A stretch of 63,955 nucleotides of DNA, counting the filler. It is 8 parts of 8 records of this genome, joined end to end, with 100 filler letters (N's around TTAATTAATTAA, not from the genome) between each part and the next. Parts side by side here need not be neighbours in the genome. Positions count along the whole stretch, not along the records: positions 21,023 to 30,118 come from SRR31147125_14425; 7 more parts are not named here. One strand, 5' to 3'. A program made the translations under genes and the position numbers. Within the stretch, counting starts at the first letter, position 1; each line of letters starts with the position of its first letter. Positions 1 through 63,955 of the stretch are shown in pieces. The notes under the pieces are model-generated. The model had not been told where the DNA came from and searched no databases. It worked only from the letters and a program-made list of their open reading frames with translations.

Positions 1-1
1 A

Positions 2-1252
2 GCAGGTGTTAGAGCTGTTTATGATGAAGGAACAAGAACAGTAAGTCTGGTTTCAACTATTCCAGGAAAGTCTATGAAGTTAGAAAATGACACCAGTGGA
101 CTTCTTAAAAAAGTTGGTTTAATGGGAAAAACAACTAGTGGAAGATATAAACTACGTTCAATTTATAAAGGTCAGAGAGCTTCATTTATCATGGATGGGG
201 TTCAATATCAAAGAGAGTCGAATGAAGTGGAGTTTGATGGTCTGAAAATTACCCTTAGAGGAGAAACACCTCCAGGTGAAAGAGTCTCTGTAGAAGTTGC
301 ATATAATACCGAAGCAGCACTTAAAGAGGTAGCCCAATTTTTAGACGCTTATAACCAATCAATAACTTTATTAGAGGATAAAACTAAAAAAGATGCAATT
401 CTTCAAGGGGATACTACAGCAACATCTTTAATGCTTAGATTAAGAAAAAAGATGACTGATAATGTTAATGGTGTAGAGGATAAATTTAATCAACTCGCTT
501 TAATTGGTGTTGAAACAGACGAAAAGAGTGGACGTTTAACAATTAACGAAAGTAAATTTAGAGCAGCTTTAGATGAAAATCCACTGGAAATAAAAAAACT
601 ATTTACACAAAAAAAGGATAACACTGAACCGATTGTATTAGGATTAGGAAATAATAGAAGAACAGTATATGATCCAAAAGATCCATTACCAGGTGAAATC
701 GATGAGATTAAAGTGGTAGTTGGAGATAAAGAGTACTCAACAGATAGTAATTCTACTCCAATAATTAAAAAAAGTGAGTTATATAAATATCAAGTTTCAA
801 AAGTTGATCTAATAAAATACGTAATAAACAGAGATGTTAAAACTAAAGATGAAGCTTTGGCAAAATTAGGTAAAAAACTACCACCGAATGCTGTAGTAAT
901 TGATGATGTTACTGGTAAGTTTGAATTTGGAACTCCACCGAAAAGAGGGGTAAAGGTTTTTGTTGAAAATAAAAAAATAACAGCAAGAAGAAAAACAGGT
1001 ACTGATGAGGGTATCGCCACTAGAATGGAGGGTTTCTTAAAACCATACTCGACTTTTGGTGGAACACTGGAAAATCATATAAAAGCATACGATACCAACG
1101 TAAAAGATATTAACGAATGGATTGATAGAACAAATGAAAGACTTGATAAAAGAGAAGATTCATTGAAAAGAAGCTTTGGTTCAATGGAGGGTGCTTTACA
1201 AACAAATAAATCTGTTAGTGGATGGCTTTCTAGTCAGACAGCAGGGTTATAA
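2..1252 (+). CDS. fliD: Flagellar filament cap protein FliD, 5'-truncated, with a ~130-aa internal insertion
   Basis: Frame is open from base 2. FliD C-terminal motifs: DGVQYQRESN, FLDAYN, LQGD, LALIGVET, GRLTINESKFRAALDENP, and a terminal coiled coil ending F.SME.AL...S...WLSSQ. Confidence 0.88.
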   Translation, partial: AGVRAVYDEGTRTVSLVSTIPGKSMKLENDTSGLLKKVGLMGKTTSGRYKLRSIYKGQRASFIMDGVQYQRESNEVEFDGLKITLRGETPPGERVSVEVAYNTEAALKEVAQFLDAYNQSITLLEDKTKKDAILQGDTTATSLMLRLRKKMTDNVNGVEDKFNQLALIGVETDEKSGRLTINESKFRAALDENPLEIKKLFTQKKDNTEPIVLGLGNNRRTVYDPKDPLPGEIDEIKVVVGDKEYSTDSNSTPIIKKSELYKYQVSKVDLIKYVINRDVKTKDEALAKLGKKLPPNAVVIDDVTGKFEFGTPPKRGVKVFVENKKITARRKTGTDEGIATRMEGFLKPYSTFGGTLENHIKAYDTNVKDINEWIDRTNERLDKREDSLKRSFGSMEGALQTNKSVSGWLSSQTAGL

Positions 1253-1264
1253 TAAAAATTATGG

Positions 1265-1882
1265 GTGGATTTAATGATTATATCAATTGATAACATAAGA
1301 ACAGAAATGAAAATAGAGGGAGTTTCGAAATTTATTGAGCTTCTAGATTTAATAAATGAGCAACTTTTCGAAAAGAATAGAGTTATATTTGAGGTATTTG
1401 TAAATGGAGAAAAGGCTCATCCTAATTCAAATGTTGATATAGCAAATATTAAGGTTATGGAAATTAGCACAAAATCACCAAGAATACTTTTACTTGAAAC
1501 CATAAACGAAATGGATAGTTATATCAAACGTTTTCAAGGAACGCTTGATGAAATCTATCTGTATCTATCCAATGATGATTATAGAATATCAGAGTTAATT
1601 GTCAAAGTTGTTGACGGTCTTGAATGGATATACTCGGTACTTACATCTGTTCTTGATTTAACGTCAATTGACTTTGAAAGCATCAAATTTAAAGATACAT
1701 ATTTTAATTTTGAATATATATTAAACTATTTTTTAATTTTAGTTGAGAATGAAGATTTTAATGGATTGCAATCGTTCTTAAACGATGATTTAAAAGGATT
1801 TTTATTAGAGATTGAGTTAGGAATACCTAAAGTTTATGAAGCAATTATAAATGAGGAAAAAGAGGATAGGGTTAAAGCGTAA
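1265..1882 (+). CDS. Hypothetical helical protein downstream of fliD
   Basis: 205-aa ORF 12 bp after fliD. N-terminal ...VFVNGE beta region followed by an acidic helical bundle. The start may be the ATG at 1274. Confidence 0.7.
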   Translation: MDLMIISIDNIRTEMKIEGVSKFIELLDLINEQLFEKNRVIFEVFVNGEKAHPNSNVDIANIKVMEISTKSPRILLLETINEMDSYIKRFQGTLDEIYLYLSNDDYRISELIVKVVDGLEWIYSVLTSVLDLTSIDFESIKFKDTYFNFEYILNYFLILVENEDFNGLQSFLNDDLKGFLLEIELGIPKVYEAIINEEKEDRVKA

Positions 1883-1890
1883 ATGATATT

Positions 1891-1919
1891 TTGACATTTC
1901 TTAAGAGATGTTATATAAT
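1891..1919 (+). promoter_or_regulatory. Consensus sigma70 promoter
   Basis: TTGACA (1891-1896), 17-bp spacer, TATAAT (1914-1919), upstream of the 1983 gene. Confidence 0.85.
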
Positions 1920-1982
1920 TTTACTTGCTTTAGCTAAATAAGCTAGAGTTGAGATTACAAAACGAAGAGAGAGAGGCTATAA

Positions 1983-2816
1983 ATGAAAAAGGTACTAAAT
2001 TTATTAATGATATCAGGGGCTATGTTGCTTGCAGGATGTAGTTCTTCAGACAATAAATATGATGTAGAGGTTTTTAATAGAGAGATCGTTTTTACTGCTG
2101 AAGATGCAGTTGGAGATGATAACGGTTCAGGTTCATATGTTTATCCAACTGGTAAAACTTATATTAAAGGGGCCTATGATTTAACAGGTTTAACTATCGA
2201 TAATGTGGAGGATTCAGCAACTGATTATGAAATTACTCTTTCAATAAATAATAGTTTCAAGAATGATGAAGGTTATTTTGGTAGCTGGGATATTCAAATG
2301 TTTGATATCTATATAAATACAGGAGAGGGAAAGTATAAACAAACTCTGTCTGGTAGAAATCTAAAAATAAAAGATGGCTGGGACAAAGCCGTAGTTGTTG
2401 CACCGATAAGAGAAGCGAGAGTAAAGAATAAAGTTTTATCTGAAAATAGAGAAGTATCTGATGATATTTCAGATTATGAAGATCTTACAGGAGCAGTTTA
2501 TCTTCCTGAGGGAGTAGATGTTGCTAACAATAAACTAATAATTAGAGTTTCAAAAGAAAAAATAGGACCTTGGAGCGAAGTTAGAGGGATTCAAGTATTC
2601 GTACTTGGATTTACAACTGATCCAAATGAAGGATATACGTATAACATGAATGTTGAAGAGTTTACTGGACAAAATAACTTTGGTGGAGGAACTAACTACG
2701 AAGGAGATTCGAATGTAATAGATATCCTTGGTGATAATTCTATGATGAGTGGATATAAGTCTGAAGAGGGAATTGCTGAGTTTGCTGAAGTTGAAATGAT
2801 AAAGGTTAATGAATAG
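1983..2816 (+). CDS. Lipoprotein with glucodextranase/amylopullulanase DOMON-like carbohydrate-binding domain
   Basis: Lipobox LLAGC. Motifs D..GDDNGSGSYVYPT, G.YDL, Q.FDIYI, WD.AV and FGGG....SNVIDIL. Confidence 0.8.
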   Translation: MKKVLNLLMISGAMLLAGCSSSDNKYDVEVFNREIVFTAEDAVGDDNGSGSYVYPTGKTYIKGAYDLTGLTIDNVEDSATDYEITLSINNSFKNDEGYFGSWDIQMFDIYINTGEGKYKQTLSGRNLKIKDGWDKAVVVAPIREARVKNKVLSENREVSDDISDYEDLTGAVYLPEGVDVANNKLIIRVSKEKIGPWSEVRGIQVFVLGFTTDPNEGYTYNMNVEEFTGQNNFGGGTNYEGDSNVIDILGDNSMMSGYKSEEGIAEFAEVEMIKVNE

Positions 2817-2849
2817 TTTGTTATAAAAAAACAGCTTTCTTAATAAATA

Positions 2850-2879
2850 AAAAAGAGATGGCAAAAGCCATCTCTTTTT
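2850..2879 (+). terminator. Intrinsic terminator
   Basis: AAAAAGAGATGGC-AAAA-GCCATCTCTTTTT hairpin after the 2816 stop. Confidence 0.85.
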
Positions 2880-2920
2880 ATACGAATTTAAGTATAATTT
2901 TAGGCTTTGAGAGGAGAGAA

Positions 2921-5329
2921 ATGAAAAACTTATTTTTTATAAGCTTACTTCTGTTTTACTCATGTATGAGTGTAGAGAAGGTGGACAAAGACAAGTTAAT
3001 ATCGCCAGTTGAACCGAAAAAAGGTGATGGCTTTATTTTTGAAGAAGCGATTAAACACACGAATTCATCTAATGATATTTTTGCAAAAAACAAAGAAGAA
3101 GTTAGGGTAATTATAGAGGTTAGAAAAAATGATGTTGAATCAATAGATCTATTTTTTGGTGAGAATAAATATAATATGGAGGCATTTTCAGAAACGGAAG
3201 AGAAGGAATTCTACTTTGTAGATGTCCCCGCAAAAGAAACAAAATATTATTTTGAATTAAATGATAAAAAGAAAAAAGTTGTATATACAAAGAGTAAAGA
3301 AAAACGAGAATTTTATTATAGTATGAAACAACATGATGAGAATACTGATTTAGATATATACCCTCATTGGGCAGATGGTCTTGTGTGGTATAAGATATAC
3401 GTTGATAGTTTTAAAAATGGAAGTAAAGCTAATGATAAGAGATTTACCACTGTGAATAAAGGTGGTTTAGAGAGTTCTACAAAAGAATCGGAAATCAGTA
3501 AATGGAATTCAGATTTTTCATATGTAGATGAGTGGCTAAAAAAATCTGAAGATAGACCTTGGGATGAGATAACAGCAAAACGTTTTGGTGGAGATATAGC
3601 AGGAATTAAAGATAAACTTTCATATCTAAATGATTTGGGGGTAGAGGTATTGGAATTGAGCCCTGTGTTTTATTCTAAATCAGGAAGTAAATTCGATACA
3701 ATTGATTATAGACATATTTCACCAGATTATGGTGTTTTAAAGCAGAATAATACATATTCGGTATTTTCAGATTTAGAAAAGACATTTTTAGTTGAATCAG
3801 CAGATGAAGTAGAATTGTTAAATAAATATAAAAATGGAATCAATGGTTTTGGGGAGAGTTTTGAGAACTCTACATGGAAATGGACGGAGTCAGACATATT
3901 ATTTAGTGATATGATAAAAACAGCAAAAGAATCAGATATGAAGGTAGTTGCAGATATTGATTTAAGAGGAGTATCAACTGAATTTTTTATGTTTGAATTA
4001 GCCTTAATAGAGGGGCCTGCTTCAAAATACAGAGATTGTTTTGTATTTAATGATTGGAATAAAGTTGAAGAGTTTACAGAAGAGAATATTGATGTTTGGA
4101 ATCCTCTTGTTGAGTACAAAGGCGAATCGGATTTTGAAGTAATTAATCTTGACGGAAAAAAATATAGAAGAAAATGGTTAAAAATAGAAGAGAATATTTC
4201 AGAGGAATTAAAGTCAGAGTTGTTAGAGTGGAACAAAGAAAATGTTGCATATGAGAAGGTAAACCTTAAGAAAATTAAATTGAATTACGGATCAGAGATG
4301 TTAAAAAACTATATATACTCTTCAGCTCAAAAGTGGCTTAAAGGATTTTTAGCTAATGACACAGACTCTTTAGACGGATATAAAGTGTATATTGATGATG
4401 AAGAGTTTTATAAGGAGTTTAAGAGAGAAATGCTGGCTTTTAAGCAAGATGTATTGATAATTAATTCTGATATTGAAGATTATCATTTTGTTGATATAAT
4501 GCTAAAAACTATTGTTGCGACAGATGAAAATATAAAACTTTCTTCAGATTTACTAAAAGAATACCTAAAAAAGATAAAAAAAGAGTACTCTGATTCAAAA
4601 ACTAAGATTAGACAATATCCTCTAGATGGAGTTTATACAGATAGGATCTATTCTCAGTTAATCAATAAAGATAGAGCTTTTGATAAATTGAATAATACTA
4701 TCTATGGAGATGATTATTTAGAGATAAGACCAAACATAATAGATGAAAATGTAATAAAAAAACTAAAACAAATTATTGCGTTTCAAATATTTTCCGCAGG
4801 CAACCCTTATATCTACTATGGAACAGAGGTTGGTATGTGGGGTGGAGATGTCCCATATAACAGAAAACCAATGTTATGGGAAGAAAACCTGCCTTATGAA
4901 GAGGAAACAGATCGTATTTCAAAATATGAAAAATTAAAAAATTCATTAAGTGGGAAAGTAGTTTTTGATGAAATACAGCAGAAAGTTTATTATACAGTTG
5001 AATTAAATACTGAAATTTATGAGTGGTATAAGCTTATGTTGAGCACCTATAAAGAAAATAGAGAATTTCTTAAAAATGGAGAAGTAGAATATATTGATGC
5101 TAATGAAAATGATACAACAGCAAGTGATGTTATAGTTCAGAAGTATAAATACAATGATGAAGAGTTGTTAATAGTTTTAAATAACTCTCAAAAGAAGAGA
5201 ACTCTAGATATTGAGGTTGAGAGCAGAAAAGATTATAGGGAAGTTATAACTGACGAGAAATTGTCAGTTGTAGGTGGCATGATTCAAGTAGAATTAAGTG
5301 AGAATGGAATAGCGATAATTAAAAAATAA
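2921..5329 (+). CDS. GH13 (neopullulanase/cyclomaltodextrinase-like) lipoprotein with degenerate catalytic residues
   Basis: ATG 2921 follows RBS GAGGAG (the ORF-track start at 2858 lies inside the terminator). Lipobox FYSC. GH13 motifs P.WA...VWY.I..D.F.NG, GGDIAGI..KL.YL..LGV, YYGTEVGMWGG and RKPM.W. Confidence 0.82.
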   Translation: MKNLFFISLLLFYSCMSVEKVDKDKLISPVEPKKGDGFIFEEAIKHTNSSNDIFAKNKEEVRVIIEVRKNDVESIDLFFGENKYNMEAFSETEEKEFYFVDVPAKETKYYFELNDKKKKVVYTKSKEKREFYYSMKQHDENTDLDIYPHWADGLVWYKIYVDSFKNGSKANDKRFTTVNKGGLESSTKESEISKWNSDFSYVDEWLKKSEDRPWDEITAKRFGGDIAGIKDKLSYLNDLGVEVLELSPVFYSKSGSKFDTIDYRHISPDYGVLKQNNTYSVFSDLEKTFLVESADEVELLNKYKNGINGFGESFENSTWKWTESDILFSDMIKTAKESDMKVVADIDLRGVSTEFFMFELALIEGPASKYRDCFVFNDWNKVEEFTEENIDVWNPLVEYKGESDFEVINLDGKKYRRKWLKIEENISEELKSELLEWNKENVAYEKVNLKKIKLNYGSEMLKNYIYSSAQKWLKGFLANDTDSLDGYKVYIDDEEFYKEFKREMLAFKQDVLIINSDIEDYHFVDIMLKTIVATDENIKLSSDLLKEYLKKIKKEYSDSKTKIRQYPLDGVYTDRIYSQLINKDRAFDKLNNTIYGDDYLEIRPNIIDENVIKKLKQIIAFQIFSAGNPYIYYGTEVGMWGGDVPYNRKPMLWEENLPYEEETDRISKYEKLKNSLSGKVVFDEIQQKVYYTVELNTEIYEWYKLMLSTYKENREFLKNGEVEYIDANENDTTASDVIVQKYKYNDEELLIVLNNSQKKRTLDIEVESRKDYREVITDEKLSVVGGMIQVELSENGIAIIKK

Positions 5330-5346
5330 CTTTTGTGGAAAATATG

Positions 5347-5457
5347 GCTGATTAAAAAGCACACTTTTATTAAATAGATACGGTTTATTAGTTCTTAAAA
5401 TCAAGAAACGGTAAGCTAAATCTATTAAGAGTAAATGCTTTTTAGTCAGCTTTTTTT
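5347..5457. repeat. ~105-nt imperfect inverted repeat followed by a T-run (terminator or MITE-like element)
   Basis: GCTGATTAAAAAGCA (from 5347) pairs with TGCTTTTTAGTCAGC (to 5450). Inner arms AATAGAT/ATCTATT also pair. T7 follows. Confidence 0.6.
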
Positions 5458-5644
5458 GATTTTAATTAAAATTTTCTAATTTTTTGTATTAGACCAAAGA
5501 AATAAAAACATATTTGATAGAGACTTTTCTAGAGTAGACATACTTGCTTATCATCAAAAATAAATAAGAGAAGAAAAAAAGCATAATTTTTATAAAATTG
5601 TGAAAATTTTTTGTTAAGTTTCAATAATTTTTGCAAACTATAGT

Positions 5645-5671
5645 TAAATATTCATAAGAACTGGTCGATAA
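5645..5671 (+). promoter_or_regulatory. Sigma28 (FliA) promoter for a gene cut off by the contig end
   Basis: TAAA-N15-GTCGATAA (consensus TAAA-N15-GCCGATAA), then RBS AGGAGGTG and ATG at 5701. Confidence 0.7.
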
Positions 5672-5704
5672 TAGGTAATGATATAGTAGGAGGTGAGGCT
5701 ATGG

Positions 5705-5804
5705 NNNNNNNNNNNNNNNNNNNNNNNNNNNNNNNNNNNNNNNNNNNNTTAATTAATTAANNNNNNNNNNNNNNNNNNNNNNNNNNNNNNNNNNNNNNNN
5801 NNNN
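5705..5804. other. Artificial contig linker
   Basis: N44-TTAATTAATTAA-N44 (stops in all six frames). Confidence 0.99.
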
Positions 5805-5808
5805 ATCA

Positions 5809-5843
5809 CCCCCACCCTAACCCTCCCCCATCAATGGGGAGGG
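5809..5843. repeat. BoxC/REP-like palindrome at contig start
   Basis: CCCCCACCCTAA-CCCTCCCC-N7-GGGGAGGG hairpin. Confidence 0.65.
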
Positions 5844-5877
5844 AAGAAGAATAATAAACTATTACCTCATCACTGCT

Positions 5878-5924
5878 GGATCCCGGATTCCTCCAGAGAC
5901 GGACAAGCGAGTCCGGGATGACAA
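5878..5924 (-). repeat. GTCA-type REP-like palindrome with an enlarged loop
   Basis: Reverse complement TTGTCATCCCGGACT...ATCCGGGATCC, same family as the copy at 11850-11879. Confidence 0.7.
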
Positions 5925-6058
5925 GAAAATACTGTCAAAATTATGGCCCTCGCGGCATTTTTTTGGCGAAAAAAGACCCTCCCTGTTCGAAAAAGCGAAT
6001 ACAAACTTATAACCTACTGTAAACACTCCTGTTTTGAAGCTGTCGCATAACCTAAATT

Positions 6059-6074
6059 CGGCATGCAAATTGCT
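6059..6074 (+). promoter_or_regulatory. Sigma54 -24/-12 promoter
   Basis: CGGCATGCAAATTGCT (GG-N10-GC), about 40 bp before the RBS and ATG at 6115. Confidence 0.7.
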
Positions 6075-6114
6075 ATTTATAGAACTGAGGCGGAGTCAAA
6101 CAAGGAGGAGAACA

Positions 6115-6654
6115 ATGAAGGAACTAATCATTACTAACGAGATGAGAAGCAAGATTAATAAGTATCTAGGATATGAACTCATCAAGAAGAACGAAGTAGG
6201 CCATCATATCTATGATGAAGCTCCCGGCCTCGGACGAATAGGTATCGAAGGAAATGAATTTGGTCATGTCGTCACACATAAACAGCTTGATAGCAGTGGA
6301 AATATTGAGTGGCATAAGAGCCCAACGCCAAAAGCTAAAATCGGAGAGGTCAAACCGTTTCATTGCAAATTGACAACGGTATCTTCAAAGAAAGCTAAGA
6401 TCCTCATTGCCTCACTATTTCCTGAAGAAGCAGTTGACCAACACTTTCTTGATGACAATCTTGATACAATCAATACCTTGCGCAAACAGCTACATCTACT
6501 TAAGAACAATAAGGCTTTGGACTTCAAATATCAGAAGATGATCATGGGTCCAAATGACATGTTTCTTGAAAGCGCTCTCTACTATTACTATGGGGAAAAG
6601 ACATTAGAAGGTTTTGGTCCAATGATGTACGGTCCAAACGAAATGCTATTCTAA
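6115..6654 (+). CDS. Hypothetical protein
   Basis: ATG 6115 after AAGGAGGAG. 179 aa with no family recognised. C-terminal M.GPN(D/E)M repeat. Confidence 0.7.
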   Translation: MKELIITNEMRSKINKYLGYELIKKNEVGHHIYDEAPGLGRIGIEGNEFGHVVTHKQLDSSGNIEWHKSPTPKAKIGEVKPFHCKLTTVSSKKAKILIASLFPEEAVDQHFLDDNLDTINTLRKQLHLLKNNKALDFKYQKMIMGPNDMFLESALYYYYGEKTLEGFGPMMYGPNEMLF

Positions 6655-6655
6655 T

Positions 6656-7726
6656 TTAGACTTTATTCTCTTCTCTCATTCTGTAGATGATGACTAGGAC
6701 TTCGGCAACAGCTGCATAGAGTTCTTCCGGAACTTCATCGCCAACATCTAATTCCAACAAAGCCCAAGCAAGCGGCACATTTTGAGTAACAGGGACTCCT
6801 GCTTCCTTGGCAAAATCTCTTATCATCTCGGCAAAAGCACGCTGCCCTTTCGCAACAACCTGAGGAGCCATCATATCACCCTCATCATATTTGATAGCAA
6901 CTGCGACCTCAGTCGGGTTTGTCACAACAACATCTGCGCTAGCAACATTGTACTTCACATCACTCATGGCCAACTCTTGATGCAACTGCCTTCTTTGACC
7001 CTTAATTAAAGGATCTCCCTCGTCCTGCTTATACTCTCTCTTGACTTCTTCTTTAGACATACGCATCTCTTTTTTGTAGTGCCATCTCTGAAATCCAAAA
7101 TCGATTAGCGAAACCAGCAAAAAACAAATAAAGAGTTTAACCAAAAAAGATGCAATAACTGTTGCGGCAACTGAAGCCGATTGAGGCAACGTTCCAGTAA
7201 CAGTCAAAACGACCTGAGCCAAGTTATCTTTTACGGTTAAGTACGCTAAATAAAAGACAAGAAAAATCTTGAGAACATTCTTGATCAACTCAACAAGCAG
7301 AGTCATCTTAAACATATTCTTTATATTCGTAACCATGTTAAGGCGCTTAATTTGAGGTTTTAAAGGCTCTGTAGAAAAGACAGCCCCCACCTGAAGGAAG
7401 CTGATAAAAATAGCAATCAAAGCAACAATCCCCAAAAAAGGAGCAACTGTTTTTATGTATGTAAAGAAAGAATTCTCAGCTATTAAAAAAAGTTCTTCGT
7501 TGGTGATTATTTTTTTGGCACTGATACCAAAAGCGGAATGCATCAAAACTCTGAAGTAATTTCCGAAATGATCCCTCAAGGCATAAAGAGCACCAAAAGC
7601 AACAATCAAAATAACAATCGTATTAAGATCTCTGCTTTTCGACACCTGCCCTTTCTTTCGGGCATCTCTAAGTCGCTTCGGAGTCGCCTCCTCAGTCTTC
7701 TCTTGACTTGAGCCTTCGTCAGCCAT
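6656..7726 (-). CDS. sctU: Type III secretion export apparatus switch protein (SctU/EscU/YscU family; FlhB paralogue)
   Basis: EKTEEATPKRLRDARKKGQV, four TM segments, MSKEEVKREYKQDEGDP..K..RRQLHQE (injectisome-like), cleavage loop VVTNPTE. Confidence 0.85.
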   Translation of the reverse strand: MADEGSSQEKTEEATPKRLRDARKKGQVSKSRDLNTIVILIVAFGALYALRDHFGNYFRVLMHSAFGISAKKIITNEELFLIAENSFFTYIKTVAPFLGIVALIAIFISFLQVGAVFSTEPLKPQIKRLNMVTNIKNMFKMTLLVELIKNVLKIFLVFYLAYLTVKDNLAQVVLTVTGTLPQSASVAATVIASFLVKLFICFLLVSLIDFGFQRWHYKKEMRMSKEEVKREYKQDEGDPLIKGQRRQLHQELAMSDVKYNVASADVVVTNPTEVAVAIKYDEGDMMAPQVVAKGQRAFAEMIRDFAKEAGVPVTQNVPLAWALLELDVGDEVPEELYAAVAEVLVIIYRMREENKV

Positions 7727-7805
7727 CTACTTACCAAGCTTTAACCACTTTACCTATGTTGCCATTGATAACGTCAGCATAGACTAGGCGGCACCCCTTA
7801 TAGTA

Positions 7806-7813
7806 TTATCGGC
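7806..7813 (-). promoter_or_regulatory. Sigma28-type -10 element upstream of sctU
   Basis: Perfect GCCGATAA on the minus strand, 80 bp before the sctU start. The -35 match is weak. Confidence 0.45.
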
Positions 7814-7853
7814 TTATTCATGAGTCTAAGTTGCTCATATCCATAAGGAATTC

Positions 7854-8566
7854 TTATTTTTTATCTTTTTCTTCTGTTTCCTTTTCAGCCTCTTTATCTT
7901 CAGCAAAACTGGTATTTTTCAATAATTTTGAAGCCTTAGCAGCATATGGAGTCTTTAAATCGGGATCTAACTCAACAATCTTCTTCCATTCTTCTCTTGC
8001 AGCCTTAACATTGTGATCTTTATTAAAAAAGTTGATACCCTTGTCGTAGTGAACTTCAATCTTGGTTAAGACATCTTCAGGAATTCTATCTGTCGAAAGT
8101 TTCTGTGAAAAAAACCAAGCACCACCAATTGATAAACCGATCAGCAAAAGAACTAAGAGGAAAACATACTTAAACCTGTTCTTCCCTGGAGCTATCCAAG
8201 TTCCACTTGGAGTGACTAACCGAAACTGCATCCTATTTTCACCGACATTTATTATATCACCTGGCTTGAGCTCAACTTCCTCGATCTTTTTACCGTTTAC
8301 ATAACAACCCTTAAGACTATTCAAATCACTTAGGATATATTGCCCTTCAATAAAATTGATTACGGCATGTTTTCTCGAAACCGATTTATCACTTAAGGCT
8401 AGGTTGTTATTTTTACTCCTGCCTATAAAAAAAGTTTCGGTAATCAAAGGGATCTCCTGACCCGCCTTTTCACCGTGAGTAAAAAGAGTGATGCAACTGG
8501 AAAACTCTCAAGCGGAGTTCTCGCAGTTACTATGGAAGTCTCTTGTTCAGAAATTTCGTTTGGCAT
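7854..8566 (-). CDS. Membrane-anchored FHA-domain protein; one-base frameshift at A5 8481-8485
   Basis: FHA motifs IGRS..N, D..VSRKHA, DLNS..G.YVNG, then one TM and a TPR-like helical C-terminus. True start is probably ATG 8566 with RBS AGGGGG. Adding one base gives a continuous 237-aa protein, MPNEISEQETSIVT...LFFTHGEKAGQEIPL. Confidence 0.8.
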
Positions 8567-8705
8567 AGCTCCCCCTGCTAATAGCTTACAACTAATATCA
8601 TGAATCCGTATAATCATCAATATTTTCTACAGTGTTATACTAAACAGTTTCTGCAATTTCTAAATATGTTGATAAATCTTATTAAAAGCTTTAAATTCAT
8701 AAAAC

Positions 8706-10808
8706 ATGGCTAATAACGACGACAAACAAGGCTTTACACCCAGCAAAACCCCGGTTGGTCAATACTATCTCCTTGATAAAATTGCCCAGGGAGGCATGGC
8801 AGAGATTTATAAAGGACTCGCCTACGATCTTCACGGCTTAAAAAAGACTGTTGTTATCAAAAAGATCCTCCCTCAAATCGCTGCCGATCCAGAGTTTGTC
8901 CAGATGCTGATCAATGAAGCCAAGATCGCAGTTATGCTATCTCACGGAAACATAGCTCAGATACATGATCTCGGAAAAGTCGGTGAAGATTACTTCATGG
9001 TTATGGAATACGTCGACGGGAAAAGCCTTTCTCAGATTCATAAAAGAAGTCTAAAAAAGGGAAATCTTATACCTACTGAGTACGCATGCTACTTTATTGC
9101 CGAGGTTGCTAACGGCCTAAACTACATGCACAAAAGAAGCGATGCTCAAGGTAGAAATCTCGGCATTATCCACCGCGACATAAGCCCTCAGAATGTTATC
9201 GTATCCTACTCTGGAACAGTCAAAATCATCGATTTCGGCATTGCAAAAGCCGCTATTCAGATGGAAATAACAGACTCTGGCGTCTTGAAGGGGAAGTTTG
9301 CCTACATGTCACCTGAGCAAGCCAGAGGCGACATGATCGACCACAGGTCGGACATCTTCTCACTAGGCGTCATATTGCATGAAATCTTGACAGGCAAACG
9401 TCTGTTTAAGGGACAGAGCAAGAAAGAGACCCTCCAAAATGTCAGAAAAGCCTACGTTCCGGCCCCATCATCACTTAGAGCTGACCTCACTTCGGATATT
9501 GATAAGATTGTTAAAAAAGCCCTAAGCAAAGATCCTAAGAACAGGTATATGTGGGCTTCTGAGCTACACGATGACCTTATTAAATTTATCTATACAAATT
9601 TCCCAGACTTCAAACCCTCAACTATTACGGACTATGTTCGAAATCTATTTATTGAAGATATTGAGGAAAGAGAAGAACAAGAAGAAGACGCGCTAACTCC
9701 TTTTTTGATAATCGATCATACTCAGTCTGCTATTCTTCCTGAGCATCAGGAAAACACTGATATCATAAAGGTCCCTCCTCAACTTAAGGAATTCATGCTC
9801 GAAGAGCCAACACCTCTACCTGGAAAAGAAGAAGAGCTCGAAAAAGCCGAAGAGGAAGCTAAAGAAGAAAAAGAACCAAAAGAACCTTTTAATTTAAAGA
9901 ACTTCATTTCATCACATTGGAAGGGTTTAACAATTTCATTTTTCGCTGCTCTCATTTCACTCTTTGCAGCATTCACTTTTTTGGTAAACAACAACTATAT
10001 AAAAACGCCCTCTTTCTTAATGTTTCTGAAGTCCAAGACAAAACTAGTTGTTGATGTTAAGCCCCCGGATGCTCAAGTCTATTTTGGAGGAATTCTCCTG
10101 CAGGGCGACCCTCCGTTTAAGCTAAAAAACATCAAACATGGAGTCGATTACCAACTTATTATAGAAAAAGAGGGATTCATCCCTCAAACCAGACGCATCG
10201 TCCTTAAATCAGGTGAAAAGATGAGTCTAGAAATAAGCTTGAAGAAAGAACCTCCTCACTATGCAGAAATTTTGATCACTTCTTCACCTTCAGGAGCTTC
10301 AATATTTCTTGACGAAAAAGACACAAATCGAAAGACCCCAGCAGATCTTACAGGGCTTATTCCAGAGAAGATATACAGTGTTGGTCTCTTTTTAGATGAT
10401 CATATTTTTTGGAGTAGAGATGTAAGACTAAAAAGAGATGAAAGAAAATCGATAACAGCCGAGCTAGCTATAGATTATGCTGTACTCGATATCTCTTCAT
10501 ATCCGGCTGGCGCACAAATTACATTGAATGGGAAATTGGCGGGTAAAACCCCTTATAAAAACAAAAAAATGGATCCAAATGAACTTATAGATATCACTAT
10601 TATCAAACAGGGTTTCCATCCTTGGTCTGGAAAGATAAAAACAAAGGCCGGCAAAGCAAATGTTATCAGGGCAAGACTTGAGCGAACAAAGGAATATCTA
10701 AGACCTCATTACTTAAGAAACCTGGAGAAAGAGAAAACAAGACGGCTTGAAGAGCAAGAACCAGCCAATACAGATCCTGAAATAATGGCTCCGGCCCCTA
10801 TTCAGTAA
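8706..10808 (+). CDS. Hanks-type Ser/Thr protein kinase with TM and C-terminal PEGA domains
   Basis: IAQGGMAEIY, VIKK, IIHRDISPQN, DFG, YMSPEQARG and D.RSDIFSLG motifs, a TM at about aa 408-427, and three PEGA-like repeats (S.P.GA.I.L.G). Confidence 0.92.
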   Translation: MANNDDKQGFTPSKTPVGQYYLLDKIAQGGMAEIYKGLAYDLHGLKKTVVIKKILPQIAADPEFVQMLINEAKIAVMLSHGNIAQIHDLGKVGEDYFMVMEYVDGKSLSQIHKRSLKKGNLIPTEYACYFIAEVANGLNYMHKRSDAQGRNLGIIHRDISPQNVIVSYSGTVKIIDFGIAKAAIQMEITDSGVLKGKFAYMSPEQARGDMIDHRSDIFSLGVILHEILTGKRLFKGQSKKETLQNVRKAYVPAPSSLRADLTSDIDKIVKKALSKDPKNRYMWASELHDDLIKFIYTNFPDFKPSTITDYVRNLFIEDIEEREEQEEDALTPFLIIDHTQSAILPEHQENTDIIKVPPQLKEFMLEEPTPLPGKEEELEKAEEEAKEEKEPKEPFNLKNFISSHWKGLTISFFAALISLFAAFTFLVNNNYIKTPSFLMFLKSKTKLVVDVKPPDAQVYFGGILLQGDPPFKLKNIKHGVDYQLIIEKEGFIPQTRRIVLKSGEKMSLEISLKKEPPHYAEILITSSPSGASIFLDEKDTNRKTPADLTGLIPEKIYSVGLFLDDHIFWSRDVRLKRDERKSITAELAIDYAVLDISSYPAGAQITLNGKLAGKTPYKNKKMDPNELIDITIIKQGFHPWSGKIKTKAGKANVIRARLERTKEYLRPHYLRNLEKEKTRRLEEQEPANTDPEIMAPAPIQ

Positions 10809-10899
10809 ATCTTCTTGGATTGATATTTAACGTTCATGTTATTCTTGTTGAATTATAGAAATCGATTAGATATTATCGTTTTTTTAATTGGGGAAATTA

Positions 10900-11820
10900 A
10901 TGGCAAAAAAAGATAAAAAAGGCGATTTCGCGGATCAAACGATTGTTACATCAATTAGCAAAGTTGTTGGAATGCAGCAAAAGAGAGCCTATCTCTTCTT
11001 TCTAGCAGGTCCATTACTCGGCAAACTCTTTCCTCTTCAAGATGGAATAACAATTCTTGGTAGAAGTCCAGATATCGACATTGTGATTAATGACACCAGA
11101 ATCTCCAGACAACACGTCGAAATAACAGTTGATGGAGAAAATGTAACACTTAAAGATCTTGGAAGTACAAACGGGACCTTTGTAAACGGTGAGAGAATAA
11201 AGGAACATGTACTCAAGCAAGACGACAAAATTCAGATAAGTCCAGCTACCATCTTCAAATTCTCACTAGCAGATGAAGATGAAAAAATTGCATTCGATGA
11301 ACTATACGAACTCGGTGTTATTGACCCACTTACCAATACATATAATAAACGCTATTTTACAGATCGCTTAAAAGAAGAACTGAGTCACTCTAAGCGTTCT
11401 AATCTTGACTTATCCTTAATGATGATCGATATCGACTACTTCAAACAGGTCAACGACACATTTGGCCATCTAGCTGGAGACTACGTTTTAGGAAAGGTTT
11501 CAAAAATTCTTCAGGCAATGACCAGACACGAAGATATCGTAGCCCGTTACGGCGGTGAAGAATTTGCAATTGTTTTGAGAAGCACAAATGAGGCGGGAGC
11601 GATGCTCCTTGCTGACAGAATTAGACATACTGTTGAAACCACATCGATAAACTTTGAAGCAAAAAACATCAAATTCACAATCAGCGTAGGTGTCACATCT
11701 TTAAGTAAAGAAAATAATTACGACAACCTTGAAGAGATGATTGCTGATGCCGATAAAGGTCTCTACTACTCCAAAGAACACGGTAGAAACAAAACCACCC
11801 ACATCAATCAGATTAAATAG
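10900..11820 (+). CDS. FHA-GGDEF diguanylate cyclase (DgcB-like architecture)
   Basis: N-terminal tail with DQTIVT. FHA motifs LGRS, ISRQH, DLGSTNGTFVNG. GGDEF motifs DPLT...N, DID.FK.VND.FGH..GD, I-site RHED and active site GGEEF. Confidence 0.92.
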   Translation: MAKKDKKGDFADQTIVTSISKVVGMQQKRAYLFFLAGPLLGKLFPLQDGITILGRSPDIDIVINDTRISRQHVEITVDGENVTLKDLGSTNGTFVNGERIKEHVLKQDDKIQISPATIFKFSLADEDEKIAFDELYELGVIDPLTNTYNKRYFTDRLKEELSHSKRSNLDLSLMMIDIDYFKQVNDTFGHLAGDYVLGKVSKILQAMTRHEDIVARYGGEEFAIVLRSTNEAGAMLLADRIRHTVETTSINFEAKNIKFTISVGVTSLSKENNYDNLEEMIADADKGLYYSKEHGRNKTTHINQIK

Positions 11821-11849
11821 CTTTCTACAAGCAAGTCCGTTACCAAAAG

Positions 11850-11879
11850 TTGTCATCCTCGGACTTGATCCGAGGATCT
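11850..11879 (+). repeat. GTCA-type REP-like palindrome at contig end
   Basis: TTGTCATCCTCGGACTTGATCCGAGGATCT hairpin. Confidence 0.75.
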
Positions 11880-11979
11880 NNNNNNNNNNNNNNNNNNNNN
11901 NNNNNNNNNNNNNNNNNNNNNNNTTAATTAATTAANNNNNNNNNNNNNNNNNNNNNNNNNNNNNNNNNNNNNNNNNNNN
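11880..11979. other. Artificial contig linker
   Basis: N44-TTAATTAATTAA-N44. Confidence 0.99.
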
Positions 11980-12003
11980 CAACATATTTAACTTGACATG
12001 ACA

Positions 12004-12702
12004 CTAGAATCCTAAAGCCAAACTGACCCATAAAATGTTATCCAGATCATCATCAAGACCAATGGAATAGTTCCAGCTGATGGACAGGGATTCATTTATA
12101 GACTTGCTTGCTGATAAACCAATCATACTAACGGCATCTTCTTTAGGTAGTTCCAGAAAACGACTTGAATAGGTTCCAACACCATACATTACTCCCCAAT
12201 CAACACCTATCACGGGATAAGAAACTGACGTCTCCAGCCAGTAAGCAGATTCATTCAACTCACTATCTGTGCTACTTTGACCTGGGACAAAATAACCTGA
12301 CACACCCAACACACCATAACCTAAACTACCGTACAGTTCATACTCATAATCAGCGTCATCATTATAGCTGTCAAAATCATAAGTATAAACAACAGCACCA
12401 ATAGCGCTACTTAACGAACCGGTTGGTAAACTCAGCTCAATATAGGGATCGGATTCCAGCGAAGTACCACCATCAAAACTGACACTTGAATACCAAACAC
12501 CAAAAGAAAGCGCTTTATAAGCCGCACCAACAGTTCCCTGCAATTCAGCTTGCCCTGACTGACTAACACCTCTCCATACATAATTCGATACCACTGACAC
12601 ATCACCTGAAAATTCGAATTCCTGAGCATTAGCTGGCAGAGCTGTCATACCTAATAATCCAACAATAAATACTATAATAGAAATCCGTGTCATCTTTTTC
12701 AT
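12004..12702 (-). CDS. TorF/TIGR02001-family putative outer-membrane porin
   Basis: Signal peptide ending ANA-Q, V..VSNYVWRG.SQ motif, amphipathic beta strands, C-terminal Phe. ATG 12702 follows RBS AAAGGAG. Confidence 0.8.
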   Translation of the reverse strand: MKKMTRISIIVFIVGLLGMTALPANAQEFEFSGDVSVVSNYVWRGVSQSGQAELQGTVGAAYKALSFGVWYSSVSFDGGTSLESDPYIELSLPTGSLSSAIGAVVYTYDFDSYNDDADYEYELYGSLGYGVLGVSGYFVPGQSSTDSELNESAYWLETSVSYPVIGVDWGVMYGVGTYSSRFLELPKEDAVSMIGLSASKSINESLSISWNYSIGLDDDLDNILWVSLALGF

Positions 12703-12926
12703 AATTTGTACTCCTTTCAATCCAGAGAATAAATTCACTCCTTACTTCACCTGTGTTGTCCACCTGTTTACGTTTACGTTTTTCTGCATGCAATAATAAC
12801 AGAATAATAATAAGGAACTAAAATCATATTTCAGGTTGCGTTTTATTTTCTGGCCATCACAATCCATCTTTAGTTCATATCGTAATTCTATAGAAATGAC
12901 TTTTATACCCTGTCACCCCGACTTAG

Positions 12927-12941
12927 GCAAAGCGCGTGCCA
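12927..12941 (-). promoter_or_regulatory. Sigma54 -24/-12 promoter of the porin gene/operon
   Basis: TGGCACGCGCTTTGC on the minus strand, an exact TGGCAC-N5-TTGC match. Confidence 0.9.
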
Positions 12942-13071
12942 AAAACAGCTAACAAACGCCCCATTCAAAACAGTCCGCACATCCACCTTTTATTCATTGT
13001 TTTATTTAGACTTAAACGATTTGTATAAAATACAACTCGCTTTACAAGCTTTTACATAATTTTGTTTTTCC

Positions 13072-13115
13072 CTACATATTTGTAGTATATATTCAATACC
13101 ACAACATTATTGTAG
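13072..13115. promoter_or_regulatory. Candidate enhancer (UAS) pair 1
   Basis: CTACA-TATT-TGTAG (13072-13085) and CAACA-TTAT-TGTAG (13102-13115), 30 bp apart and 130-175 bp upstream of the sigma54 promoter. Confidence 0.7.
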
Positions 13116-13462
13116 GAATTATCATAAAATTTATTTTTTCAAGAAAAATAGCCGGAAATTCAGATCCTACTCCAACAAGAATAGCCATAAACAAATAAAT
13201 TGTGCTGCAAATAGTGTAAAATGATTTTCTTTCACTGATATCACAGGCAAATTTTAAACCGGAAAACAAATTAGTTTAAATATTGATTCTTCAAGCACCC
13301 CACCTCACCCATCCAACTCATTAAAAAACAAATATATTTATTTAGTTAGTTACAATTAATCAAACGCCCGAATTTTGATCCATAACAGATTTTCATTGAC
13401 CGCAAATTACGTATTTTTTTATACAGCCAAATAATTTCCACATAAATCTCTTTTATTTTTCC

Positions 13463-13506
13463 CAACAATTTTGTATAATAAATATCATTAAGATACATTT
13501 TTGTAG
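13463..13506. promoter_or_regulatory. Candidate operator pair 2 (autoregulatory)
   Basis: CAACA-ATTT-TGTAT (13463-13476) and ATACA-TTTT-TGTAG (13493-13506), again 30 bp apart, about 90 bp upstream of the activator start. Confidence 0.68.
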
Positions 13507-13596
13507 GATATGTGTAAAATAACAAACTTTCTTTTTATTCATAATGAACTTTTTTAGTGTATTTATCTGATTCGTAATACTGCAGGAGAGAACACC

Positions 13597-15162
13597 ATGG
13601 CACAAGCCACAACAATTCGGAGCACAAAATCTTCATCCGATAATATTATCCGAAAACTATCCATTTTGGTTGAAATAAACCAGGCTGTGAGCCGATCCTT
13701 AAATTTACAGGAATCCCTCAATGCCATTCTGCAAATCCTGGATAAATCCTATAACATCAAATCAGGAGCTGTCTTTTTAAATGACGAAGATCAGAAAGGT
13801 CTGGTCATGGCAGCCTCTATTGGTTATCGCCATGACACGGCAAAGAGAAACTATTCCATGGGAGAAGGCTTAACAGGCCGAATTGCTGAAACGGGTAAAC
13901 CCATTGTTGCGCCACAGGTCAGCAAAGAACCACTCTTTCTCAATCGCCTGAGCTCCTGGGATCCTCATAAAGATCGTGAACAGACTTTTGTAGGGACTCC
14001 AATCGTTATGGATTACAAAACATTAGGTGTATTAATTGTTAATCTGCCATACAGTTCAAAAAGAGATTATGATAGCACGTTAAAATTCCTGACACTGGTT
14101 GCATCCGCCCTGCTGCAACCCATCCAATTGCACCATCTGGTGACTGTTGAGCGTAAAAGAATGCTCGACGAAAAAGTGTTTATCAATGAAAAATTAAAAG
14201 AGGAATTTAGTTTTAAAAACATCATTGGTAATAGCAGCCAGATGAGAGAGGTCTATGAAAAAGTCGCCCAGGTAGCCAGAGCAAATACAACCGTTCTCAT
14301 TCGCGGTGAATCAGGTACCGGCAAAGAGTTAATTGCTCAGGCGATTCATTACAATTCCTTTAGAAATGAAAAACCCTTTATCCAGGTTAACTGTGCAGCC
14401 ATACCAGAAAGCCTGATAGAGTCGGAATTTTTCGGCCATGAAAAAGGTGCGTTTACAGGTGCCGTGACACGAAAAAAGGGACGATTCGAACTGGCTAATG
14501 GCGGTACCATTTTTCTGGATGAAATCGGTGATCTGTCACCAATGACACAGGTCAAATTATTACGGGTGCTACAGGAGCAGGAGTTTGAGCGAGTTGGCGG
14601 AACAGAAACCATAAAAGTGGATGTTCGCATTATTACAGCGACACATGCAAACCTTGAAGATGCCATCACAGATGGCCGATTCAGGGAAGACCTTTATTAC
14701 CGGTTAAATGTCTTTACCATTTTCCTCCCACCGTTGCGCGACAGAAAAACAGACATCGACTTACTTGCCGACCATTTCATGCTTAAATATGGCCGGCAGC
14801 ACAACAAGGCCATCCGGCGTATATCAACCCCTGCCATAGACATGCTAAATGCCTATCATTGGCCGGGAAATGTACGGGAACTGGAAAACTGCATAGAGCG
14901 GGCTGTGCTTGTCTGTGAGGATCAGGTTATACATAGTTACAATCTGCCGCCAACCTTACAAACCGCTGAAAGCAGTGACACCGCACCACGTCGCTCACTT
15001 GAAAAAGCAGTGGCCTATTATGAAAAAGAACTCATTCAGGATGCTCTAAAATCCAGCAATGGTAATCAGGCTAAAGCAGCACGGTTCCTGGGGACAAGCG
15101 AACGAATCATGGGCTATAAAATCAAAAAACATAGCATTGATGTAAACAGATTTAAACGATAA
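13597..15162 (+). CDS. NifA-like sigma54-dependent activator (GAF-AAA+-Fis HTH)
   Basis: N-terminal GAF (GEGLTG, EPLFLNR), GESGTGKE, ESEFFGHEKGAFTGA, FLDEIG, FREDLYYRLNV, WPGNVRELEN and HTH GNQAKAARFLG. Confidence 0.92.
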   Translation: MAQATTIRSTKSSSDNIIRKLSILVEINQAVSRSLNLQESLNAILQILDKSYNIKSGAVFLNDEDQKGLVMAASIGYRHDTAKRNYSMGEGLTGRIAETGKPIVAPQVSKEPLFLNRLSSWDPHKDREQTFVGTPIVMDYKTLGVLIVNLPYSSKRDYDSTLKFLTLVASALLQPIQLHHLVTVERKRMLDEKVFINEKLKEEFSFKNIIGNSSQMREVYEKVAQVARANTTVLIRGESGTGKELIAQAIHYNSFRNEKPFIQVNCAAIPESLIESEFFGHEKGAFTGAVTRKKGRFELANGGTIFLDEIGDLSPMTQVKLLRVLQEQEFERVGGTETIKVDVRIITATHANLEDAITDGRFREDLYYRLNVFTIFLPPLRDRKTDIDLLADHFMLKYGRQHNKAIRRISTPAIDMLNAYHWPGNVRELENCIERAVLVCEDQVIHSYNLPPTLQTAESSDTAPRRSLEKAVAYYEKELIQDALKSSNGNQAKAARFLGTSERIMGYKIKKHSIDVNRFKR

Positions 15163-15311
15163 ACAGGTAATTTATCTGTCGTTCCCGGTTTGAGCGCGCT
15201 ATAAAAGTCCTAATTCACTTATAGTAGCAACCGATATGAATATTTTTTTCGTAATATTTTCTTTTTATTATCCTGAGGTGAGCAGATCCCCGGATTTATA
15301 ACATGCCTGCA

Positions 15312-16882
15312 CTAATCATTATTTTGAGACAGTGCAGACACCATCCTTATGCGACGATAGAACTGATATTTTTTAAACCGCTGCCCCCTTGATTCGTCAT
15401 ACCATCGTCGTGGATGATCCCAGCGATACTCGTACACAAGTTCATATTGATCGGGCGACGGAACAAAGTCTTCTTTCAGGTCCCACAGGATATACCAGTC
15501 AATATCCTCATAATCATCAAAAATCCTGGCTGGTAAAACGTCCCGAAATGCCTGATTTTTCGGTAACGAATGATCAAGGATCCGACACCATCTCAACCAG
15601 GGAAAATAGAAAAACGCCAACTGACCCTGTGTATTTCTGACAAACGCGACATTTTCTGTGGGTTTTATATTTTTACGGATAAACTCAAACGCGCCATCTG
15701 TGGTTCGATTATCTTTGGCAAACTGATATGGCACGACTTTATCCAAAGTGGTTTCAGCAAAATTCATTTGATGATAGAATAACAGGACTAAAAGTACAAT
15801 CCATGCCGGAATTGGTCCGATAAACCGGTATAAACGCTCAAACACAATAATCATAAGCAAAATCGCAACAGGAATAATAAAAACATAATATCTGATAATG
15901 GCTCTTTCGCCGGTGATAAAAAGCGCCAATAAAGGAGTAACGATAAATACAGTTAATAAAAACCCCAACTGCCATTTCATTGAGGATGGAGTTCTGCTTT
16001 GCTTTAAAAAAACGAGAACCGAAGCCGGCACAATAAATCCCAAAGGCAAAATAAGCCGAACCCGCTTAAAAACGATCTGAACATTTTCCCAAAACAACAT
16101 CCATTCATTGCTGCTGGCACTTGACTGAGGCAAAAACTGTAAATGAACAAGCAAAAATTCCGGTATAATTGTTATAAGCAGCAGTATCGACATAATAATA
16201 AATCTGATGGTAACTTTACGATCCCTGATAACCAACATTAACAAGCCAACCGGAATCCACAAGGTCGCAAGGGAAAAATAATTGGAAAAATACAAACCCA
16301 AACCATATAGATAAAGTCGCAGGTAAAAACTCCAGCTATCTCCCCTGGTTCGATCTGCAAAATAGCTCATTATTTCATAAATAATCAACAGGGAAAAAAA
16401 TAAACCATACTATAATAACGCGCATGGCGAGCAAAGGTGAGATAATGAGATGAAATCAACGTAATAAAAGTTGTTAAATAAGCAATCCACTGCTGTTTAA
16501 ATATCTTTTTCGTGATAAAATACATCACCATAGCGGCCATAGCTGCAAACAGAGCAAATAATAACCTGGCTGTAAAAGTACTGACTCCAAACAGCTTGAA
16601 CGCGAGAGCACAAACGTAAAATTGCCCCCAGCTTTGCATCATGGGTATAAAATTCTCATCAAAATCATGTCCGTCAGCACCATGAACCATTAATTGTTGT
16701 CCATCCCATACTTTTGGAACCCATGAATTATTTTGAACCATGGCACGTGCCCAATTGGCTGTGCTGGCCTCATCACGCCATAACCTGGCCCCATCCAGTC
16801 GCCAAAAACAGGTCATGTAAACCAGGAGGCCAAGTAAAATCAAAACAACAGTTTTTTTCATATTACGGGAAGTGACAGACAA
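15312..16882 (-). CDS. ArnT/PMT-like (GT-C fold) membrane glycosyltransferase; one-base frameshift at A7 16394-16400
   Basis: LWRDEA, FGVSTFTARL and ARHARYY motifs. ORFs 16385-16882 and 15312-16388 join if one base is added (YFFSLLIIYE). Confidence 0.75.
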
Positions 16883-16883
16883 T

Positions 16884-17838
16884 CTATTTATTCTCCTCTA
16901 ACGATTCCTTTTTAAGTCTAACAAGAGTTCGAATTCCCAAAAAACTGATGGTACCAAGAACTTCAATCAACATCCAAAATATTCTCGAAAACACAGAAAC
17001 AAGGACAGCTGGAGATGAATGAATAAGACCAGAGAGAAAATACACCTGAATAGATTCCCTCACACCTATCCCACCCGGTGTAATAAATGAGACAAAACCA
17101 ATCACATAGGCGATAGAAAATATAGCAATAACATGAATTGCTGCCTCGAAAGATATCTGCGCAAACGCATTTATAAGAATGTAATTAGCTACTCCAAATA
17201 ATCCCCAATTCAATACATAAATACAGAGCAACAAAACCAATGAACTATATCGAATCCGCAAAGGTTGCTTTGCTGAACCTGTTTTTTTGCCAAAAAGCCG
17301 ATGCCCCATTCCAATACTCGTGGATGAATGGCGACAAAAAAAGAAAAACCAAACCGACAATGAAAACCGGAGATGGAATAAATTGCGATATCTTTTCCAT
17401 TTCTACGCTATGACTACCCAAGATAAATGCCAGGGTTCCGGACAACAGCATCATTGCCAGTTCAATACAGGTCGCGACAAATGTATCAGAGTTGGAAATC
17501 CTTTTTCGGCCCAGATAAAACCTGCCCAAAATAAACCAGACTTTGCCGGGAATATATTTTATGGTTTGCGAGCCAAACCAGATACCAGCAGCAAAGGGAA
17601 TGGTTACATTTACCTTGAGCAGTCGTAAAATATACCACCAGTTAAATACCTTGGTCATAAAAAACAGAATATAGAGGATAAATGCTACAAGCAATAGTAC
17701 GAGTTTGGTGCTATTCCAAAATTCCTGACTCAACGTTGACAAACTTTCGGAAAAAGCAGAATAAAGGTAGAAAAAACATGCAGAAATAATGGATATCTTT
17801 AGAACGACAAACAGTATCTTTTTCAATTTCTTATTCAT
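16884..17838 (-). CDS. Lysylphosphatidylglycerol synthase TM / flippase-like protein; two homopolymer frameshifts
   Basis: KYIPGKVW and TPGGIGVRE motifs. Adding one base at A7 17336-17342 and one at T7 17282-17288 restores ...AIHPRVLEW...KKTGSAKQ and a 318-aa ORF. Confidence 0.72.
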
Positions 17839-18197
17839 AAATGTGAATACCTGATTCCCATTTGAGAAACGTTTAATCCCGCTACCAGAGTCTTACTATC
17901 TGCAAAAAGCGATTCAACTGAAAATTTAACTATTAAAGTAGCCAAAAGTTACCGGAAGAGCAAGAAAGTTTTTATGATCTGTCAGGATAATAACAAATTC
18001 CATATCCGAAAAATATAATCACTATTTCGTGACAAAAACTTTGAGTCACATCTAACCGTCAGCAAATCAACCAGGAATATTTAAATCACCGCTGTGTTAA
18101 AACTAGCGATTGGGGATAAAAATAATGAATGATTAAATCCGCAATTTAATGGACGTGGATACCTTTCAACTCTCATCAATTCAAACAGGAGATAAAA

Positions 18198-18776
18198 ATG
18201 AACTATCAAATATTACTTTTTCTTTTTGTGGCTATTTTTGCGCGAGGAGCTTTTTCCGGGTTACCTGAAAAAAATCACAAATCTACATCCGTATTGGATT
18301 ATACACTAAAATCAATTGACGGACAGGATGTTGACTTGCAAGATTTTCACGGCAAGGTCGTAATGATTGTTAATGTCGCCAGTAAATGCGGTTTAACATC
18401 ACAGTATAAGGCGCTTCAAACTATTTATGAAAAATATTCCAAAAAAGGATTTGTGATTTTAGGTTTTCCAGCTAACAATTTCTTCAGGCAGGAACCCGGA
18501 ACAAACAGTGACATAAAATTATTTTGTACGACAAATTATGGTGTTACATTCCCCATGTTTTCAAAAATTTCCATCAAAGGAAAGGACAAACATCCTCTTT
18601 ATATTTATTTAACAGAAAAACAAACAAATCCACATTTTGCCGGAGAAATCAAATGGAATTTCACAAAATTCTTAATCGGTAAAGATGGAAATGTTCTCTC
18701 TCGATTCGAGCCGCGAACCAAACCTGACAGTAAAAATGTTATGTCAGCTATTGAAAAAGCTCTATTCAGTTCCTGA
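18198..18776 (+). CDS. Glutathione peroxidase family protein (Cys type) with signal peptide
   Basis: VNVASKCGLT.QY, GFPANNF..QEPG and WNFTKFL motifs. Confidence 0.92.
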   Translation: MNYQILLFLFVAIFARGAFSGLPEKNHKSTSVLDYTLKSIDGQDVDLQDFHGKVVMIVNVASKCGLTSQYKALQTIYEKYSKKGFVILGFPANNFFRQEPGTNSDIKLFCTTNYGVTFPMFSKISIKGKDKHPLYIYLTEKQTNPHFAGEIKWNFTKFLIGKDGNVLSRFEPRTKPDSKNVMSAIEKALFSS

Positions 18777-18785
18777 CCTTTCCCT

Positions 18786-18831
18786 CAGCAAAAAGTCTTG
18801 TGCACCTGAGACAGCACAAGACTTTTTGCTG
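18786..18831. terminator. Perfect 18-bp inverted repeat after gpx
   Basis: CAGCAAAAAGTCTTGTGC-N10-GCACAAGACTTTTTGCTG. Confidence 0.65.
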
Positions 18832-18977
18832 TCTCAAATCCACGCCCTCAACACGTCAAAATAATTTATATCATGATCTGAATACTTTAAACATTGCATC
18901 TGACGGTGAGTTTAATTATGTTATATTATTAAAACGTAAACATCTTTCATATTCTATTTTATCAAGATATTATCCCT

Positions 18978-20159
18978 ATGCACAAAATCTCCGGAATTAT
19001 ATTTTTTATTTCATCCATTGCCACATTTATCTTATTTGCTGGCAACGCCTCCTCTCTTGCCTTTGAACTTGAAGAACAACTCGCAGAAGACATTCAGGAC
19101 TTTCACCTGGAAGATTTCTCCCATATAGAAGCAGCATTTATTCTCTCTGGTGCCAACCAACCGGATAGTCTGCAATTCTATTTAAATTGGTATCAGGATC
19201 TTGTCTCATCTATAAGAAACTATAACCTGGATCCTTTCGCAAAAGCAGAATCTGCAGCCAAGGTTTTCTCTTATCTGCATTCTTCCTGGCTGATAACCTA
19301 TAAGGAAGAAGCAACCACTCTTATCAATGTCGTCAATCAAAAACGATTCAATTGCGTGGCCGGAACAATCCTTTATAACCTCATTTGTGAGGAATTTGGC
19401 TGGTCCACAGAGGCATTTGAAACACCCACACACACCTATACTATATTTCCCAACTTTACCGAAAACATTACTGTGGAAAATACGACCCCAATGGGATTCA
19501 ATATAATGCAAAATCTAAAATTGTATTCAAAACATCTGCTGAATTTTTATCCAAAAAAACAAGCCTATAACATTGGTCTTGACAGGATTTATGCTTATGA
19601 AAATTCCAAAGGTCGTAAAATTGACAATACCGAATTATTAGGCCTGCTCGCTTACAATAGAGCCTATTTTGCCATGCAAGTCAAAGACTATAAACTGGCC
19701 TATCATTTTGTATTACTGGCTCAAAAATTCAACAAAGATTCCCGATCCAATGTCAACTTTGAAATCGGACTTTATTATAAATGGGGTAAATTACTTATTG
19801 ATCAGAACAGATTTCATGATGCCTTTCAGGTTTATGCGGATGCATATTACCGATACTGGGAGAACAATGATTTTTCCCACAACTGTATTTACAGTTTTTT
19901 CAAAGCACTTGCAAAGGATTGGGAAAATAAAAACTGGACAGCCAGCCGCGAGCTTGTTGACGATATGTCGGAATTGGAAATTCTGAAAGACATGGAACTG
20001 GATAGATTAAAGATGATGATGCAGAATTGGGTCGTCTACTTTTATCAACAGGGAAACAATGAAAAAGTAAAGAGTGTTATGACCAAACTGGATGGCCTGT
20101 TCCCCGGGGATGCACAAATTAAAAAGCTCAGAGAGTCCCTTTTGACCAACCCAAAATAA
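18978..20159 (+). CDS. Exported transglutaminase-like (SirB1-type) protein with TPR-like C-terminus
   Basis: Signal peptide, then FNCV...LY, P.H.Y and VENT motifs (candidate Cys-His-acid triad), then helical repeats. Confidence 0.6.
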   Translation: MHKISGIIFFISSIATFILFAGNASSLAFELEEQLAEDIQDFHLEDFSHIEAAFILSGANQPDSLQFYLNWYQDLVSSIRNYNLDPFAKAESAAKVFSYLHSSWLITYKEEATTLINVVNQKRFNCVAGTILYNLICEEFGWSTEAFETPTHTYTIFPNFTENITVENTTPMGFNIMQNLKLYSKHLLNFYPKKQAYNIGLDRIYAYENSKGRKIDNTELLGLLAYNRAYFAMQVKDYKLAYHFVLLAQKFNKDSRSNVNFEIGLYYKWGKLLIDQNRFHDAFQVYADAYYRYWENNDFSHNCIYSFFKALAKDWENKNWTASRELVDDMSELEILKDMELDRLKMMMQNWVVYFYQQGNNEKVKSVMTKLDGLFPGDAQIKKLRESLLTNPK

Positions 20160-20214
20160 AATCAATGAATTTTGATACATTTTCAACTTTGAAACCGACC
20201 ACCGGTAAATTACC

Positions 20215-20427
20215 TCATCGGTTTCTTACCCACCACATAAACAAGAGATATAAAAACCAAATAACAACAAAAAGCTTCATACCAGACCACAATGTCCGTC
20301 CGCTTTCCCGAAAGGAATTTTTTAAAGCATTCGGTTTAAACAATTCTCCGGAAAGAAATAACGATACAATTCGACCGCCCAATATAACCACAACAAGAAT
20401 AAATAATAAATAGACAACTAGACGCAT
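20215..20427 (-). CDS. Small membrane protein
   Basis: 70 aa with two hydrophobic helices, co-oriented with and just downstream of the prenyltransferase. Confidence 0.55.
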   Translation of the reverse strand: MRLVVYLLFILVVVILGGRIVSLFLSGELFKPNALKNSFRESGRTLWSGMKLFVVIWFLYLLFMWWVRNR

Positions 20428-20468
20428 TTTTTTAACGCTTTTTTATTCAACTATTTCTACTTCATCTC

Positions 20469-20922
20469 TTACGAGTTACGATCTTTAAGGATCAAAAGCA
20501 ATTCATATAGAAAATCCCTGGCCGTACACCCGGGAATATTTGCAAGAGCATCCTCGGCATTTTTAAGATCGGTTTGTATTTCAGATTTCGCAGCCGCAAT
20601 GGTACCTGATTCTTCAAAAAGAAGATAGGCTTGTTTTAAATCTGAACTGGAAAGTTTTCCTTTATTTCTAATATCATGCAATTTTTTCAGCACATTCTTG
20701 TCTGCGAACTGGTTCGCATGAGCAATGAGAAATGTTTTTTTATTTTCCTCCAGATCACTTCCGGTATCTTTTCCCAAAACTTCCTGTTCGGCAATAATGT
20801 CCAGCAAATCATCCTGTACCTGAAAAGCCCTCCCAAGCATCTCTCCATACATGTGCATGGACTGAATTTGCTTTTGAGATCCATTTCCAATCATGGCACC
20901 CATTTCACATGCAACGGCAAAA
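20469..20922 (-). CDS. Polyprenyl diphosphate synthase, C-terminal part (5' truncated by contig end)
   Basis: G..LG.AFQVQDDLLD, GK..GSDL.E.KKT (second Asp-rich motif). Confidence 0.88.
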
Positions 20923-21022
20923 NNNNNNNNNNNNNNNNNNNNNNNNNNNNNNNNNNNNNNNNNNNNTTAATTAATTAANNNNNNNNNNNNNNNNNNNNNN
21001 NNNNNNNNNNNNNNNNNNNNNN
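20923..21022. other. Artificial contig linker
   Basis: N44-TTAATTAATTAA-N44. Confidence 0.99.
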
Positions 21023-21023
21023 C

Positions 21024-21488
21024 TGCCCCGAAATGATAATGGGAGTTGGCTCTGTTATTGACGAAGCCACAGCAGCTATGTACATTGCTTTAGGAACCAA
21101 CTTTATTGTGGCTCCTTTAGTAGACGAGGCAACAGCAAAAGTTTGTAACAAACGCAAAATTGCATGGAGCCCCGGTTGTGGCTCGGTAACAGAAATTGGA
21201 AAAGCGCACGAACTGGGTGCTGAAGTTGTTAAAATTTTCCCCGGCTCGCAAGTGGGTGGACCAGCATTTGTAAAGGGAGTAAAAGGACCAATGCCTTGGG
21301 CCAGTATAATGCCAACTGGTGGTGTTTCGCCAACCGAAGACAATCTGAAAGGATGGTTTGACGCAGGAGTAACCTGTGTTGGAATGGGCTCGCAGTTGTT
21401 CCCAAAAGATGTTCTTGCTGAAAAAAATTACAGCTACATTACTGATAAATGTGCAGAGGCAATGGCTATAATCAAGAGTTTTCAATAA
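21024..21488 (+). CDS. eda: KDPG/KHG aldolase, 5' truncated
   Basis: GVGSV.D, PGCGSVTEI, VKIFP, MPTGGV and WF.AG..CVG.GS motifs. Confidence 0.9.
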   Translation, partial: CPEMIMGVGSVIDEATAAMYIALGTNFIVAPLVDEATAKVCNKRKIAWSPGCGSVTEIGKAHELGAEVVKIFPGSQVGGPAFVKGVKGPMPWASIMPTGGVSPTEDNLKGWFDAGVTCVGMGSQLFPKDVLAEKNYSYITDKCAEAMAIIKSFQ

Positions 21489-21517
21489 AATCAAATAAAT
21501 TCTAAATCAATAATTTT

Positions 21518-22843
21518 ATGTCAGAAATTCAAAAACCAGCAGGGAGGTATCGTTTTAGGGTACTGGCCTTGTTATTTGCTGCAACTTCAATCAACTATTT
21601 CGATAGGAGCTTGATGGGTGTAATGTCGCCTGAACTTATCGAATGGTTTGGTTGGACGAAACAAGATTATTCAAATATTCTAATTGCCTTCCAAATTGCT
21701 TATGCAATCGGACTACTTTCCATGGGAGGAATCATTGACCGCTTAGGAACAAAAAAAGGTTATATCCTTTCTATTGGGCTGTGGAGTGTTTTCGGAATGC
21801 TGCACGCAACAATTGGAAAAGGCTTTAGCTTAATCGGTTTTATGATGGCACGATTTGGACTTGGTTATGGCGAGTCGGGTAACTTTCCGGCTGCGATTAA
21901 AACCACTGCCGAATGGTTCCCTAAAAAAGAACGTGCTTTTGCCACAGGTATTTTTAATGCTGCAACAAGTGTAGGTGCTATTGCAGCACCATTTGTTATT
22001 GGCGCTATTGTATACTGGACTGGTGGCGAACGAGGTCAGGGAGAGCTGGTAAACTGGCGTATCCCATTTTTAATTACTGGTGTTTTAAGTGCAATTTGGG
22101 TGTTTTTGTGGTGGACTACTTATAAAAAACCTGAAAACCATAAAAAAATATCGAAAGAGGAACTTGATTATATTAATAGTGACTCCGTTGTAGAAAGCGA
22201 CGAAAAACTTCCATGGAAAAAAGTATTTCCAAAACGTCAAACATGGGCTTTCTCTTTAGCAAAAGTTACTGATGCTGTGTGGTGGTTCTACCTTTTCTGG
22301 GGAGCTATTTTCCTTGCCGATAAGTTTGGAGTTGATATTAAACATATGGGACTACCATTTTTGGTTATTTATTTAATTGCCGATAGTGGAAGTATTTTTG
22401 GCGGTTGGCTTTCAGGAGCTTTAATCAAAAAAGGATGGTCGATTAACAAAGCACGTAAACTAACTTTATTAATTTGTGCTTTGGTTATTTTACCTGTATG
22501 TTACGTTGCTATCACCGATAACCAATGGTTGGCAATTTTCTTAATTGGTTTAGGAGCTGCCGGTCACCAGGCTTGGTCTGCTAATATTTTCACTTTGGCA
22601 TCTGACGTATTTCCGAAAAAAGCAACTGCCTCGGTTGTTGGTATTGGTGGAATGGTAGGAGCCGTAGCTGGTATTATTAGTAATATTATTCTTGGTGCAG
22701 TACTCGATGATGCCAATTCAACAGGTTTCTTCTGGGCATTTTTAGTAGCAGGTTCTTGTTATGTGATTATTTTAGGTTTAGTACATTTAATTATGCCTAA
22801 AATGACACCGCTGGATGAGAATTTGGAATTAGTTGCAGAATAG
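21518..22843 (+). CDS. MFS hexuronate transporter (ExuT-like)
   Basis: INYFDR, ESGNFPAAIK..AEWFP.KERA.ATGIFN, WWFYLFW and AAGHQAWSAN motifs. Lies next to eda. Confidence 0.88.
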   Translation: MSEIQKPAGRYRFRVLALLFAATSINYFDRSLMGVMSPELIEWFGWTKQDYSNILIAFQIAYAIGLLSMGGIIDRLGTKKGYILSIGLWSVFGMLHATIGKGFSLIGFMMARFGLGYGESGNFPAAIKTTAEWFPKKERAFATGIFNAATSVGAIAAPFVIGAIVYWTGGERGQGELVNWRIPFLITGVLSAIWVFLWWTTYKKPENHKKISKEELDYINSDSVVESDEKLPWKKVFPKRQTWAFSLAKVTDAVWWFYLFWGAIFLADKFGVDIKHMGLPFLVIYLIADSGSIFGGWLSGALIKKGWSINKARKLTLLICALVILPVCYVAITDNQWLAIFLIGLGAAGHQAWSANIFTLASDVFPKKATASVVGIGGMVGAVAGIISNIILGAVLDDANSTGFFWAFLVAGSCYVIILGLVHLIMPKMTPLDENLELVAE

Positions 22844-22864
22844 TTTCGAAATTAATTTATATAG

Positions 22865-22897
22865 AAAGGCTTTTCGTATCTGCGGAAAGCCTTTTTT
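22865..22897 (+). terminator. Intrinsic terminator
   Basis: AAAGGCTTTTCG...CGGAAAGCCTTTTTT. Confidence 0.8.
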
Positions 22898-22911
22898 CAT
22901 TTTTACCTGAT

Positions 22912-23367
22912 ATGAAAATTTTCGTTTTCGACCTTGACTTTACCATCTGGGATGCCGGCGGAACCTGGTGCGATGCTACAAATCCTCCTTATTATTGGAA
23001 AGAAGGCAGTTTGCTCGATCAGTCGGGCAGCGAAATGCAGCTTTATCCCGACGTGCCATATATTCTGGAGAAGCTGAAACAAGACGGAAAGAAAATTGTT
23101 GCTGCTTCACGAACTTTCGAACCAAGCTGGGCACAAGACCTTATTCATTTATTCGATATTGATAAATATTTCGACTTAAAAGAAATATACCCCAGCAGCA
23201 AAGTGGCACACTTCAAAAAGATTCAAAATCATTTTAAACTTCCTTACTCCGACATAGTGTTTTTCGACGATGAATACCGAAATATTGATGAAGTTGGCAA
23301 ACTTGGAGTAGAATCGGTTTTGGTTCAAAACGGATTAAATTTTAAAATGGTGTCGGATTATCTTTAA
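22912..23367 (+). CDS. Magnesium-dependent phosphatase-1 (HAD IIIC) family
   Basis: VFDLDFTIW, ASRT, EIYP..K..HF and FFDDE.RNI motifs. Confidence 0.85.
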   Translation: MKIFVFDLDFTIWDAGGTWCDATNPPYYWKEGSLLDQSGSEMQLYPDVPYILEKLKQDGKKIVAASRTFEPSWAQDLIHLFDIDKYFDLKEIYPSSKVAHFKKIQNHFKLPYSDIVFFDDEYRNIDEVGKLGVESVLVQNGLNFKMVSDYL

Positions 23368-23399
23368 TCCAACAAATATTTTTACTTCCCAACCCAAAT

Positions 23400-23426
23400 T
23401 GCAACAATATTTCAGTATTTTGAAAC
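23400..23426 (+). promoter_or_regulatory. Candidate AraC-type operator, copy 1
   Basis: TGCAACAATATTTCAGTATTTTGAAAC, 21/27 identical to 25261-25287, with half-sites 21 bp apart. Confidence 0.6.
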
Positions 23427-23525
23427 ATTGAATAGCTCCTGTTATTCCTTTTTTACGGATATTTATAGAGCAAAATAGGAATAACTTTTGCCGTTATCTG
23501 AAATCAATAACTTTTAACCTGAACT

Positions 23526-25259
23526 ATGAATACTGTTCCGTCGATGGAAAAACGTTTTCTGGAAAAATTTATCGAAATTATGGAAGATAATTTTGCTAAC
23601 GACCAGTTTCAGGTTAACGATTTGGCTGCTGAGATGGGAATGAGCCGGGCCACACTTCATCGAAAAGTTAAAGCTGCTACAGGTAAAACAATTAGCCAGG
23701 TTATTAACGAAGTACGTTTAAAAGCAGCAAAAGAATTGCTTATAAATCGCTCGGGAACTGTTTCGGAAGTAGCTTTCATGGTTGGTTTTGGAAGTTCAAC
23801 CTATTTTATCAAATGTTTTCGCGATTTCTATGGGATTCCTCCCGGTGAAGTATTAAAAGAAAATTTTCAGATCATTGAATTTGATGCTCAAAAGTCAGAA
23901 TCACCTAAAATAAAGTCGAAATACAAGTTTGTGTTATTGCCCGTTATGGTAGTTGTTATTGCCGTAATTTTATATGCCATACTATTTAACAATTCTGAAA
24001 ATAAAATTGAAACTCCACCTCCTTCAACTAAAAATAAGGCTGCCTTAAATCTTTATTTGCAAGGATTGAAATTGCTGGATGTTTATTCCGGAAGTCAAAA
24101 AGAAGAGCATTTTATGGAAGCTAAAATTAAATACGAGCAAGCCATTAAACTCGATTCTGCTTTTGGCGATGCATATACCCGGCTGGCTGGTATCTATTTG
24201 TCGCATATTCCTTATTCTGAAAAAACAAATCGTGGTTTTGATTATAGCGATTCGGCCATGATTTATATTGAAAAGGCAGAGCATTTTGGAGTGGGAGACA
24301 AGGATTTTCTATTAAGAATGAAGTCTGTTTATTATCAACGCAGGCAAAATTTTCAGAAGGCATTGGTAATTTTCGAACAACGTTGGGAGCATCGGGAAAA
24401 AGATTATCAATATCATTACGAACGTGGAAATCATGGTTTTTTTATGCGCGAATATGACGTGACAATTAAGCACCTGCTGAAGTATTTGGAAATGAAACCA
24501 AAAAATGAAATGCCTGAATACGACAGACTTTTTAAGCTGGCAATGGTTTTTTCGAATGCTGGTTTTGCTGAAGAGTCGATGGAATTTGCTTATCGGCAGT
24601 TTCAACTTATAAACGATACTTTAAAATATAAAGGTTGGTATCCGCATGTTATTTATAATTGTGGTTTACTCGAAAAGGTAATGTTGTATTACGAAGAATC
24701 ATACCGAAAACAAGAGATTGGTACAACCGTATACAATAAATTGTTGGAAATGTATTTACTCACTAACCAAAACGAAAAAGGATTAAAACTCCTTCCGGAA
24801 TGTGTTGAATACAATAAAAAAGTTTCGTCGGGTATTTTACCAAACTACATAGTTGGTTATTACCATTGGTTAAAGAACGATGTAGAACTGGCAAATACTC
24901 ATTTTACTAGTGAAATTAGACGTTGGGAGTATTTTTGTGAATTGAATAACTCACCTGAAACGAAAATAAACTACCTGAGAATTGCTGCTTGTTATGCTAT
25001 GCTTAACAAAAAGGAAGATGCAATAAACAGTCTTAAAAAGTTGAGTGAAATAAAATCTGTTCCATATTTGGTGGTTTTAAAACTTCAGAAATTACCAATG
25101 TTTGATAATCTTAGAGGCGAGCCGGCTTTTGAGGAAATTACAACAGAAATAGAAAATAAACACCGCGAAGAACATCTACGCATAAAACAATCTATTAAAA
25201 ACAGTCCGTTCGAAATAAACTATACTAAAAATGGTACAGTTTCTATCTCAGGTACCTAA
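23526..25259 (+). CDS. Membrane-spanning AraC-family regulator (N-terminal HTH, TM, periplasmic TPR region)
   Basis: LA.EMGMSR.TLHRK, RL..A.ELL, VSEVAF.VGFGS.TYF.KCF..FYG..P, one TM, TPR helices ending P.FD.LR.EP.F. Confidence 0.85.
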   Translation: MNTVPSMEKRFLEKFIEIMEDNFANDQFQVNDLAAEMGMSRATLHRKVKAATGKTISQVINEVRLKAAKELLINRSGTVSEVAFMVGFGSSTYFIKCFRDFYGIPPGEVLKENFQIIEFDAQKSESPKIKSKYKFVLLPVMVVVIAVILYAILFNNSENKIETPPPSTKNKAALNLYLQGLKLLDVYSGSQKEEHFMEAKIKYEQAIKLDSAFGDAYTRLAGIYLSHIPYSEKTNRGFDYSDSAMIYIEKAEHFGVGDKDFLLRMKSVYYQRRQNFQKALVIFEQRWEHREKDYQYHYERGNHGFFMREYDVTIKHLLKYLEMKPKNEMPEYDRLFKLAMVFSNAGFAEESMEFAYRQFQLINDTLKYKGWYPHVIYNCGLLEKVMLYYEESYRKQEIGTTVYNKLLEMYLLTNQNEKGLKLLPECVEYNKKVSSGILPNYIVGYYHWLKNDVELANTHFTSEIRRWEYFCELNNSPETKINYLRIAACYAMLNKKEDAINSLKKLSEIKSVPYLVVLKLQKLPMFDNLRGEPAFEEITTEIENKHREEHLRIKQSIKNSPFEINYTKNGTVSISGT

Positions 25260-25260
25260 T

Positions 25261-25287
25261 TGATACAAAATTTCAGCTATTTGAAAC
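25261..25287 (+). promoter_or_regulatory. Candidate AraC-type operator, copy 2
   Basis: TGATACAAAATTTCAGCTATTTGAAAC, starting 58 bp before a GAACTTTG -7-like element. Confidence 0.6.
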
Positions 25288-25355
25288 GACGTTTATATGG
25301 TTGTATTTCATTTTAACAGAACTTTGAATTGTTGTTTCATTAAATACAAAAGGTT

Positions 25356-27776
25356 ATGAAAAAGCTAATTCTTCTTGTATGTATTTCTTCAATATTTAGT
25401 TTGAGTTGTTTGGCTCAGAAAATTGAAAAAACTGCTGCAAATAATAAAACAGTAGAGTTCCATAAACTATATTTACACACCGACCGTGAGTTTTTTTTTG
25501 AGGGCGATACATTATGGTTTGCTGCTTATTTGTTGAATGGCCAAACGCATTTACCTGTTGAAGAGAAATGTAATCTATCCGTTGATATTATTAATGAAGA
25601 CGGAGAAGTTGTTCAAAACAACCTTTACCTTGTTTTTAATGGCAGCTGTTCTGGTAATTTAAGTTTAGACATACAAAATATACCGGAAGGAAAATATTTG
25701 CTTAGAGCGTATACCGATTATCTTAAAAATTTTGGAACAGATGCCTTTTTTACAAAAAACATTCGTGTGTCTTCTGTGAAAAATTCATTCGAACCGGAAG
25801 TAGATAAAAGTAAAGATGGAACACGAGAAGGACAAAAATTAGATGTTCAGTTTTTGCCTGAAGGAGGCTTTCTTCTTTCTGGAAAATCGAATTGTGTGGC
25901 TTTTAAGGTTTTAAATGAAAAAGGAAAGGGAGTAGAAATATCAGGCAAACTTTTTGATTCTCAAAATAATGAAGTTCTAAAATTTCAGTCGATTTATAAA
26001 GGTGCCGGAAAATTCTATTTTATTCCTAAAGCAGGTGAAAAGTATTCTGTTAAAATTGACGGACGCGATAAATCAACAATAAAACTTCCTGAAGCAAGAA
26101 ACACAGGAGCACTGATAAAACTGATTGCACAAAGTGAGCGGGCGGTTAGTTTTATGATTCAGAAACAAGGAATGTCCTCGAAACTCCCATTGAAAATGGC
26201 ATGTATAAGCAGGGGAGAATCGCTTTTTATTATTGATGTTGATACGGAGAAAATTAACGCTGTTTTGAGCATTGGAGCCGAAAAGCTTAGAAACGGAATT
26301 AACCGTTTTGTTCTCTACGATAATCAAATGAATCCACTATCTGAACGCCTAATATTTCAGAATAAGGTAGAAATAAACAAACTTAAAGTACGGATTGGCG
26401 ATGATTCTTACGGTAAGCGAGAGGAGGTTCAGCTAAACATTTCACCATCTGCATTAAATCGTAACGAAACAGCTTTGGTTTCGGTGGCAGTAGTCGATGA
26501 AAATTATGTGAATGCCAGCGGGATATCTGAAAATATAGCATCTTATCTTTTGCTTAATTCCGAATTAAAAGGAAATGTTGAATCTCCGGCAAATTATTTT
26601 ATTGAAGACAAAAACTTAAACTCTCAAACCAAGTTAGATTTGCTAATGTGTACAAATGGTTGGAGTAATTATCAGTGGAATTATTTGTTTCCTACCGATG
26701 TAAATTTCGATTATAAACCCATGTTTGGCTTCGATTTTTCGGGTAAAGTAAAAAAAGCAATAGGTAAGAAAGGTGTAGATGATGGAAATGTATTTTTTAT
26801 GGTGAAAAGCAAAGAACGTACTCAGTTTCTCGATTTGCCCTTAAATATCGACGGAAGTTTCGCATTCGAGGAAATTGTATTTTTCGATTCTGCCTCGGTA
26901 TTTGCCCAGGGAAGAAATAAACGCGATAAAAATACAATTAAGTTCGATATGACTTTCCCGGATATTGCACCTTTTGAAGTTGATAAAAATAGTTTGCAAC
27001 TGTTTCAAAACGATGTAAAAATACCCGTTTCGGTATATCGACAACACTATATAAATGAATTACGACGTAAAGAATTTTTTCCTGACAAGGAAAATATCTT
27101 ATTGGATGAAATTGAGGTGAAAAGAAAAAGTTATATTGAAAAGTGGAAAACCGGAAAAGAGAAGAAAGGAGATGGCCCATATTTGTTAACTACGATAAAA
27201 ACTGCCGGAAACACAAACATTATTGAATATTTGCAAACCAAAGTGCCGGGTGTTTGGCCAACTCGTGGAAGACAAAGCATTACCTTTTCGCCCGGAGCAG
27301 CAGCGAATTTAGAATCGATGGATCCTGAACCACTGTTTTGGATTGATTATCATTTGAAACTTACTGTCGATGAAATCAGAAACTATTCAATTGATATATT
27401 TGAAACAATAGAGTTGATTTCTCCTCCGGCATCCTATTTTTATCGTGCGCCTAATGGAGCGGTGCTACTAACTACCAAAACCGGAAAATTGCACGATAAA
27501 AGAAACGCTGTTTTATTAGGCGGAGCGGTTAAAGTAATGAATGGTTTTACAAAAGTACGTGAGTTCTATTCTCCTAAATATTCTGCGGAAAATTTAGACT
27601 CTGAAATTCCTGATTACAGAAATACATTGTATTGGAATCCTGCCTTAATTCTTTCCGGAGAACAAAATGTATTTTTTCATGCTTGTGACAATGTATCCCA
27701 TTACCGGGTTTTTGTTGAAGGTATTACTGAAACCGGTAAAATATGTATTGGCGAAGCTGAGTTTGTTGTTGAATAA
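25356..27776 (+). CDS. Bacteroidota MG2/macroglobulin-like protein with a TonB-plug-like C-terminal region
   Basis: KLYLHTDR..F..GDTLWFAAY, LRAYT, VQFLPEGG, SERLIF, YLLL.SELKG.VE.P..Y, LDLLM.T.GW and REFYSP.Y...PDYRNTLYWNP motifs. Confidence 0.8.
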   Translation: MKKLILLVCISSIFSLSCLAQKIEKTAANNKTVEFHKLYLHTDREFFFEGDTLWFAAYLLNGQTHLPVEEKCNLSVDIINEDGEVVQNNLYLVFNGSCSGNLSLDIQNIPEGKYLLRAYTDYLKNFGTDAFFTKNIRVSSVKNSFEPEVDKSKDGTREGQKLDVQFLPEGGFLLSGKSNCVAFKVLNEKGKGVEISGKLFDSQNNEVLKFQSIYKGAGKFYFIPKAGEKYSVKIDGRDKSTIKLPEARNTGALIKLIAQSERAVSFMIQKQGMSSKLPLKMACISRGESLFIIDVDTEKINAVLSIGAEKLRNGINRFVLYDNQMNPLSERLIFQNKVEINKLKVRIGDDSYGKREEVQLNISPSALNRNETALVSVAVVDENYVNASGISENIASYLLLNSELKGNVESPANYFIEDKNLNSQTKLDLLMCTNGWSNYQWNYLFPTDVNFDYKPMFGFDFSGKVKKAIGKKGVDDGNVFFMVKSKERTQFLDLPLNIDGSFAFEEIVFFDSASVFAQGRNKRDKNTIKFDMTFPDIAPFEVDKNSLQLFQNDVKIPVSVYRQHYINELRRKEFFPDKENILLDEIEVKRKSYIEKWKTGKEKKGDGPYLLTTIKTAGNTNIIEYLQTKVPGVWPTRGRQSITFSPGAAANLESMDPEPLFWIDYHLKLTVDEIRNYSIDIFETIELISPPASYFYRAPNGAVLLTTKTGKLHDKRNAVLLGGAVKVMNGFTKVREFYSPKYSAENLDSEIPDYRNTLYWNPALILSGEQNVFFHACDNVSHYRVFVEGITETGKICIGEAEFVVE

Positions 27777-27784
27777 TATCGGAA

Positions 27785-29500
27785 ATGGCTATATATGTTT
27801 TTCATAAAAGACTGGTTTTGCTGTTGTTCCTGTTTATAGCTGCTTTTACAGGAAATGCAACTATTCATAAAAACACTAACATAAAACAGGTTGTTTATAG
27901 TCAGGTTATTAACAATAGAACAACTTCGTTTAATGTTACTTGCAATCAAGATTCAGCAGAAGTCTGTCAGAGGACAGACTTATCTGCTGTTTCTAAAAAA
28001 TTATTTCTTTCAAATTTCAGGGCAAGTGAGCCAAACGAAATTAGAGGTAAAGTTTTAAATAAAAATGGAATTGGAATTGAATATGCGACCCTGTATAATC
28101 TAAATAGAAAAACATCGTGTATTACCAACCCAAAAGGGGAGTTTAAAATTGAGGGTAAAATTGGAGATGTACTTGAAATTCGTCATTTAAATTATATCAC
28201 AAAAGAAGTAGAGGTTTTATTTGAAATTTGTGAATTTGTTTTAACCGAAAAGCTTTACAAACTGGCAGAAGTTGTTGTTTCGCCAAAGGCTGCTTTCGAT
28301 TTGTTTAACACCGCTTGTACAAATACCTTATTTACATTTAAAGAAGATAATTTGTCGAGGGCTTATTGCCGGGTAACACGAAAAACCAACAAATACATTG
28401 CACAAACCGTCGATTTAGATTTAGACATTTATCAGAAGAAATATAAAAGTTTTGGAAGAGGAGAACAAGTTAAAGTATTCAAAGTGCAGGAACGGATAGA
28501 AAAAACAGGAACCTCAATATATGGAATTCCCGAAATGCAACTCACTTTTTTTTATCCTCAAATTCAGGAAATATATTGGGTTGAATTGCCCAATAAGTTT
28601 AACTATTTCAAAATCGACGAGGAGGATTTTATCCGCTTACAACTGATAAATAAAAAAGATTATCCTTATCTCGTTAGAATCGAAGTATTGATTAACCGAA
28701 AAGATTCAACACTTCATTCGTTTGCCATGGACAAAAGAAACCTTACCACTTTTTCGATAAGTTCTGCGGGTATTATAAAACGAAATCTTGCTGAGTTTGA
28801 CGATTATCTCCTGGAAAAAACAAATCATTTTATTTTGTATGAATATAAAAATGGTTTCGGCTATTTATCGGAATATTATCAGGATGTAACCATCGCAGAA
28901 AATAAAATAAGGGAAAACAAGATTGAACTCAGACAGCACCTTAGAACGTACAATAACGGTAATGAAAAACCAGAACGACGAAGGGGCCGACGAAGAATAT
29001 TTGAGAACTCATATAATCCGTTGAAAACAATAAACAGGTACAATACTGAATTTTGGAAGGATTACAGCTTAATGAATTTTACTTATGATTTTGAGAACTT
29101 AATGGATACGAAGGGAAATATCGACCAAAAAGTTCTGGTTGCTTCAACTGATAGTGTTGATGCCCCTGACGCAATTGAGATTAAAAAGGAGAGCGTTAAT
29201 GTTTCAAGGTACGAAATGGAAAACAAGACTGAAACACTTTTAGAAATAGCACAAAAATTTAAGATAAGCACCGACGATATTTTGTTTGTACCCTATTACA
29301 TAGAGGATGACCGTCCAGTGTTTTCTGAAAAAAAGTATGGCATTCAAGACATGCTTCTTAATATTGAATCTCCTGAAATTTTAAATAATATAATGCAGGT
29401 ATTTTACTCCAATAAACCGCTGGTGAGGACAAACTATGGCTGCACGAATTTTACTTGCACCAAAGATTTAAAGGCCTGGTATTTCCTTTTTTTAATGTAA
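27785..29500 (+). CDS. Exported protein with a carboxypeptidase-regulatory-like domain
   Basis: Signal peptide, G.V....G..IEYAT, TN..GEF, L.EVVV and Y..EFW.DY motifs. Confidence 0.7.
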   Translation: MAIYVFHKRLVLLLFLFIAAFTGNATIHKNTNIKQVVYSQVINNRTTSFNVTCNQDSAEVCQRTDLSAVSKKLFLSNFRASEPNEIRGKVLNKNGIGIEYATLYNLNRKTSCITNPKGEFKIEGKIGDVLEIRHLNYITKEVEVLFEICEFVLTEKLYKLAEVVVSPKAAFDLFNTACTNTLFTFKEDNLSRAYCRVTRKTNKYIAQTVDLDLDIYQKKYKSFGRGEQVKVFKVQERIEKTGTSIYGIPEMQLTFFYPQIQEIYWVELPNKFNYFKIDEEDFIRLQLINKKDYPYLVRIEVLINRKDSTLHSFAMDKRNLTTFSISSAGIIKRNLAEFDDYLLEKTNHFILYEYKNGFGYLSEYYQDVTIAENKIRENKIELRQHLRTYNNGNEKPERRRGRRRIFENSYNPLKTINRYNTEFWKDYSLMNFTYDFENLMDTKGNIDQKVLVASTDSVDAPDAIEIKKESVNVSRYEMENKTETLLEIAQKFKISTDDILFVPYYIEDDRPVFSEKKYGIQDMLLNIESPEILNNIMQVFYSNKPLVRTNYGCTNFTCTKDLKAWYFLFLM

Positions 29501-29662
29501 GTGCCGATATTTTGGTTGAAGGATTTGCAGTTTATATAAAACACTAAAAAAGGAATTTAATAATTCTGTAAGTGTTTATGAAGTTGTAAGTCAGGTTGTT
29601 TGAGGGTGTTTTTCAGTTTTTTTTCTTCATTTGTTTTGAATTCTTATACTATGTTTGTATCA

Positions 29663-29773
29663 GAGAAAAGGCATAATTTTAGTTAGTTTAGTTAGAGCAT
29701 AGTTTTTCATAGGTTAGACATTAGAACTTAGAGGTTAGATGAAAAATCCCGGAAAGGACGCCGGGATTTTTTT
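29663..29773 (+). ncRNA. Candidate small RNA 1 (UAG-repeat rich)
   Basis: Bacteroidota -7 box TATGTTTG (29650-29657), then 10 TAG motifs in 29680-29738, then terminator AAAAATCCCGG-AAAGGACG-CCGGGATTTTTTT. No ORF. The 5' end is estimated. Confidence 0.62.
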
Positions 29774-29931
29774 ATGCCCTTTTCTCTCCCAAGTTTTTAT
29801 CGTTTAAAATAAAGTCGATTTCAAAAAAAAGACACGCTCAGAAAAATGGAAGTATCAAATCAGCACTTTTTACCTGTTAATTAGGTTTTTGGATTTGAAA
29901 TATTTTGCAGAAGCCACCTATATTTGTGACA

Positions 29932-30012
29932 TACAAAAAAGAATTAATTTTTTTGGTGATTAAAGAAAAGAGTTGTTAAGCAAAATCCCGGAGTGGACAC
30001 CGGGATTTTTTT
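29932..30012 (+). ncRNA. Candidate small RNA 2 (paralogous 3' hairpin)
   Basis: TTTG (29894-29897)-N21-TATATTTG (29919-29926) promoter, a short body, and terminator AAAATCCCGG-AGTGGACA-CCGGGATTTTTTT. The 5' end is estimated. Confidence 0.58.
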
Positions 30013-30048
30013 ATGCTCAATTTTTCGATTTCATTCAAATACCGGCAT

Positions 30049-30079
30049 AAAAAAAGTGCCGGCTATTTACCGACACTTT
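30049..30079 (-). terminator. Minus-strand intrinsic terminator (convergent transcript cut by the contig end)
   Basis: Reverse complement AAAGTGTCGG-TAAATAG-CCGGCACTTTTTTT followed by ATGCC. Confidence 0.7.
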
Positions 30080-30118
30080 CGAAAACTAAATAATTAAACA
30101 GCATTTATAGTTTTACAG

Positions 30119-30218
30119 NNNNNNNNNNNNNNNNNNNNNNNNNNNNNNNNNNNNNNNNNNNNTTAATTAATTAANNNNNNNNNNNNNNNNNNNNNNNNNN
30201 NNNNNNNNNNNNNNNNNN
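30119..30218. other. Artificial contig linker
   Basis: N44-TTAATTAATTAA-N44. Confidence 0.99.
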
Positions 30219-30277
30219 TTTTTAAAAAACCAAAAAATGTTGCCATTGCCATTTTTATAGTTGGATTAGCCAAAGCG

Positions 30278-30886
30278 ATGTTATGTTTCCTTATAGCAGA
30301 TTATTCATTTGACACCTGGCATTCTTTCCCCGCACTTGCGATGTTTATTGGAGCTATAATTATACAGTATACTGGCGAGAATAGAAAAATGAGAGGAATT
30401 CAATTTTCAAGATGGGCGTTAGCAATATTATCAATAATTTCCATACAAAATTTTAGACACGATTGGGTGTATAGAAATTCTGGAAGAGGTTGTATGCATG
30501 CAACAAAAAATTACAAAATGCAAGTAAAGGACGATATAGCAGAGCTGAAAAAATATATTGACAAGAACAAAGTGGTGGCCTTAAACACATATCTGACACT
30601 TAATTTTACCGATGGATATAGATACGCTTTTTATCCGAGAGGTGTTGATTGGCCTCCTGCGCAAATAGCAAGCTATATAATTGTTGATAAAACAACAGAT
30701 TCAATGAAACATCTTGTACAAAGCTCAACTGAAAGCCTTGCTGAGGCTGGGAAAGATGGGTACCATAAAATTTTTGAAAATAATGGATTTATCCTGCTTG
30801 AGCGCGATAAGCCATTAAATGCTGATGAGAGAGATTGTAAAGTGATTGTTGAAAAATTTGGAAGAGAGAGTTTAGGTTTAAACTAA
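30278..30886 (+). CDS. C-terminal part of a membrane protein (probably GT-C-like), 5' truncated
   Basis: TM helices followed by a soluble domain ending Y.KIFEN.GF.LL. Lies at the contig start. Confidence 0.5.
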   Translation: MLCFLIADYSFDTWHSFPALAMFIGAIIIQYTGENRKMRGIQFSRWALAILSIISIQNFRHDWVYRNSGRGCMHATKNYKMQVKDDIAELKKYIDKNKVVALNTYLTLNFTDGYRYAFYPRGVDWPPAQIASYIIVDKTTDSMKHLVQSSTESLAEAGKDGYHKIFENNGFILLERDKPLNADERDCKVIVEKFGRESLGLN

Positions 30887-31001
30887 TAACTATTTTCAGA
30901 TTATATAATTCTTATTCGATCTTAGACTATGATAAGGCATCAAGTAAATATTACTATTTTGAAATTAGTTTTTTTTTCAAAAATTTAGCTAACATATTTT
31001 A

Positions 31002-32890
31002 ATGAGAATAAATATTAAAACATCAACACTGCTTTTGTCCATAATATTCATTTTTTTATCATTATCCTTTTCTTATCAGAAGGTTATTATGGCGGAGCTG
31101 ATAGTTTAGTGCATTACATGTACTCTAGATATTCATGGCAAAACCTATCGTTTTTGTTGAGTCATTGGGCAAAACCTGTTTTTACATTGTTGGCATCTCC
31201 ATTTGCGCAATTTGGTCATGCGAGTGTTTCTGTCTTCAACATTTTAAATGGCATATTAACAGGTTTTTTATGTTACAAAATCGTTCTTAAATTAGACTAT
31301 AAGTTCCCATGGTATGTTATATTCCTGCTTTGTTTCACTCCTGTATATGCAATAAATATGTTAACTGGACTCACTGAAGTCCTTTTTGGAACCATAATAG
31401 TTTGGTCAATTTATTTGTGTTTTTATGAGTATTATATTTTGGCCGCTATTGTTGCCTCTTTTATTCCATTAGCAAGAACCGAGGGGATTTTTATCCTACC
31501 AATTTTTGCAATGTACATGCTTATAAAAAGGAAATATTCTGTTTTACCATTGTTTTTTACTGGTACTATTCTTTATAGCGTTATTGGTTATTTTTATTAT
31601 CATGATTTTTTCTGGCTCATTACCGAAATGCCATACAGGGGAGCTACGGATGTTTATGGTAAAGGCCCGCTCCTGCACTTTGTTAAGCATTCTCCAATTT
31701 ATCTGGGACCGCCAGTTATTGCACTTACATTAATAGGATTAGCATATCTAATGTTTCACTTTTTAAAGGATCGCAAAACATATCAAAAACAGGTTATTTT
31801 AATTGCTTTACCCTTTCTTATATATTTTTCAGCACATTCTATAATGTGGTGGAGTGGCATTGGCAATTCATTGGGACTGCATCGCTACATGACAGCAATT
31901 GCACCTTTTACAGCAATTTTATCATTATTTGGGATTAATTGTATTTTTGAATTTCTAAAGAAAAAACAAATTTCAAAAAGGATTTTATATGCTTTTCTAA
32001 CAATCTTTTCTATCCTGATTCTAAAAGTCACATTTGATAGATACGATATGCCCCAAAAATTAACCGGCGCTGATAAATTGATGAAAGAAGCTTCTGATAA
32101 TATTATTGAAAATAATCTCCTTGAAAATAAAATCTATTATTACGACCCGGCATTTTTTTATTTTCTCGATATAAATCCTTTTGATGAAGAACAATGCAAA
32201 TCTCACGTTTATAATCCTGAAAAACCAGAACAGGGTATAGAAAACGGAAGTATTGTAATCTGGGATGCGCACTTTAGCCCAATTCTCAAACTAGAAAAAG
32301 ACACCATATTAAATAGCCAATATTTTGAATTGCTCAATGTTTTTAAACCTGAAAATAACATCAAAGCGTTTGGAAGAGATTACGAAATATTGATATTTCA
32401 ACGTGTTGACAGCTCTAATATAGAACTAAACATAGTTAATTATTCAGAAAAAACTAACGTAGACAGTGGTTATAAACAAATCTATTATCAAAACTTTGAG
32501 ACGGAAGTGGCTAACAAGGATAATTCAATAGTTGTTCTAAATGAAACCAACAAAGTATTTCAATTGGATTCCACAATGAATTTTGCTCTAACGTATTCAT
32601 TAAAAGATAAGATAGAAGAAAAAAACCTGTATTGCGAGATTGAAATTTTAATAGAGGACAGCCTGATTGATAAATGCCCATATTTGGTAATAGAGAAAAG
32701 GCACAGGGGTAAACTGGAAGAATATTTTGCAACCAATAAATTAACAGAAACGAATTATACAAATACAAAAATTAAGCTTGAAGCAAACTTTTTAAAGTCG
32801 ATGCAGAAAAATGATGAGATTAGGGTGTATGTTTGGAATTCAAGTAAGATAAATTGTTATTTGGATGACTTTTATATTGGAATAAAGTGA
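31002..32890 (+). CDS. GT-C-fold membrane glycosyltransferase-like protein; frameshift at T7 31051-31057
   Basis: HWAKP.FTLL.SPFAQFG, GLTE.LF and R.EG motifs. Adding one T links ATG 31002 to ...GGADSLVHY. Confidence 0.7.
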
Positions 32891-32963
32891 ATTGGATAAT
32901 TTATCTTAGTATCTAGTTAAAACAATTTTACCTTTATAGAGAAAGATTTTTTAATAAAACACC

Positions 32964-33643
32964 ATGAATAACACACGCACAAATAATATATTATATATTC
33001 AACTACTTTTACTCATCTTATTATTCTCATGCGAAAAAGATAAAATTCAACCTGATTTTTGCGATCAATTCACCGGTACATATTGCACTAAAAAGTTTTA
33101 CTCTGACAATTACCAATCATATTCATCAAATTTATTACTTGAAATTACGAGAGCTGATATTGATTCTACATTAAATATCTCCTTTGGTTCCAATACTCTA
33201 ATGTTTAAGGTAAGATCTGATTCCTCCTTTAACTGCATTGAAAATTATACTATTCTGGGACATTTTGTAAGTGATTCAATTTATATTTATATAAGAACCC
33301 ATACTACTTTAACAATTTATAAAGGAAAAAAACGGATAACACGGCCTCAAATTATAAATCAGAATCAGTTACAGATATCGAAGGCAATGTTTATTAAACT
33401 ACCAACATAAAAGGTAAAATATGTATGACCGAAAATATTGCGGTTACCAAAGATAAGTTTGGTAAAGATTTGCCAGATTCTATGTATAATAATATTTCAG
33501 AAAAATGTGGAAATACTTATACCTTTCAAGTTGCTTTTGACATATGTCCTGATGGCTGGCGTTTGCCCACAAAAGAGGATTGGAATTATCTGATCAAAAA
33601 TTATAATATTTCTGGAAATTATATCTTATTGAAGTCAATCTAA
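32964..33643 (+). pseudogene. Degraded lipoprotein with FISUMP (Fib_succ_major) domain
   Basis: Lipobox LFSC, a frameshift near A7 at ~33326-33332, then SVTDIEGNVY*TTNIKGKICMTEN with an in-frame TAA at 33395, then ICPDGWRLPT..DW..L. Truncated at 33643. Confidence 0.7.
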
Positions 33644-33719
33644 GAAGAATATAATGCGTTTTTTATTTAGACTATATTTTTAATAAATAAATTCCAATGT
33701 TTAATTAACTCTTAATCAA

Positions 33720-34724
33720 ATGAAAAAATCAAAATTTTTTATTTTAGGATGCTGTTTTTTAATTCACATTCCATTCAGTCTGAATTCTCAAACCTTGGCA
33801 GATGATCCAAGTTGGAGCAGTACTCCAACTTTAGATGAACAATTTGATGGTAGTTTTGATTATAATTCATGGACGCCTACTTACTGGATATCTCATGATT
33901 ATGCAGATCATAATTTCTATTTTATACCTGATAATGTTGATTGGAGCAATAACAAACTGGTATTAAACGCCACTTATCATCCTAATGATCTACTAAAGCC
34001 TGTACATAGCGGCAACCTGCAATCAAGCAGTCCCATATATGGTTATGGCTATTATGAAATTAGTTGTAAACTGAATTGCAGTGGTGCATTTCTGCCTGCA
34101 TTTTGGTTTCATCATGGTCAAGACTGTTGGTCAAATGAAGTGGATGTTTTTGAAACATATGCTACAAATTATACCATTACATCTAATATCCATATAAATA
34201 AGCAAGGCACTTGTGATGAGGATTTAAAACCTATATGGGGATATGAAGAATTTTCTACAACCAATATCTCCCCTAGTTTGACCCAAAGTTATCATTCTTA
34301 TGGTTTGGAATGGTTGCCGGGAAAGTTTATTTGTTATTTAGATGGTATACCATATAGATATACTAGTCACGATTCAATACCTAATCACGATTTATATATG
34401 TTTATAACACTTGGTTTCATGCACAATACATCTGGGATGGTAGATATTAATAGTTTAAACTTTCCCGCAAGCATGGAAATAGAATATGTAAAAAAGCATG
34501 ATATAATATTTGACGATGCTATTGTTAATCAATGTAATTTTGATTCTGAAAACTATGATTATGCCTTAAAAAGATCTATAACAATAGGAGGTTCAGATTG
34601 CACTCCGACGATAGAGTCCGGACAAAAAGTAACACTAAGGGCTACCGACTTTATTACACTTGACAAAGGATTTACAGTAGAATCCGGAGCAATTTTCAAT
34701 GCAATAACTCATAAAGAATATTAA
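33720..34724 (+). CDS. Secreted GH16 glycoside hydrolase with a short C-terminal beta-stack extension
   Basis: Signal peptide, YGYYE, PAFW, catalytic EVDVFE, H.YGLEW.P....YLDG. C-terminus I.SG..VTLRA...ITL..GF.V..GA.F.A. Confidence 0.85.
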   Translation: MKKSKFFILGCCFLIHIPFSLNSQTLADDPSWSSTPTLDEQFDGSFDYNSWTPTYWISHDYADHNFYFIPDNVDWSNNKLVLNATYHPNDLLKPVHSGNLQSSSPIYGYGYYEISCKLNCSGAFLPAFWFHHGQDCWSNEVDVFETYATNYTITSNIHINKQGTCDEDLKPIWGYEEFSTTNISPSLTQSYHSYGLEWLPGKFICYLDGIPYRYTSHDSIPNHDLYMFITLGFMHNTSGMVDINSLNFPASMEIEYVKKHDIIFDDAIVNQCNFDSENYDYALKRSITIGGSDCTPTIESGQKVTLRATDFITLDKGFTVESGAIFNAITHKEY

Positions 34725-34740
34725 TTTTAAAAATAAAATC

Positions 34741-35661
34741 ATGAAACAAAAAATCTTATTAGTAACGATAATAATAGCAATATTTATTAGCACCTCATAC
34801 TCACAAATACGTGTACATTCTGACGGAGATGTTTCAATAGGAACATATTCTGACTATGGGCAAACTCTAAATATAAACAGTTATGACAAAGGAGGATTAT
34901 ATAGTAGAGTTTATCATTCAAGTGAATGGAAGCAAAATATTGTGAGTGATGTATACAAAAATACAACATGTTCATATGTAGTCCATTCAAGGTATTCAAA
35001 TAGTGACGTATTTTATGTAAGAGGAGATGGTTATGCTGCTGCATATGGCGGGTTTTACACTTTTTCAGACAAAAAACTTAAAACAAATATTAATACTATT
35101 GGTGATCCTATGGAAAAAATAATGAGATTAAGGGGAGTTACCTATAATTTATTGTCAGATTTAACTTCTGAATCTACAAAGAATAGTAAAAAATTAAACT
35201 ATGGCCTAATTGCTCAGGAAGTTGAAGAAATTGTTCCTGAGGTAGTTGAAACAATGCACGACAGCATAAAAACAATTTCCTATGAAAAACTTGTACCATT
35301 ATTGATCGAAGGTATTAAACAACAACAGGAACATATTTCTGATTTAGAAAAAAAGATTGAATCATTAAATTCTATGTTGACCCATAATGAAATTAATACT
35401 GAAGATAAAAATTCATATAATTATCCAAATCCGTTTAATACAAGTACTCAGATAGATTTAACAATTCCAAACAAGGTAGTAAAAGCGTCTTTAAACATTA
35501 TGGACTCTAATGGTAGATTAATTAAATGTATTCATATTACTGATCGTGGCAAATCAACAATAACTTTAAAAGCTTCAGAATTTACGTCAGGAGTTTATAC
35601 ATACGCACTTATTGCTGATGGAATAATACTTAACGAAAATAAGATGATTATTAAAAAATAA
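34741..35661 (+). CDS. Secreted protein with peptidase-S74 (tail-fibre chaperone) domain, coiled coil and T9SS type A sorting domain
   Basis: FYVRGDG, SDKKLKTNI, LRGVTY, YGLIAQEVE..VPEVV, Y..LVPLLIEGIKQQQ, then NYPNPF...SGVYTY.L...K.II.K. Confidence 0.85.
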   Translation: MKQKILLVTIIIAIFISTSYSQIRVHSDGDVSIGTYSDYGQTLNINSYDKGGLYSRVYHSSEWKQNIVSDVYKNTTCSYVVHSRYSNSDVFYVRGDGYAAAYGGFYTFSDKKLKTNINTIGDPMEKIMRLRGVTYNLLSDLTSESTKNSKKLNYGLIAQEVEEIVPEVVETMHDSIKTISYEKLVPLLIEGIKQQQEHISDLEKKIESLNSMLTHNEINTEDKNSYNYPNPFNTSTQIDLTIPNKVVKASLNIMDSNGRLIKCIHITDRGKSTITLKASEFTSGVYTYALIADGIILNENKMIIKK

Positions 35662-35676
35662 TAACTACTTAATAAA

Positions 35677-35707
35677 ATAACCTTAGGTTTGATTTACCTA
35701 AGGTTAT
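35677..35707. terminator. Hairpin terminator
   Basis: ATAACCTTAGGT-N7-ACCTAAGGTTAT. Confidence 0.75.
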
Positions 35708-35832
35708 ATTTGTTGTAACTATTAAATTTCTCAACAACTTGATATTTCCCTACATATTTATCCCGAAAATCTTTAGATTTTTCTTTCTCACAAGACGTGA
35801 TTAGTAGAAATGCAACGACACAAGAGATTAAT

Positions 35833-37734
35833 TTATTTTTCATGAATTTGGCTTTTAAAAGAAAATCCAAATTTAAGCATTAATCTGCTATATGTAGAGT
35901 CCTGGCTAACAATTAAAACATCATTTTTAATAGCCAAATATTCTTTAGCTGAATTATAAATATAAAATGTATTTGTTGAATCGTTTGTCGGTTCCAACTC
36001 AAACTCACAAGACTTATCAGGTTCAGAGCGGCCAATTACTTTTGAATCTTCAAAAGACAATACCCGGCCATTATAAATCCCCAAATAATATTTATTGCCA
36101 GGGAGTTCATAAATAGTATCAATAACTATTTTAGGATTGGCATCTAGCATACCGATGGATGTATGTATTTTTGCACCCTCTGCTATTAAACTATCAACTT
36201 TATTGGTTTCTGTGCTTAATTCAAACTCAGATAATGGTATTATTTTCTGGTAAACTTCTTTCGTTAGCATAGAATTAGAAATTGGATAGCTGCTTATTGG
36301 TTTCATTTTTTCAACAATATCGTGAGAAAAACCATCCTTAAAAACATAGTAATAATCATAATTTTTATTAAAGATACCTTCGCGGGTCACGGGCTCAATA
36401 AAACTATATTTTCTTGAATCCAGATAGTATTTTATACTCGGTTCAAAAAGCCAGTTGATACCTAATTTGTACACCTTATCTTCGTCTTCAATAGAGTTTA
36501 TAAGATCAGTCATCATGCTTTTTGTGTCAGCATCATATTTCCATTCACTCGTCCTTTTAAAGTTTTTTGCATTGTTAAAGTGCACAACAAAAATTATTAA
36601 TAAAAATGCTGATATGAGTCCAACAAAATAGTGTGCAGATTTGCCTAGATGCTCAATAAAAAATTGCAGCCATAAGATGAACATGATGGCAAAAAGGATT
36701 TGTATATAAATAGCTGCCCGATTTGCAATAAATTGGGTTCCGGTAAGAAGGTTGTGCAAGACCTCAAAACCTGCAGCAACAAAAAATATAAGGAACATGA
36801 TTACAAACGGGTCTTTGATTGCTTCAAAACGTTTTCGAATAACATGAACAAAGGCAGTAACAAGGAACAAGGCTGATAGTATTTTTTCAATATCAAACAA
36901 GATTTTAGGAGTTACGATTTTATAACCAACTTCATAAAAAGATCCTATCAATACACCAAATATTGTATTTTGCCAATATCCAGAACTACCATGTCCATAA
37001 AGTTCGTTGGCTTTTGAAAGTTTAGAGATGGGGATGTATACAAATATTGCAACTACTAAGGCTGTTATCCAAATAGATTTATGTTTTATGAACACAAAAT
37101 TCATAGCAGTTTTAATAGATTTTATTTTTTCTTTCTCCTTTAAAAGGATTATTAATGTAGAAACAAATAGTAAAGAAGAAAAGTAGTACAGCGTTGCAAA
37201 ATTGCTGTAAACGGCAAAACCAGCAAGAATAACAGAAAGTAGCAAATCCTTTTTATTATCCCCTTTCAGGTATTTAAGAAAAAAATAGACGCTTGTTAAT
37301 ATAAACATAAAAACAAGGCCATATCCCCTAGCAAGGCTGAAAAAATCAAGCATGTATGGATTTAAATTGAGTAAAGCAAATCCTGCCAATTTTAGAAGAG
37401 GGGTCTTGAATTCCCGAACAAGCAGGATAGAAAAAATTAAATAAACAATGTGAGATAGATTTGAATGCAAACGAAGGAAAATCTCGTGCTCATTAAAAAG
37501 AGCCCCAAACATTTTCATAAACAAAGTATTGAGGATATGGTTATTGGCTGAAGGACTATAGTTTAACATTATTTTGTATACAGCCATGTGCATATACCGA
37601 TGGTAACAATAACTTTCATCGTGAGTAAACGACAGGTGTATTGATCGAAAGAAGGAATAATACAACAAGTAGGTTGACATCAGAATTAGCAATAACAATA
37701 CAATTTTGTTGAGCAGGTTATTAATGTTTTTCAT
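35833..37734 (-). CDS. GT-C-fold membrane glycosyltransferase-like protein with C-terminal soluble (beta-trefoil-like) domain
   Basis: SFTHDES, ANNH.LNT and NPY.LDFFSLARGYGL motifs, about 11 TMs. Start placed downstream of a TATTTTTG -7 box at 37782-37789. Confidence 0.7.
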   Translation of the reverse strand: MKNINNLLNKIVLLLLILMSTYLLYYSFFRSIHLSFTHDESYCYHRYMHMAVYKIMLNYSPSANNHILNTLFMKMFGALFNEHEIFLRLHSNLSHIVYLIFSILLVREFKTPLLKLAGFALLNLNPYMLDFFSLARGYGLVFMFILTSVYFFLKYLKGDNKKDLLLSVILAGFAVYSNFATLYYFSSLLFVSTLIILLKEKEKIKSIKTAMNFVFIKHKSIWITALVVAIFVYIPISKLSKANELYGHGSSGYWQNTIFGVLIGSFYEVGYKIVTPKILFDIEKILSALFLVTAFVHVIRKRFEAIKDPFVIMFLIFFVAAGFEVLHNLLTGTQFIANRAAIYIQILFAIMFILWLQFFIEHLGKSAHYFVGLISAFLLIIFVVHFNNAKNFKRTSEWKYDADTKSMMTDLINSIEDEDKVYKLGINWLFEPSIKYYLDSRKYSFIEPVTREGIFNKNYDYYYVFKDGFSHDIVEKMKPISSYPISNSMLTKEVYQKIIPLSEFELSTETNKVDSLIAEGAKIHTSIGMLDANPKIVIDTIYELPGNKYYLGIYNGRVLSFEDSKVIGRSEPDKSCEFELEPTNDSTNTFYIYNSAKEYLAIKNDVLIVSQDSTYSRLMLKFGFSFKSQIHEK

Positions 37735-37839
37735 GTGCATATTAGAATTGATAGGATCATTTTTATAATTATGTTGTGCCACAAAAATATGTAAAAATCT
37801 TCCTGACCTTATAGGTTGGTCAGAATTACTTGTTTTTTT

Positions 37840-37939
37840 NNNNNNNNNNNNNNNNNNNNNNNNNNNNNNNNNNNNNNNNNNNNTTAATTAATTAANNNNN
37901 NNNNNNNNNNNNNNNNNNNNNNNNNNNNNNNNNNNNNNN
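37840..37939. other. Artificial contig linker
   Basis: N44-TTAATTAATTAA-N44. Confidence 0.99.
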
Positions 37940-38114
37940 AAAAGTAAGAATCAAACTTGTATTTTGATGTGTCCGACCAAGATTCGTCTCTGTTTGAAGC
38001 TGCTTTTCGTTCAAAAACCACATCTAAATCAATATACTTAGATATCTCATTGCAAAAATCAACTCTATAAGGAGATGGTATATTATAAAGAAATAAAACT
38101 TTCAAATTACTCAC
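37940..38114 (-). CDS. Glycosyltransferase family 4, N-terminal fragment (3' truncated)
   Basis: KVLFL.NIPSPYRVDF.NE motif. Confidence 0.7.
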
Positions 38115-38444
38115 CTAAAATAAACCTATTAATAATGCACCCACAACTATTAAAAAAGTTCCGAAAATTTTCTTTTTAGTTATTTTCTCACCAAGCATTT
38201 TATAAGAGATTAACATAGTCCAAATATATGCTAAAGATGTTAGCGGCAAAACAACTGAGTATGGTAAAAAACGTAGAAGAACTATGTTTAATGCAGCAGC
38301 TACAACATACAAAAAACCACCAATATAAAGGTTCTTGTTTTTTAATGTAGCAAGTATGCTGTCGGAACCTGATGCTAGCTTGAAACAATAGCTTGCAAGC
38401 GAACCCAAAAAAGTCATGCTGATAAGAATTATGATATATATCAC
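38115..38444 (-). CDS. Small EamA/ArnE-F-like flippase subunit
   Basis: 109 aa with four TMs. LPYSVVLP.TSL.YIW and LGEKIT motifs. Confidence 0.78.
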   Translation of the reverse strand: MIYIIILISMTFLGSLASYCFKLASGSDSILATLKNKNLYIGGFLYVVAAALNIVLLRFLPYSVVLPLTSLAYIWTMLISYKMLGEKITKKKIFGTFLIVVGALLIGLF

Positions 38445-38785
38445 TATTCATCACCTCCTGCTATAAATACAACACCAGTAATTATTACAACTACGGCGAT
38501 CAATTTGGTTATTGTAATAGGCTCTCCTAATATGAAAAAGCCAATAACTATCGTTAATACATAGTTGATGCTAAGAAGCGGCTGTAATACCGATAACGAA
38601 CCGAATCTGTACGCGATAATCATAACAACTCCGCCAATGCCGTAAAGGACAAAACCAAAGAATATAAACAAAATGCTATTGGATGATGCGCTAAGCTTCC
38701 ATAGTAGTTGACCAAAACAAGCACATAGTGCAGATATAACCATCAACGATATGCCTTTTGAGTTGTTTTTAAAAGAATTAATCAT
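38444..38785 (-). CDS. Small EamA/ArnE-F-like flippase subunit
   Basis: 113 aa. GQLLWK, G.LSVLQP.LS.NY and LGEPIT motifs. Confidence 0.78.
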   Translation of the reverse strand: MINSFKNNSKGISLMVISALCACFGQLLWKLSASSNSILFIFFGFVLYGIGGVVMIIAYRFGSLSVLQPLLSINYVLTIVIGFFILGEPITITKLIAVVVIITGVVFIAGGDE

Positions 38786-38788
38786 ATG

Positions 38789-39724
38789 TTATTTTGTTAC
38801 TTTATCGATAGATTTAATAAAGTAATGCTCCTTTTTAAAGATAAGGTTAAGCAATAAAGTAAGATACTTTATAATGATTGCAAGTATGGCAAATACGCCG
38901 AAGAAGCTTGCGGATAGAAACAGTATTGTTGTTGTCCAACCTTCAACGGGTGTTCCTGATATAAAGGTTATAACCGAATATACAGCCATAAATAAAACTA
39001 CAAGTATCATAATGGATGTCATGATTATAGAAAACTTAAACGCAACATTTGTGAATAGCATCAATGAATCTAAGGCAATATCCTGTCTGTTTTCTTGCTT
39101 TGCTTTGTTTTTAACAGTTACATCGTTGTCATATGCTATATGGTCAATGCTAAGTCCGCAGCTTGCATAGACGGCTTTTCTATAAGGGACAGTTTTGCTG
39201 ATTGAATGAACTCTATTTATCGCTCTTCTCGATAGTATTCTAAAGGATTCCGTTGTAAGTTTTTGACTAGAGGGTACATTTTTATTATATAGCTTGTAAA
39301 AAAGTTTAGAAGATTTTGTTTTGATGTTTTTTGGGCATGCACTTACAATGTCGTAACCTTCAAGAGACCTTTTGTATATTTGCATTATTAGTGAAGGGTC
39401 GTAATCTAAAACGGTTGAATCAAATTCGAAAACAAAATCACCTATCGAAAGATCGACGCCTGCATTCATAGAAAGCTCTAGGTTATGAGTGTATCCCATA
39501 TTAATGATGCTAACAGCACAATTTATAAAGCCTTCGCTCACTTTTTTAATCTCGTTGCCGCTATTATCGTGCGAATTATCATTTATACAAATTATTTCAA
39601 ACTTTTCAAAGTTATCATCTAGCGTACTATATATAGTTTTTAAAAAACTTTTTATTGTTTGCTCGTTGTTTTTTACATAAACCACAGCAGACACAAAGTT
39701 TTTTTCTTTGTTTTTAAAGCTCAT
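38789..39724 (-). CDS. GT2 polyprenyl-phosphate glycosyltransferase (GtrB/ArnC-like)
   Basis: EIICIND.S.D.S, AG.D...GD.V, GYDIV and FR.LSRR motifs, two C-terminal TMs with GWTT. Confidence 0.8.
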   Translation of the reverse strand: MSFKNKEKNFVSAVVYVKNNEQTIKSFLKTIYSTLDDNFEKFEIICINDNSHDNSGNEIKKVSEGFINCAVSIINMGYTHNLELSMNAGVDLSIGDFVFEFDSTVLDYDPSLIMQIYKRSLEGYDIVSACPKNIKTKSSKLFYKLYNKNVPSSQKLTTESFRILSRRAINRVHSISKTVPYRKAVYASCGLSIDHIAYDNDVTVKNKAKQENRQDIALDSLMLFTNVAFKFSIIMTSIMILVVLFMAVYSVITFISGTPVEGWTTTILFLSASFFGVFAILAIIIKYLTLLLNLIFKKEHYFIKSIDKVTK

Positions 39725-39749
39725 AAAATTATCCTCTCTATAAGTAAAT

Positions 39750-40862
39750 CTATATTAAAAACTCGTCCATATCATAAACAGTATTAATTTTTCCTGATAA
39801 GACGCTTATAAACGTTGGACTATCAGAAAACTTCTTTATTACAGTAGGTCTAGAATCATCCACCTCTGATGCTTGTAAAATTGGCTTCATAGAGTAAAGT
39901 GATTCTTTATATGTAAAGCCGTACTCTTCTTTTAAATATTTTCTAGCAAGGCTAGACATGTAGCTATAAGCGGATTTTGGCTTTGCTTTGCATAGATTGC
40001 AATTTCCTAACTGCGAAGGTGAACAATACCCGTCGCTTAGCTTTTGGCATTTAAATTTTGGTAAGCTATCATAGCTTGTAACATGCGGGGTAAAAGTGAC
40101 CGAAGTTAGTGAATGTAAACCGGTTTTTCCAAATGGCATGATTGAGAAGAAAGGTCCATCCATAACAGTTATTCCAACGTCCTTTAGCTTATCATCAGTT
40201 TCACATATTATTATTTCACATAACTCATATTTGATATTGAAAAGATCATAGCCCAACAAATCTGAAATCTGATTTGTTGAAGCATATGTTGCATTAATCA
40301 GAAAATCAGTCTGATGCTTTTGTCCGTCTTCTAACATGATTTCATAATTAGTTGAATGTTTTTCTATTTTAGAAATTCTAGAATTATATTTTATTTGGAT
40401 ATTATCGTGTTTTGAAAGCTCTTTTAAATAATAATCTTTTAAAATCATGGCATCATACGTGTATTCTTTTGTCAAAAATGCGCCAGAGCACGTAGAATCT
40501 TTAAAATATTTGCTTGCACTTATGTCTTCGCACATAATATTAGAATACTCGCAAAACTTTCTAAATTGGTCTGCGCTTGTCCAAGAGAATTTTTTTGATA
40601 TTGCATAAATTTTGTCGAATTCGCTTTCTACACAAAAGCCAAAATCCTCATTAAACCTTTTGAAGTATTTTGCTGATTTTATGGCTGTTGAATACGACCT
40701 TGGGTAGTGATACCCCATATGAACTCTTGCTTGATTAACGTATGTAGCGCGAGAGAAAGCTTCATTATCATATTCTAAAACTAGAATCTTTTGATCTTTG
40801 CATTTGTGTGCACAATATAGACCATATAGACCTGCGCCTATAATTATTTTATCAAACACCAT
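39750..40862 (-). CDS. FAD-dependent oxidoreductase
   Basis: IIGAGLYG, RAT..NQARVH.GYHYPRS, T.MDGPF.S.MP and V.SGKI motifs. Confidence 0.82.
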   Translation of the reverse strand: MVFDKIIIGAGLYGLYCAHKCKDQKILVLEYDNEAFSRATYVNQARVHMGYHYPRSYSTAIKSAKYFKRFNEDFGFCVESEFDKIYAISKKFSWTSADQFRKFCEYSNIMCEDISASKYFKDSTCSGAFLTKEYTYDAMILKDYYLKELSKHDNIQIKYNSRISKIEKHSTNYEIMLEDGQKHQTDFLINATYASTNQISDLLGYDLFNIKYELCEIIICETDDKLKDVGITVMDGPFFSIMPFGKTGLHSLTSVTFTPHVTSYDSLPKFKCQKLSDGYCSPSQLGNCNLCKAKPKSAYSYMSSLARKYLKEEYGFTYKESLYSMKPILQASEVDDSRPTVIKKFSDSPTFISVLSGKINTVYDMDEFLI

Positions 40863-41080
40863 TTGGTTATATAATCCTTATATTATTTTTGGCAGATTAA
40901 TTATAACAGCTTTGTTTAATGTTGTCATCATTTTTGTTCTTTGAGTTTTTACTGCAATAGAACAAAATACCTTATTAGAATTTGTATTTTGATCAATACA
41001 TGATTGGCGTAAAAATGGTTGCAATGATACTGATTAATTTGGCTAAACACGATGTTTTTAAAATTATATGATCAATTTGA

Positions 41081-41110
41081 TTGACGATAAAAGATAAGAT
41101 ATATTATAAT
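41081..41110 (+). promoter_or_regulatory. SigA promoter of cysS
   Basis: TTGACG-N18-TATAAT. Confidence 0.55.
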
Positions 41111-41196
41111 TATTTAAATTGTCTAATATTGATAACGATAATATCTATATTTATTATATATAGTTTTAAATTTTAAAAGAATTGGAAGTGGAAAAA

Positions 41197-42578
41197 TTGA
41201 AAATTTTTAATACTCAAACGAGAAAAAAAGAAGAACTGAAAACTATTGAACCTAATAAAGTGAAAATATATGCATGTGGTCCTACTGTATATAATTTTTT
41301 TCATATAGGAAACGCAAGACCTTTTATAGTTTTTGATACATTAAGAAGATACCTGGAGTATGCAGGGTATGATGTGACATTTGTCCAAAACTTTACTGAT
41401 ATAGATGATAAGATGATCATTAATGCAAATGAAGAAGGAATAACAGTTAAGGAATTAGCAGAGAGGTTTATTGCAGAGTATTATAAAGATGCAAAAGCTT
41501 TGAATATTAAAGAGGCGCATATTCATCCAAAAGCTACAGAGCATATGGATGAAATTATAGATCTGATTAAAAAACTTGTGGATAATGGATATGCATACGA
41601 AGCTAATGGCGATGTGTATTTTGATACAGCAAAGTTTGAAGGCTACGGAAAGCTTTCTGGTCAATCGATTGATGACCTTGAATCGGGTTCTAGAGTTGAA
41701 GTAAATGATGTAAAGAAAAACCCAATTGATTTTGCTCTTTGGAAAGCAAAAAAAGAAGGTGAGCCTTTTTGGGAAAGTCCTTTTTCTGAAGGTAGACCAG
41801 GGTGGCATATTGAGTGTAGTGCTATGAGCATGAAGTATCTTGGCGAAACTATAGATATTCATGGTGGGGGTCAGGATTTGGTTTTCCCTCATCACGAAAA
41901 TGAAGTTGCTCAATCGGAAGGTGCAACTGGTAAGCCATTTTGTAACTATTGGATGCATAATGGATATATCAATATAGACAATAAAAAGATGTCGAAGTCG
42001 GCGGGTAACTTTTTTACCGTGCGTGATATTATAAAAGAAGTTGATCCTATTGCGGTAAGGTTGTTTATGCTTTCTTCTCACTATAGAAATCCAATTAACT
42101 TTTCTGAGGCGTTATTAACCCAAGCAGTTTCTGCGCTAGGAAGAATAAAGAACTTTTTGAAAACTTAGACTTTATCGTTGATAATGATAAGAATGTTGAT
42201 GGAGTTGGCATAGAAGAGATAAATACTGAATATAAGAATAAGTTTATAAAAGCAATGGATGATGACCTGAATACTGCCGATGCTATTGGCGTTGTTTTTG
42301 AATATATTAAAGATATTAACCAAAAGTTTGCGGATGGTGCAAATGCAGATGAAGCAAAAAAAGCAAAAGAGTTTGTAACTGAACTATTGGATGTATTGGG
42401 TTTGTACGCAGAGGAAAAATCTGATATTCCAGCAGAAGTTTTGGATTTGGTTGAACAAAGAAAAACTGCTCGCGCTGAGAAAAACTGGGCAAGAGCTGAT
42501 GAGATAAGAGATGAGCTAAAAGAGATGGGCTACGAGGTAAAAGACACAGCTGATGGTGCTAAAATTAGTAAGATATAA
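41197..42578 (+). CDS. cysS: Cysteine--tRNA ligase; one-base frameshift at T5 42154-42158
   Basis: [28 protein letters not shown] and KMSKS motifs. The second ORF supplies MDDDLNT and the anticodon domain (AD.IRDEL). Adding one T joins them. Confidence 0.95.
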
Positions 42579-42666
42579 GAGATTTTTAAACTGAAAAACA
42601 TAATTTTTGTGACTATTAGTATCTTTGATGTCCGAAATAGTTGTATCGAAAGGACGTGGTTTTAAC

Positions 42667-43344
42667 ATGACTAAGCTATATAAAACACTATCATGTTTAG
42701 CTTCTATAATGCTGCTTATTTTAATGATATTCATGGTTATCCATTTTTTGGGATTGAATAAAGGCATCTATGGTTCTTTGCAAAGAAAGTATAAGGTGAA
42801 CGAAGACATTGGGATATCTCAAAATGATTTGGATAGAGTTACCGATGTTTTCATAGATTATACTAAAGGTAAAGCTGAAAGTATATCTGTATTAGTTGAT
42901 ATTGATGGCGAGACCAAGGAGATGTTTAACCAAAGAGAAACCCTGCATATGGTTGACGTTAAAAACCTTTATGTAGGTATGATAAGAATTTGTTATATAT
43001 TCGCAGCACTGATAGTTTTGATCTTTGGGTTTTTGTTTGCTGCCAAGAAAAAAGATATCGTTTTCTCAATGCATAAAAAAGTGTCGATTGGGTTTATTTT
43101 GTTCTGCGTAATACTTGGAATATACTTTATTGTGGATTTTAATAGTTTTTGGACGAATGTGCATTTAATATTGTTTACCAATGATTTGTGGCTTTTAAAC
43201 CCAATGACAGATAGAATGATTTTGATGTTTCCTTTAGAATTTTTCTTATCGCTTAGCATTATAGTTTTGACCGTATTTGCTGTTGTTTTTGTTGCTTTAA
43301 TGGCTATAACCAACAAGCTATCTAAAAAAGCAACAGTAGTTTAG
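42667..43344 (+). CDS. TIGR01906/DUF1461 membrane protein
   Basis: FN.RE..HM.DVK.L and F......H...F.NDLWL.NP..D.MI.M.P..FF motifs. Confidence 0.85.
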   Translation: MTKLYKTLSCLASIMLLILMIFMVIHFLGLNKGIYGSLQRKYKVNEDIGISQNDLDRVTDVFIDYTKGKAESISVLVDIDGETKEMFNQRETLHMVDVKNLYVGMIRICYIFAALIVLIFGFLFAAKKKDIVFSMHKKVSIGFILFCVILGIYFIVDFNSFWTNVHLILFTNDLWLLNPMTDRMILMFPLEFFLSLSIIVLTVFAVVFVALMAITNKLSKKATVV

Positions 43345-43353
43345 GAGATTATT

Positions 43354-44363
43354 TTGGAAAGAAATATATTAGCTATTGAAACATCTTGTGATGAAACTGC
43401 TGCTGCTATAGTTAGAAACGGCAGGGAAGTGTTATCCAATGAAATTTACTCCCAAATTGAAATTCATGCCGAATATGGAGGGGTTGTTCCTGAGATTGCA
43501 TCAAGGAATCATACTCAAAAGCTACCATATATCGTACAACAGGCAATCGATAACAGCGCGCTTACTATTGATGATATAACCGATATTGCAGTCACTAATG
43601 GTCCTGGTTTAGTTGGAGCACTATTAACAGGAGTTTCTTTTGCTAAGGCCTTTGCTTATGCTAATAAAAAACCACTAATTGCTGTTAATCATATCGAGGG
43701 GCATATATGCTCGAACTATATTAGTGATAAAGAGCTTAAACCGCCATTTATATGTTTGGTGGTTTCTGGCGGACATACGCATATAGTGAAAGTGGATAAT
43801 GATATGGGCTATACTCTTTTGGGTCAAACAAGAGATGATGCTGCTGGTGAGGCTTTTGACAAAGTAGCACGGGTAATTGGTCTTGCTTATCCTGGTGGAC
43901 CAAACTTAGAAAAGCTAGCAAAAGATGGCGATGAAGATAAGTATGTTTACCCAACTGCTTTTAAAAAGAAAACCATTTGGATTTTTCGTTTAGTGGCATT
44001 AAAACTGCTGTTATAAATCATTTACACAAGATGAACCAAGCTGGCGAACATTACAAAAAGGCAGATGTTGCTGCTAGTTTTCAAAAAAACTTAGTTAACA
44101 ATTTAGCTGATAATACATTTGAAGCTGTAAAAAGAGAAGGTTTTAATATGCTTTGTATTGCTGGAGGAGTTTCATCTAATAATTATTTGCGTGAAGAATT
44201 TACTAAGCGAGCAACGGAGTTGAGCGTTAGATTATGCTTGCCAGATAAAAGGTATTGCACTGATAATGCGGCGATGATTGCTAGTGCTGCTTATTTTAAA
44301 CCTGATAATATCGGTAGTTTAGATTTAAACGCTGTACCGACGATGAAGCTAGAGTTTAAATAA
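43354..44363 (+). CDS. tsaD: tRNA N6-threonylcarbamoyltransferase TsaD; one-base frameshift at A5 ~43963-43967
   Basis: [54 protein letters not shown] and CTDNAAMI motifs, split over two ORFs. Confidence 0.95.
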
Positions 44364-44388
44364 TAGAATTTAAAAAAACTTATTCTAT

Positions 44389-44488
44389 NNNNNNNNNNNN
44401 NNNNNNNNNNNNNNNNNNNNNNNNNNNNNNNNTTAATTAATTAANNNNNNNNNNNNNNNNNNNNNNNNNNNNNNNNNNNNNNNNNNNN
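44389..44488. other. Artificial contig linker
   Basis: N44-TTAATTAATTAA-N44. Confidence 0.99.
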
Positions 44489-44579
44489 TGGCGGAGAAGG
44501 AGGGATTTGAACCCTCGCACCGGTCTCCCGGCCTATACCCTTAGCAGGGGCACCTCTTAAGCCACTTGAGTACTTCCCC
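44489..44579 (-). tRNA. tRNA-Ser(GCT)
   Basis: Reverse complement GGGGAAG...CCCCT-GCT-AAGGG, long variable arm, GGTTCAAATCC T-loop, CTTCTCC-G-CCA end. Confidence 0.96.
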
Positions 44580-44615
44580 AAATCCGACATTCTATGTGCG
44601 CTTTTGCGCCTTTAT

Positions 44616-44644
44616 AGAATATCGTATTTTTTTATCTTTGTCAA
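44616..44644 (-). promoter_or_regulatory. SigA promoter of tRNA-Ser
   Basis: TTGACA-N17-TATTCT on the minus strand. Confidence 0.7.
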
Positions 44645-44650
44645 CCTATT

Positions 44651-46828
44651 TTATTCTTTTATCATGGTTAATCCGACTTTACCTCTATCTTTATCAATGT
44701 TTAAGACAAAGACTTTCACAATATCACCAACATTTAGCACATCTTTCGGGTGTTTAATGTATGATTTAGAGATTTTAGAGATGTGGAGTAATCCATCATT
44801 TTTAAGACCTACATCAATAAATGCACCAAAGTCTACAACGTTTCTAACTGTACCTTCTAGTTCCATACCTTCTTTTAAATCATCGATTTTTAAAATATCT
44901 GATTTTAACAATGGCTGTGCAAATTGATCTCTTGGATCTCGAAGTGGTGCAACAAATGCATCTAATATATCTGTTAATGTATATTTATCTACATTTAATT
45001 CTTTTTGTAATTGCACGCGATCCATATTGTTAACAAGAAGTTTCACTTCTGGTTTACCAAACATATCGCCAGTGATATTAAACATTGCCATAATCTTTTT
45101 AGCAACTTCATAACTCTCAGGGTGAACAGCAGTCATATCAAGTGCTTCATCACCATCAGGAATACGCAAGAAACCAATCGATTGTTCAAATGTTTTACCA
45201 CCCATACGTGGTACATTTAATAAATCATCACGTTTATTAAAACGACCGACTTTATCTCTATATTTTACGATATTATTCGCACTCGTTTTATTTAATCCTG
45301 AAACATACATCAGTAATGATTTACTTGCAGTATTAACATTAACACCAACGCTGTTAACGGCTTGTGTAACCACATACCCTAAAGATTCGTTTAATTTTTT
45401 AGCAGAGACATCATGTTGATATTGACCAACACCAATACTCTTAGGATCAATTTTAACAAGTTCTGATAATGGATCTTGTAATCGTCTAGCAATAGATGCT
45501 GCTGATCTTTCTTCAACAGAAAAATCAGGGAATTCTTCTCTAGCAAGTTCACTTGCTGAATATACTGATGCTCCTGCTTCATTAACAATGACATATGATA
45601 GTTCAAGTGCAGTTGTTTTAAATAATTCAGCAACAAACTTCTCAGTTTCTCTAGAAGCAGTACCATTACCGATTGCGATTAATTCAACTTTGTGTTTTCT
45701 AATTAAACGTAGTAATGTTCTTTGTGATTCTTCGATTTGTTTTTGAGTGACAGTACCACCTTTAGTTTTCTCATGTGGATAAATCACACCTTTTTCTAAA
45801 ACAGTTCCTTGTTCATTACATACAGATAATTTACAACCTGTTCTAAAGGCTGGGTCAATACCTAATACGACTTTCCCTTTTAGTGGTGGTTGTAATAATA
45901 ATTTATTTAAGTTAAGTGCAAAGACATCAATGGCTTGTTCTTCTGCTTTTTCAGTTAGCTCTGCTCTTACTTCTCTTTCAATAGATGGATAAATAAGACG
46001 TTTAAGTGCATCTGCAATCGCTTCTTTTATAAAAGGTGTCGCAGGAGAAGATTCATCTTTAATCATTTGGAAATTTAAATAATTAATGAGTAAATCTTTA
46101 TCCATATCAATCTTAACAGAAATGACTTTTTCTTTTTCTGCACGATTCATCGCAAGTATACGATGAGGTTTCATTTGACTTACAGGTTCATGATAATCAT
46201 AATACATCTCATAAACTTTTCGCTCATCAACAGCGTTTTTCTTCACGCTTGTGACTGCTTCGCCATCATCAACTACTGATTGACGTAAAACCTTACGATA
46301 ATCAGCATTATCAGATACCATTTCAGCAATGATATATTTTGCGCCTTCTAAAGCTTCATCAATTGATTTAACTTCTTCAGTTAAGAACTTAGAAGCATAA
46401 GCTTCAACATCATCTTTTGGAAACATGAGTAACCAAGTAGCAAGCGGCTCTAAGCCTTTTTTAATTGCTTCGGTTGCTTTTGTCTTTTTCTTTTCTTTAA
46501 ATGGACGATATAAATCTTCAACTTCAACGAGTTTATCAGCTTTTAAAATATCAGCTTTTAACGCATCAGTTAACATGCCTTTTTCATCAATTAAACGAAT
46601 AACTGCTTCTTTTCGTTCTAATAAATTGACTTGATATTGCCATGTCTTATGGATCTCATTAATTTGTTCTTCATCAAGTCCCCCAGTTGCTTCTTTACGA
46701 TATCTCGCAATAAAAGGAATCGTATTACCCTCATCAAGTAAATCCAAAACAGTTTTTACTTGTTTTTCTTTAATCCCTAATTGCGCTTTAATATCACTTA
46801 TAATTTGTTCATTCATATGTTCTAACAC
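44651..46828 (-). CDS. tex: Tex family RNA-binding transcription accessory protein
   Basis: GNTIPFIARYRKEATG.LDE, IDPAFRTGCK, IGNGTASRET, DPKSIGVGQYQHD motifs and a C-terminal S1 domain. Confidence 0.95.
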   Translation of the reverse strand: MLEHMNEQIISDIKAQLGIKEKQVKTVLDLLDEGNTIPFIARYRKEATGGLDEEQINEIHKTWQYQVNLLERKEAVIRLIDEKGMLTDALKADILKADKLVEVEDLYRPFKEKKKTKATEAIKKGLEPLATWLLMFPKDDVEAYASKFLTEEVKSIDEALEGAKYIIAEMVSDNADYRKVLRQSVVDDGEAVTSVKKNAVDERKVYEMYYDYHEPVSQMKPHRILAMNRAEKEKVISVKIDMDKDLLINYLNFQMIKDESSPATPFIKEAIADALKRLIYPSIEREVRAELTEKAEEQAIDVFALNLNKLLLQPPLKGKVVLGIDPAFRTGCKLSVCNEQGTVLEKGVIYPHEKTKGGTVTQKQIEESQRTLLRLIRKHKVELIAIGNGTASRETEKFVAELFKTTALELSYVIVNEAGASVYSASELAREEFPDFSVEERSAASIARRLQDPLSELVKIDPKSIGVGQYQHDVSAKKLNESLGYVVTQAVNSVGVNVNTASKSLLMYVSGLNKTSANNIVKYRDKVGRFNKRDDLLNVPRMGGKTFEQSIGFLRIPDGDEALDMTAVHPESYEVAKKIMAMFNITGDMFGKPEVKLLVNNMDRVQLQKELNVDKYTLTDILDAFVAPLRDPRDQFAQPLLKSDILKIDDLKEGMELEGTVRNVVDFGAFIDVGLKNDGLLHISKISKSYIKHPKDVLNVGDIVKVFVLNIDKDRGKVGLTMIKE

Positions 46829-46877
46829 TCCTTCATATAAACCAAAAGGGCAAAGCCCTTTAATTTTTTTAATTTGA

Positions 46878-47567
46878 TTATATACCGTTAATGATATCTA
46901 CGATTTCATCAACTTCAGTTTCGATTGAAAAGAATTCATTATCAGGATTTTCAGTATCGAAAACCACAAGCATGTTATCTTCATCTTCATCAAGTTCTAA
47001 ATGACTAATCGTTGTATCTGAAAATATTTCAGTATTTAATACAGAATCAAGATCAATAAAGAAGAATGCTGCAAATTGACTATCTTCGTTATCTTCTAAA
47101 TCTGTGTATGTAGGAATTTCACCAACTGATGTTTTTCCTTCAATCGCTTCTAATATATCTTCATCAATTTCTGATGAATAATAGAAATAGAAATAAATGA
47201 CTTCATTTGTATTCAGTAATTTTAATAAATCTTCATAATCATCGACGCCTTGGAATGCACTACGATCACCAAAGGTATTATCACCATTATCTCTAACAAT
47301 TTCATCTAAAGTTGTTTGAGAAATTGACACATAATCTTCATAAGGATTTTCATCTTCATCCTCAGTGAAATAATTAATTAAAAATACTGCAAGTACACCG
47401 ACCACAACTAATGTGATAATAAGCATACCAATTCTAAAAAATAGAATTTCTGATTTACTTGGTTCTTTTGCTTCTTTTAATACATTACTTTTCTTTGTTT
47501 CAGTTTTTTTCGCTTCAGCTTTTTTAACTGATGGTTTTGTATATGTTGATTTTTTCTTTTTTGCCAT
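46878..47567 (-). CDS. Hypothetical single-TM protein with very acidic extracellular domain
   Basis: Lys-rich N-terminus, one TM, then an Asp/Glu-rich domain with a Y.YFY.S thioredoxin-like strand but no CxxC. Confidence 0.75.
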   Translation of the reverse strand: MAKKKKSTYTKPSVKKAEAKKTETKKSNVLKEAKEPSKSEILFFRIGMLIITLVVVGVLAVFLINYFTEDEDENPYEDYVSISQTTLDEIVRDNGDNTFGDRSAFQGVDDYEDLLKLLNTNEVIYFYFYYSSEIDEDILEAIEGKTSVGEIPTYTDLEDNEDSQFAAFFFIDLDSVLNTEIFSDTTISHLELDEDEDNMLVVFDTENPDNEFFSIETEVDEIVDIINGI

Positions 47568-47642
47568 GTGTTGTTCACTTCCTATTCATAGAAAAATTAT
47601 ACCGAAATATATAAGATAATTCAACAATATGTTGAAATATGT

Positions 47643-47996
47643 TTAAACTTCGATACATGCATATGCAATTGCATGTGTATTTGTGTGTGTAATGGTAAGA
47701 TGAACGATTTCGTCATCATTAAAATAATCACTTAAAACATAAGGTTTACCATATTCATCAGGAAGTACTGAAAAATCAATATAATATGCTGTACCATGTC
47801 CTTTTGAGATTGCTTTGAATATAGCTTCTTTTGCTGCAAATCTACCACCTAAAAACGTAATTTTAGTATTTTCATCTGCAATGTTTTCATAAATCTTAAA
47901 TTCTTCTTTACTTAAGATGCGATGAATGAAACGATCATCTGCAATTTCTCTAATACGATCAAGATCGACCAAATCAATACCCATGCCTTTAATCAT
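47643..47996 (-). CDS. acpS: Holo-ACP synthase
   Basis: G.GIDLV, GRFAAKEA.FKA, GKP and .TITH motifs. Confidence 0.92.
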   Translation of the reverse strand: MIKGMGIDLVDLDRIREIADDRFIHRILSKEEFKIYENIADENTKITFLGGRFAAKEAIFKAISKGHGTAYYIDFSVLPDEYGKPYVLSDYFNDDEIVHLTITHTNTHAIAYACIEV

Positions 47997-48936
47997 TTAA
48001 CTGATACCCACTTTCTCTAATCTTTTCTGCTAATGCTTTAATTTTTTTAAATCGATGGTTTAAACCAGATTTTGATAATTGTTCACCAAATCTTTCTTCA
48101 TATAATTCAGAAAGTTCTCTTAAACTCATATCTGGATATTCTAACCTTATTTCCATGATTTGTTTTAATTTTGCATTTAACTGATCTTTTGGATAATACT
48201 TTAAAACGATTTTAATATCTTTGATTTGGTCATTGGCTGCAACAATCGCTTTTTTCTCATTGGCAATCTCACAATTCATGACACGATTAATTGAATTATT
48301 AAAATCTCTTTTTATCCGTATATCTTCATATTGAAACAATGCATTTTGTGCACCAACAAGTTGTAAAAATAAACTAATGTGCTCAGCATCTTTAATATAT
48401 GCGATATAACCAGTTCTTCTCTTAGTTATTTTAGCATTTAAATCAAAATAATTCATCATTTGTTGTATTAAAATGATTTCATCAGCATTTCTACAAAAGA
48501 TTTCTAAATGGTATTCAGCTGTTTTAGGATGATTGACTGAACCACTTGATAAGAAACATGCACGCAAAAATGCACGTTTTGACAGTTCAGATTGTGTAAG
48601 TAATTGTTGTGATTCAATTTCATTTTCTAGTAAACCGTGTTCACTGATAATATCAACAACTTTTGATTCAATTCTCACAATGACTGTTTGTCTTTTATTT
48701 AATTGATTTTGTTGTTGGGTTAAAAGTGAGGTTTGCGCTTGATAAAGTGTTCTTGTCAACTGTAAAAACCGTTTTGCAACGGTTGGATTATTGGTTTTAA
48801 AATCAAGCATTTTTTTGCTTGATTCTATATGAAATTCAGTGTTGAGATTTAAAAACGCTGCAAACTCAGCAAGCTGTTCTTCTAACTCAACAGGAACTGT
48901 GACCAATTCCTCTTTTACAGTTTTTGCAAAACTCAT
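47989..48936 (-). CDS. whiA: DNA-binding protein WhiA
   Basis: MSFA..VKEEL, FLRACFL..GSVN.P...YHLE, NR..NCE.AN..K and SKSGLNHR motifs. Confidence 0.92.
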   Translation of the reverse strand: MSFAKTVKEELVTVPVELEEQLAEFAAFLNLNTEFHIESSKKMLDFKTNNPTVAKRFLQLTRTLYQAQTSLLTQQQNQLNKRQTVIVRIESKVVDIISEHGLLENEIESQQLLTQSELSKRAFLRACFLSSGSVNHPKTAEYHLEIFCRNADEIILIQQMMNYFDLNAKITKRRTGYIAYIKDAEHISLFLQLVGAQNALFQYEDIRIKRDFNNSINRVMNCEIANEKKAIVAANDQIKDIKIVLKYYPKDQLNAKLKQIMEIRLEYPDMSLRELSELYEERFGEQLSKSGLNHRFKKIKALAEKIRESGYQLND

Positions 48937-48942
48937 GAATCA

Positions 48943-49854
48943 TTAATCCCAAGTTTCTAAATATTTTAAACAGTTTTGTACAGCAATTGCACCATCTGCA
49001 GTTGCAGTAACTACTTGTCTAATTTGTTTAACATTTACATCACCAGCACCAAAGATACCAGCAACTTTTGTTTCCATTTTTTCATTGACTTCTACATAGC
49101 CATATTTATTCGTAACACCTAAGTCTTTAACCATGTCAGTGACTGGAATTAAGCCAACGTATTCAAATACACCATCAGCTTTAACGGTTTGTTTATTGCC
49201 TTTATCATCTTTAATGACAACACCTGATAAACCTTTATCATCCATTTCAAATTTATCAACAAGAGATGAATAGAAGATATCAACATTTTTTTGTTTTAAT
49301 AAAATGTCTTGTGCTTTTGGATCAGCAGTAAGTTCTGCTAAGTTTTGAACAACTGTCACATGAGATGCAAGTGTTGCAAGATAGGCAGCTTCTTCAACTG
49401 CAGAGTTTCCTCCACCAATAACAACAACTTTTCTATCTTTATAAAGTGGTCCATCACAGATTGCACACCAACTAATACCATTCATCGCAAGTGCATCTTC
49501 GTTTTCTACACCTAATCTTCTAGGGACGTTACCTGTAGCAATAATGACTGCTTTTGCTTCATATGTTGTATTTGGTGTAATCACTTTTTTAACTTTACCA
49601 TCTAATTCAACTTTTGTTACTTCTTCATATAATACTTCCACACCAATTTCATAAGCGTGATCGATCATCATCGTTGCAAGCTCATATCCTGCGACTTTTT
49701 TAGCACCTGTGTAGTTTTCAATTTCATTATATTTAGAAAGTTGTCCACCTGGTGTATCTTTTTCAAACATAGCAACTTTTAAATTTGCTCTTTTTGCGTA
49801 AATACCTGCTGTAATACCTGCAGGACCGCTACCAATAATTAATACGTCATACAT
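48943..49854 (-). CDS. trxB: Thioredoxin reductase
   Basis: IIGSGPAG, CAIC redox motif, GGGNSA.EEA, GD....RQVVTA..DGA. Confidence 0.92.
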   Translation of the reverse strand: MYDVLIIGSGPAGITAGIYAKRANLKVAMFEKDTPGGQLSKYNEIENYTGAKKVAGYELATMMIDHAYEIGVEVLYEEVTKVELDGKVKKVITPNTTYEAKAVIIATGNVPRRLGVENEDALAMNGISWCAICDGPLYKDRKVVVIGGGNSAVEEAAYLATLASHVTVVQNLAELTADPKAQDILLKQKNVDIFYSSLVDKFEMDDKGLSGVVIKDDKGNKQTVKADGVFEYVGLIPVTDMVKDLGVTNKYGYVEVNEKMETKVAGIFGAGDVNVKQIRQVVTATADGAIAVQNCLKYLETWD

Positions 49855-49867
49855 AAGTTTATCTCCT

Positions 49868-50497
49868 TTATATTAAATCTGTTAAATTGATGAGTTCATC
49901 AATCACATATGTTGGGTTTTCTAATAACATTTCTTTTAACCGGTTTGAATATGATACCGCACATGATAATGTGCCTGCAGCATTGGCTGCTTTGATATCA
50001 TTTTCATGGTCACCGACATAAACCACATCTTGTGGTTCAACTTGAAAATATTTAAGTGATTTTAAAATAGGTTCAGCATCTGGCTTATGATTGATTACAT
50101 CATCATAACCAATTAAGTGCTCTATACATTCATCTAAGCCTGCAAGTTTTAAGTGGTTTAATGCGACTTCATTCATTTTTGATGTCACCACACCGACGCG
50201 TATACCTTTATCTAAGAAAAACTTGCATGTTTCTTTTGCGTAAGGGTAAGCTTCTAGTGATTGATTTAATCTTTCTTCAGTCATCTTACGATAACTGATG
50301 ATGATTTGATCAATCAGTTTTAAATCATCGGTATATAGACCAAATGTTTGATGGAGTGTTTGTCCTAAAAAACTTGTTAGTTTTTGTGCTTCAACATCTT
50401 CATCAAAATAATCTTTAATCACTTTTTTAAATACATCTAATATAATTTTTGTTGATTGAATGAGTGTACCGTCAAGGTCAAATAGTATTAATTTCAT
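49868..50497 (-). CDS. ppaX: HAD hydrolase, pyrophosphatase PpaX-like
   Basis: FDLDGTL, VVTSK, HKPD.EP and VGD...DI motifs. Sits in the hprK-lgt-ppaX gene order. Confidence 0.75.
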   Translation of the reverse strand: MKLILFDLDGTLIQSTKIILDVFKKVIKDYFDEDVEAQKLTSFLGQTLHQTFGLYTDDLKLIDQIIISYRKMTEERLNQSLEAYPYAKETCKFFLDKGIRVGVVTSKMNEVALNHLKLAGLDECIEHLIGYDDVINHKPDAEPILKSLKYFQVEPQDVVYVGDHENDIKAANAAGTLSCAVSYSNRLKEMLLENPTYVIDELINLTDLI

Positions 50498-51438
50498 ACA
50501 TCCTCACTTTTAAACTCATTATAATACGGTAGGTCTTTTCTAAGGATACGTTTACCCACAATAATACCAACACCTACTAAGATAATGATGACACTTATCC
50601 AAAGTGATGTCATTTCATACCAAGCACTTGCGACATTTAGCCAAGGCAATGGTAATGGATCACTTGGATTACCATTAAATCTTAAGAGTTCCATTGGAAT
50701 ACGGATAATACCATACCAAATTAAATAGAATGCGACCATATCGCCAATTTTAAAGATACGTTTACGTCTAAGCACTAATAAAATAATTAAACCAATGAAA
50801 TTCCATAAACTTTCATATAAAAATGTTGGATGGTGGTACTCACCACCAATAAACATTTGTTCTTTAATAAATGCAGGGACAAAGTTAAGTTTATCAACAA
50901 CTGGTCCATATAATTCAGCATTCATAAAATTACCCCAGCGCCCCATGGCTTGACCAATTAAGAATCCAGGTGCAACAACATCTAGCATCCACCAGTAAGA
51001 TACTTTTTTCCATTTGGTAAAAAATATCAAAAATATGAATACAAAGATAACCGCTCCATGAATGGCTAATCCACCACCTTGAATATCAAATAAACTCGTA
51101 TCTGAGTTAAACATAACATACCATACTCTAGCACCAATAATCGCAATCGGTACAGCATATAATAGACCATCAAATAAAATGTCAGGATCAACTTTATATC
51201 GCTTAAACTCAAAATATGAAATGGTTGCTGCAATAATAATACCTGATAAGATAAAGACTGCATACCATGTGACACGAATCTCAAAACTACCAATGGTTAA
51301 ATCTGTATCAATAGCAAGATTGTTATATGGATAACCATCTTGTGTTGCTGTTGCAACTATCACTAATAAAACAAAGTAAAGTAGACTCCCGCCATATAAT
51401 AATATGGATTGTTTATGTTTATTGAAAAAATCACTCAT
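50494..51438 (-). CDS. lgt: Prolipoprotein diacylglyceryl transferase
   Basis: GAR.WYV, GGLAIHG, GQAMGRWGNF.N.E.YG and HPTFLYES motifs. Confidence 0.94.
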   Translation of the reverse strand: MSDFFNKHKQSILLYGGSLLYFVLLVIVATATQDGYPYNNLAIDTDLTIGSFEIRVTWYAVFILSGIIIAATISYFEFKRYKVDPDILFDGLLYAVPIAIIGARVWYVMFNSDTSLFDIQGGGLAIHGAVIFVFIFLIFFTKWKKVSYWWMLDVVAPGFLIGQAMGRWGNFMNAELYGPVVDKLNFVPAFIKEQMFIGGEYHHPTFLYESLWNFIGLIILLVLRRKRIFKIGDMVAFYLIWYGIIRIPMELLRFNGNPSDPLPLPWLNVASAWYEMTSLWISVIIILVGVGIIVGKRILRKDLPYYNEFKSEDV

Positions 51439-52369
51439 CATCTTCATCCTTCCCATATCCTCCAGCTTTTCTAGCGACTGCTTCAGTTAACTCTAATGCT
51501 GCATTATATCCTAAATATTTTAATTTAATATTCATGGCTGCACTCTCAACGAGTGTAGCAACATTTCTACCTGGTAAAATAGGTATCGTTACTTTAGTAA
51601 TTTCAGTGTTGAAAAAAGTTGTTTTTTCATCATCAATACCCAAACGATCATATTGTTTATTTTCTTGCCAACGCTCAAGTTCAACCACTAATCGAATTTT
51701 CTTGTTTTCACGATATGCGCCTGCTCCAAACATTTGAACAACATCAACAATACCAATACCTCTAATTTCAATATATTTCTCAATAAGTTTTGGTGCACTA
51801 CCGACTAAAACACCAGGTGCTGTTTCAAAGATATCTACACGATCATCACTAATAAGTATATGTTTACGTTTAATCAGTTCTAGTGCAGTCTCAGATTTAC
51901 CAATACCGCTTTTTCCAATAATCAGTGTGCCCATACCGTGGATATCTAGTAAAACACCATGTACGGTCATTCTTGGTGCTAATTTTGAATGTAGATAAGC
52001 ATAGAGTTCACTTGATAATGGTGTTGTACGAATAGGCGATTTTAAGATAGCCACATCATACTGATTACCAAATTCAATAAATAAATCATCGACATCAACA
52101 TTGACTGAGAAAATGATACCCGGAGGTCTTTTCATCATAATATCTTCAACTCTTGTACGCATGATATCATAGGGTAATAGTTTCATAAAAGAATCTTCTT
52201 TTGAACCAATAAGTATCATTCGATTTGCATCAAAGAAATCAAGAAATCCTGCAAGTTCAACACCAGGACGAGATAGCATCTCTGCTTTAACTTCTCTCTC
52301 TAATGCTTTCTCTCCAGCAAGTGTTTCTAAATGTAGGTCATTGGCTAAATGTTTAACTTTAAGTTTCAT
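51431..52369 (-). CDS. hprK: HPr kinase/phosphorylase
   Basis: RPG.ELAG, HGVL.DI.G.G.LI.G.SGIGKSETALEL, DD.V, EIRG.GI and PGRN.A motifs. Confidence 0.95.
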   Translation of the reverse strand: MKLKVKHLANDLHLETLAGEKALEREVKAEMLSRPGVELAGFLDFFDANRMILIGSKEDSFMKLLPYDIMRTRVEDIMMKRPPGIIFSVNVDVDDLFIEFGNQYDVAILKSPIRTTPLSSELYAYLHSKLAPRMTVHGVLLDIHGMGTLIIGKSGIGKSETALELIKRKHILISDDRVDIFETAPGVLVGSAPKLIEKYIEIRGIGIVDVVQMFGAGAYRENKKIRLVVELERWQENKQYDRLGIDDEKTTFFNTEITKVTIPILPGRNVATLVESAAMNIKLKYLGYNAALELTEAVARKAGGYGKDEDDE

Positions 52370-52896
52370 TGTTTACCTCCACCGATATGTATTTTTTTCA
52401 TATATAACCATCTTCTTAAATAGACGGATGCGACAAATCGCATCACTGAAAATAAAATTGTATAAATCATTAAATCCCATAGGGATAAAAATGTAAATCC
52501 AGGGCCTACAATTAATGATGCAACATACCATAAAAGTAAATTGACCATCCATGAGATCATACCTAAACTATATATCATTAATCTGAGGCCATATTTAAAT
52601 AACAAAATCTTTACAATATTTTCCATGATGGTTAAAAGAATCACCGAAAAAATAAATCCAAGTATTTCCATTTCTACGATTTCATATTCAAATGCAATGG
52701 CTATACCAATAACGGTAGCACTCATAACTAGATTGAGTATCAGTGATAAACATAGATGAACGACATAGTTACGATGGAGTAAAAACGCAAAACTAAGTGA
52801 TGTATTTCTACTGTTTTTATAACCTTCTAATTCTTTCATCAATCGCTTTAATTCTTCTTCTGGATCTTGCTTTGGATCTTTAGGATCTTGTTTCAT
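52366..52896 (-). CDS. Four-TM membrane protein, YvlD / 'phage holin 4'-like
   Basis: Four TMs with SLG....VN, located immediately upstream of hprK as yvlD-like genes often are. Confidence 0.55.
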   Translation of the reverse strand: MKQDPKDPKQDPEEELKRLMKELEGYKNSRNTSLSFAFLLHRNYVVHLCLSLILNLVMSATVIGIAIAFEYEIVEMEILGFIFSVILLTIMENIVKILLFKYGLRLMIYSLGMISWMVNLLLWYVASLIVGPGFTFLSLWDLMIYTILFSVMRFVASVYLRRWLYMKKIHIGGGKQ

Positions 52897-52933
52897 CTAA
52901 TCCCTCCCTATCATAACATAATAGTTTAGTTTT

Positions 52934-53033
52934 NNNNNNNNNNNNNNNNNNNNNNNNNNNNNNNNNNNNNNNNNNNNTTAATTAATTAANNNNNNNNNNN
53001 NNNNNNNNNNNNNNNNNNNNNNNNNNNNNNNNN
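52934..53033. other. Artificial contig linker
   Basis: N44-TTAATTAATTAA-N44. Confidence 0.99.
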
Positions 53034-53034
53034 G

Positions 53035-53466
53035 GTAAATAAATGGGATTTAATTGAAAAAGACAACGCATCTGTCAACGAATTCACACAGCAAATCAAA
53101 GAACGCATAGCACCATTTGTTGATGTCCCCATTATTTTCATGTCGGCTTTAACGAAACAACGTATTTTTAAAGCACTGGAATTAGCTGTTGAAGTATATG
53201 AAAACAGGAAGCAAAGATTGAAAACATCAGCATTAAACGATGTTTTACTTGCAGCAATTGAGAAATATCCTCCACCATCTGTTAAAGGGAAATTTATTAA
53301 GATTAAGTACGTGACACAACTTCCAAGTCCTACTCCTACATTTGCGCTATTTGCAAACCTGCCGCAGTATATAAAAGATCCTTACAAACGGTATATTGAA
53401 AACCAGATCAGAGATAACTTTGAATTCACCGGAGTTCCTCTTCAAATATTTTTTAGGAAGAAGTAG
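53035..53466 (+). CDS. der: Ribosome biogenesis GTPase Der, C-terminal part
   Basis: VNKWDL, F.SAL..QR, KIKY.TQ....P.F..F.N and Y.RY.EN..R..F.F.G.P motifs. Confidence 0.92.
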
Positions 53467-53568
53467 CTTCTTTACATTAAGCCTTCATTAATATAGATTT
53501 AATTAATATGCTATAGAGCACATTAACGAGATTTAAGCTTACTTTTGCGCGCTGTAATATATATACAT

Positions 53569-55152
53569 ATGAAGTTCGAATTTAAGTTTATTGACAAAAA
53601 ACAAGGATCAATAAAAGATGATATTTTATCAGGTCTAACGGTTTCTTTGGCTTTGGTTCCAGAAGCTGTTGCTTTCGCATTTGTAGCAGGTGTTTCTCCA
53701 ATTGTAGGATTGTATGGAGCATTTATGATGGGCTTGATCACTTCCATATTTGGCGGTCGTCCGGGGATGATCTCTGGAGCTACAGGAGCCATGGCTGTTG
53801 TAATGGTTAGTTTGGTTAAACAAGGAAATGAAATGGGCGAAGCAATGGGACTTCAATTCCTGTTTGCCACGCTTATTCTTGTTGGAATTATTCAAATGAG
53901 TGCAGGTTTCTTACGACTCGGGAAATTCATTCGATTAGTTCCCCACTCCGTAATGATGGGCTTTGTTAATGGATTAGCAATCGTAATTTTTCTATCACAG
54001 CTCGGTATGTTTAAATCCGGTGGAGAATGGCTCAGCGGAACAGCTCTTTTCACCATGCTTGGGTTAGTCGCAGGAACAATGGCGATCATGATCATTCTTC
54101 CCAAAATAAGCAAAGCGATTCCGGCAGCACTGGTTGGAATTTTGGTTACTTCGGCTGTTGTAATCTTTGGTGGAATTGAAACTGAAACCGTAAAAAGCTT
54201 CATTCAAGCTGGAGGAGGAACTGGAATTAAGGCTGGCTTACCCAATTTCAATGTTCCTATTATTCCTATAAACTTTGATACACTCAAATTCATATTCCCA
54301 TATGCTTTAATCTTAGCTGCTATTGGATTAATTGAATCTTTGATGACCATGAATCTGGTGGATGAATTAACTGAGACACGCGGGAGTGGAAACCGGGAGT
54401 GTGTTGCTCAGGGAGCAGGGAACTTTGTTAATGGCTTTTTTGGAGGAATGGGTGGTTGTGCTATGATTGGTCAGAGTATTATCAACATTAAATCCGGAGG
54501 ACGAAATCGTCTTTCTGGAATTGTTGCTGCCATTTCGTTATTAGCGTTTATTCTTTTTGCATCAAGTTATATTGAGATGGTGCCTATTGCTGCACTTGTC
54601 GCTGTTATGTTTATGGTTGTTATTGGAACATTTGCGTGGAGTACCTTCAAAATTATTGATAAAATTCCATTGGCAGATTTAATTGTTATTATACTGGTTA
54701 CCATCATGACCGTTCTCTTTGATTTGGCCATTGCGGTATTAGCAGGTGTGATTGTTTCAGCCCTTGTATTTGCATGGGAAAACGCAACTCGTATTCGTGC
54801 CAGAAAACGCACTGATGAGCATGGAATCAAACATTATGAAATATTTGGTCCACTTTTCTTTGGATCAACTACTTTGTTTAGCACAAAATTTGATGTGCAA
54901 AATGATCCAAACGAAGTTATTATCGACTTCAAAGATTCGAGAATCATGGATCAATCAGCCATTGAAGCTATTAATAAGCTGGCTGAGCGCTATCAGAAAG
55001 AAGGAAAAACAATACATCTTCGTCACCTCAGTAAAGACTGTATTAAGCTCATTAAGAAGGCTGAAAAAATTTGCGTTGTGAATGTTGTGGAAGATCCAAA
55101 CTATTTTGTCTCCATTGACAATTACAAAAAACTATTGGGCGAAGCACCCTAG
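53569..55152 (+). CDS. SulP family anion transporter with STAS domain
   Basis: SGLTV.LALVPEAVAF, GGRPGMISGATG, GMGGCAMIGQS and GPLFFGS motifs. Confidence 0.93.
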   Translation: MKFEFKFIDKKQGSIKDDILSGLTVSLALVPEAVAFAFVAGVSPIVGLYGAFMMGLITSIFGGRPGMISGATGAMAVVMVSLVKQGNEMGEAMGLQFLFATLILVGIIQMSAGFLRLGKFIRLVPHSVMMGFVNGLAIVIFLSQLGMFKSGGEWLSGTALFTMLGLVAGTMAIMIILPKISKAIPAALVGILVTSAVVIFGGIETETVKSFIQAGGGTGIKAGLPNFNVPIIPINFDTLKFIFPYALILAAIGLIESLMTMNLVDELTETRGSGNRECVAQGAGNFVNGFFGGMGGCAMIGQSIINIKSGGRNRLSGIVAAISLLAFILFASSYIEMVPIAALVAVMFMVVIGTFAWSTFKIIDKIPLADLIVIILVTIMTVLFDLAIAVLAGVIVSALVFAWENATRIRARKRTDEHGIKHYEIFGPLFFGSTTLFSTKFDVQNDPNEVIIDFKDSRIMDQSAIEAINKLAERYQKEGKTIHLRHLSKDCIKLIKKAEKICVVNVVEDPNYFVSIDNYKKLLGEAP

Positions 55153-55180
55153 TCAATTCAAAATAACAATAATTGAAAGT

Positions 55181-55234
55181 GGCTGTCTCTGAAGGCTTTC
55201 GAATCTAGTGATTCAATCGACTTTTAAGACAGCC
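55181..55234. repeat. Inverted-repeat element between convergent genes
   Basis: GGCTGTCT...AGACAGCC arms enclosing an inner GAATC-TAGT-GATTC hairpin. Confidence 0.55.
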
Positions 55235-55247
55235 TCAAAACGGATAA

Positions 55248-55759
55248 TTATAATCCAAACATTACTTTCACTCCAACACGCAAATAGTTAGCTCCCCCAG
55301 GGTATATTTTATTTCTGGAGCAATTGCCATATTATCTCCTGCGGACATATTGAGCCCAAGTCCCAAATTAAGACCAGCCTCAGAACCGGTTCCGTTTAAC
55401 ATGTCCCCAAAACCTCCAAGGTCACCATATTCACCTGAGTCAAATTTGACATTCCAAAAGGTCATGTTCAAACCTCCAATGGCATAAAGACCTCCTAGGT
55501 TTTCAATTTCGGTTAACTGGTAATTTGCATCTAAATCCAATGCAGACCATGAGACATACTCTTTTTTAAGGAAATATGTAAATGAAGGAGCAGCACTCCA
55601 AGTTTCATTAAACTCATATTTCCCATTTGCACTAAATCCAACATTGTTAATGTCTGTCCCATAAACAATACCAAGTCCTGCACTCATTTCCTGTGCTTTT
55701 ACTTCAGAAAAAGAAAATAAGACCACTAAGCAAATAACTGCTTTCAATAAATTTTTCAT
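55248..55759 (-). CDS. Small outer-membrane beta-barrel protein; frameshift at C5 55293-55297
   Basis: Signal peptide and amphipathic strands. Adding one G restores the barrel-type C-terminus YTLGGANYLRVGVKVMFGL with stop at 55248. Confidence 0.75.
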
Positions 55760-55842
55760 AATGATTTTTAATTTTATTATTTTGATAAAAGAAATTCGTG
55801 AAAAAATGATTTAATCTCACAGATTAGGTTCAATTAACTTTA

Positions 55843-57042
55843 TCATCGTTTAATTTCTTGTAATTCATAAGTCGAATAGTGTCCAAAAGTCCCCGGTTTA
55901 TCTTCAATAATCTTAGCATAGATTCCCGGTTTATCATTAATCATCCAAAGCTTTTTCCTAGTTTCAAATCCATTAACAACCTCAATTACCGTACAATCAA
56001 ATGAACCAGCAGAAGTTGTAATTCTTTCGTTACCCGAAACTCTAAACATGTCTTCTTTTAATGGAAATAGCAGATTCGAATATTCGTTATTTGGAGGTAA
56101 CTCTGTGTCTTCTGGAAGATTGTAACGATCGTATCCGTAAAAAACAAAATCGATACTAAGCGTTTGTTCATCTTTGTTTGCTTCAATATCTGCAATTAGC
56201 ATTTTGCTGTCAAACACCTCTATATCTTCAATAAGTGTAGAATATTTATACACTAACTGATGTACATTATCCAGGCTCAGAATCATGGCATATGAATCTA
56301 GCCAAGGCAATTTATCTTCATCACCTTCATATTTATAATCACCATTCTCAGTGTAAAAATCGTCTTCAGTGAAATTCAGGCGTTCAATCTTATTGCCTTC
56401 AATATTTTCTTTGAATAAAACAACCTCATTGCCATAGTTATCGAAGACTATCTTTTCCGAGGTAAAATCAACTATTTTATTCTTTCCGCGAAGCAAGCTG
56501 GACAGTCCTGTTATTATAAGCGTTCTATCTTCAGAATTAATTATCCATTTCCCTCTTAACGTGGCAGTTGAAGCACCATCTATTTCAACAATCGTATACG
56601 AATCAGGCAGCTCAAATTTAATCAATTTCGAAATACCTGAAGCTTGTATCCGCCAAGAACCTTCAAGACCCGAATCTTTATTATTGACTCCAATTTTATA
56701 CTTATCAACTTTTCGGTAAAATACTTTTGCTCCATCTTTTGTAACGATCAGATTCTTTTCGGTAAGATTTAAGATTTTACTTTCACCATTAAAGTCTTTG
56801 TCAAGTTCCGAATTCATTACAATTGAATGATTTGTCTTATTGTACCTCCAAGTTCCAAAATCGATTCCCATTAAAATCATTTTCCCATTTTCATTAAACT
56901 CCGTAACGAGATAAGGATTCTCAACATCACCATTAACTTCAACTTTTGTTACCAGCCAACTTCCATCAAGTTTCGATTTCTGAGCATTTGCAAACACCGC
57001 AAATACAATAAAAAAAGTAATTAGTAATGTCGGTTTTTTCAT
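55843..57042 (-). CDS. Exported protein with tandem lipocalin-like domains
   Basis: Signal peptide. Two repeats starting LDGSW / LEGSW with G.W strands. C-terminal IT..AG.FDC and PG...K motifs. Confidence 0.65.
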   Translation of the reverse strand: MKKPTLLITFFIVFAVFANAQKSKLDGSWLVTKVEVNGDVENPYLVTEFNENGKMILMGIDFGTWRYNKTNHSIVMNSELDKDFNGESKILNLTEKNLIVTKDGAKVFYRKVDKYKIGVNNKDSGLEGSWRIQASGISKLIKFELPDSYTIVEIDGASTATLRGKWIINSEDRTLIITGLSSLLRGKNKIVDFTSEKIVFDNYGNEVVLFKENIEGNKIERLNFTEDDFYTENGDYKYEGDEDKLPWLDSYAMILSLDNVHQLVYKYSTLIEDIEVFDSKMLIADIEANKDEQTLSIDFVFYGYDRYNLPEDTELPPNNEYSNLLFPLKEDMFRVSGNERITTSAGSFDCTVIEVVNGFETRKKLWMINDKPGIYAKIIEDKPGTFGHYSTYELQEIKR

Positions 57043-57070
57043 GATTTGGAACATTAAAATTGATTTGAAA

Positions 57071-57529
57071 TTAATTTGCAATAACCATTTGCACTTCTAT
57101 TACTGCAGTTAAGCTTTTGGGAACAAGCGATGTTGTTATTCCCGAAACATTTACTTCAATCTTTTTCCCTGTTCTTTTAATTGTTCCAGAGCTGGCAACA
57201 AAACCTTCTTTTCCAACAACTGCTCCAAAATCAAGTATTACCGAACCATACACATCCCCATTCTCATCAACAATATTGGTTGTGGTACCATCAGCACCTA
57301 CACCACTAATTATTAACGAAAATTCATTCTCTTCAGATCCAACTACTCCAATATTACCTCCTGCCAGTATTAGAGAACCTTCAACTACCTCAGTATAAGT
57401 CACCCCATCATAGCTCATTGAGAAACTACTCTCCGCTATTTCTTCTACTTCATCATCTTTGCTGCACGAGCTTAGTACAACACTAAAAATGCATAATAGG
57501 ATTGCGATGTTAAAAATTGATTTTTTCAT
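57071..57529 (-). CDS. Hypothetical lipoprotein
   Basis: Lipobox LSSC followed by SKDD (Bacteroidota surface-export-like signal). Confidence 0.75.
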   Translation of the reverse strand: MKKSIFNIAILLCIFSVVLSSCSKDDEVEEIAESSFSMSYDGVTYTEVVEGSLILAGGNIGVVGSEENEFSLIISGVGADGTTTNIVDENGDVYGSVILDFGAVVGKEGFVASSGTIKRTGKKIEVNVSGITTSLVPKSLTAVIEVQMVIAN

Positions 57530-57597
57530 GTAATTTGCTGTTTTATAATAATTTAAAATTAAAGACTCAGTTTCACAACTAACATGTTGATTATTAT

Positions 57598-59310
57598 CTA
57601 ATTTGAAAGTACTCTTAGAATAGCAGTTTCTCTCGGGTATATATTTATATTTGTTTTGTTGCCCCGCCCCAAACGAAAATCAACTTCAGATTGAATCATA
57701 TCTCCTATTTTCCCTTTATCTAAATCGCAGGTGTAGGTTCCTGGAATTTCTAAATGATTGGATTGGCTATGAACTGAACCGTCATAATTATAGCTAACAT
57801 ACTTAACAGTAAGTTTATAATTGTCGTTTTTGTCAACATCCAGGATCTTCATTTTTCCGAGGTTTCCATCTGATGTTGCATACAAAATAATTGTGCCCAC
57901 ACCATTTGTAATGCCTGAAGAATTTGATACTGAAATATTAACTGCATCGGGTAATGCTTCTAACTTTACGCCAATGGTATTTTTGTCAAGCTTATCGTAA
58001 ATTGAATTACTACTGTTGGTAGTTGCTTCTGCAACACTTCCTGTAAATTTCACAAATTCAACTCTGCGATTATTTGCTTTCCCTTCTGCTGTTATATTTT
58101 CACCAATGGGTTTGCTCTCTCCCCAACCAGTTGATTTAAGTCGGGTCACCGAAATTCCCATGCTAATTAAACGATCTATTACAGCCTTCGCTCGTGATTC
58201 TGAAAGCGTTTGGTTAAAAGCCTCATCTCCGTCGCTATCTGTGTGCCCCTCAACACTAAATTTTAGCTCGGGTTGTTTCTGCATCAGGTCAAAAATCTTA
58301 TTAATTGCACCATTGCTTTCATGTTTAATGGTTGCTTTGTTTACATCGAAACGAATACCGTTCACTATAATTTTCCCATCAGATAGAACACGATCATAGT
58401 ATTTTACACCTCCTTTAGCAATTCTTATATTTCTCAGCAATGGTTTATATTTGGAAGAACTGAATCTTTCTGCCAAAATGCTTATACCAGTAGGGTTACC
58501 TTCATAATGAGGAATATTAATTAAGCGTGTATCATCCATATACGCTTTCAATTTCCCTTTAGTAAATGCTATTGATATATGTTTCCATCCTCCAATTTTG
58601 TTAAATCCCCATCCATAACTTTCCGTACCGGGATATCTCATCTCTGATCCACCGCATTCGATCCCATTTACAAATACCTCAATATCTTTTCCAACGTTTC
58701 GTTGATTTTTGGCATCATACATCTTTATCCAGAATCTTCCTGATTCACCTGGAGTAAAATACATATCGCATTCAAGCGTAAACATTTCAGGCAAATAGTC
58801 TTCTTTCGAGTTTGCCATGTATGGAACAATAGCACCTCCGGCTAAATAATAAATAACATTCTCATTATTGACAGTTGCAATCTCAATATTTCCTTCCTGC
58901 AAATCCCAACGACTTGGGAACTCTCCATTCTCTTCATCAATGCTCGGACCATCTTCAAAAATCACTTCATCTCCCGGAACAAAATCAAACTTTGCCCATT
59001 TAATATCTATCTGATTTGCATCTTGCAAAATATGTGAGTTAGAAACTTCCGAATTTGAATCAGATTGAGATTGATTTTCATCTTCATTCTTTTTCGATTT
59101 CCCCCTTTTTTTCTTCTTCTTACCAAATAAACTGCCTATGCCCTCTTCAAGTTTATTTAATCCTTTATCAATGGTCTGATCAGTCCGATTATTGGCTCGT
59201 TGATTTGTCTGATTGGTTACTTTTTTCTTTACATCAACCTTAACTTGAGCATGTAAACTAGCTCCAATAAATAGAATTAAAACAAGACTGATAATTATTT
59301 TTACTTTCAT
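57598..59310 (-). CDS. OmpA-family protein with N-terminal lectin-like domain and extra C-terminal domain
   Basis: FDFVPG..VIFED...GEFP.RW, I.FD..KA, VEGHTDSDG....N..LS..RA and NRRVEF motifs, followed by about 150 further aa. Confidence 0.85.
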   Translation of the reverse strand: MKVKIIISLVLILFIGASLHAQVKVDVKKKVTNQTNQRANNRTDQTIDKGLNKLEEGIGSLFGKKKKKRGKSKKNEDENQSQSDSNSEVSNSHILQDANQIDIKWAKFDFVPGDEVIFEDGPSIDEENGEFPSRWDLQEGNIEIATVNNENVIYYLAGGAIVPYMANSKEDYLPEMFTLECDMYFTPGESGRFWIKMYDAKNQRNVGKDIEVFVNGIECGGSEMRYPGTESYGWGFNKIGGWKHISIAFTKGKLKAYMDDTRLINIPHYEGNPTGISILAERFSSSKYKPLLRNIRIAKGGVKYYDRVLSDGKIIVNGIRFDVNKATIKHESNGAINKIFDLMQKQPELKFSVEGHTDSDGDEAFNQTLSESRAKAVIDRLISMGISVTRLKSTGWGESKPIGENITAEGKANNRRVEFVKFTGSVAEATTNSSNSIYDKLDKNTIGVKLEALPDAVNISVSNSSGITNGVGTIILYATSDGNLGKMKILDVDKNDNYKLTVKYVSYNYDGSVHSQSNHLEIPGTYTCDLDKGKIGDMIQSEVDFRLGRGNKTNINIYPRETAILRVLSN

Positions 59311-59371
59311 ATTGAGGTTTTAAAAAGTTCTCAGGATGTGAAATTAATGCTCTTCCATTAATGAACTTTTG

Positions 59372-59403
59372 TAAACTTGAGAGCGAGGTGTTTTTCTTTG
59401 AAT
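59372..59403 (-). promoter_or_regulatory. Candidate LytTR boxes upstream of the OmpA operon
   Basis: TTGA cores at 59377 and 59398 (21-bp period), with the proximal one in AACTTGAnnGCG. Confidence 0.5.
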
Positions 59404-59406
59404 CCG

Positions 59407-59742
59407 CTATTGTTTCTGAAGTATTTGCAGCATTTCTTTTTTCTTTCTTGTTGAAGCCGGAATACGTGTTTTATTGGAAAGGATAATGGTGTAGCCATTC
59501 GTTTTATCAATTTCTACAACATGCATCATGTTGACAAGATAAGACTGATGTGACCTAAAAAAGTTTGAAGGTTTTAGTTGAGTCTCAAATTCTTTAATAC
59601 TTCGGGATACAACAATTGGCAGACGATTCGTGAGATAGAACGTTGTGTAACTATTATCGCATTTACAATAAAGTATATCTTGTAGCCAAATAAAGTGAAT
59701 GGCATCAATTGTATTTAATATAATCCGTGGACTTGGAGGCAT
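59407..59742 (-). CDS. Stand-alone LytTR DNA-binding domain protein
   Basis: DILYCK.DNSYT, F.RSHQSYLVN and IP.S.R motifs. No receiver domain. Confidence 0.85.
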   Translation of the reverse strand: MPPSPRIILNTIDAIHFIWLQDILYCKCDNSYTTFYLTNRLPIVVSRSIKEFETQLKPSNFFRSHQSYLVNMMHVVEIDKTNGYTIILSNKTRIPASTRKKKEMLQILQKQ

Positions 59743-59791
59743 GCTACTTTTTTCTTTACAAAAGTAGTTGTCGAATTAGTTGTAGTTATCG

Positions 59792-59844
59792 CGAACTTGA
59801 ATGCGTTTATTATTAGCTTGAAATTGTTGCCTGTCTGGTTGAAT
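59792..59844 (-). promoter_or_regulatory. Candidate LytTR boxes upstream of the stand-alone LytTR gene
   Basis: TTGAA at 59797, 59818 and 59839 (21-bp period). -7 box TACTTTTG at 59759-59766. Confidence 0.6.
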
Positions 59845-59857
59845 TCCCCTATTTAAT

Positions 59858-60607
59858 TTATAATTGTTCAAGTAAATTGATCAGGTTCTTTTTTTGTCGC
59901 ATTGAAACCGGAATTTCTTTTTTGCATTTCATAATAATAAACCCGCCATCAGTTTTATCAATTTTCCTCACATGGTTTAGATTAACCAAATAGGATTGAT
60001 GGGGTCTGAAAAACCCATATTCTTTTAGGAGCTCATCGTATTCCTTAATACTTTTCGAAACCGTAATCTCCTCATTTTCATGAATGAAAAAAGTTGTATA
60101 GCTGTTATCACTTTTGCAAAAACGTATATCTGTAACATCAATGATATGAAGCGAATTGGATGTTTTAAGAACTAATTTCTTACTTTGCGTCTCCTTCTTA
60201 AAGGACTCCAACAATATATTAGCTTGTCGTTCGGTGTTAAAGTTTGAGTTAATAAGCTCAACCGCTTTTTGTACTGCTTGCTGAAACTCACTCTCATTTA
60301 TCGGCTTCAAAATATAATCGAGCGCACTAAACTTAATTGCTTTAATTGCATAATCATTAAACCCAGTAATAAAAACCACCTTAAAATTATACGGTCTGAG
60401 TTGTTGTAGAATATGAAAACCAGAACCTCCTTTAATTTCAATATCGAGTAATACCAAATCGGGTTGAACTGTACGAATTAAATCAACACTAGTTTCAACA
60501 GAATCGGCAATCCCAACTATCTTAATTTCCGGGAAATAATCAGTTAGCAAACTTGAATTTACTTCCTGCATGGCACGTTCGTCGTCAATAATTACAGCTC
60601 GTATCAT
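59858..60607 (-). CDS. LytR/AlgR-family response regulator (REC-LytTR)
   Basis: IIDDE, LLDI, FIT, DYILKP, then F.RPHQSYLVN. Confidence 0.93.
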   Translation of the reverse strand: MIRAVIIDDERAMQEVNSSLLTDYFPEIKIVGIADSVETSVDLIRTVQPDLVLLDIEIKGGSGFHILQQLRPYNFKVVFITGFNDYAIKAIKFSALDYILKPINESEFQQAVQKAVELINSNFNTERQANILLESFKKETQSKKLVLKTSNSLHIIDVTDIRFCKSDNSYTTFFIHENEEITVSKSIKEYDELLKEYGFFRPHQSYLVNLNHVRKIDKTDGGFIIMKCKKEIPVSMRQKKNLINLLEQL

Positions 60608-60608
60608 A

Positions 60609-62537
60609 TTAAGCTACTATGGGTATTTCAATTTTCACCAGTGTTCCTTTTCGTTTTCCTTCTATGTTATTGAGGTCAGTTACCTCAAGCCCAATTGCTC
60701 GTTTTGTTCTTTTTGCAAGAACTATTCTTCTCTGCTCAAATATATTCATCGACATAGATCGGTGTTTTTTCAACTTATTCACTTCTGCACGGTTAATTCC
60801 AACACCGTTATCGATCACTTCAATATGCAAAAAAGAATCTTTTTCTTCAATCTTTAGTTCGAGTAAACCTTTGTAATCAATGTTATCTAATCCATGTTTT
60901 ATTGCATTTTCCACAAAAGGTTGTACAAGCATGGGCGGAATGCTAATAAAGTCAGTTTCTAGCTCTTCATCGTAGATAATTTCGAATTCAAAATTATTCT
61001 CCATCCGCATTTTTTCCAGCTCAATATAGCTGCGCAAGGTTTCTATTTCATCGGAAACCGAAACGAACTCTTGGGTAGAATGTTCAAGAATATTACGTGT
61101 TAATGATGCAAAATTGCTGAGATAGCCAGCAGCTCTTTGGGTTTCGTTTTTAAGCATGAAATTCTGAATACTTCCCAAGGCATTAAACAGAAAATGTGGA
61201 TTCATTTGAGAACGAAGGAGTTGTTGTTTTAGCATCTCTTGACGTTGAATATTCACCTTTTTCTTTCGCATATACACAAATATTCCCAATAAAATAAAAA
61301 GAAACAGGATGACAGTTGCTGCAATAAAAAGCCACATTCTCTGGGTTTTAAGTGTATTTTCGCTTGTTAGCAATTCAATTTGCTGTTCTTTTACTTTGGT
61401 TTCGTACTTTGTGTTTAGCTCCGCAACATTCTTTTTAACCTCCGCAGATGATATAGAATCTAAAGCAGTATGATGCTTCTGCAAAAAGAGATAAGCCTGC
61501 TTAAAATTGCCTTGTGAATTGTGAAAGTCAGCCATAAATTTCAGAACATCACTCTGCTCTTCAAGTAAATCAAACTCTTCTGCCTTTTGCAATGCCTCGT
61601 TAGCATAATACAATGCAGAATCGTTCTTCCCAAGTTCTGAATAAAGCTTTGCAATGCGTCGGTATTCTTCAGTTGTACCAATACCATCGGCAATTTCTTC
61701 AGATAGTTTCAACGATTGTTTTGTATAAAAGATTGCACTATCTAAAGCTTCTATTTTAGAATGTGCTTCAGCCAAATTACCCAATCCGGCCGCAATACCT
61801 CTTCTCCATCCAATTTCTTTAGAAAAAAGAACCACCTTTCTGTAACAAACAATACTACTGTCATTCACTCCACGCTGATTATAAATATCTCCAAGCTGAT
61901 TGTAAAAAAGTGCTTTATTTCTGGGTGTAATACTATCCTGCTTCAACATCTCCTGCTTTCCCATTTTCAGGAATTCATCAGACTTCTCAATATCTCCGAG
62001 ATTCCCATGAAGCATGGCTAATTTCTGGTAGTTATTAAATATTCGAGAATCCTTATTCTTTTTTCTCAATTCCAACGATTTTAACTGGCAGTCAACAGCT
62101 TTTGTAAAGTCTGCCATATCGTTATATACTACTCCTAAATTCTCGTAACTGTTGGCTGCAATTAAATCCATTTTCTGGGCAAGATTAATCTCCAACGCTT
62201 TTTCAAAATAATCTAATGCTTTATTATTATTACCTAATATGCAGTTTGATATTCCTAGTTTATTATATATCTCAGCCAAATAAAAACTATCAGGTTGCTC
62301 ATTATTCACAAGAAACATTTGTTGCACAATTTCTTCGTATTTCAACCAGTTGCCTTTGTCCTGATAACGATTAGAAAGCGTTTTCAAAATGACCTTTTTC
62401 TCATTTATGTCTTTTGTTTTGCCAAACACTAGAGTAAGACTGTCAATTTCAGGTTGAGTATCAATCTGCGCATTTACATTACAAGGGGATAAGACCCAAA
62501 GAACATGTGTAAGAATAAAAAGAAATACAATTTTCAT
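60609..62537 (-). CDS. TPR-sensor LytS-type histidine kinase
   Basis: Signal peptide, TPR repeats, TM, LRSQMNPHFLFNAL, QPFVENAIKHG and DNG.G motifs. Confidence 0.92.
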   Translation of the reverse strand: MKIVFLFILTHVLWVLSPCNVNAQIDTQPEIDSLTLVFGKTKDINEKKVILKTLSNRYQDKGNWLKYEEIVQQMFLVNNEQPDSFYLAEIYNKLGISNCILGNNNKALDYFEKALEINLAQKMDLIAANSYENLGVVYNDMADFTKAVDCQLKSLELRKKNKDSRIFNNYQKLAMLHGNLGDIEKSDEFLKMGKQEMLKQDSITPRNKALFYNQLGDIYNQRGVNDSSIVCYRKVVLFSKEIGWRRGIAAGLGNLAEAHSKIEALDSAIFYTKQSLKLSEEIADGIGTTEEYRRIAKLYSELGKNDSALYYANEALQKAEEFDLLEEQSDVLKFMADFHNSQGNFKQAYLFLQKHHTALDSISSAEVKKNVAELNTKYETKVKEQQIELLTSENTLKTQRMWLFIAATVILFLFILLGIFVYMRKKKVNIQRQEMLKQQLLRSQMNPHFLFNALGSIQNFMLKNETQRAAGYLSNFASLTRNILEHSTQEFVSVSDEIETLRSYIELEKMRMENNFEFEIIYDEELETDFISIPPMLVQPFVENAIKHGLDNIDYKGLLELKIEEKDSFLHIEVIDNGVGINRAEVNKLKKHRSMSMNIFEQRRIVLAKRTKRAIGLEVTDLNNIEGKRKGTLVKIEIPIVA

Positions 62538-62570
62538 TTTTGGTTTTTAGTAGGCTGATGAAAATAAATA

Positions 62571-62605
62571 AAAAATCAACCTTTCCATAAGAAAGGTTGA
62601 TTTTT
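62571..62605. terminator. Bidirectional intrinsic terminator
   Basis: AAAAATCAACCTTTC-CATAA-GAAAGGTTGATTTTT. Confidence 0.85.
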
Positions 62606-62773
62606 GTGGCTAATTAATAACGAGTATAAGTTCAACGAATTGATTTGATTAAATTTATCTATTGTGCTTAATACATATCTATTGCAAAAAGCCATATATC
62701 TTAATAAACTCAAAAAAAATCAAGTTCTTGATCTCTCATATCAACCTACAGAAATGAAATTATAAAGCAAAAG

Positions 62774-63541
62774 TTAGTCTTGAAGAAACTGATTTAACAA
62801 ACCTCCAGCTTCTTTGCGCTGATTACCTCCACGTGGGCTAATTGCCGAAATAAGCTTTCGTATAGGCATTGATTGCAGCCAGATTTTTCCGGTGCCCCGA
62901 AGTGTCGCTAAGAATAACCCTTCTCCTCCAAAAACCATTGAACGTAAACCACCTGCCTGCTCTACGCTAAAATCAATAGAAGGCTCATACGCAACTATGC
63001 AACCTGTATCAACCCGAAGCACCTCATTGTTTAGTTGTCGCTCAATTACTGTTCCTCCGGCGTGTATAAATGCATTTCCATCTCCAAGTAGTTCCTGCAT
63101 AATAAAACCTTCACCACCAAAGAAGCCAGCACCCAACCGCTTATTAAATGTGATCGAGATTTTTGTTCCCATTGCAGCACATAAAAAAGCATCCTTTTGA
63201 ACAATGATGCGACCACCCATTTTTGATAATTCAAGCGGAATAATTGTTCCAGGATAAGGAGCTGAAAAAGCCACGTGCTTTTTACCCCACCCCTGATTTG
63301 CAAAATGTGTAAGGAAAAGTGATTCGCCAGTAATTAATCTGGATCCGGCAGAAAGCAGTTTGTCAAAAAAGCCTGCTCTTGGATTTGATCCATCCCCAAG
63401 TTTTGCTTCAAAGCTAATTCCATCTTCCATATAAAGCATTGCGCCAGCTTCGGCAATTACAGTCTCCCCCGGATCAAGTTCAACTTCAACTAACTGTACA
63501 TCGTGTCCAATAATTTTGTAGTCAATTTCGTGTGATTGCAT
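62774..63541 (-). CDS. TIGR00266 / AIM24 family protein
   Basis: [33 protein letters not shown] and GGEGLF.A.L.G.G..WLQS.P motifs. The ATG at 63541 is the plausible start. Confidence 0.9.
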
Positions 63542-63670
63542 GTTTCTTGTTTTTTTATTCAAGTTTAAATTTACAAATTTTGCAAAAGCACACAGTTGAT
63601 TTTCGATAAACGATAGATGTTTGGAGGTGAAATAAGAATGATTATACAATTTCATATAACTTTGCACTCG

Positions 63671-63955
63671 ATGACAATAAATTTGCAACATATCCCAGAT
63701 CTCAGCAATGAGTTTATTTTCAAAACTTCGAGAAGTAGTGGCCCGGGCGGACAGAATGTAAACAAAGTAAACACTCGGGTTGAACTTCGTTTTAACATTG
63801 CTGAATCAAAGCTACTGACTGAGGTGCAAAAAGATCGATTGATTAAAGAATTAGCTACTAAAATCAGTCAGGATGGTTTTCTAATTGTTGTGAGTCAAAA
63901 AGAACGTTCACAAATATTAAACAAGGAAGAAGCTATTCAAAAGCTATATGGGATA
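63671..63955 (+). CDS. arfB: Alternative ribosome-rescue peptidyl-tRNA hydrolase ArfB, 3' truncated
   Basis: Not in the ORF track. ATG 63671 reads [24 protein letters not shown]...SQ.ERSQ..NKE. -7 box TAACTTTG at 63657-63664. Confidence 0.9.

Follow-up and report, generated by a model that had tools for sequence, protein, structure and literature searches.

The locus studied here raises the question of whether a gene for an SctU/FlhB-family export-switch protein (hereafter U), which stands divergent from a Ser/Thr kinase gene and a diguanylate cyclase gene, forms one signaling system with them, and to which machine U belongs. In this study, we analyzed a window of 63,955 nucleotides (the whole stretch of DNA), which, according to its listed N runs and linkers, consists of eight contigs joined by N44-TTAATTAATTAA-N44 linkers. 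The four genes named in the first-pass annotation (those for U, the FHA-membrane protein, the PEGA kinase and the FHA-GGDEF cyclase) were all present, with their coordinates and Pfam domains confirmed. That they share one contig is true, but narrowly: the module stands alone on a piece of 6,075 bases (5805-11879; GC 0.395) with artificial linkers at both ends (5705-5804 and 11880-11979). Besides the four genes, this piece holds only a 206-aa ORF (6034-6654, plus strand) that is convergent with U and had no match to any known family in Pfam, NCBIfam or the Atlas; a copy with 64% identity occupies the same place in one related locus only (L001). Tetranucleotide correlations of the piece with the other seven were the lowest observed (0.78-0.85, vs 0.84-0.94 among the others), and the other pieces carry FliD and amylase genes on the left and porin and NifA-like genes on the right. 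The contig comes from an uncultured UBA10199-type bacterium; the phylum UBA10199 takes the place of the earlier deltaproteobacterial assignment, a label that it bears in NCBI titles only.

The right-hand operon encodes the kinase and the cyclase. The former (8706-10808, plus strand, 700 aa) is a receptor-type Hanks Ser/Thr kinase with a kinase domain at residues 22-288 (Pkinase, E 2e-41), a hydrophobic segment at about residues 409-432 (read by eye) and three PEGA stretches extending up to residue 661. The cyclase gene (10888-11820, plus strand, 310 aa) follows on the same strand after 79 nt, and its product is composed of a disordered tail, an FHA domain (residues 56-117, E 2e-22), a linker helix and a GGDEF domain (residues 145-302, E 1e-47) with a GGEEF site and an RxxD I-site. 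The proposal that this protein has the layout of Bdellovibrio DgcB was borne out, since full-length DgcB (6HBZ) was its best PDB match both by sequence (E 2e-48, covering residues 40-305) and by fold (6hbz_B, E 3e-28, 36% identity). In the predicted structure, residues 1-28 were disordered and the remainder was confident (pLDDT 89.4). The tail contains a candidate phospho-acceptor threonine (codon 10939-10941, plus strand). If translation begins at the ATG at 10900, as is probable, this is residue 14; numbering from the TTG makes it residue 18. This threonine was invariant in all 121 aligned sequences, and the full tail motif, T-[VI]-[IV]-T-x-[VI] preceded at -2 by an acidic residue, occurred in 78 of 120 cyclase sequences. 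Position +3, the specificity pocket residue, was Thr in 76 of 78, and GGEEF plus RxxD were found in 116 of 120.

A route from kinase to cyclase is well supported by comparison. Most likely, an envelope or outside cue would activate the PknB-like receptor kinase, which has an extracytoplasmic PEGA-repeat part, and the kinase would phosphorylate the cyclase at its invariant tail threonine. The phospho-tail would then be bound by the FHA domain of the same protein, and the resulting rearrangement of the dimer would allow c-di-GMP synthesis at the GGEEF sites until the product binds the RxxD I-site. We infer this scheme from the DgcB-type mechanism, as activation by phospho-tail binding to FHA has been shown experimentally in Bdellovibrio. 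Two features count against it: the tail motif differs from that of DgcB, with Thr instead of Val at +3, and the catalytic loop of the kinase reads HRDISPQN, with Ser in place of Lys. Hanks kinases usually have Lys at that position. The form HRD[IV]SPQN was common to this kinase and 20 of 21 UBA10199-type orthologues.

The left-hand operon is separated from the kinase and cyclase by a divergent intergenic region (8567-8705), in which a promoter scan found 10 sites vs 12.4 expected, i.e., no excess over chance. It starts with the FHA-membrane gene (7854-8566, minus strand; FHA PF00498, E 7e-21), whose product has an N-terminal tail and an FHA domain, followed by a single membrane helix and, at the C-terminus, a short TPR-like part. 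A frameshift interrupts the gene in the present assembly, at a T5 run close to 8479-8483: the longest ORF covers only 7854-8447 and is cut at its N-terminus, the real start is the ATG at 8566, and the N-terminal piece (8566-8483) lies in another frame. Alignment revealed intact homologues of 213-231 aa in L001, L007, L015 and L047. When the frameshift is read through, a DgcB-like tail motif becomes visible, so that both FHA proteins have a tail with such a motif, as had been proposed. The second gene of the operon encodes U (6656-7726, minus strand, 356 aa; PF01312, E 3e-114), whose cleavage motif is NPTE, not NPTH.

To place this arrangement in context, we compared 47 UBA10199-type loci with up to 10 kb on each side of U. 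A stretch of 6 kb alone is too short to call U an orphan; the relatives agree with that description, because none of 13 type III components was found around U in any of the 47 loci within these limits. The kinase was beside and divergent from U in 21 loci, and 14 of these had the cyclase as well; in the other seven, the contig ended first (five loci) or the cyclase was absent (L004 and L015). The recurrence of the kinase-cyclase pair in 14 related loci upholds the suggestion that this may be a cognate kinase for a DgcB-type cyclase. Comparison of the cyclase matches with U-bearing contigs gave six contig sizes in common (five with U matches and one with L005). All 21 kinase-linked loci fell into one subclade, and thus the kinase-U arrangement had a single origin. 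Six further members of this subclade had no kinase found beside U: it was absent from 3.8-10 kb of upstream sequence in L002, L012 and L039 and from 1.2 kb in L047, and the contigs of L011 and L013 stop right at the U start or no more than about 430 nt from it. In the sister subclade, U follows hemB, and the kinase was beside U in none of 20 loci. The four-gene synteny is therefore not general, with the FHA-membrane gene in only 4 of 47 loci and the kinase beside U in a single subclade. As a whole, the earlier picture of an envelope-sensing kinase that acts on both FHA proteins and couples contact sensing to c-di-GMP and type III export was partly supported; the self-contained nature of the circuit, contact sensing and predation are its conjectural elements.

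Our preferred reading, which we consider probable, is that the locus comprises two divergent operons, in one of which the PEGA kinase would activate the DgcB-type cyclase through its phospho-tail, and in the other a small FHA-membrane protein, whose tail motif is similar, precedes a Myxococcus-type SctU whose export gate is encoded elsewhere. U would then be an export-switch protein of the needle-less (T3SS*) lineage; in the loci of this phylum that were compared, it always stood apart from other type III genes (up to 10 kb on each side). It most likely still functions in such a gate, because nearly all residues conserved across the family have been kept. From the conserved junction we also infer that the kinase block may control U or its partner FHA protein; its suggested coupling to type III export likewise has its basis in conserved adjacency.

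The least likely of the alternatives is that U is the flagellar FlhB of a UBA10199 bacterium with scattered flagellar genes, and that the block tunes motility via c-di-GMP. The best full-length solved relatives of U were indeed FlhB chains (197, 192, 178 and 155 bits, vs 114 bits for SpaS), its best named plasmid match was a Bacillus FlhB (38%), and a fliD fragment is present at 74-1252 of the window. Some UBA10199 members are described as magnetotactic (PMC7602337), which would suggest motility, although that paper does not mention flagella. However, the fliD fragment lies on a separate piece whose composition differs, and no flagellar genes were found in the 14 UBA10199-type loci annotated with Pfam. 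U scored 358.3 with the SctU model TIGR01404 (cut-off 358) and 342.2 with the FlhB model TIGR00328, below its cut-off of 349.25. The SctU-minus-FlhB difference was +12 to +37 bits in 5/5 UBA10199 proteins and +13 to +47.5 in 4/4 clustered Myxo-type proteins, with the opposite sign (-65 to -164) in 5/5 FlhB. In the ML tree, the UBA10199 U clade (99/98) was nested with U proteins of real type III clusters, L050 (96/73) and L045 (97/86), and the FlhB references formed their own clade (98/95). In favour of the flagellar view, a 100/96 branch has the Myxo-type clade and FlhB together on the same side. Forcing UBA10199 U and the FlhB references into one clade lowered the log-likelihood by 22.4, which the AU test did not quite reject (p 0.064). 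With this reservation, tree and model scores agree with the earlier non-flagellar assignment and place U with Myxococcus-type SctU.

It is also unlikely, if somewhat less so, that U has left secretion altogether and now serves as a self-cleaving membrane protein in its own right, for example by acting as scaffold or target for the phospho-threonine module. The absence of type III neighbours from the 47 loci (up to 10 kb on each side) would fit this idea, as would the small size (2.75 Mb) of one complete genome of the group and a second, independent clade of unlinked U in Myxococcota (100/100). In addition, there are changes in the conserved cytoplasmic loop (loss of P131, S140K in all and G134N in 23 of 27 members of the kinase subclade), and Glu replaces the His of NPTH in 11 of these 27 (NPTE in the window's subgroup), with NPLE in one; such changes could reflect an altered role. 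On the other hand, U retains 41 of 44 family-wide conserved columns, among them the cleavage-site Asn-Pro and residues of the membrane domain, the stem branch of its clade is not long (0.33; median end branch 0.43), and scattered type III loci are known, e.g., in Chlamydiales (PMC3459982). A more serious contender, though still the less favored one, is that the gene order was inherited without functional coupling, the kinase and cyclase being one system and U a neighbour by chance in one subclade. The single origin, the hemB-linked sister subclade, and the loci with U but no kinase or with kinase but no cyclase all fit this view. In L040, kinase and U stand about 2.5 kb apart, with other genes in between, and we looked for a Ser/Thr column in U specific to the kinase-linked subclade and found none. 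The folD-gcv genes are often kept next to the block, too (folD-gcvTH on its far side), and therefore some of the gene order is plain inheritance. However, the junction FG<STK<U> was retained down to 46% U identity and 38% kinase identity while the genes downstream of U varied (at least three contexts), and the U operon of the window's subgroup has gained an additional FHA gene, inserted ahead of U. Moreover, an FHA domain was fused to the sorting-platform protein SctQ in 3/3 related genuine type III clusters examined (L045, L049 and L060), and phospho-threonine control thus seems to be native to this type III family.

Among known systems, flagellar FlhB shares with U the Pfam family, length, four-helix membrane part and self-cleaving C-domain (31-38% identity), but U does not reach the cut-off of the FlhB model, branches outside the clade of FlhB references and has no flagellar neighbours. 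The clade that holds U is that of the Myxococcus-type non-flagellar system (the 'Myxo' family of Abby and Rocha, 2012; T3SS* of M. xanthus), described in print as the earliest-branching non-flagellar family, and includes U of Myxococcaceae, Archangiaceae and Acidobacteriota clusters (97/82). Such clusters carry YscO-like, SctP-like, SctQ, SctR/S/T, SctV, SctN, SctL and SctJ genes, whereas U here is unlinked from every other component in 47/47 loci (up to 10 kb on each side) and has the loop and NPTH changes. The Sorangium system, by description, matches in its three functional parts and their order, with the kinase first and tail-FHA-GGDEF after it; here they are split into two genes, and the kinase has a membrane helix and PEGA repeats. 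Mycobacterial PknB with GarA/OdhI is similar in that PknB is the best solved relative of the kinase domain (172 bits), the FHA part of the cyclase matches GarA and OdhI chains, and kinase and FHA part match the PknB and GarA chains of one PDB entry, 6I2P. There, as summarized in the DgcB paper, the kinase acts on a tail-FHA protein that binds its own tail; the output is steric inhibition of metabolic enzymes rather than a fused GGDEF enzyme, and the sensor is PASTA, not PEGA. The closest counterpart is Bdellovibrio bacteriovorus DgcB (Bd0742; PDB 6HBZ, 6HC0 and 6HC1), a tail-FHA-GGDEF protein of about 300 aa that, despite 36% identity, shares the conserved tail threonine (residue 14, here counted from the likely ATG), the acidic residue at -2, branched hydrophobic residues after the threonine, the GGEEF active site and the RxxD I-site. 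Its tail continues with S-I-V at +1 to +3 (+3 Val), in contrast with V/I-I/V-T here. The DgcB paper states that the kinase acting on DgcB was not identified. The DgcB operon contains a phosphatase gene, whereas in the locus described here a kinase gene lies directly upstream of the cyclase.

ORF listing and Pfam searches confirmed the four genes that the first-pass annotation had read as one module, together with their domains and positions. On the minus strand lie U, a protein of the SctU/FlhB export-switch family (6656-7726, 356 aa; FlhB/HrpN/YscU/SpaS, PF01312, E 3e-114), and the FHA-membrane gene, which encodes an FHA protein with one membrane helix (7854-8447 as read). Divergent from them on the plus strand are a Hanks kinase with three PEGA stretches (8706-10808, 700 aa; Pkinase E 2e-41) and, 79 nt behind it, an FHA-GGDEF cyclase (10888-11820, 310 aa). 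The module and a 206-aa ORF of no family, for which an Atlas search gave no usable match, fill the contig piece 5805-11879 (6,075 bases), on which Pfam detected no other type III core gene and a promoter/terminator scan found 10 promoter-like sites against 12.4 expected.

The cyclase proved to be of the DgcB type, combining FHA and GGDEF domains in a chain of about 300 aa and having as its nearest solved structure DgcB, the tail-FHA-GGDEF diguanylate cyclase that licenses prey invasion in Bdellovibrio. Among all PDB sequences, phmmer ranked 6hbz_A best (E 2e-48, aa 40-305), 6HBZ being full-length Bdellovibrio DgcB. An AlphaFold model built from 121 sequences (pLDDT 89.4) was confident except in tail residues 1-28, where pLDDT fell below 50, and its top Foldseek match was 6hbz_B (E 3e-28, 36% identity). 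The residues G58, R59, S73, R74, H76 and N95 of the FHA domain were invariant in the 121-row alignment, and GGEEF together with an RxxD I-site was present in 116 of 120 cyclases and in the window protein, which thus carries the phospho-Thr-binding FHA consensus, GG[DE]EF and the I-site. Within the tail, the Thr at codon 10939-10941 was the sole invariant residue (121 of 121 aligned sequences), at a fixed distance of 38-40 residues ahead of the FHA Gly-Arg. In the sequence logo its surroundings are small/hydrophobic, Glu/Asp, Lys/Gln/Arg, Thr, Val/Ile, Ile/Val, Thr, Ser/Gln, Val/Ile. This pattern was complete in 78 of 120 cyclases, and the remainder retained acidic-x-Thr. The flexible tail with its conserved Thr is therefore a candidate ligand of the cyclase's own FHA domain. 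The ATG at 10900, behind GGGGA, is likely to be the true start, which makes this Thr residue 14.

The kinase domain was nearest PknB among solved structures (172 bits). PknB phosphorylates the tail-FHA protein GarA. DFG and S/APE were kept in the window kinase and all 21 of its UBA10199-type orthologues (the group is described below), and HRD in the window kinase and 20 of the 21. Where it matched (orthologues in 20 loci), the catalytic loop read HRD-I/V-S-P-Q-N, HRDISPQN in the window; Hanks kinases usually have Lys where this loop has Ser. A membrane helix was read by eye, since a crude helix scan missed that of the window protein. With its ATP-binding Lys, its HRD, DFG and SPE motifs, its helix and its outside sensor part, the protein is a PknB-like, Hanks-type receptor Ser/Thr kinase.

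A T5 run near 8479-8483 carries a frameshift in the FHA-membrane gene. The initial 28 codons, counted from the ATG at 8566, stand in another frame, and this out-of-frame N-terminus aligns with intact homologues of 213-231 aa in four related loci (L001, L007, L015 and L047). A homopolymer sequencing error and a real defect are equally probable here. Other genes of the window are also split, namely cysS (41182-42168 and 42255-42578) and tsaD (43354-44016 and 43977-44363); two EamA halves (38115-38785) and a truncated polyprenyl synthase gene (20469-20903) were also found, which points to an assembly prone to indels and is in keeping with the frameshift. We considered whether the protein could be SctD/YscD, which combines an FHA-like domain on the cytoplasmic side and a single membrane helix with ring-building periplasmic domains of about 250 aa, and rejected this, as the part behind the helix is only about 80 residues long and no YscD periplasmic domain was matched. 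Its Yop-YscD_cpl match reflects the generic FHA fold, and its Atlas look-alikes were FHA(+TPR) proteins. A complex prediction for U and the FHA-membrane protein of L001 scored 0.00, which is evidence in neither direction.

The window itself consists of eight contigs separated by seven copies of a linker (44 N, TTAATTAATTAA, 44 N) at 5705-5804, 11880-11979, 20923-21022, 30119-30218, 37840-37939, 44389-44488 and 52934-53033. Since these linkers are artificial, gene-neighbourhood readings across them are invalid, and the fliD fragment, amylase, porin and NifA-like activator near the module all belong to other pieces. The module piece had the highest GC content of the eight (0.395) and correlated least with the others in tetranucleotide composition (0.78-0.85, compared with 0.84-0.94 for the other seven pieces among themselves); its membership in the same genome bin is open to question. 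The fragment of fliD, the filament cap gene (74-1252), lies on piece 1 (GC 0.30), followed by glucodextranase-like and 823-aa amylase-family genes; it was rejected as a sign of a flagellum in the module's organism because that piece is a separate one of different composition. Piece 3 carries a TorF-family porin gene (12004-12738) and a GAF-sigma54-HTH activator (13597-15162) that scored 534.5 on the NifA equivalog model (cut-off 528.85), with no nif genes on the piece. Genes for WhiA (47989-48936), HPr kinase (51431-52369), the lipoprotein transacylase Lit (42625-43344) and a protein with a T9SS sorting tail (34741-35661) occur on other pieces, a mix unusual for a 'deltaproteobacterial' bin.

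The 120 proteins nearest to U were 57-76% identical to it and stemmed from metagenomes and from MAGs titled 'Deltaproteobacteria'. U and 40 of these proteins were combined into a profile, which, searched over one genome per species, yielded 80 loci, 47 of which (L001-L044, L046, L047 and L056; 44-76% identity to U) formed one clade, here called UBA10199-type. The deltaproteobacterial lineage of the first-pass annotation reflects only the NCBI label under which the sequences are titled: three isolate names (L022, L032 and L038) carry the label UBA10199, and nXX_bin1 (L020) has been placed in the UBA10199 phylum (PMC7602337). Singleton et al. mention one circular UBA10199 MAG. When the locus stretches were searched by tblastn for 13 type III components taken from more distant loci, none was found in the 47 UBA10199-type loci; several turned up in L045, as they did in 27 of the other 32 more distant loci. 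In the 14 UBA10199-type loci annotated with Pfam (up to 10 kb on each side), U was surrounded by housekeeping genes, namely gcvTHP-folD, rpsB-tsf-pyrH-frr-uppS-cdsA-dxr-rseP, purMN, pcmt and hemB. Within these stretches, U is thus unlinked from other type III genes throughout the group.

The expected conservation of the four-gene order was borne out in part. The kinase adjoined U divergently in 21 of the 47 loci; the cyclase followed in 14 of these, the contig ended before that point in five, and in L004 and L015 the cyclase was absent and a ChlI-like gene stood behind the kinase. The FHA-membrane gene, on the other hand, occurred in only four of the 47 loci, in addition to the window. All kinase-linked loci fell within one subclade (26 rows in a quick tree; support 96/83 in the careful tree described below), so the arrangement arose once. 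It was kept at identities of 46-76% for U and 38-63% for the kinase, and the kinase-U junction stayed while what lies downstream of U varied among at least three contexts. Six contigs seemingly common to the best cyclase matches and the U-bearing set point to further independent metagenome contigs with both genes. Immediately behind U and convergent with it, a protein-L-isoaspartate O-methyltransferase gene was seen in L002, L004, L006, L007, L010, L015 and L040 (by Pfam in six, by sequence clustering in L010), and the window and L001 have the 206-aa ORF in its place. No kinase was found in the 20 loci of the sister subclade, where U (at about 10001-11100) stood behind hemB in the four annotated loci L026, L029, L030 and L041. 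It was followed there by VWA and OmpA-domain genes in the first two and by long ORFs without Pfam matches in the last two; similar long ORFs follow U in L038, yet U is not behind hemB in that locus. The sister subclade thus has a conserved neighbourhood of another kind.

Whether U is a flagellar FlhB or a non-flagellar SctU had to be weighed with some care. U matched PF01312 over its full length, just passed the SctU model (TIGR01404, 358.3 against a cut-off of 358) and stayed below the cut-off of the FlhB model (TIGR00328, 342.2 against 349.25); flagellar genes were also absent from the 14 annotated loci, and U was not accepted as FlhB by model score and neighbours. Its best full-length solved relatives were FlhB chains, and among named plasmid genes the identity was 38% to Bacillus FlhB and 35% to YscU/AscU. 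The difference between SctU and FlhB model scores was +12 to +37 bits in five of five UBA10199 proteins, +13 to +47.5 in four of four clustered Myxo-type proteins and +50 in one unlinked Myxococcota U, compared with -65 to -164 in five of five FlhB proteins, +70 in RhcU and +127 in YscU. A careful maximum-likelihood tree (LG+C20, 363 columns) was built from 69 rows, comprising the window, 21 UBA10199-type U, 33 more distant loci and 14 named references, with only nine FlhB rows; 26 of the 47 UBA10199-type rows were left out, and all but two of them stood in the quick tree, which gave the same picture. The UBA10199 U clade (99/98) was nested alongside the U proteins encoded in the type III clusters L050 (96/73) and L045 (97/86). 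The enclosing clade (97/82) holds clusters of Myxococcaceae, Archangiaceae, Acidobacteriota and Thermoanaerobaculia that encode YscO-like and SctP-like proteins, FHA-SctQ, FliO, SctR/S/T, SctV, SctN, SctL and a short SctJ. The FlhB references and the control L080 formed a separate clade (98/95), and the Myxo-type and FlhB clades were jointly separated from those of the Ysc, Rhc, Hrc and Spa types (100/96), in agreement with the place beside the flagellar root that has been published for the 'Myxo' family (PMC3459982).

Forcing UBA10199 U together with FlhB cost 22.4 log-likelihood units (AU p 0.064), which is not a rejection. Only two columns were diagnostic between FlhB and Myxo-type proteins, too few to count, and at both the UBA10199 majority had the Myxo state (96% at one, 53% against 47% at the other). 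Thus, the tree and the score differences placed U with the non-flagellar SctU proteins, although the AU test stopped short of excluding FlhB, and we regard a non-flagellar U as probable. A Ralstonia megaplasmid gene annotated as FlhB (L083, AP024100.1 462317-463372) joined Thermomicrobium FlhB on a long branch, away from other Ralstonia FlhB, a join flagged by the tree tool as possibly false. A second, independent clade of unlinked U (100/100) comprised Myxococcota/Polyangiales MAGs (L053, L054, L055, L058 and L074; U at about 10001-11000), with priA next in L058 and L074, no type III neighbours and NPTH kept.

Such an unlinked U across a phylum is either part of a dispersed secretion system or a re-used protein, and its meaning depends on whether the rest of the type III machine exists in these genomes. 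Comparison of FlhB with Myxo-type and classical SctU gave 44 conserved columns, of which the 47 UBA10199 proteins kept 41, and the Asn-Pro of the cleavage site was kept in all or nearly all of them. In the conserved cytoplasmic loop, P131 was lost and S140 was Lys in all UBA10199 proteins, and G134 was Asn in 23 of the 27 members of the kinase subclade; Ala was retained at column A264 in only about half of UBA10199 U. NPTH was replaced by NPTE in 11 and by NPLE in one of the 27 kinase-subclade loci, the window having NPTE, as did 95 of the 120 proteins nearest to its U. The stem branch of the clade was not long. Judged from these residues, the pattern would fit a protein that still works in an export gate with its other genes elsewhere in the genome, the switch perhaps being altered. 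As for the gate itself, a search for the SctV of UBA10199 genomes was uninformative. The L050 SctV, run against 50% representatives, gave two candidates picked by their identity pattern (P0241 and P0244); searched as a profile, these proved to be Schekmanbacteria- and Chlamydiota-type SctV, and none of the 120 matches listed was tied to a U-bearing contig.

Direct observation covers the parts and the families that they resemble, the invariance of the tail Thr, and a gene order that is conserved. By the precedents of DgcB and PknB/GarA, the PEGA part would sense something at the envelope and the kinase would phosphorylate the Thr of the cyclase tail; the FHA domain would then bind the phosphorylated tail, giving an active cyclase dimer until c-di-GMP occupied the I-site. 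The adjacency of the genes suggests that the same kinase might also act on the tail of the FHA-membrane protein, and might influence U through that protein or through c-di-GMP. A real link between kinase and U is favored by the persistence of their junction across changing flanks, by the insertion of the FHA gene into the U operon and by the fusion of FHA to SctQ in all three related clusters examined. In these Myxo-type clusters, SctQ (FliM/FliN C-terminal domain) bears an N-terminal FHA domain (L045, 5951-7558; L049, 5142-6512; L060, 6325-7917), which suggests that control by phospho-threonine is intrinsic to the type III family concerned; L060 also encodes a 240-aa FHA protein directly after sctV (13493-14215). 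The single origin of the arrangement and its losses argue against the link, as does the lack of a subclade-specific phospho-site, no kinase-subclade-specific Ser/Thr having been found in U beyond the ancestral Thr of NPTH.

The observation behind the circuit proposed for this DNA was therefore confirmed, and its interpretation was supported in part: the kinase-cyclase pair found support, and a coupling to U and type III export is suggested by conserved adjacency. The whole picture, a dispersed Myxococcus-like needle-less system in UBA10199 in which a surface-sensing Ser/Thr kinase and a DgcB-type cyclase connect directly to U, with PEGA kinases switching on DgcB-type cyclases, seems to us rather unlikely. 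If it were true, one outside cue, such as prey, host or surface contact, would both raise c-di-GMP and gate type III export via phospho-threonine and FHA, and the PEGA kinases would fill the place of the long-sought activators of this cyclase type. The natural, conserved kinase-DgcB-type pair is a solid lead and offers a concrete protein pair for in vitro testing. What is new here is a Myxo-type U that is unlinked, is conserved throughout a phylum and, in one subclade, is joined to a kinase-cyclase pair. A switch gene of the earliest-branching non-flagellar type III family thus persists in an entire uncultured phylum with no secretion gene beside it. This arrangement is not described in the literature found on orphan FlhB/SctU paralogues or on PEGA-domain kinases with FHA.

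The Myxococcus background of the proposal agrees with a 2025 review (PMC12428579), according to which M. xanthus employs the Kil Tad-like system along with a type III system that lacks a needle, T3SS*, at sites of prey contact, FHA proteins show enrichment in kil clusters, and how the contact-site machines find the contact site is an open question. The type III family with FHA-SctQ includes this T3SS*, used in prey lysis (PMC12428579). A predatory or host-associated life style for the present lineage, however, has no backing beyond such resemblances and one small complete genome (2.75 Mb).

The description of DgcB in the first-pass annotation, as a tail-FHA-GGDEF cyclase activated by a tail phospho-Thr and needed for predation, was correct against the DgcB paper and the 6HBZ entry. 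In that 2019 structure paper, the tail's pThr14 is bound by the FHA domain of DgcB itself, a constitutively active mutant was obtained by design from the complex, and the activating kinase is not identified; none of the titles found from 2019 onward on FHA/GGDEF cyclases and threonine kinases concerned such a kinase. The core of the DgcB tail is identical to the Glu-Thr-Ser-Ile-Val in the N-terminal tail of the FHA-membrane protein when the frameshift is read through. The DgcB motif has a hydrophobic residue at -3, Glu at -2, Ser at +1 and hydrophobic residues at +2 and +3, of which Glu -2 and the hydrophobic positions are reported as conserved. The cyclase tails agree with it at -3, -2 and +2, and have Val/Ile at +1 and, in 76 of 78, Thr instead of a hydrophobic residue at +3. 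By motif, the fit between the two kinds of tail thus appears good, with +3 as the one difference.

Follow-up and report, generated by a model that had tools for sequence, protein, structure and literature searches.

A stretch of 59 nucleotides that carries ten TAG triplets and is set between a promoter-like box and an intrinsic terminator raises the question of whether a regulatory RNA is specified here and what its repeated motif would serve. An earlier note, made from the letters alone, interpreted the arrangement as a small RNA that titrates an RNA-binding protein in the manner of CsrB. The window, that is the whole stretch of DNA that was analysed, comprises 63,955 nucleotides including filler. 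The array with its flanking signals is referred to as unit 1, and a second, similar arrangement downstream as unit 2.

The contig and its putative host

The window consists of eight contig pieces that are joined by linkers of N44, an all-frame stop and N44, and the UAG array is located on piece 21023-30118, about 350 nt before the end of this 9,096-nt contig piece. The GC content of the pieces ranges from 30% to 40%. The other pieces contain flagellar genes (FliD, FlhB), a Firmicutes-like hprK-lgt-trxB-whiA cluster, Fibrobacter/T9SS-type domains and type IX secretion tails. Since the gene content differs between the pieces, the window may hold more than one organism, and window-wide statistics are to be taken with that caveat. 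On one of the other pieces (41182-42578 and 43354-44363), the cysS gene is split into two ORFs, which cover the catalytic domain and the DALR/anticodon-binding part, and tsaD is present in the same stretch as two overlapping ORFs; both are frameshifts, pseudogenes or assembly errors of that contig.

The genes upstream of the array are listed in the table. The last of them encodes a protein of 571 amino acids and ends with a stop codon at position 29500. Its product yielded only six relatives, the best with 59% identity across 66% of the length, and a weak CarboxypepD_reg-like match of 27.1 bits, which is below the Pfam cut-off of 32.2 bits; a match to HutP was not obtained for this protein. 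The preceding 806-aa protein has 818 relatives with at best 55% identity, and the named ones belong to Maribellus, Draconibacterium, Mariniphaga and Prolixibacteraceae and are often titled TonB-dependent receptor plug-domain proteins. For none of five neighbour proteins that were looked up was an exact match present in the protein collection. Judged from these proteins, the putative host of the contig is a poorly sampled, uncultured, marine-type and Marinilabiliales-like lineage of the Bacteroidota without close relatives in that collection, which makes it reasonable to apply the Bacteroidota promoter consensus. Since the neighbour proteins have no relative with more than 59% identity, informative orthologous loci may be few.

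Table. Coordinates of the linkers, genes, candidate signals and repeats discussed in the text, counted along the window.
Feature	Position	Strand	Remarks
N-linkers	5705-5804, 11880-11979, 20923-21022, 30119-30218, 37840-37939, 44389-44488, 52934-53033		N runs
Genes 5' of the array		+ (all)	KDPG-aldolase fragment, MFS sugar-acid transporter, HAD acid phosphatase
Genes 5' of the array, continued		+	577-aa AraC-type regulator, 806-aa protein, 571-aa protein
Candidate -33-like TTTG elements	29630-29633, 29635-29638	+	two, overlapping; 16 and 11 nt 5' of the -7 box; putative role
-7 box of unit 1, TATGTTTG	29650-29657	+	fits the Bacteroidota sigma-A consensus TAnnTTTG
Predicted RNA 5' end, unit 1	29662..29676	+	coincides with the left inverted-repeat arm
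Array of ten UAG triplets	29680..29738	+	C-poor, mostly unpaired body
Sub-array 1	29678-29695		TTTAGTTAG twice, 100% identical; perfect 9-nt tandem duplication
Sub-array 2	29698-29712		CATAG twice, 10 nt apart
Sub-array 3	29714-29741		TTAGANN four times, period 7
Intrinsic terminator, unit 1	29742-29773	+	11-bp stem 29742-29752 / 29761-29771, 8-nt loop
Inverted repeat, 15/16 nt	29662-29676 and 29772-29787		brackets array and terminator; one arm with one inserted base
Unit 2	29919..30016	+	239 nt downstream of unit 1
Box of unit 2, TATATTTG	29919-29926	+	predicted +1 at 29931
Terminator of unit 2	29982-30012	+	stem and trailing ATGC identical to those of unit 1
Third hairpin, CCGGCA / TGCCGG	30042..30063	-	from the fold of 30010-30118

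The UAG array and its flanking signals

The -7 box and the ten TAG triplets are present as the earlier note had read them, with the triplets at positions 29680, 29684, 29689, 29693, 29700, 29710, 29715, 29722, 29729 and 29736, eight in the context TTAG and two in the context CATAG; in the RNA most of them would read UUAG followed by A or U. The triplets are separated by spacers of 1, 2, 1, 4, 7, 2, 4, 4 and 4 nt and can be divided into three sub-arrays, and TRF reported two short tandem arrays with repeat periods of 7 and 9 nt. In the period-7 sub-array TTAGA is constant in all four copies and the spacer dinucleotides CA, AC and GG are each different, so that the constraint looks to fall on the TTAGA motif rather than on the repeat unit (P ~0.01 as a post-hoc estimate).

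Counting on both strands of the window yielded 35 segments of 59 nt with at least seven TAG triplets, every one of which starts between 29659 and 29693. The highest count per 59 nt elsewhere was five, as determined on both strands of 322,280 bases from the 121 loci among the matches listed by the contig scan described below. Mononucleotide shuffling of the 59-mer never produced ten TAG triplets in 200,000 attempts (the highest count was eight), and ten were reached by 23 of 20,000 shuffles that preserved the dinucleotides; all ten TA dinucleotides of the 59-mer are followed by G. Eight copies of the tetramer TTAG fall within 60 nt, whereas the runner-up 4-mer cluster of the window has six copies, and no 4-mer exceeded four copies in 159 sixty-mers located 5' of comparable terminators among the matches listed. 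The density of TAG is above chance and above the local base composition, and the motif array is non-random.

Short motif runs were also noticed at other loci. In Flexithrix dorotheae (L083, 265-300), TTTTAG, ATTAG, GTTAG and GTTAG are located in a 3' UTR immediately 5' of the same terminator core; among the loci listed this is the sole terminator-upstream region with five TAGs and, as the best of about 159, it may be due to chance. In Pedobacter sp. Leaf194 (L013, 1925-1975), an ffh-like gene has about six copies of TAAAG in its 3' UTR, just 5' of a similar terminator hairpin. Five TAGs with an exact 7-nt period were detected within a 255-aa minus-strand ORF of a Candidatus Andersenbacteria MAG (L069, 3038-3068), which shows that periodic TAG runs can arise within coding DNA.

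The description of the body as C-poor, unlikely to fold and devoid of coding potential was borne out. It contains 4 C in 59 nt, and its fold in isolation yielded a z-score of +0.97, with 169 of 200 shuffles folding as well or better. Within the whole RNA the mean unpaired probability of the body is 0.54, compared with 0.43 +/- 0.06 for 200 body shuffles, of which 1% reach 0.54. An ORF of at least 30 amino acids overlapping 29548-29992 was found on neither strand, and the array body is non-coding. A 22-codon frame from the ATG at 29739 was rejected: it crosses the terminator, the corresponding frame of unit 2 lacks a start codon, and each of the two differences in the loop alters a residue. Reading TAG as Q provided just one 76-codon stop-to-stop frame, which spans the terminator and was likewise rejected.

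On the two strands of the 9,096-nt contig together there are ten matches to the consensus TAnnTTTG, and only two of them are intergenic (987 intergenic bases), namely the boxes 5' of unit 1 and unit 2. The sigma-A box TAnnTTTG of Flavobacterium psychrophilum is located at -12 to -5 (PMC9723704), and by analogy with this placement the +1 of unit 1 is predicted at 29662. The predicted RNA would accordingly extend over about 112 nt, from about 29662 to the U-tract at 29767-29773. The strong terminator named in the earlier note is indeed present, with seven T at the latter positions and a stem in which five G-C pairs are lengthened by A-U pairs; the hairpin appears in the MFE and in the centroid structures. 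An A-run on the opposite side makes the terminator usable both ways. Since no terminator was predicted from the stop codon at 29500 to the hairpin at 29742, the mRNA of the upstream 571-aa gene probably also reads through the array.

Unit 2 has a body of about 50 nt that is A/U-rich, contains UUAA motifs and lacks TAG. A TTTG is located 11 nt 5' of its box, as in unit 1, and another one at 21 nt. The last ~48 nt of both units are 81% identical, with a weak alignment beyond, and none of the six aligned TAGs is kept in unit 2, their counterparts being TAA, TGG, TAA, AAG, GTT and a gap. Two box-terminator units are thereby present within 620 nt. In other genomes, a TAnnTTTG box 40-140 nt 5' of the hairpin was detected for 5 of 158 terminators with the same core among the matches listed, and one of these five belongs to a tRNA gene, which represents a natural positive control. 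At 11 Bacteroidales or Marinilabiliales-type loci among the matches listed, the hairpin ends protein genes and is not preceded by TAnnTTTG within 200 nt. The rarity of boxes at like terminators (5/158) and their presence 5' of both units favours the prediction of two genuine small transcription units.

The inverted repeat encloses the array together with its terminator. Its right arm is located just 3' of the U-tract and would be contained in the RNA only upon read-through. A fold that includes both arms gave a z-score of -3.53, with equally good folding in 2 of 200 shuffles. A further copy of the arm was not detected in the window (one match, the arm itself, with 2.0 expected by chance at that stringency). 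The inverted repeat could provide pairing in a read-through RNA, act as a backup terminator or mark the border of an invertible or mobile segment. Past unit 2, the third hairpin may terminate a convergent gene on the minus strand that would lie outside the contig, which ends at 30118; this reading argues against a plus-strand gene downstream.

Several searches were directed at relatives of unit 1. The earlier note had proposed an Infernal search of Rfam, which gave no family match for the unit: at the gathering score the window contains a tRNA elsewhere only, and a relaxed search (E up to 10) added 39 sub-threshold matches that are driven by the terminator, headed by a minus-strand match to BSnc120 with 28.9 versus 114 bits. 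Genome contigs were scanned with the terminator core and a free loop, which corresponds to a generic hairpin of many phyla; at least 121 loci were obtained, and neither the host genome nor its kin were among those listed. The blastn comparison of 29500-30118 with the loci listed provided matches of 31-41 nt only, nearly all on terminator cores, and no relative extending past the hairpin. Neither the plasmid nor the phage collection gave a match to 29501-30118 in the distant mode of blastn, and no other copy of the UAG unit is present within the 64-kb window. A Bacteroidota MAG (L086) carries the box TATCTTTG 100 nt 5' of a terminator and possibly represents another small-RNA-like unit; common to it and the UAG unit is the generic hairpin alone.

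Two further RNA classes were considered and rejected. Retron ncRNAs are marked by a reverse-transcriptase gene and a long msd-type hairpin, and neither was found here. ToxI-like antitoxins consist of tandem repeats of about 36 nt, followed by a terminator and then a toxin ORF; the periods of 7 and 9 nt are too short for a type III antitoxin, and there is no ORF 3' of the terminator.

Explanations for the array

The most likely single mechanism, put forward tentatively, is that unit 1 specifies an independent sRNA of about 112 nt in which the UAG array would act as a multivalent protein-binding platform. The contig's last gene would then be followed by two tandem small non-coding RNA genes, each transcribed independently, with the array belonging to the first. 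Transcription from about 29662 to the U-tract would yield an RNA with an unstructured, C-poor portion in its first two thirds. The ten UAGs within this portion would form a landing site for a single-strand RNA-binding protein that might bind as an oligomer or in several copies. Such an RNA would keep the protein off its mRNA targets, combining the logic of CsrB/RsmZ with a motif type known from TRAP and HutP sites. The anatomy and the non-random array are observed, and transcription, protein binding and sequestration are inferred. The multivalent platform is preferred because the motif is extremely dense and stays constant while its spacers vary freely, because the body is unstructured, and because a C-poor repeat is ill suited to base pairing. 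Counted against it are the perfect 9-nt tandem duplication, which slippage alone can make, the absence of all six aligned TAGs from the paralogous unit 2, the failure to find a related unit in the window and among the loci listed, which had been collected with a generic hairpin, the 5' half of the array, which fits no known ring geometry, and the chance run of five period-7 TAGs in the coding region of L069. In addition, an RRM, HutP, TRAP, CsrA or Hfq domain was not detected in any of the 59 ORFs on the 64 kb of mixed contigs. Of the earlier sponge-sRNA interpretation, the anatomy of an independent small unit is supported by the sequence, whereas for the putative decoy function neither a related unit nor a candidate binding protein was found in the sequences covered. 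Two rival readings carry a weight nearly equal to that of the multivalent platform.

According to the first of these, which is possible but somewhat doubtful, unit 1 is a genuine sRNA that works through base pairing, as GibS and FopS do, with the UUAG repeats serving as seeds against CUAA-containing sites or being slippage filler. The promoter-box/terminator anatomy is equally accounted for by this explanation, and the Bacteroidota sRNAs GibS, FopS and Rfp18 pair via a seed or stem-loop region. Moreover, unit 2 has the same 3' end without UAGs, as expected of sibling sRNAs with different seeds. The C-poor repeat is, however, a poor pairer, and its best duplex reached -25.2 kcal/mol, whereas the best duplexes of 50 shuffled sRNAs were stronger on average (-31.1 +/- 3.1); as this search covered 80-nt translation-start regions of the 59 ORFs on 64 kb of mixed contigs and skipped regions holding N, it represents weak evidence.

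The second reading, about as doubtful as the first, dispenses with a function: the array would be part of a long 3' UTR of the upstream 571-aa gene that ends at the terminator, its TAG-rich sequence would be a decayed local tandem duplication and the boxes would be due to chance. It draws on the expected run of the upstream mRNA into the array, on the two short tandem arrays reported by TRF, on the perfect 9-nt duplication and on the TAG-free paralogue, and plain 3' UTRs with motif repeats at similar terminators do exist (Pedobacter with six TAAAG, Flexithrix with four TTAG). It leaves unexplained, however, an extreme density (eight copies of one 4-mer against the maximum of four in 159 sixty-mers among the matches listed), the combination of a constant motif with varying spacers, and two box-terminator units in 620 nt when the base rate is 5/158 among the matches listed.

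A more specific form of the protein-binding reading, which we regard as rather unlikely, is a trans-acting decoy for an oligomeric reader of spaced UAGs, either TRAP/HutP-like or an RRM-1 assembly, that is possibly switched by inversion.

The remaining two explanations are both improbable. As a cis-acting attenuator, the array would let a UAG reader of the TRAP or HutP type control termination at 29742-29773 and hence downstream expression. The position of the array directly 5' of the terminator and the HutP-like 4-nt spacers in four UAGs fit such a function, but the only features downstream are unit 2 and the hairpin that resembles a minus-strand terminator, with no ORF among them. An antiterminator is impossible because the C-poor body is unable to pair with the terminator stem. 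In addition, there is no second XAG site past the 5' stem arm, unlike in hut, only two of nine spacers are of the TRAP type, and neither hutP nor mtrB is located nearby. Equally improbable is a DNA-level element, that is a 126-bp module between the inverted repeats which is either invertible, so that one orientation sets the array between promoter and terminator, or miniature and mobile: the repeat encloses exactly the array with its terminator, the predicted +1 coincides with the start of the left arm and promoter inversions are known in Bacteroides (PMC4747536), but the arms differ by one inserted base, lack a flanking direct repeat and are neither copied elsewhere in the window nor present at unit 2, and the contig encodes no recombinase or transposase.

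The choice between these explanations bears on how regulation in this phylum is viewed. Much of the physiology of Bacteroidota is regulated after transcription and, to our knowledge, these bacteria have neither the classical RNA chaperones nor the sponge RNAs that go with them. If the decoy reading were true, unit 1 would represent a dedicated multi-motif protein-sponge sRNA of the CsrB style in a phylum without CsrA, Hfq and ProQ. If the array titrates a protein, it would reveal the recognition motif of an unrecognised global regulator and provide a simple bait for it, with wild-type and UAG-mutant RNA to be compared. If the array is slippage filler, the locus would be an unremarkable 3' region that happens to contain a peculiar repeat and would caution that very non-random arrays can arise without function in A/T-rich 3' regions.

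Comparison with known RNA-based systems

UAG-core recognition by RRM proteins, on which the sponge interpretation had drawn, is known from eukaryotic proteins. The statement of the earlier note that Bacteroidota largely lack Hfq and CsrA but have RRM proteins holds: Bacteroides are described as being without Hfq, ProQ and CsrA, and RRM-1 proteins as widespread in the phylum (PMC13370968, PMC11697453). The closest known binders of UAG repeats, TRAP and HutP, had not been considered in that note, nor had unit 2 and the bracketing inverted repeat. A limited literature survey provided neither a UAG-motif sRNA nor a HutP relative for Bacteroidota.

We know of no TRAP protein outside the Firmicutes. 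Its RNA targets, such as the trp leader of Bacillus, contain 11 G/UAG triplets with spacers of 2-3 nt that are wound round an 11-mer ring (PMC3913778). Unit 1 resembles them in its similar number of consecutive UAG-type triplets (ten, against nine to eleven for TRAP-regulated RNAs), which are carried by unstructured RNA for what would be one oligomeric reader. Spacers of 2-3 nt are needed by TRAP, whereas only two of the nine spacers fit here; moreover, TRAP sites act in cis, within leaders that contain an antiterminator, whereas the folds of unit 1 contain no alternative pairing between body and terminator.

HutP, whose sites are located in the hut terminator of Bacillus, contacts three XAG per hexamer face with a 7-nt period, and its two sites are 12-17 nt apart and flank a G-C stem (PMC2425495). 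Similar to this arrangement, the UAGs at 29715, 29722, 29729 and 29736 follow a 7-nt period beside a G-C-rich terminator stem. The pattern TAGN4TAGN4TAG matches twice within 29715-29738, as it does in 3 of 100 shuffles of the window, and the weight of this HutP-like match is modest. In contrast to HutP sites, which flank the stem, all motifs are located 5' of the stem here, without an XAG run after 29752, and neither a hutP gene before unit 1 nor hut genes after it were found.

FopS sRNAs have a canonical promoter and combine a single-stranded 5' stretch with a terminator hairpin; they are multicopy and paralogous (PMC11697453). The RRM-1 protein RbpB binds single-stranded parts of these sRNAs, and the passages describing this interaction report no UAG preference (PMC11697453). 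Unit 1 is like FopS and GibS in its promoter box of the Bacteroidota type, its predicted single-stranded 5' region and its terminator hairpin, and this likeness is one of architecture only and not of homology. The FopS model RF04319 reached 17.1 bits, where the gathering score is 56, an R1 seed was not found in unit 1, and FopS belongs to Bacteroidaceae whereas the contig is Marinilabiliales-like. With invertible segments of Bacteroidota, unit 1 shares flanking inverted repeats, here with arms of 15/16 nt.

No Csr/Rsm family was matched in the window at the gathering score, nor by any of the 39 weaker matches (E up to 10). Unit 1 is a member of none of the CsrB/Rsm, TRAP, HutP and FopS groups, because the defining tests of all four were negative. 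The motif of CsrB, RsmY and RsmZ is GGA in hairpin loops, whereas here UAG is placed on an unpaired strand and 29662-29741 contains no GGA; what unit 1 would share with these RNAs is the design of a small non-coding RNA with many copies of a short motif that could hold several copies of one protein.
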